A DNA stretch of 20,000 nucleotides from the sequence record SRR31156797_986, one strand, 5' to 3'. The notes under the pieces are model-generated. The model did not search any database and was not told where the DNA came from. It saw nothing but the letters and a program-made list of their open reading frames with translations. The translations under genes were made by a program, and so were the position numbers. Below are positions 1-20,000 of this stretch, one piece after another (position 1 is the first letter of the stretch; each line of letters opens with the position of its first letter).

Positions 1-2
1 CG

Positions 3-893
3 GATAATACATATTGTAGCTGGTTTATCGACCCGCAAATAGCAACCGATTCAGTAACATCAATAACATTAAGTTTCGATAAATTCGATACAGAACCTGA
101 TAATGATTATGTTTCGATTTTTGATGTTTTAACAGATGGTAGTTTAGTTCCTATAGTTACTTTATCCGGTCATGAAATGCCGGGATCGTACACTTCAACA
201 GGAAATAAAATGTTGGTTACCTTTACAACAAACGATACGGCAACCGGGGCTGGCTTTGTAGCAAGTTATCATAGTAGTATACCTGTGTATTGTAATGGAC
301 TAGAATATCATACTGAAGAATCAGGTACTTTTTCAGATGGTAGTGGTAGTTTCAATTATTGTTCCAATTCAACCTGTATGTGGAGTATTGAACCGGAGAT
401 GGCTTCGTCAGTAACCGTACATTTTAATTATTTTGAAACAGAAGAGGATAACGATGTGCTAAAAATATATGAAGATAATACAGTCATTGGAACCTATTCT
501 GGATCCGAAATACCACCTGATATTACAGCTGAAAGCGGTAAAATGTTTATCACCTTTCTAACAAACAGTACCAATAATTATAATGGCTGGGAGATTGAAT
601 ATTTTGTTACCGGAGTTGATATTGAAGAAACATCAGCTATGGGTAATACATTTAATGTATTTCCAAATCCAATCATAGACTTTGTTAATATTCGAATTAA
701 TCAGAAAATGACAAGAGGTACATCAATTATAATGCATGATGTATTTGGACAAATTATGCTTGAATATCTGTTAGAAGACGTTAACGGACCTACTGAAATT
801 GAATTAGATTGTTCATCTTTTACTCAAGGGTTATATTTGATTAGCATGAAAAATGAGTCTCAAGTTTTCACAAAAAAAGTAATACTAGAGTAA
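3..893 (+). CDS. T9SS-secreted protein with tandem CUB domains (5'-truncated by the window edge)
   Basis: The frame is open from position 3 (DNTYCSWFIDPQ...ITLSFDKFDTEPDNDYVSIFD...SGHEMPGSYTSTGNKMLVTFTTN..GAGFVASY, a CUB repeat). A second CUB repeat follows (NSTCMWSIEP...FNYFETEEDNDVLKIY...GKMFITFLTN...GWEIEY), then a T9SS type A CTD (VFPNP...GLYLISM...TKKVILE). The ATG at 177 is internal. Confidence 0.85.
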   Translation, partial: DNTYCSWFIDPQIATDSVTSITLSFDKFDTEPDNDYVSIFDVLTDGSLVPIVTLSGHEMPGSYTSTGNKMLVTFTTNDTATGAGFVASYHSSIPVYCNGLEYHTEESGTFSDGSGSFNYCSNSTCMWSIEPEMASSVTVHFNYFETEEDNDVLKIYEDNTVIGTYSGSEIPPDITAESGKMFITFLTNSTNNYNGWEIEYFVTGVDIEETSAMGNTFNVFPNPIIDFVNIRINQKMTRGTSIIMHDVFGQIMLEYLLEDVNGPTEIELDCSSFTQGLYLISMKNESQVFTKKVILE

Positions 894-973
894 TATATTT
901 TTGCAAGTTCATCAAATGCATAAATACTTCTCATGCAAAAGAGAATAACTGCTCTCGAATAAACCATTCATGC

Positions 974-2620
974 ATGATTTCTATGAGAAACAGGATAAAA
1001 AAGCAATTGCTCAATGAGTTTGGAAAAACTAAAGAAGATTTTTTTCATTTCGGACTTATTGAGCAATACTTTAGAAAAAAGGATCATTCAAAAGCTTTTT
1101 GCATATTGTGGGATAAAACATGTAATGACCTATATTTTGATGAGTTATTTATGTTTGTTGACAGGACAAGCTCAAAAGTTGGACAGCAGTACCTATATAA
1201 CAAATTAAGAATTATACCATCATCAGCCGAAGATGCTACATATGAAGATCTGATTAATGAACTGTCAGATAATAAAGACTTAAGGGTAAAGATTCAATCA
1301 TTACTTCACAAACTGAATACCAATGATGTATATTATGTATCATCACTGTTTCAGGATGAATATGTAAAACCTCCAAAGTGGTTTTTTGTAACAAGGCTCT
1401 TGTCGCTTACCAGTATAGCTCTCCTAATTATGCTATTGATTAACACTAAGCTATTTCTGGTCTTACTTAGTGTTTTTATTGTAAATATTTGGTTCCATTA
1501 TCGTAACAAGAAGAACCTGTATTTATATTTAGGTTCACTACCTCAATTGTTGAAGTTAAACTATGTTGCGAAAAAACTTTATAAATACAGCATATTTAAA
1601 CAGCTTAATCCAAGCCTAATGGAATCAAGCAGGGTTATTGACAAAATGAAAAACCGTATGTCATTTTTCAGGCTTGAAGCAAGTATCCAGGGCGAAGCTG
1701 AAATGGTGGGCTGGGCAATTCTTGAGCTAATTAAAATACTTTTTCTATTTGAGCCTTTATTGTTGTTTGGAATACTTCGAAAACTTGACAATAAAAGAAA
1801 AGAGCTTAACAATATTTTCGAATTTGTGGGTTTGGTTGACACCCTGATTTCGATTGCCTCACTAAGAAATGGGTTACATAATTATTGTATTCCAACTATA
1901 ATAAATAAGAATAAACTAACTACGGATGATGTTTATCATCCACTAATAGAAGATTGTATTGAAAACAACATTAGCTTAAATAATAGGTCCATTTTGCTTA
2001 CTGGTTCAAACATGTCAGGAAAAACTACATTTATCAGAACCATTGGAATAAATGTTATTACAGGGTTAACAATAAACACATGCTTTGCCAGTCAATTTAC
2101 AATGCCTAGATTAAGGGTATTATCAGCCATCAGAATAAGTGATGATTTATTAAATGACAGAAGTTACTACTTTGAGGAAGTATTAACCATTAAAGAAATG
2201 ATTGATAAAAGCAGTAATGACATCCCAAATTTATTTTTATTAGACGAGATCTTTAAAGGAACTAATACCATAGAAAGAATTTCGGCTGGAAAAGCTGTTC
2301 TTTCAACACTTTCGAAAAGCAAAAACATTGTTTTTGTTTCGACACATGACATTGAATTAACAGATATGTTGTCTGATGAATATCAACTATATCATTTCAG
2401 CGAAATTGTAAAAGACAATAACGTGGATTTTGATTATAAATTAAAACAAGGTAAACTAAAAAACAGAAATGCAATACGGATTCTTCAAATTAATAATTAT
2501 CCAAATGATTTGATAGATGAAGCAATTGAAATTTCTGAAAAACTGGATAAAATCACTGGAGCTAATACTTACTTAACCAATCACAAAAAAACACTATCAA
2601 ATTATTTCGAATTGAAATAA
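974..2620 (+). CDS. MutS-related ATPase (domain V only) with N-terminal membrane segments; not a canonical mismatch-repair MutS1
   Basis: Walker A LTGSNMSGKTT, Walker B LFLLDEIFKGTN, the STHD motif, YHPLI and a C-terminal DYKLKQG..RNAIRIL all fit MutS domain V. Hydrophobic stretches LLSLTSIALLIMLLINTKLFLVLLSVFIVNIWF and ILELIKILFLFEPLLLFGIL. The start may instead be the ATG at 983. Confidence 0.85.
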   Translation: MISMRNRIKKQLLNEFGKTKEDFFHFGLIEQYFRKKDHSKAFCILWDKTCNDLYFDELFMFVDRTSSKVGQQYLYNKLRIIPSSAEDATYEDLINELSDNKDLRVKIQSLLHKLNTNDVYYVSSLFQDEYVKPPKWFFVTRLLSLTSIALLIMLLINTKLFLVLLSVFIVNIWFHYRNKKNLYLYLGSLPQLLKLNYVAKKLYKYSIFKQLNPSLMESSRVIDKMKNRMSFFRLEASIQGEAEMVGWAILELIKILFLFEPLLLFGILRKLDNKRKELNNIFEFVGLVDTLISIASLRNGLHNYCIPTIINKNKLTTDDVYHPLIEDCIENNISLNNRSILLTGSNMSGKTTFIRTIGINVITGLTINTCFASQFTMPRLRVLSAIRISDDLLNDRSYYFEEVLTIKEMIDKSSNDIPNLFLLDEIFKGTNTIERISAGKAVLSTLSKSKNIVFVSTHDIELTDMLSDEYQLYHFSEIVKDNNVDFDYKLKQGKLKNRNAIRILQINNYPNDLIDEAIEISEKLDKITGANTYLTNHKKTLSNYFELK

Positions 2621-2696
2621 TACTTTAATTGTCAAAATGAGATGAAGTTTTCAAATTGCAAAAGCTCTCAAATTGTCAGGAAAAATTCTTGATTGT

Positions 2697-2763
2697 AATC
2701 GCTAAATTCAGTTAAAAACGGCGAATTAAATCGCTGAATTCAGTCAAAATTCGCGATTTGATT
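2697..2763. repeat. Imperfect tandem 32-bp duplication; the second copy folds into a long hairpin
   Basis: 2697-2728 AATCGCTAAATTCAGTTAAAAACGGCGAATTA and 2729-2760 AATCGCTGAATTCAGTCAAAATTCGCGATTTG are 25/32 identical. Hairpin AAATCGC-T-GAATT/AATTC-GCGATTT at 2728-2759. Confidence 0.6.
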
Positions 2764-3024
2764 ATTGGTTTCATTTGAAAATAAATGATTGATGAGTAAC
2801 AAAATTCCGATTGCTGATCAATCCAGGTAGCGAAAGTTGCCGGGGTTTTTTTTCGCTGGTTAACTCTGACGGGATTCTCCTGGGGTAATGCTTTCGGTAG
2901 AAATTCTGTAAGTGATTCCAATCTTCCCAAATACCTGTTTCATTTTCCCTTTTGTAGATTTTTATCGATGATATTCTGTACTTTTACGCTTTGAAATTCA
3001 CTCAATAAACTAAAGTACAATACA

Positions 3025-5538
3025 ATGAAAAACCTCGTTACCTCTCTCATCGCTGTATTCTTGTTTTCTCTTTCCTTTGCCCAAACCCAAAACATCAACC
3101 CCGATCCCAATGGCGATCCATGGATTGTTGGCGGCTTGCGTGAATTAACTCCCGAAGACTACCAGATGCTCTCCAAAGTGCCGCAGTGGGAACCGGAAAA
3201 TCCGGCCAACGCGGAAAACCTGCCACTTCAGGTTGACAACACCACCAACGTATGGTTCAGGCCTATCTTTTCGCAAAGTGGCGGATCGTGCGGACAGGCC
3301 AGTGGAGTAGGGTATAATTTCACCTATGAAATTGATTACGAAAGGCAGATTCCGGCCAATACTCCACAAAATCAATATCCAACCCATTACACCTGGAACT
3401 TCCTGAATGGTGGTGTAGGCAATGGCTCCTGGTATTTCGACGGATGGATGATCATTCGTGAGGGTGGTTGCCCAACGGTTTATGATTATGGCGGTATAGC
3501 TTACGGTGGTGAATCCCGCTGGATGAGCGGCTACGAATATTATTACAATGCCATGCACAACCGTACAGCCGGTTTTTGGGCCATCGACGTGAGCACGCAT
3601 GAAGGCCTCGAAACATTGAAGCAATGGCTCTATTCGCGTGATGGCGGCACACTGCCCGGCGGACTGGCCAACTTTGGCGCAGGCATTGGTGCGTCAACAC
3701 AGGGTTATCTACCATCAGGCACACACAATGCCGGCGACCCGGTAATCACCCAGTGGGGAACTACCTCAGACCACGCCATGACTTTTGTGGGTTACGACGA
3801 CGAAATTGTTTACGACTACAACAACGATGGCCAGTACACCGATGACATCGACATCAACAACGATGGTGTGGTTGACCTGCGCGACTGTGAAGTTGGCGGT
3901 TTGCTCATGGCCAACTCCTGGGGCCCTGGGTGGGGCATGTCAGGCAAAGCCTGGGTGATGTACAAACTCCTGGCTGATCCCATCGAGGAAGGCGGAATTT
4001 GGGCCAATGCGGTTCACCTTGTACAGGCCAAAGCCGAAGCCGAGCCGATACTCACCTTTAAAACGACGATCACCCACAGTTCAAGGAATAAAATCAAAAT
4101 CATGGCCGGTGTATCGTCAGATCCGGAATCAGCACAGCCTGAATATGTGAAGTCATTCCCCATGTTCAATTACCAGGGTGGAGATTTTTACATGCAGGGC
4201 GGATATTCGCAATCGGACAAAACCATCGAAATAGGCCTGGACATTACCGATCTTTTAACCTATGTGGAACCGGATGAAGAAGCCCGTTTCTTTTTACAAA
4301 TTGTAGAACAGGACCCATATGGCCAGGGCGAAGGTGAAATCGTGAGCCTGTCGTTGATGGACTATTCGGATGGAGCAGTTGAAGTTGAGAGCGCCATGCA
4401 GAATGTGACCATTGCCAACAGCGATACCACACTGATCTGGGTGAATAAAGCAGTGGATTTTGATAAAGTGGAAATCACCACCCAGGAACTGGAGGCCGGA
4501 GTGGCCGGTGAACCTTACAGCCAGCAACTTGAAGCTGCCAGCGGAACGCCACCATATAATTGGTCGTTAAAATTGGAATATACCGAAGAACAAATCACGG
4601 AAGCCTATCCGTCTATCGAGACAAACCAGCTTGAAACTACAAGCGATGATGATGGTTTTGGAGTTCTACCCCTGGATTTCGATTTCTTCTTTTATGGCGA
4701 AACCTACAACGAATTAACCGTGCTCACCGATGGTGCCATTACCTTCGACGGCAACTTCAGCTATATACGTGACGACGGCGCCATTTCAGGCAATAAATGT
4801 CTGGCAGCATATTGTTCTGATTTGATGATCTATCCTTCACAGGGTGACGGCATCTTTTACGAAGGTGACGAAAACTCGATGACCATCCGTTGGGTTACTT
4901 CCAAATATGATGAGCCTTCATTTGATGTGGATGTTGCCGCTAAGCTTTTCCCTGATGGTACCATTCAGTTTTTCTATGGTGATGATATCTCAACGTCACC
5001 GGATTGGGGCTCCGGAATTTCAGTGGGCGATGGGGATAATTTCCTGATCACCTCCATTTCAGGGGTTGTGAATCCACCATCGGATTTCGTGGCAACCATA
5101 CAGAGTACTCCGTTCCCGATCGGAATGGATATTACCACCGACGGAATTTTTCAGGGTACACCCCAGGAGATTGGCTGGATGTGGGATATTCCTTTTAAAG
5201 TTACGGATGATAACCGCATCTCGAATCTGAAAACGTTGTCGTTTTATACACTGCCAACCGGATTGCCCGAGCAGGGCGAAGAAGATGATTATGTTGCTGT
5301 TTCGCCCAATCCTTTTAAAAGCCATTTTGAATTGAAAACAACCAAAAACGGGATCTATCATTTCCGGCTTTTGGATATCACCGGGAAACTGGTAAGCGAT
5401 GTATTCAGCGGGCATATTTATGCTGGCCAAGGGTTTAAATGGGATGCTGCACATTACAGCCTGAAGCCGGGGGTGTATTTCCTGCATTGGAATTCAACCC
5501 ATGGTTCCGGGGTTCAGAAGATGATTCTGGCTGAATAG
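3025..5538 (+). CDS. T9SS-secreted papain-family (peptidase C1A-like) cysteine protease with Ig-like/accessory domains
   Basis: Signal peptide MKNLVTSLIAVFLFSLSFA. Putative oxyanion/catalytic QSGGSCG (Q84, C89), DHAMTFVGYDD (H250) and ANSWGPGWG (N297). C-terminal T9SS CTD (VSPNPF...PGVYFL...QKMILAE). Confidence 0.85.
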   Translation: MKNLVTSLIAVFLFSLSFAQTQNINPDPNGDPWIVGGLRELTPEDYQMLSKVPQWEPENPANAENLPLQVDNTTNVWFRPIFSQSGGSCGQASGVGYNFTYEIDYERQIPANTPQNQYPTHYTWNFLNGGVGNGSWYFDGWMIIREGGCPTVYDYGGIAYGGESRWMSGYEYYYNAMHNRTAGFWAIDVSTHEGLETLKQWLYSRDGGTLPGGLANFGAGIGASTQGYLPSGTHNAGDPVITQWGTTSDHAMTFVGYDDEIVYDYNNDGQYTDDIDINNDGVVDLRDCEVGGLLMANSWGPGWGMSGKAWVMYKLLADPIEEGGIWANAVHLVQAKAEAEPILTFKTTITHSSRNKIKIMAGVSSDPESAQPEYVKSFPMFNYQGGDFYMQGGYSQSDKTIEIGLDITDLLTYVEPDEEARFFLQIVEQDPYGQGEGEIVSLSLMDYSDGAVEVESAMQNVTIANSDTTLIWVNKAVDFDKVEITTQELEAGVAGEPYSQQLEAASGTPPYNWSLKLEYTEEQITEAYPSIETNQLETTSDDDGFGVLPLDFDFFFYGETYNELTVLTDGAITFDGNFSYIRDDGAISGNKCLAAYCSDLMIYPSQGDGIFYEGDENSMTIRWVTSKYDEPSFDVDVAAKLFPDGTIQFFYGDDISTSPDWGSGISVGDGDNFLITSISGVVNPPSDFVATIQSTPFPIGMDITTDGIFQGTPQEIGWMWDIPFKVTDDNRISNLKTLSFYTLPTGLPEQGEEDDYVAVSPNPFKSHFELKTTKNGIYHFRLLDITGKLVSDVFSGHIYAGQGFKWDAAHYSLKPGVYFLHWNSTHGSGVQKMILAE

Positions 5539-5565
5539 AAGAAATTGCCAATTTTTCGGAGTGAA

Positions 5566-6828
5566 TTAAAGCTTTAGAATTTTCTTTGTGCAAACCCCTT
5601 TCGCAAATTTAATTCTGACCAGGTAAATACCCTTTTGATAAGTTGTCATATCCAGGCTGATTTGATCCCGGATATTGCCCTGGCTGAATAGGAGGGTTTG
5701 GTTGGTGTCGTAAATTTCGATATCGCAGAGTTCACTTGTAACTATGGTGGCTTTGTTTAACACCGGATTGGGGAAAATACGCACAAACTCTGTTTTACTT
5801 GTTTGCCCTGAAATTGCAGTATAAAGGCCTGTAGAATTCTTAAATATTAATTCTTTGCGATACCATAGTTTTTCTAAATCAGGTTTCCAGGCAGAAAGAT
5901 AGGCTGTACAATCATTAACGCATTGGAAATCTATAATACCTGCCACCATTTGGCTTTCCAGGTCTGCCTCAAGATCCCACGTATAGCCACCATCATTTGT
6001 ACGAAAAATTTGGAGTCCCCGGCTTGTAATGCCATTTTGGCTATTATAAAAACTGATTTTGGAAATATTATTAAGTTCTGAAGAAATTGAAGTCCAGGAT
6101 TCACCTGCATCCTCTGACTTGTAAATCAGATCATTATATGCGCAAATAAACATCAATGAATCTGAAATAATATCAAAGTCTGTAATCTTGTGGGTAGAAT
6201 CTACCAATACCGGTGACCAGTTTTGCCCGCCATCTGCAGTTCTGAATACCTTGCCCGGATACCCATTATTGTGGATGAATCCGATCTGTGTATTCAAAAA
6301 GTGCATTTTATCTTTTCCAATTGCCTGAGGAAGCGTGTCCACCAGTGTAACTTCTCCATTCGTAATCCTGTAAAACAGGTTGCCGTTCGAACCAAATCCT
6401 TTACTGCCGTTAACGAAACATAAATGTTTCGGCCCGTCACCTTCAGAAATGGTTTCCCACCCCTCCCCCCGAATCCATCTTGCAAAACGTATTGTAGCAG
6501 ACATATTCCAGGTAGCGTATCCGGTATCCGGACATGGAAAATCGGCATCATACAGTGGGCCAATTCCCCATCCACCCATTCCTAAAATGGCTTGCCAATT
6601 GGCGCCATCATCAATTGTTCTTCGTATTGTAAATTCAGGTTGACCGCTGGGACTTGGAGGTGAATAATTTGTTGTGTAAAAAATGATGCTGTCATCAAGA
6701 AAGTCTACATTTGCGTAAGGCTGATCCATATCAACAGTTCTGATTGTTCTGATTAATTCCCACTGGCCGTAGGTTTGGATGGAGAATAAGATAAGGGTTA
6801 AAAGGATAATGGATTTAACTGCCTTCAT
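5566..6828 (-). CDS. T9SS-secreted BNR/Asp-box (YCF48-like) beta-propeller protein
   Basis: Signal peptide MKAVKSIILLTLILFSIQTYG. Asp-box repeats RTIDDGANW, RTADGGQNW, KSEDAGESW and RTNDGGYTW. T9SS CTD IFPNPV...KGIYLVRI...TKKILKL. An alternative start is at 6837. Confidence 0.85.
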   Translation of the reverse strand: MKAVKSIILLTLILFSIQTYGQWELIRTIRTVDMDQPYANVDFLDDSIIFYTTNYSPPSPSGQPEFTIRRTIDDGANWQAILGMGGWGIGPLYDADFPCPDTGYATWNMSATIRFARWIRGEGWETISEGDGPKHLCFVNGSKGFGSNGNLFYRITNGEVTLVDTLPQAIGKDKMHFLNTQIGFIHNNGYPGKVFRTADGGQNWSPVLVDSTHKITDFDIISDSLMFICAYNDLIYKSEDAGESWTSISSELNNISKISFYNSQNGITSRGLQIFRTNDGGYTWDLEADLESQMVAGIIDFQCVNDCTAYLSAWKPDLEKLWYRKELIFKNSTGLYTAISGQTSKTEFVRIFPNPVLNKATIVTSELCDIEIYDTNQTLLFSQGNIRDQISLDMTTYQKGIYLVRIKFAKGVCTKKILKL

Positions 6829-6848
6829 GATTGTCATTTTTTTATATA

Positions 6849-6879
6849 CAAAACTAAGTAATCTTAGTCAGAAAGCAAA
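6849..6879 (-). promoter_or_regulatory. Bacteroidota housekeeping sigma promoter for the BNR protein gene
   Basis: The minus strand reads TTTG (6879-6876), a 19-nt spacer, then TAGTTTTG (6856-6849), matching the TTTG-N19-21-TAnnTTTG consensus. Confidence 0.7.
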
Positions 6880-7021
6880 CTACTTTTCGTTTTCCAGGGA
6901 ACTTGCTAATTACCTTTTACAACTCACCAATCACTTTATTTAATCTGCAGTTCCTTAATAGAAATCTTAGCGAGGCCTGGCTTGTCCGTAAAAAGGTAAA
7001 TGAGACTTAAAACAATTTTTA

Positions 7022-7029
7022 TAGCTTTG
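7022..7029 (+). promoter_or_regulatory. Bacteroidota -7 promoter element for the leader/RND operon
   Basis: TAGCTTTG matches TAnnTTTG and ends 15 nt before ATG 7045. The -33 position reads AATG, a weak match. Confidence 0.55.
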
Positions 7030-7044
7030 CAGGCTATTAAAATT

Positions 7045-7467
7045 ATGCCACAACGATTTCCCGAAATACTGATCAATGTTTTTATGGGGTTGGTCCTGCT
7101 GACGCACATGGTAGTTCCTCACCATCATCACAACGATACCATTTGTGTGATTGAAAGCCATTGCGATGTCACCAAAGATTCGGATGATCATACGAACCAC
7201 AAACATGATGGGCAGGAAGTTCAGTATTGTGCATTGAAAGATCCGGCGGTACTTAATTCAGGCAGAATAACTCCTCTGGTGAAGAACTTTACAATTTTTT
7301 CAAAATTCCACGGCCCGGAACATGATTTGGTTTTATTCTCCAGCAATATTTCACTTACAAATCTTTATAGCAACAATAACCCACCTGGAATATTACCCAC
7401 GCCGGTAATTCGGCATTCCCGGCCCTTATACGGTGCATCAGGGTTGCGTGCCCCTCCTGTTGTTTAG
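7045..7467 (+). CDS. His/Cys-rich leader protein (DUF6769-like) ending in a RAPP ribosome-arrest-type motif
   Basis: N-terminal hydrophobic segment (ILINVFMGLVLLTHMVV), then PHHHHNDTIC..SHC...DDHTNHKH...YC, then a low-complexity spacer and C-terminal GLRAPPVV*. Start 7045 is preferred over 7000 because the -7 promoter element lies between them. The DUF assignment is from recall. Confidence 0.75.
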   Translation: MPQRFPEILINVFMGLVLLTHMVVPHHHHNDTICVIESHCDVTKDSDDHTNHKHDGQEVQYCALKDPAVLNSGRITPLVKNFTIFSKFHGPEHDLVLFSSNISLTNLYSNNNPPGILPTPVIRHSRPLYGASGLRAPPVV

Positions 7468-7553
7468 TTTCCCGTTTTTTTTGCAATTCTTCAATAGCTC
7501 TGTCGATGGATGGATTGCATCATTTTTATCTTTTAATAGAAAACTAAACGATG
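7458..7553 (+). promoter_or_regulatory. Predicted mRNA structure linking the leader stop codon to the initiation region of the efflux adaptor gene
   Basis: TGTTGTTTAGTTT (7458-7470) pairs with AAACTAAACGATG (7541-7553): 9 consecutive Watson-Crick pairs plus 4 more, three of them G-U. Inner stem TGCAATTC (7482-7489)/GGATTGCA (7512-7519). Confidence 0.55.
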
Positions 7554-7560
7554 ATTTACA

Positions 7561-9114
7561 ATGAAAATCAACCTATTGTTTTATTTATTGCTGACTTTGA
7601 TATATGCAGGTTGTAGTCAGGAACATTCCAATGAAGCTAACCATAATCATGAATCCGGGGCTGATCATTCCGGCGAATCAGGACTCGACCATAAGGCAGA
7701 AGAAATTCCGAAAATACAATTTACGGAATATACTACACATTTCGAACTGTTTGCTGAGTCGGATGTGCTAATAGCAGGTGAACATGCACAAATCCTGGCG
7801 CATTTCACCAAGTTGCCGTCGTTTAAGCCACTCCGGAGTGGCCGGGTAACTGTAAGCCTCAACGTAAACGGAAAAGAAGCCTTGCAATCCCGGGAACAAC
7901 CTGTTCGGCCCGGTATATATCAGTTTGAGATCAAGCCTGATAATGCTGGCATAGGGAATCTTGTTTTTGAAATCGATGGACAGGAAAACAGCTTCAAAAT
8001 AGAGGTATCGGATGTCAGGGTATTTTCTAATCAACACCAAGCTATTGATGAAAATCCTGAACACAATCATGCTGAGTCCAATTCCATTGTTTTCACCAAG
8101 GAGCAATCCTGGAAGATCGATTTTGCCACTCAACCCGTTTCGGAAGGCCCTTTCAGTAATGTGATTAAAACTACCGCCATAGTGCAGCCGGCACCTGCCG
8201 GCCGTGTTTTAATTACAGCAAAAACCAGCGGTATCGTTTCACTTTCAAAGGGATTTATAGTACCCGGAACGGAAGTAGATGCGGGAGAAACCCTGTTCAC
8301 TATTTCAGGCAGCGGAATGGCCGATAACAACTTTGCTGTCAGGTTTACTGAGGTCCGCAACAATTATGAAACTGCTAAGCAAGAATATGAGCGAATGAAG
8401 GCGCTTGCAGAAGATAAAATCGTTACGGAATCACAACTGCTGGCAGCAAAAAATAAGTTTGAAAATGCCAATGTAAAATTTGAGAATCTACAGCAGCATT
8501 TCGATGCCTCGGGGCAAAAAGTATATAGCCCGGTTGCAGGAATGGTTGAAGACGTATTTGTCCATAACGGACAACATATCGAAAACGGAACACCTGTTTT
8601 AAGGATAATCGATGACGAGAACCTGATGCTTCGTGCAGATGTGAGCTCGAAATGCATGGATGTTCTTGGAACAGTAACATCTGGCAATATTCGCATATTG
8701 CCGGAAGGAAGGATTGTTACACTGGGTGATTTTTCAAATGGAAATTTCATTTTCGGGAAAGCCACCAACACCTCCAACTACCTGATTCCTGTGAGCATTA
8801 AGTTAAATTGGCAAACTGATTTGATACCCGGGCAGTTTGTTGAATTATACCTCAAGGCACAATCATCAGAATCAGTGATCACCGTTCCCAATTCATCACT
8901 GCTTGAAGAGCAGGGTAGTTTTTATGTTTTTGTCCAGATCACTCCGGAGTTGTTCGAAAAGCGGCTGGTGAAATCCGGTGCTACTGATGGCATGAAAACT
9001 GAAATTATCAGTGGCTTATCTGCTCACAACCGTATCGTAACCAGCGGTTCCATGCTTATAAAACTAGCCCAGACCACAGGAACACTCGATGCCCATTCGG
9101 GTCATGTTCACTAA
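7561..9114 (+). CDS. czcB: Heavy-metal RND efflux periplasmic adaptor (CzcB/CusB family), probable lipoprotein
   Basis: Lipobox-like LIYAGC, His-rich N-terminus (HSNEANHNHE..DH..DH) and C-terminus (AHSGHVH). Lipoyl/hairpin MFP motifs (ITAKTSGIV, SPVAGMVEDVFVHNGQ, LIPGQFV, VPNSSLLEEQG). The symbol is family-level only. Confidence 0.9.
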   Translation: MKINLLFYLLLTLIYAGCSQEHSNEANHNHESGADHSGESGLDHKAEEIPKIQFTEYTTHFELFAESDVLIAGEHAQILAHFTKLPSFKPLRSGRVTVSLNVNGKEALQSREQPVRPGIYQFEIKPDNAGIGNLVFEIDGQENSFKIEVSDVRVFSNQHQAIDENPEHNHAESNSIVFTKEQSWKIDFATQPVSEGPFSNVIKTTAIVQPAPAGRVLITAKTSGIVSLSKGFIVPGTEVDAGETLFTISGSGMADNNFAVRFTEVRNNYETAKQEYERMKALAEDKIVTESQLLAAKNKFENANVKFENLQQHFDASGQKVYSPVAGMVEDVFVHNGQHIENGTPVLRIIDDENLMLRADVSSKCMDVLGTVTSGNIRILPEGRIVTLGDFSNGNFIFGKATNTSNYLIPVSIKLNWQTDLIPGQFVELYLKAQSSESVITVPNSSLLEEQGSFYVFVQITPELFEKRLVKSGATDGMKTEIISGLSAHNRIVTSGSMLIKLAQTTGTLDAHSGHVH

Positions 9115-9126
9115 AATTGCCATACC

Positions 9127-12100
9127 ATGCTAAATAACATAATAAAATTTTCGCTCAATAACAAATACCTTGTACTGACAGTAACTGTTGTGCTCATTAT
9201 CGCGGGAATCCGAACAGCTGTAAATATGGATATCGATGTTTTTCCCGATCTGACAGCGCCCACAGTTGTGGTAATGACCGATGCCCACGGTATGGCCTCT
9301 GAAGAGGTGGAGCGCCTGGTTACCTATCCCATCGAAACAGCTGTGAACGGGGCTAATGATGTACGGCGTGTCCGTTCATCTTCATCTCAGGGATATTCAT
9401 TTGTGTGGGTGGAGTTCGACTGGGGTACCGACATATACAAAGCAAGGCAGATCGTCAGCGAAAAACTGATTACCGTTACGCCGCAGATGCCTCTGGGGGT
9501 TGATCAGCCCATTCTGGCACCACAATCCAGTGTAATGGGTGAGATATTTTTTATTGGATTACAGTCAGACAGTACCAGTATGATGGAGCTGAGAACCATC
9601 GCCGAATGGAATATTAAGCCTCTGATACTGGCCACAGGTGGTGTATCGCAGGTGACTATCATCGGGGGAGACCTTAAGCAGTACCAGGTACTGGCCAATC
9701 CCGCCCATATGAGATTTTACGATGTATCGCTTTCAGAACTGACCGAAATCTGTAAGGGAATCAGCACCAATTCATCCGGGAATGTGGTGCGACAATATGG
9801 CAACGAATATGTAGTAAGAGGTATTGGGCGAACCACCGATGTGGAAGCGTTGGGGAATTCATTCATCAAAGCAGTAAATGGTAAACCGGTAAGGTTGCGC
9901 GATGTTGCGGATGTCATCGTCGGCAGTGCTGTAAAGATGGGTTATGCATCAAAAAATGCAAGCCCGGCTATTATCATTTCCGTTTCGAAACAACCCAATA
10001 TCAACACGCTGGATGTAACCGAACAGATTGAAACCAACCTGTTGGAGCTGAAAAGATCACTTCCACCTGATGTGAAGCTGGATACCAATATTTTCAGGCA
10101 GGCCGATTTCATCGAAACATCGGTAACCAATGTTCAGAACGCGCTGATTGAAGGTGCGATTTTTATCACCATTATCCTGTTTATTTTTCTGGGCAGTTTT
10201 CGCATCACGCTGATTTCGTTAGTGGCCATCCCTGTTTCTTTGCTTTCGGCTATAATGGTTCTGAAGTTGCTGGGGCTGAACATAAATACGATGAGCCTTG
10301 GCGGTATGGCCATTGCCATCGGTTCGCTGGTTGATGATGCCATAATCGATGTGGAAAATGTGTACAGGAGGCTGCGTCAAAATCGACATCTTCCTCCAGG
10401 GGCTAAACAAACGGCTTTTACCGTGGTGTTTGAAGCTTCCAGGGAAATCAGAGCATCGATCTTAAATGCCACACTGATCATCATGGTTGCTTTTCTGCCT
10501 TTATTTTTCCTTTCGGGCATGGAGGGACGCATGCTCAAACCACTGGGGATTTCATTTATCGTTTCGCTGTTTGCCTCGTTGATTGTAGCCATGACTCTTA
10601 CTCCACTACTTTCGAAAATGTTGCTGACCAACAAAAATTATCTCGCTAAAAATGATAAAGATAAATGGCTGGTGAGCCATTTAACACGTATTTACGGCAT
10701 GTCGCTATCCTGGTCGCTTAAAAATAAATCCAAAATCATTTTACCCATAATCGGTTTATTTATCATTTCAATACTGGTATTTACATCACTGGGCCGAAGT
10801 TTTCTCCCGGAGTTTAACGAAGGTTCGCTAACGCTGTCGGTGGTTACTCAACCGGGTACATCGCTGGAAGAGAGCAGCCAACTGGGTAACCTGGTGGAAA
10901 CTGAGATGCTGATGATCCCGGAGATCAACAGTACTGCCCGGCGCACTGGCCGGGGAGAGTTGGATGAACATTCGCAAACCACGAATAGTGCCGAAATCGA
11001 TATGAACTTTACACTCAACAAACGAAGCCATAGGGCATTTTTAGCTGATGTACGTCAAACACTGGCAGGAATTCCCGGAATTGCTTTTACGGTGGGGCAA
11101 CCACTCGGGCACCGTATCGACCACATGCTTTCAGGAACGCGTGCAAATATTGCTATTAAGTTGTTTGGAACCAACCTCAACAACATGTTTATGCTAGGAA
11201 ACCAGATTAAAAGTGAGATCGTAGATATCGAAGGCCTTGTTGATGTGAATGTGGACCAGCAGGTTGAGATTCCGCAAGTTCAGATTCGTGCCAACCGCGA
11301 GATGCTTGCAAATTTTGGAATTACATTGGAGCGGTTTAACCATTTTGTGGATGTAGCATTTGCCGGCGAAAAGGTTTCGGATATTTATGAGGGCCAGAAA
11401 AGTTTCGATCTCGTTGTCAGACTCAATAAAGAATATACAGAATCTTTAGATGGTATACGGGCTGCGCTGATCACTACCGAAGATGGGAAACAGGTCCCGC
11501 TTGAACAGGTGGCTGACATTGTATCGGTGTCGGGCCCCAGCAGTATCAGCCGCGAGGACGTGCAACGGAAGATTGTGATTGCCGCTAACGTGGCCGGCCG
11601 TGACCTCAGGAGTGTTGTAAATAATATTCGCGAACGAGTTGAAGCAAATATCAACCTGCCTGAAGGTTACCGTATTGAATTTGGCGGGCAATTCAAAAGT
11701 GAGGCCCGGGCATCCCGCACGCTTCTGCTAACCTCCATCATGGCTATCATCATTATTTTTCTTTTGTTGTTTCAGGAGTTTAGAGATTTTAAACTGGCAG
11801 GCATCATTCTGCTCAATCTTCCTTTGGCCCTGATCGGAGGTGTGTTTTCTATCTATTTCACCTCCGGGATTTTAAGCATTCCCGCCATCATCGGTTTTAT
11901 TACCCTTTTCGGGATTGCAACACGTAACGGCATCCTGTTGATTTCAAATTACCAGAAGCTGCAAAGTCAGGGGGTTTCGCTGCACGAGACAGTGGTCAGA
12001 GGATCATCGGACCGGCTGAATGCTATCCTGATGACTGCACTTACGGCCGCCCTTGCACTTATTCCGCTGGCGATGCGCGGCGACTTGTCGGGAAATGAAA

Positions 12101-12222
12101 TACAAAGCCCCATGGCGAAAGTGATCCTGGGTGGTCTTTTAACATCAACATTGCTCAATATTTTCATTGTGCCTATCATTTACAACGAACTCATGTCAGG
12201 AAAAAAACCTAAATCAGCATGA
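9127..12222 (+). CDS. czcA: CzcA/CusA-family heavy-metal efflux RND permease
   Basis: 1031 aa. IDVFPDLTAPTV, EEVERLVTYPIE, TM4 AIGSLVDDAIIDVEN, FLPEFNEG, RLNAILMTALTAALALIPLA, EIQSPMAKVILGGL. The symbol is family-level only, and the metal is not established. Confidence 0.95.
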   Translation: MLNNIIKFSLNNKYLVLTVTVVLIIAGIRTAVNMDIDVFPDLTAPTVVVMTDAHGMASEEVERLVTYPIETAVNGANDVRRVRSSSSQGYSFVWVEFDWGTDIYKARQIVSEKLITVTPQMPLGVDQPILAPQSSVMGEIFFIGLQSDSTSMMELRTIAEWNIKPLILATGGVSQVTIIGGDLKQYQVLANPAHMRFYDVSLSELTEICKGISTNSSGNVVRQYGNEYVVRGIGRTTDVEALGNSFIKAVNGKPVRLRDVADVIVGSAVKMGYASKNASPAIIISVSKQPNINTLDVTEQIETNLLELKRSLPPDVKLDTNIFRQADFIETSVTNVQNALIEGAIFITIILFIFLGSFRITLISLVAIPVSLLSAIMVLKLLGLNINTMSLGGMAIAIGSLVDDAIIDVENVYRRLRQNRHLPPGAKQTAFTVVFEASREIRASILNATLIIMVAFLPLFFLSGMEGRMLKPLGISFIVSLFASLIVAMTLTPLLSKMLLTNKNYLAKNDKDKWLVSHLTRIYGMSLSWSLKNKSKIILPIIGLFIISILVFTSLGRSFLPEFNEGSLTLSVVTQPGTSLEESSQLGNLVETEMLMIPEINSTARRTGRGELDEHSQTTNSAEIDMNFTLNKRSHRAFLADVRQTLAGIPGIAFTVGQPLGHRIDHMLSGTRANIAIKLFGTNLNNMFMLGNQIKSEIVDIEGLVDVNVDQQVEIPQVQIRANREMLANFGITLERFNHFVDVAFAGEKVSDIYEGQKSFDLVVRLNKEYTESLDGIRAALITTEDGKQVPLEQVADIVSVSGPSSISREDVQRKIVIAANVAGRDLRSVVNNIRERVEANINLPEGYRIEFGGQFKSEARASRTLLLTSIMAIIIIFLLLFQEFRDFKLAGIILLNLPLALIGGVFSIYFTSGILSIPAIIGFITLFGIATRNGILLISNYQKLQSQGVSLHETVVRGSSDRLNAILMTALTAALALIPLAMRGDLSGNEIQSPMAKVILGGLLTSTLLNIFIVPIIYNELMSGKKPKSA

Positions 12223-13394
12223 AGAAAACTATCATCATATTCAGTATTGTAATCCTTGCCATATCAACAGAAGCACAAAGTAACCTCGATAGTATCGTGT
12301 CGGCGATTGAAGCTAATAATCCCATTTTATCTGCACTTCATAAAGAAATCGAGGCTGAGAAGCTCGGCAATAAAACAGGAATTTATCTTCAGAATCCGGA
12401 GGTGGAATTTCATTATTTATGGGGCAACCCTTCGGCCATTGGTAAGCGCGATGACCTCAGCATTACACAAGGTTTCGATTTTCCAACTGCTTATGGATAT
12501 CGAAACCAGATTTCGGATATTAAAAATCGACAAGCCGAGCTGGAATACCAAAAACAGCGACTGGATATTATGCTGGTGATACAGTTCCTGCTCATCGATT
12601 TGACACGATACAATGCCCTCATTGTGGAGCTGGAAAAGCGCCGGGACCATGCAGCCGAAATTGCAGAGGCCTACCGGTCGAAATATGACAATGGAGAAGC
12701 CAGTATAATCGAATATAACAAAGCCATGCTAAATTTACTCAATGCACGAACTGCGCTTGGGGCAGAGGAGGTAAAGCGTGAGGGGTTGGTTAAGGAGCTT
12801 GTGGGTTACAATGGAGGGAAGCCGGTTAATTACGATGGTACCCAATTCTACCATCAGCAAGTGCCTGAGGATTTTGAAAGATGGTTTTCTGAAGTAGCTC
12901 AAAAAAATCCCGTGTTGAACTGGCTTAACCAGGAGATTAACCGTAACCTGAAACAACAAAAGCTCAGCACAGCGCTGAGCCTTCCGAAATTTCACGCCGG
13001 ATACATGAGCGAGCAGACAGAAACCGATGGTTTCAGGGGCATAACTTTTGGACTGTCAATTCCACTGTGGGAAAATAAGAATACGGTTAAATACGCACAG
13101 GCAAGTGTTGATGCTGCGGCGGAAATGAAAGCCGGCCGTGAGATGCAATTTTATAATCGGTTGAAAGCTCTTCATACACAGGCAAAAGGATTGCAGGAAA
13201 ATGTAAACGATTTCAGGGAAAGTTTGGGTTTATACGACAATTCGGAATTGCTTAAAAAGGCTTTTGACAGAGGAGAGATTACGCTGATCGATTATATCAT
13301 GGAACTGACAATCTACTATGAGAGTGTGGACAGACTTCTTGGCCTGGAAAAAGAACTGGCCGTAACGCTTGTAAAACTTTACAAGTATATGTGA
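12219..13394 (+). CDS. czcC: TolC/CzcC-family outer-membrane efflux channel
   Basis: Signal peptide, AIEANNPIL, QNPEVEF, GITFGLSIPLW and FDRGEITLIDY motifs of outer-membrane efflux proteins. ATGA overlap with the RND stop suggests translational coupling. The symbol is family-level only. Confidence 0.88.
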   Translation: MKKTIIIFSIVILAISTEAQSNLDSIVSAIEANNPILSALHKEIEAEKLGNKTGIYLQNPEVEFHYLWGNPSAIGKRDDLSITQGFDFPTAYGYRNQISDIKNRQAELEYQKQRLDIMLVIQFLLIDLTRYNALIVELEKRRDHAAEIAEAYRSKYDNGEASIIEYNKAMLNLLNARTALGAEEVKREGLVKELVGYNGGKPVNYDGTQFYHQQVPEDFERWFSEVAQKNPVLNWLNQEINRNLKQQKLSTALSLPKFHAGYMSEQTETDGFRGITFGLSIPLWENKNTVKYAQASVDAAAEMKAGREMQFYNRLKALHTQAKGLQENVNDFRESLGLYDNSELLKKAFDRGEITLIDYIMELTIYYESVDRLLGLEKELAVTLVKLYKYM

Positions 13395-13626
13395 GCCGGG
13401 TTTATATTCAATAGATATCAACTGGTCGTTTGAGTTTGAGTATGAATAATAGATCGGGTGAAGTTTCGGGATTTACGTAATATTTTAAGAAATCCAATAG
13501 GCTATTTTCCGTATTTTTACTTTATGTGTCGTCTGATGGACTACCTGTGGACTTCAATTGAACCTTAGAGATAGGGCTTATCTTCCAGGAAATTATCCAT
13601 TGAGATGGAAGTTGAACAGGATAAAA

Positions 13627-16600
13627 TTATTCCACACGCAATTCCCGGATGGAAAATCGTTTCATGCTGCTCCTCAATGGAAAATAAATCCATAGCAGTC
13701 CACTAATTACGATGGCCAGGATAAGTATGGTTACCAGGTTGGTGTTCATGGTGAAAGCCGGACTCAGGATTGAAGGCAATATGCCGATGAAAGCGGCCAG
13801 CATCCCGGTGATTATTCCAAATGCAAGTATCAGAATATTTTCCAGGAAAATGATTTTCAAAATCTGAGGTTTCCTGAATCCCAGCGCCAACATTACTGCC
13901 AGCTCACTTTTCCGTTCCAGCAGGTTTCGCAACAAAACAATACCCAGACCGATGGTTCCGATTAACACCCCCAGGCCTCCCAGGATCATAAAGACGGAGA
14001 GGTAGGTATTGGTAACCGAATTGAATGTGGCCAGTCGGGTGGTAGTTGGGGTAAGTTCGATACCTAAATCAGTGAGCCGTGTTTCCAATAGTACAGCAAC
14101 AGCATCTTTATTTTGCTCCGGAGCATCGATCAGCATAATCTGTGAACCTCCGGATGATGGAAAGTTTTCCCTGAAGATTTGCTCATCTATCAGGATGTTT
14201 CCCTGGAAAATGGAATTCTTTAAACCGGCTATTAGCAGCAATCTGATCTCCTTTCCCTGTTCGTTCAGATAGGTTAAGGTATCGCCTACCTTTTTCATCA
14301 ATCCCCATGTTATCACTGTCTGGTCTGCGATGGCCGGAATTACACCGTTGTCCATTTTGTTTCGGAGCGATAGCCAGGGTTGATCATCAGCAATCCAGTT
14401 GAGTTTATTGGCGATTGAGAATGAACCTTTTTGATCGAATGCAGCCGGATGGATGCCAAGTATCTGAGGCTGGTTTACCTGGTTCAGGTTCAGGCAACTG
14501 GCGTCGTCACCCAGGCGGGATAAAAACTGAACGAACTGCACACTGTCCAGCAAGGTCTCATCTTCCAAACCATATTTCAATTTTCCTTCACTGGTGTTCA
14601 GGTCATAAATCAGTGGAACGGATGTTTCTGCCCAAAAAGTGAAACCGCCGGTTCCGGAACTGTTTCTATTTGAAGCGCCGTAAAAAGTTTGTTGGTTTGC
14701 CCCGGTAATAACGATGGTAAATGTTCCCAAAGCAAGCAACGTGATGGTGGAAAGGTTGGCTCCCGGATTTTTGGAGATGTTTCGGAAAATCAGTTTTGTG
14801 GTGGTTAAATCAGGATGAAATTTTTGGCTTTGCTTTTGCAGAACCCGGTAAATGATAGCCAGGCAACCAATGATGAAAAGCCCACCTGCAGTAAGAAATA
14901 AGCTTGAGTTTTGGTTAACAGAATTAAAAATGGAATAAACTACCAGCAGGAATGTTGCGGATAAACTCACGAAAATCAAAATAGTATTGGCCAGCAATTT
15001 TTTCTGCTTTTGCCCTTTTTTCGCAACAGCCGTTTTCGAAAACGCATGATGGACAGGCTGCTTCATTTTTCTTCGTACGATAATCCATATGGCTGCCAAA
15101 GCGATTAAAATACCCGAAATTGCGCCAATTGCCAGCGTGGTTGGCTCGACATGGATCCAAAGCATGGTTTCACGCACCACATCCTGCCATACTGAGTTTA
15201 ACCCATGCATGATCCCGATGTTGTAGAGGATACCTGTAAAAGCACCGGCTATGGCTCCCAGGATAATCACCAGCAAGGCTTCTGAAATCCTGAAACGGAT
15301 GATTTGCTTTTTCGAAAAACCCAGGGCCGAGAGTATGGCACCTTCGTGGTTGCGTGCTGTAACATGCAACGAAAAAAGCAAGGCTGTAAGCAAAATGCCG
15401 GCGGCAATCACGAAGAAACTCAGGCTCAGGAACAGTTCGCCAAAATCAACGGCATTGGTCACGGCATTCAGGCCATCAGACCTGACCGTCCGGAACTGCA
15501 AACCAAAATCCATCGGCGTAAGCCTGCTTTTGATTTGTTGTTCCAGGGCCTCACTTGATAATCCAGGAACGCTGAACCTAAATGCAGTATAAGTACCAAA
15601 CGGATTTCCCCAGATTTCTGTTCCGGAATCAAGGTTGATAAATGCCTTTGGTGTTCCCCGATAATCATCCCAGTATTTTTCATCTTTGTCCCTGATCGCT
15701 TCAAGGTCAACAGGAACGCCGGCATCCCATTCGGAGCAGCTCCCGGCATTGGCCATACCCGGGAAGTCAGGCATCAACGAACGCATTATTTCAGAATCAT
15801 TTAAAGGGATAATGGATTTGACCACAAACTGTGTTTGGGTTTCTTCCAATTTTCTTAGCGGCCCGATAATAAAATATTTGAGCAACAGGGTGTCACCAAT
15901 TTCGGCCATCAAATCATTGGCCAGCCATGAATTGATGGTGATTTCGTTAGCCTGAAGCGATTCAGGAATTATAGGTGGATTTGCGGCAGATATAAAAGAA
16001 TAGGGGGTGATCCTGTCATTCAGTTTGATCTCATTCACCAGGTAAGTCAAAACAGGTTCTGATGATAGACTAATGCTTTCAACTGCATCAGCAACCACCG
16101 GCTCAATAAAAATCCGGTTGGAGGTTAGCTCCAATGTTTTTGTACCTTCAATTTTTGATACTTCTAAACCGGCATCCTGCAATTTCCAGCTATGGCAAAA
16201 GGCAGTATTGATCTCTCCAGCATTTAAGCCTTCCCGGTTTTCAATCAGGATCATGTTGGCCAGATTTTTCAGTTCCAGTTGCTCAGCCAAAAATCTTCCT
16301 GAAACAAAAATATTGTAAGGTGCCACCTGATTACTTTGCAGGCTGAAACGCCCAAGTTCATCTGTCCCGGCAATTGATATTACTTTCAGCCTGCTGGATT
16401 TTGAGGTGGTATTTTCCTGAGCAAAAGGCGCGTTTGCAGGGATAATTTCTGCCTGCTCCATCCTGATGATAAGATCGTCGCCAACCCGGAGCTGCAATTT
16501 TTCTGCAAGGTTTTCACTGATGATGGCTTCCCCATTTTGAGGAGTTTCGAGTTTTAGATTTGACAGGCTGATAAAATCCGCATCAATACCCAGAATCTGT

Positions 16601-16917
16601 GTTTGATTGTTACGCAGGCCTGAAGATGGATTGATGGCAATGCCGGAGTTTCTGAGGATTGCTGCGGTTTTGGAGTTGAGGGATTCTGCAAGGTCATTGG
16701 CAAGCTGCGATCTGACAAACCGGTCGCCGGTTTCCAGTGCATAGCCCGTATTTCCCAGGCGGAGGTCCACCATTTTTCGAAGGCTGTAATCTACTGAGTC
16801 GCCGGTGATAAGTGCTCCGGTAAGGATGGCTGTGCTTAACAGGATGCCTGCCAGCAATGCCAGGTGCTGCCTGCGATAATGTAAAATGCTTTTTATGATC
16901 AGATTGAAAAATGTCAT
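13627..16917 (-). CDS. ABC transporter permease with duplicated MacB-PCD/FtsX modules
   Basis: 1096 aa. N-terminal TM followed by a large periplasmic domain, then an FtsX motif (RNHEGAILSALGFSKKQI), a second periplasmic domain and a second FtsX motif (ERKSELAVMLALGFRKPQI). Confidence 0.9.
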   Translation of the reverse strand: MTFFNLIIKSILHYRRQHLALLAGILLSTAILTGALITGDSVDYSLRKMVDLRLGNTGYALETGDRFVRSQLANDLAESLNSKTAAILRNSGIAINPSSGLRNNQTQILGIDADFISLSNLKLETPQNGEAIISENLAEKLQLRVGDDLIIRMEQAEIIPANAPFAQENTTSKSSRLKVISIAGTDELGRFSLQSNQVAPYNIFVSGRFLAEQLELKNLANMILIENREGLNAGEINTAFCHSWKLQDAGLEVSKIEGTKTLELTSNRIFIEPVVADAVESISLSSEPVLTYLVNEIKLNDRITPYSFISAANPPIIPESLQANEITINSWLANDLMAEIGDTLLLKYFIIGPLRKLEETQTQFVVKSIIPLNDSEIMRSLMPDFPGMANAGSCSEWDAGVPVDLEAIRDKDEKYWDDYRGTPKAFINLDSGTEIWGNPFGTYTAFRFSVPGLSSEALEQQIKSRLTPMDFGLQFRTVRSDGLNAVTNAVDFGELFLSLSFFVIAAGILLTALLFSLHVTARNHEGAILSALGFSKKQIIRFRISEALLVIILGAIAGAFTGILYNIGIMHGLNSVWQDVVRETMLWIHVEPTTLAIGAISGILIALAAIWIIVRRKMKQPVHHAFSKTAVAKKGQKQKKLLANTILIFVSLSATFLLVVYSIFNSVNQNSSLFLTAGGLFIIGCLAIIYRVLQKQSQKFHPDLTTTKLIFRNISKNPGANLSTITLLALGTFTIVITGANQQTFYGASNRNSSGTGGFTFWAETSVPLIYDLNTSEGKLKYGLEDETLLDSVQFVQFLSRLGDDASCLNLNQVNQPQILGIHPAAFDQKGSFSIANKLNWIADDQPWLSLRNKMDNGVIPAIADQTVITWGLMKKVGDTLTYLNEQGKEIRLLLIAGLKNSIFQGNILIDEQIFRENFPSSGGSQIMLIDAPEQNKDAVAVLLETRLTDLGIELTPTTTRLATFNSVTNTYLSVFMILGGLGVLIGTIGLGIVLLRNLLERKSELAVMLALGFRKPQILKIIFLENILILAFGIITGMLAAFIGILPSILSPAFTMNTNLVTILILAIVISGLLWIYFPLRSSMKRFSIRELRVE

Positions 16918-16923
16918 TTTGAA

Positions 16924-17604
16924 TTACCCGTTTAATTTTCCGTTTTCAAGTGTATAGACTTTTTTCATCTGCCTGGCCAGTTTTTCGGCGTGGGTTACTA
17001 CAACCATCGAAACTTCTTTTTCTTCATTGATTTTCAGGAGTAACTCAGCCAGATCCTGTGCTGATTTCTGATCAAGGGATCCTGTGGGTTCATCGGCAAG
17101 GAGGATTTCCGGTTCGTTGATCAGCGCGCGTACGATGGCTGTGCGCTGGCACTCACCCACGGAAAGCTGTCCGGGTTTTTGTTTGGTCTTATCCTTAAGG
17201 CCTACAATATTAAGCAGTTCCATGGCCCGGTCGGGAGCGGTTTTTTTAAGGGTTTGGTCGTGGTGCGGAATCAAAGGGAGCAAAACACTTTCCAGTAATG
17301 TAAGTTGCGGAAGCAGGTGATGCATCTGGAAAACAAAACCTATATGCTGATTGCGGAGTTGAGAAAGTGCTTTGTCGTCCATTCCTGAGGTGTTGACTTC
17401 ACCGATCAAAACCTGGCCATTATCCGGTTTATCAAGCGTTCCGGTGATGTTGAGCAGCGTACTTTTTCCGGAACCCGAAGGCCCCACAACTCCCAGCATC
17501 TCGCCTTTATTGATGGTAAGTGAGATATCCTCAAGAACAGTTCTGTAATTTCCGGAGCCCGGTATCTGGTAGTGTTTTGATATATTTTGTAGTTGGATGA
17601 TCAT
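16924..17604 (-). CDS. ABC transporter ATP-binding protein (LolD/MacB type)
   Basis: Walker A GPSGSGKST, IGFVFQMHHLL, signature LSVGECQR, Walker B ILLADEPTGSLD, VVTH. It ends 6 bp before the permease start. Confidence 0.93.
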   Translation of the reverse strand: MIIQLQNISKHYQIPGSGNYRTVLEDISLTINKGEMLGVVGPSGSGKSTLLNITGTLDKPDNGQVLIGEVNTSGMDDKALSQLRNQHIGFVFQMHHLLPQLTLLESVLLPLIPHHDQTLKKTAPDRAMELLNIVGLKDKTKQKPGQLSVGECQRTAIVRALINEPEILLADEPTGSLDQKSAQDLAELLLKINEEKEVSMVVVTHAEKLARQMKKVYTLENGKLNG

Positions 17605-17623
17605 GTTGGATGAAATTTGATTT

Positions 17624-17631
17624 CAAAGATA
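17624..17631 (-). promoter_or_regulatory. Possible -7 promoter element upstream of the ABC ATPase
   Basis: Minus-strand TATCTTTG (TAnnTTTG) 19 nt before the ATG. No clear -33 TTTG. Confidence 0.45.
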
Positions 17632-17659
17632 AAGTATTTGGAAGTAATTGCGGAGGTCC

Positions 17660-17707
17660 AGCGATGTCATCACTATTGAAAACAGCTTATGTAGTGATGA
17701 CATCGCT
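17660..17707. repeat. REP-like inverted doublet (REPIN-like) downstream of the RAYT
   Basis: Perfect 16-bp inverted repeat AGCGATGTCATCACTA (17660-17675)/TAGTGATGACATCGCT (17692-17707). Each arm is itself a near-palindrome around GATG-W-CATC. Confidence 0.8.
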
Positions 17708-17776
17708 ATTTACGTTACGGGGTTAGACGTCTAACGGAAGGCTTAGATTCCGACAACTTCAGCTTTTTGTTAGTTT

Positions 17777-18355
17777 TTAAATTTCTTCAATAATATGGTC
17801 ACTGATCTTATTGATATCCAAAGGTTTTCGGTGGACATACTCAAAATTATCCCTGTCGTCGAAGCAAATTTTAAGAATTTCCCTGGTGTAAGGAGATACA
17901 TCATCTTTAAGGATTGAAATATATGAACTCCATTTAATGTTCCGAAAGTCATCTCTTGTGTGATGTAGCACTGGATTTTGATGTATGTAACAAAACATAT
18001 TGCGAAGATAGTTCAGATCATTTACGCATTTTCTTTTAACAGGTCTCATGAACAACGACCCCATCCGGTTTTCCTGTTTGTTGATGGCTTGTGCATATGA
18101 AATGCCAAACCTTCTGAATGATTCTGACACCTCTTTTGGCTTTGCCGTATGGTTTATATAAACCAGGAGATGGTAGTGGTTTTGCATAAGACAATAAGCC
18201 ATCAGCTCAAAAAAACTGCCGGGTCCTTTATTCAGCAGTCTGAGAAAATATTCATAGTTTGCTTCTCTGTGGAAGAGTTTGTCACTTCCGATAGCCCGGT
18301 TATAAACATGGTAATGGTAACCGGGTTCAAATGGTTCGGTATATTTTTGAGCCAT
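17777..18355 (-). CDS. rayT: REP-associated tyrosine transposase (RAYT; Y1 HUH, IS200/IS605 superfamily)
   Basis: YHYHVYNRA, AYCLMQNHYHLL (HUH), R.GSLF..P, YIHQNPV (catalytic Tyr) and KWSSY motifs. 192 aa, no tnpB, flanked by palindromic repeats. Confidence 0.9.
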   Translation of the reverse strand: MAQKYTEPFEPGYHYHVYNRAIGSDKLFHREANYEYFLRLLNKGPGSFFELMAYCLMQNHYHLLVYINHTAKPKEVSESFRRFGISYAQAINKQENRMGSLFMRPVKRKCVNDLNYLRNMFCYIHQNPVLHHTRDDFRNIKWSSYISILKDDVSPYTREILKICFDDRDNFEYVHRKPLDINKISDHIIEEI

Positions 18356-18548
18356 GTTTTTTTTTGAATAAAGGTAAGATTTTTATAAATTTCGAATGAA
18401 CCACTGAGAGTTATCTCATGTTCAAACTGCAAAGGGAACTTATCGCTCTGAAACACCTATATTCCAGATTAGGGCTTTTTTGCCAGGGATAGCAATCTAT
18501 TCTGCATTTTTACCTGGTTTCGACTAGAGCAGTTTACGTCTGTTGCAC

Positions 18549-18608
18549 AAGGATGTCATCCCTTTTGTAGATTTAGTTTGAAACGGAGTTAAGAGGGATG
18601 ACATCCTT
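18549..18608. repeat. REP-like inverted doublet (REPIN-like) upstream of the RAYT, right after the GT4 stop
   Basis: Perfect 15-bp inverted repeat AAGGATGTCATCCCT (18549-18563)/AGGGATGACATCCTT (18594-18608) with a 30-nt spacer. Same GATG-W-CATC core as 17660-17707. Confidence 0.8.
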
Positions 18609-18617
18609 TGCTGCGCA

Positions 18618-19919
18618 TTAGCTTTGTACCGGGTCACTAAGACTTGAATAAACGTTTATAATTTTATTGGTGAGTTTGGCAAGATTGAATTTCTCCTCAA
18701 TGGCGGCATGACCGTTTCTGCTCATCTCCTTAATTTTTTCAGGTTGTGATAAAACCTCCTGCCATCTCGCCGCCAAGGCCTTTGGATTATTTGGTTCGTA
18801 AACCTCGCCTCCGCCTGTAGCGTTGATGATCTCCGGAAAAGCGCCCAAAGCCGGCTGAATCATCGGAATACCTGATGCAAGGGATTCCAGCTGGTAAAGA
18901 CCGAAAGCCTCCCCTTTTAGCACAGGCACGCTGAGGAAGGTAAGCCCTGAGAAATAATCATGCAGCGCTTCCTTGGAATAATCCTCGATAAATTCAATAT
19001 CATGTTCCAGGTTGTTTTTTTTCAGTTTCCTGATTTGTTTCCTGATGAAACGCTTATCATCACCGGTGCTGCCGCCACTTACCCTGAGCCTGACATTGGA
19101 AAACTTTGAATTATTCCTCAGTTCAATAAATGCATCTATAAATACCGCAAAACCATTTTCTTCATTCATCCTTGAGAGATACCCAATCACGGGATTGGTG
19201 GTTTCCGGCTCGTGATACTGATAATTTTCCGGATCGATGCCCACATGTATGGTATGCAGTTTTTTGTTGGGTATTCGCATTTTTTCGCGCATAACTCCTG
19301 AAAAGAAATCACTCACCGAAATGAAAGCATCCACATCATTACCTTTCTCAGCCATCATATCCCAAACCTTCTGCCGGTAGTGTGGGTACATGGCATCCAC
19401 CCACACATCTTCATCCTGAAGAGAGCAGACCACCGGGATGCCCAGCTCATTTTTAATTTTAAAGGCCAGCCCAAGCAACAATGCATTGGACAGGTGGACG
19501 ATGTCCGGCTTTTCATAATCCCGCAGGTAGTCGATAAGCATCTGCAATTCCTCCTGCTGGTAACCTTCATGGCCCCGTAACATAGATAGGGTCATCTCTT
19601 CCAGTCCGTGGGCACGTGTGGAGCCGGCCTTGCTTGCCGCCAGTTTCAGGATCGGGCCTGAGTTAAAAAGCCGATACATCCATGCCGGCATGTGCCTGAA
19701 CAGGCTGTATTCCTGCTTCAGGAAAATATTAACGGCACCGTAAAAAACCGGCGTGTCGTTTTCCTGTTTTTTGTTATCAATAAAAAGCGGAAGATATATG
19801 GGCAGTGTGTGAGCTTCGTGTCCCCGATCGCGGAGGGCCTGAGAAAAGCCGCTGTCGCGCAGGCAGTTCCCGCAGTAAAAAGTTCCTCCAAAGCCCGGTA
19901 CAATATTGACGATTTTCAT
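18618..19919 (-). CDS. Glycosyltransferase family 4 (GT-B) with N-terminal CxxC
   Basis: KPDIVHLSN, IHVGID, IGYLSRMNEENG and EAFGLYQLESLASGIP (the E-x7-E GT4 motif). N-terminal PGFGGTFYCGNCLRD. Confidence 0.9.
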   Translation of the reverse strand: MKIVNIVPGFGGTFYCGNCLRDSGFSQALRDRGHEAHTLPIYLPLFIDNKKQENDTPVFYGAVNIFLKQEYSLFRHMPAWMYRLFNSGPILKLAASKAGSTRAHGLEEMTLSMLRGHEGYQQEELQMLIDYLRDYEKPDIVHLSNALLLGLAFKIKNELGIPVVCSLQDEDVWVDAMYPHYRQKVWDMMAEKGNDVDAFISVSDFFSGVMREKMRIPNKKLHTIHVGIDPENYQYHEPETTNPVIGYLSRMNEENGFAVFIDAFIELRNNSKFSNVRLRVSGGSTGDDKRFIRKQIRKLKKNNLEHDIEFIEDYSKEALHDYFSGLTFLSVPVLKGEAFGLYQLESLASGIPMIQPALGAFPEIINATGGGEVYEPNNPKALAARWQEVLSQPEKIKEMSRNGHAAIEEKFNLAKLTNKIINVYSSLSDPVQS

Positions 19920-19946
19920 GTTGTATATTTATTTTTTTTTGATGAT

Positions 19947-20000
19947 GTAGAGACGCACGGCCGTTTTTTTATTCTCGTTGAGACGCACGGCCGTGCGTCT
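19947..20000. repeat. GTAG-family REP elements in tandem (first truncated, second running off the window)
   Basis: GTAGAGACGCACGGCCGT at 19947-19964 and GTTGAGACGCACGGCCGTGCGTCT at 19977-20000. 19981-20000 is a perfect 20-bp palindrome. Confidence 0.8.

Follow-up and report, generated by a model that had tools for sequence, protein, structure and literature searches.

A DUF6769 leader with a C-terminal RAPP motif as a candidate metal-sensing arrest-peptide switch of an RND efflux operon in Bacteroidota

Gene content of the locus

The window is the whole stretch of DNA analysed, 20,000 nucleotides of sequence record SRR31156797_986, and all features described here lie on its plus strand. A leader ORF of 140 aa plus a TAG stop (7045..7467; ATG at 7045, TAG at 7465-7467) precedes the three genes of a heavy-metal efflux pump, and was assigned to Pfam family DUF6769 by homologue alignment and Pfam score. 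The first pump gene (7561..9114) encodes an RND periplasmic adaptor (MFP) with a lipoprotein-type signal and a His-rich N-terminal extension and C-terminus. It scored 102.8 bits against TIGR01730 (cut-off 94.9) and also matched HlyD_D23; its best solved relative is ZneB. The second gene (9127..12222) encodes a heavy-metal RND permease of the CusA/CzcA family (TIGR00914, 771.1 bits, cut-off 701.45), and the comparison with solved pumps gave 3.7e-137 for ZneA and 3e-132 for CusA. The third gene (12219..13394), which is the conserved third gene of the pump, encodes an outer-membrane factor of the OEP family (PF02321 at 78 bits). The three-Met metal site of CusA, which we take to be M573, M623, and M672, is replaced by S, S, and H in the window permease (phmmer alignment to CusA chain 3t51_A, positions counted by hand). 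A CusA-type Cu(I) exporter (Cu(I)/Ag(I) pump) was rejected on the basis of these residues.

Related loci were gathered with an 8-sequence subset of the leader alignment. The adaptor is the next gene after the leader in 72 of the 75 loci with downstream DNA, followed by the CusA/CzcA-family RND pump and the outer-membrane factor, so that the position upstream of metal-transport genes proposed in the initial annotation is borne out across the family. The permeases are about 70-80% identical across most leader-bearing loci. Immediately upstream of the leader, no conserved neighbour or regulator was found; 99 families were counted among the 73 proteins at this position. The sequence TAnnTTTG, presumably the consensus of the Bacteroidota -7 promoter element, was read at 7022..7029, 15 nt before the leader ATG. 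Locus comparison supports this candidate element: TAnnTTTG occurs in the 70 nt preceding the leader ATG in 49/70 distinct loci, versus 6/70 control windows within coding DNA.

Sequence and conservation of the leader

An alternative in-frame ATG at 7000 would give a 155-aa product. The start at 7045 is preferred because the close homologues are 140 aa long in 4/4 cases, with their starts aligned to 7045. The DUF6769 (PF20558) score is 30.2 bits, above the gathering cut-off of 27, and the match covers residues 27-79 in the 155-aa reading only. DUF6769 was matched by 108 of the 109 aligned leader relatives, and 417 cluster representatives of this family were found at E <= 0.001. The leader has no match to DUF2946 (PF11162) at E <= 0.1, and a single one of the 109 relatives touches that family (E 0.0056).

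The leader reads as the initial annotation had described it, from a TM-like N-terminus through a His/Cys cluster to a terminal LRAPPVV-stop. In order, it contains a hydrophobic N-terminus, PHHHH, Cys34, His39-Cys40, a DDHTNHKH stretch, and Cys62, and it ends in GLRAPPVV-stop. Codons 5-23 (7057..7113) form a predicted single N-terminal membrane helix, or signal anchor. This assignment is based on the AlphaFold2 helix at residues 5-23 (block pLDDT 89 and 95 for residues 1-20) and on hydropathy, with the top 17-residue window beginning at residue 8 (peak residues 8-24) and K/R before the peak in the family consensus. The conserved His/Cys cluster occupies codons 25-62 (7117..7230) and consists of P25 with H26 to H29, C34, H39-C40, the His-rich acidic stretch, and C62-x-L64. 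P25, H26-H29, C34, C62, and L64 are invariant or nearly invariant columns in the 109-sequence alignment. No CXXC or CxxxC copper motif occurs in the window leader; besides PHHHH it has C34, C40, and C62, spaced by 5 and 21 residues.

The linker that follows (codons 63-131; 7231..7437) is poorly conserved in sequence and conserved in length. Between the CxL motif and the Arg of RAPP the median distance is 72 residues, and it is 69-73 in 112/129 leaders; from PHHHH to the same Arg the distance is 112 +/- 3.1. Column identity in the linker is mostly 10-40%. AlphaFold2, which is confident for the helix at 5-23 alone, predicts no secondary structure in the linker (pLDDT 50-69); it gives no ectodomain fold and so no view of a metal site. 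The 69-residue linker keeps its length, not its sequence, and conservation peaks at GLRAPP, so a nascent-chain ruler fits better than a folded domain.

The RAPP codons, Arg135-Ala136-Pro137-Pro138 (7447..7458), are followed by two codons and the stop, and they mark a putative arrest site according to sequence, family alignment, and codon usage. The predicted conservation of a terminal R[AG]PP holds among the homologues: the motif is present in 145/153 leader relatives, and in 141 of the 153 exactly two residues separate RxPP from the stop. R135, P137, and P138 are invariant in the 109-sequence alignment, whose mean column identity is 32%. Every synonymous codon is used at the R, A, P, and P positions, which points to conservation at the amino-acid level. 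The last Val codon is GTT in 44/45 cases, versus 38% in downstream ORFs. No RAPP or RGPP was found in 524 neighbouring ORFs (227,169 aa).

Pairing between the leader stop and the adaptor start

Folding and covariation define a helix, P1, between the end of the leader and the region before the adaptor start. Its 5' arm (7458..7470) comprises the end of the Pro138 codon, the Val-Val codons, the TAG, and 3 nt beyond, and its 3' arm (7541..7553) lies at -20..-8 of the adaptor start codon. The 13-bp complementarity between the stop region and positions -20 to -8 of ATG 7561, which had been noticed before, appears in the minimum-free-energy fold as 12 bp (7459-7470 with 7541-7552), and a 13th pair, U-G 7458/7553, is possible. 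The window helix is AU-rich, with two G-C pairs and the rest A-U or G-U. The fold of the window alone does not stand out from chance (z-score -0.85; 30/200 shuffles fold equally well).

Comparison between loci was performed on an unfitted MAFFT alignment of 50 spacers, with 15 pairs and with slid and shuffled controls. P1 cells are paired at 80.2%, versus at most 52.9% when slid, where P1 is favoured because it was read by eye off these same 50 sequences. The covariation score is 0.288, versus at most 0.095 when slid, and it was reached by 0/500 shuffles; both sides have changed in 13 of the 15 pairs. The covarying stem postulated between the stop and the initiation site is in this way recovered from 50 loci; RNAalifold, run on these 50 sequences as aligned, predicted no pair. 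In 45/71 loci the stop region forms a duplex of <= -8 kcal/mol with the 40 nt ahead of the adaptor start, versus 8/71 with the arm reversed. P1 is present in the minimum-free-energy fold of 44/56 loci, versus 91/560 shuffles, and is absent from that of the other 12. In the alignment, no more than 10 of the 15 pairs form in 11 of the 50 rows, and no more than 8 in 7 of these 11. Where the helix is borne, it ends 9-11 nt before the ATG in 36/39 rows, and P1 leaves unpaired the start codon together with the 8-11 nt that immediately precede it. The helix also has lineage versions: the TAG of the window is compensated with C, whereas Bacteroidaceae have TGA with a wholly different 13-bp helix. A metagenome scan with the close-homologue alignment yielded one distant locus (L081), and the comparison loci thus include no close relatives of the window TAG version.

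Conservation of both RAPP and the helix, with covariation of the latter in dozens of loci, makes P1 more than chance pairing on comparative evidence. Chance complementarity of the stop and start regions is ruled out by the covariation, duplex-energy, and fold-frequency controls. A DNA-level inverted-repeat operator is unlikely, since some 70-80 bp separate the half-sites and G-U outnumbers A-C mismatches 36:19 in the helix-bearing rows. Over all rows the ratio is 44:35, a mild strand signal.

The leader-adaptor spacer is mostly 85-107 nt long, with a composition of A 32%, C 17%, G 14%, and T 38%, and its interior does not align between loci. Minimum-free-energy folds place an internal hairpin, P2, within P1 at 7482..7519, followed in the window by a U-rich stretch. 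In the P1-bearing folds inspected, a stable internal hairpin is predicted, with a sequence differing among loci. One sigma-70-like promoter match lies inside the spacer, fewer than in shuffles, and was discounted. Searching 6900-7700 against Rfam gave no family at E <= 1, and a simple terminator scan of 6700-7700 gave 0 sites.

The initial annotation had supposed that a ribosome stalled at RAPP would cover the 5' arm. If its P and A sites hold the two Pro codons, the geometry lets such a ribosome reach the first 4-7 nt of the arm, not the whole of it. The modelled mean unpaired probability over -26..+3 is 0.44 for the free message, 0.54-0.56 with a ribosome at RAPP, and 0.58 with a ribosome at the stop. 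The opening of the adaptor start region by an arrested ribosome is predicted to be modest.

A putative metal switch and its relation to known arrest peptides

These comparisons support the reading of the leader as a metal-sensing switch, with motif conservation, gene position, and stem covariation all positive. The leader probably acts as an arrest peptide that senses extracytoplasmic metal and sets translation of the downstream efflux pump, in a CutF-like manner; this reading, which draws on comparative sequence analysis and analogy, is given a probability of about 0.68. The promoter just upstream would produce one message for the leader, adaptor, RND pump, and outer-membrane factor. The N-terminal helix (residues 5-23, with positive charges ahead) would enter the inner membrane, and the PHHHH/Cys cluster (25-62) would face the periplasm. 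The linker of about 72 residues, fixed in length and variable in sequence, may span the translocon and the ribosome tunnel, so that the His/Cys cluster would have just emerged when the ribosome reaches Arg-Ala-Pro-Pro. By analogy with other RAPP peptides, peptide-bond formation is then expected to stall 12 nt ahead of the stop, when Pro137 occupies the P site and Pro138 the A site. Bacteroidota ribosomes ignore Shine-Dalgarno sequences. In the free message, the last codon, the stop, and about 8 nt after it would pair 9-11 nt upstream of the adaptor start, and P1 would occupy the upstream half of the Shine-Dalgarno-less initiation region. Initiation in Bacteroidetes has been reported to be tuned by mRNA secondary structure (PMC6847099). 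The leading edge of an arrested ribosome may invade P1, including the G-C pair at its foot, and keep the adaptor start accessible, and metal occupancy of the His/Cys cluster may set the duration of arrest.

Either polarity is conceivable, because an efflux pump needs metal to turn on, yet in CruR metal relieves the arrest. The preferred polarity is that of CutF, in which metal would prolong arrest and the pump would be made; provided that the switch is real, this has about even odds. The fullest version of the proposal is put forward tentatively, at somewhat less than even odds. It is a translation-only, Shine-Dalgarno-free, Bacteroidota-wide metal switch, in which a membrane-anchored nascent His4/Cys peptide would sense periplasmic metal by way of a fixed 72-residue ruler and its RAPP-parked ribosome would directly gate the covarying stop-codon helix, the leader being the sole dedicated regulator of the conserved HME-RND pump.

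The CutF and CruR leaders, to which the locus had been likened, are in print, the latter with a RAPP-dependent Cu response (PMC9426467). CutF of Rhodobacter capsulatus is a DUF2946 protein of the cutFOG operon, where a stem-loop between the leader and the next gene shields the initiation site until the stalled ribosome melts it (PMC9973294; bioRxiv 10.1101/2025.02.05.636593). As described in those reports, it resembles the present leader as a small exported protein heading a metal-detoxification operon, with a periplasm-exposed metal-ligand motif, a C-terminal proline stalling motif, and a shielding stem-loop. In the survey reported with it, CutF-like proteins adjoin OEP, ACR_tran, and HlyD_D23 genes, and 19% come from Bacteroidota (PMC9973294). 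However, the present leader belongs to DUF6769, not DUF2946; its ligands are PHHHH and three Cys without CxxxC; RAPP takes the place of the PPP repeat; its target is the adaptor of an RND pump in an organism without Shine-Dalgarno recognition; and its helix contains the leader stop codon. CruR (Bp2923) of Bordetella pertussis, also DUF2946, is the first gene of a metal operon and needs its C-terminal RAPP for regulation (PMC9426467); its arrest at the Pro-Pro codons was demonstrated in vitro (PMC12992588). It shares with the present leader the C-terminal RAPP, nascent-chain metal sensing (predicted here), the first position in a metal operon, and a long intergenic spacer. CruR differs in controlling an uptake system, in having its arrest relieved by copper, in acting through Rho-dependent termination and not initiation-site occlusion, and in its CXXC ligand (PMC9426467). 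CruR homologues are reported from Proteobacteria and a few other phyla, not from Bacteroidota (PMC9426467).

ApdA, ApdP, ApcA, the 'RQH family', and SecM (RAGP) also have an N-terminal localisation signal, an R-A/G-P-P core near the C-terminus, and a position upstream of a regulated gene, with a stem-loop over the downstream initiation site (PMC10987492; PMC10951233; PMC12992588). In those cases the stem-loop is disrupted by the arrested ribosome; here it is predicted to be within reach. They monitor Sec/YidC activity and precede secA, secDF, or yidC, whereas the present leader bears a metal-ligand cluster that is conserved and is encoded ahead of a metal pump. Metal genes, too, have been described behind RAPP/RGPP uORFs that arrest at the Pro-Pro codons; PMC12992588, which reports them, gives the Cu-related ones as absent from Bacteroidota and has 0 occurrences of the word 'efflux'. 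The best reading, from sequence comparison and analogy, is that the leader would be an arrest-peptide switch of the CutF/CruR kind, but of another protein family and adapted to initiation without a Shine-Dalgarno sequence.

The same parts could work with the opposite polarity. Arrest would be the default, and metal-induced folding of the cluster at the translocon exit would pull the chain and release it; each released ribosome would run to the stop, fully unwind P1, and allow one adaptor initiation, so that pump synthesis would follow the release rate: CruR-like sensing joined to translational coupling. The RAPP arrest of CruR is indeed relieved by copper (PMC9426467), and the fixed 72-residue ruler puts the cluster where folding could exert force. 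The stop codon lies within P1, a fixed two codons after RAPP, so that a terminating ribosome would open the whole helix and an arrested one 4-7 pairs; modelled accessibility peaks with the ribosome at the stop. However, arrest already accounts for most of the modelled opening (0.54-0.56 versus 0.58), an arrested ribosome stays far longer than a terminating one, and the arrested state is reported as ON in the stem-loop cases SecM and uDF_RQH (PMC10987492) and in CutF. This polarity is considered unlikely, at roughly one in six. A still less probable explanation is that the DUF6769 product works as a finished small membrane protein belonging to the pump, for instance as a metal chaperone in the periplasm or a regulator resembling CzcI. 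P1 would then only couple the adaptor to leader translation for stoichiometry, and RAPP would be a C-terminus that has a structural role or is translated slowly, with no regulated arrest. A role in metal handling would agree with the conserved His/Cys cluster and the membrane anchor, small proteins of the CzcI type, which lack a proline motif, are encoded ahead of czcCBA (PMC9973294), and a stop codon in a helix beside a downstream start is a classic layout for translational coupling. Against a finished protein, the leader model is unstructured outside the helix (pLDDT 50-69), conservation is highest at GLRAPP, and the linker keeps only its length. RAPP/RGPP is also reported to be strongly avoided in proteomes and to be enriched at the C-termini of small arresting exported proteins (PMC12992588), and it is absent from the flanking residues surveyed here.

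Transcriptional control appears very improbable. The arrested ribosome would block Rho loading, or the internal hairpin and U-rich tract would form an attenuator, with P1 secondary. There is a precedent in CruR, which works via Rho-dependent termination (PMC9426467), and the window hairpin at 7482-7519 does precede a U-rich stretch. The terminator scan of 6700-7700 was, however, empty. Rho loading sites are not C-poor, unlike these spacers (C 17%), and transcriptional control would leave the covariation of P1 and its fixed 9-11 nt distance to the start codon unexplained.

To our knowledge, the metal-sensing arrest peptides studied experimentally are CutF and CruR, two copper-related DUF2946 proteins of Proteobacteria, and little is known on how translation of individual operons is switched in Bacteroidota. 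Many Bacteroidota share the leader-P1 architecture, which, from the comparison of loci, has the look of a metal switch built in at the level of translation. The comparative data are clean: GLRAPPxx-stop is nearly invariant, the linker keeps its length, and the helix covaries. Cultured carriers exist, among them Maribellus, Carboxylicivirga, and Saccharicrinis, and the locus is a good experimental system. The locus gives the uncharacterised Pfam family DUF6769 a concrete putative function. If the proposal is true, it would account for induction of the pump in the absence of any two-component, MerR-type, or other neighbour conserved upstream, and it would extend arrest-peptide metal sensing to heavy-metal RND efflux, to a His-rich ligand set, and to a phylum that ignores Shine-Dalgarno sequences.

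Leader protein and its RAPP terminus

The leader, a 140-aa ORF at 7045-7467 (+), passes the Pfam gathering score for DUF6769 (30.2 bits against 27), a family of unknown function. It contains every feature listed by the initial annotation: a hydrophobic N-terminus, PHHHH, three Cys, a His-rich acidic stretch and the LRAPPVV-stop end, with the RAPP codons at 7447-7458. Of 33 candidates from a word-indexed search, four were close homologues; each is 140 aa long with 54-63% identity, and their SGLRAPPVV end is invariant. Profile searching against 1.84 billion cluster representatives matched 417 at E <= 0.001, and the best 150 of these were inspected together with the close homologues (153 sequences). 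The conserved terminal R[AG]PP proposed as a check was found in 145 of the 153 relatives (132 RAPP, 13 RGPP). RxPP lies exactly two residues from the C-terminus in 141 and three residues in 4; the misses comprise two truncated entries, one KAPP, one RAPL and one 784-aa outlier. In an alignment of 109 sequences, chosen without outliers and motif-less rows, the mean column identity is 32%, and H26, C62, R135, P137 and P138 are invariant.

Among 65 distinct leader ends, Arg is written with six codons, and Ala, Pro and Pro with four each. Since synonymous codons vary, RAPP is conserved as amino acids, and the motif is a family trait selected at the peptide level. RAPP or RGPP did not occur in the 524 other ORFs (227,169 residues) around the leader loci; this shows a general rarity and not an Arg-specific avoidance, because every xAPP word is scarce in these ORFs. 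A few leaders (loci L081, L077 and L035) have a tail of 5-6 residues after RAPP, instead of two. One decayed leader (L040:6394-6440) stops in frame just before the RAPP codons, which run on out of frame; its helix and adaptor are retained.

Run with the 109-sequence alignment, AlphaFold2 made a confident prediction for residues 5-23 alone, as a helix; the remainder has pLDDT 50-69 without secondary structure. Conservation peaks at the helix end, PHHHH, C34, H39-C40, C62-x-L64 and GLRAPP, and is low between them. The distance from CxL to the Arg of RAPP has a median of 72 residues (69-73 in 112 of 129), and that from PHHHH is 112 +/- 3.1. The linker, for all its low conservation, is fixed in length. 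About seventy-odd residues are needed for a chain to span the ribosome tunnel and the translocon. Given this span and the fixed linker, the putative His/Cys ligand cluster would have just arrived on the periplasmic side when the ribosome sits on RAPP.

Operon, pump and genomic context

Three ORFs flanking the operon mark the window genome as Bacteroidota-type, since each ends in a type IX secretion C-terminal sorting domain (Por_Secre_tail). They lie at 3-893 (+), 3025-5538 (+) and 5566-6837 (-); CUB domains are present in one of the three, and BNR/Asp-box repeats in one. The operon stretch (7022-13394, +) begins with a TAnnTTTG element (7022-7029), followed by the leader, a 93-nt spacer between 7467 and 7561, a lipoprotein-type RND adaptor (7561-9114), a CusA/CzcA-family RND permease (9127-12222; TIGR00914, 771 bits, cut-off 701) and an outer-membrane factor (12219-13394). 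A 1096-aa FtsX/MacB-type permease and an ABC ATPase (13627-17604, -) converge on the operon end. Beyond them, a 192-aa ORF (17777-18355, -) resembles IS200-like Y1 transposases only weakly, scoring 21.3 bits where the cut-off is 23.

The permease is related about as closely to ZneA (3.7e-137) as to CusA (3e-132). Its residues aligned to the CusA three-Met site are S, S and H. The best solved relative of the adaptor is ZneB, and the adaptor has His-rich segments at both ends, including a His-rich C-terminal tail. Its N-terminal extension of about 170 residues (7561-8100, +), with His-rich segments, precedes the part matching known adaptors. A divalent cation or Cu(II) seems a more likely substrate than Cu(I)/Ag(I).

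Scanning one genome for each prokaryotic species gave 480 pattern matches and 101 confirmed relatives, of which 80 were kept. The record labels are almost all Bacteroidota (Prolixibacteraceae, Bacteroidales, Paludibacter, Saprospiraceae, Bacteroidaceae, Maribellus and Carboxylicivirga), except one MAG marked Proteobacteria and one KSB1. Five loci stop at a contig edge. The position upstream of metal transport genes holds in 72 of the other 75: the next same-strand ORF there is homologous to the adaptor of the window, and behind it come a permease with 57-85% identity to that of the window (mostly 70-80%) and the outer-membrane factor. The exceptions are L072 (a 104-aa ORF interposed), L078 (adaptor lost) and L079, a decayed locus (5848-6483) whose leader is split in two and is not followed by the adaptor. 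The leader-adaptor spacer is mostly 85-107 nt; longer spacers of 123-276 nt in L029, L060 and L077 contain extra GC-rich hairpins or repeats, which are apparently insertions. In L014, L015, L041 and L062, an ORF of 117-121 aa, unrelated to the window's genes by BLASTP, lies between adaptor and permease, about 1650 nt after the leader stop.

TAnnTTTG, which matches the Bacteroidota -7 promoter consensus, is present no more than 70 nt ahead of the leader ATG in 49 of 70 distinct loci, compared with 6 of 70 coding control windows; therefore, the leader is probably the first gene of the transcription unit. The genes immediately upstream show no relationship between loci (99 Pfam families among 73 proteins, the most frequent in 4), and two of these proteins are histidine kinases.

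Pairing of the leader stop with the adaptor start

The minimum-free-energy fold of the window pairs 7459-7470 with 7541-7552 (helix P1); taken whole, the fold does not surpass shuffles (z -0.85). Other loci keep this arrangement with different letters: the 5' arm of P1 spans the last codon, the stop and about 8 following nt, and its partner ends 9-11 nt short of the adaptor ATG in 36 of 39 helix-bearing rows. Covariation was counted after aligning 50 distinct spacers (78-110 nt) by plain MAFFT, using a hand-written 15-pair helix derived from the same sequences that it scores. Standard pairs fill 80.2% of 728 cells, against 33-53% when the partner is slid by 1-3 columns, and 13 of the 15 pairs have changes on both sides. 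The initial annotation had called for a covarying stop-to-start stem. The P1 covariation score agrees with this (0.288, against 0.073-0.095 slid, and reached by 0 of 500 shuffles), whereas RNAalifold predicted nothing on the same alignment. The pair right after the stop codon is A-U in 20, G-U in 8, U-A in 8 and G-C in 6. G-U exceeds A-C only mildly (44:35 overall, and 36:19 in 41 rows picked by Watson-Crick pairs alone). The window itself is a compensated variant, with a TAG stop and a partner C where TAA and U are mostly found elsewhere. Two Bacteroidaceae loci (L071 and L076) have TGA stops with 11- and 13-bp helices of unrelated sequence; in L081 (765-915), the stop-codon region is again within a helix, but a different one.

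When the stop region is paired as a duplex with the 40 nt that precede the predicted start, 45 of 71 distinct loci reach an energy of -8 kcal/mol or better; 8 of 71 do so if the arm is reversed (means of -9.4 real, -5.0 reversed and -4.6 kcal/mol with a shuffled target). Among the 56 loci with spacers <=130 nt, the minimum-free-energy fold contains P1 in 44 and lacks it in 12, compared with 91 of 560 shuffles containing it. GTT encodes the last Val in 44 of 45 cases, whereas its share in downstream genes is 38%; this is a nucleotide-level constraint beside the peptide-level one. No Rfam family matches 6900-7700 at E <= 1.

A putative arrest-peptide switch

In published work, RAPP/RGPP arrest places the two Pro codons in the ribosomal P and A sites, and such peptides form the C-termini of small exported proteins, some upstream of metal genes (PMC12992588). 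The copper response of CruR requires its RAPP (PMC9426467); periplasmic copper causes CutF stalling, which melts a stem-loop shielding the next gene's ribosome-binding site (PMC9973294; bioRxiv 10.1101/2025.02.05.636593); and in Flavobacterium, mRNA structure and upstream adenines, not a Shine-Dalgarno sequence, tune initiation (PMC6847099). A ribosome with Pro137 in its P site would have the stop codon beginning 12 nt downstream, at the mRNA channel entrance, and the arrested ribosome should open the first 4-7 pairs of P1, including the G-C pair at its foot.

Partition-function folding with the bases under the ribosome blocked raised the mean unpaired probability of -26..+3 from 0.44 in the free message to 0.54-0.56 with the ribosome at RAPP and 0.58 at the stop; the modelled change has the right sign, but is modest. 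An opposite polarity, in which metal frees the arrest and passing ribosomes open P1, is unlikely. Plain translational coupling, or a chaperone role for the leader, is quite improbable, and transcriptional control is very improbable. Considering the published RAPP, CruR and CutF behaviour, the ribosome position at P1 and the modelled opening, the locus is most likely a putative arrest-peptide switch, in which arrest would hold the adaptor start open and metal would set the arrest lifetime.

No description of such a leader was found in the literature; the supplementary lists of PMC9973294 may well include DUF6769 members. Judged by title and abstract opening, the single paper with a full-text mention of DUF6769 concerns Salmonella T6SS effectors. 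Relevant matches on Bacteroidota uORFs, RND, stalling and metal were limited to the CutF and RAPP survey papers. The word 'efflux' is absent from PMC12992588, which states that Cu-related uORFs are absent from Bacteroidota. In PMC9973294, Bacteroidota contribute 19% of the CutF-like proteins in list D, and RND-component neighbours are given in bulk. CutF is likewise an exported leader that stalls to melt a stem-loop over the next gene, whereas the window leader belongs to DUF6769 and its switch is putative; CruR shares RAPP in a metal-gene leader, whereas the window leader precedes an RND efflux operon in Bacteroidota. The type of mechanism is thus already known; what is new is its putative occurrence with DUF6769, a His4/Cys ligand set and an RND efflux operon in the Shine-Dalgarno-blind Bacteroidota.
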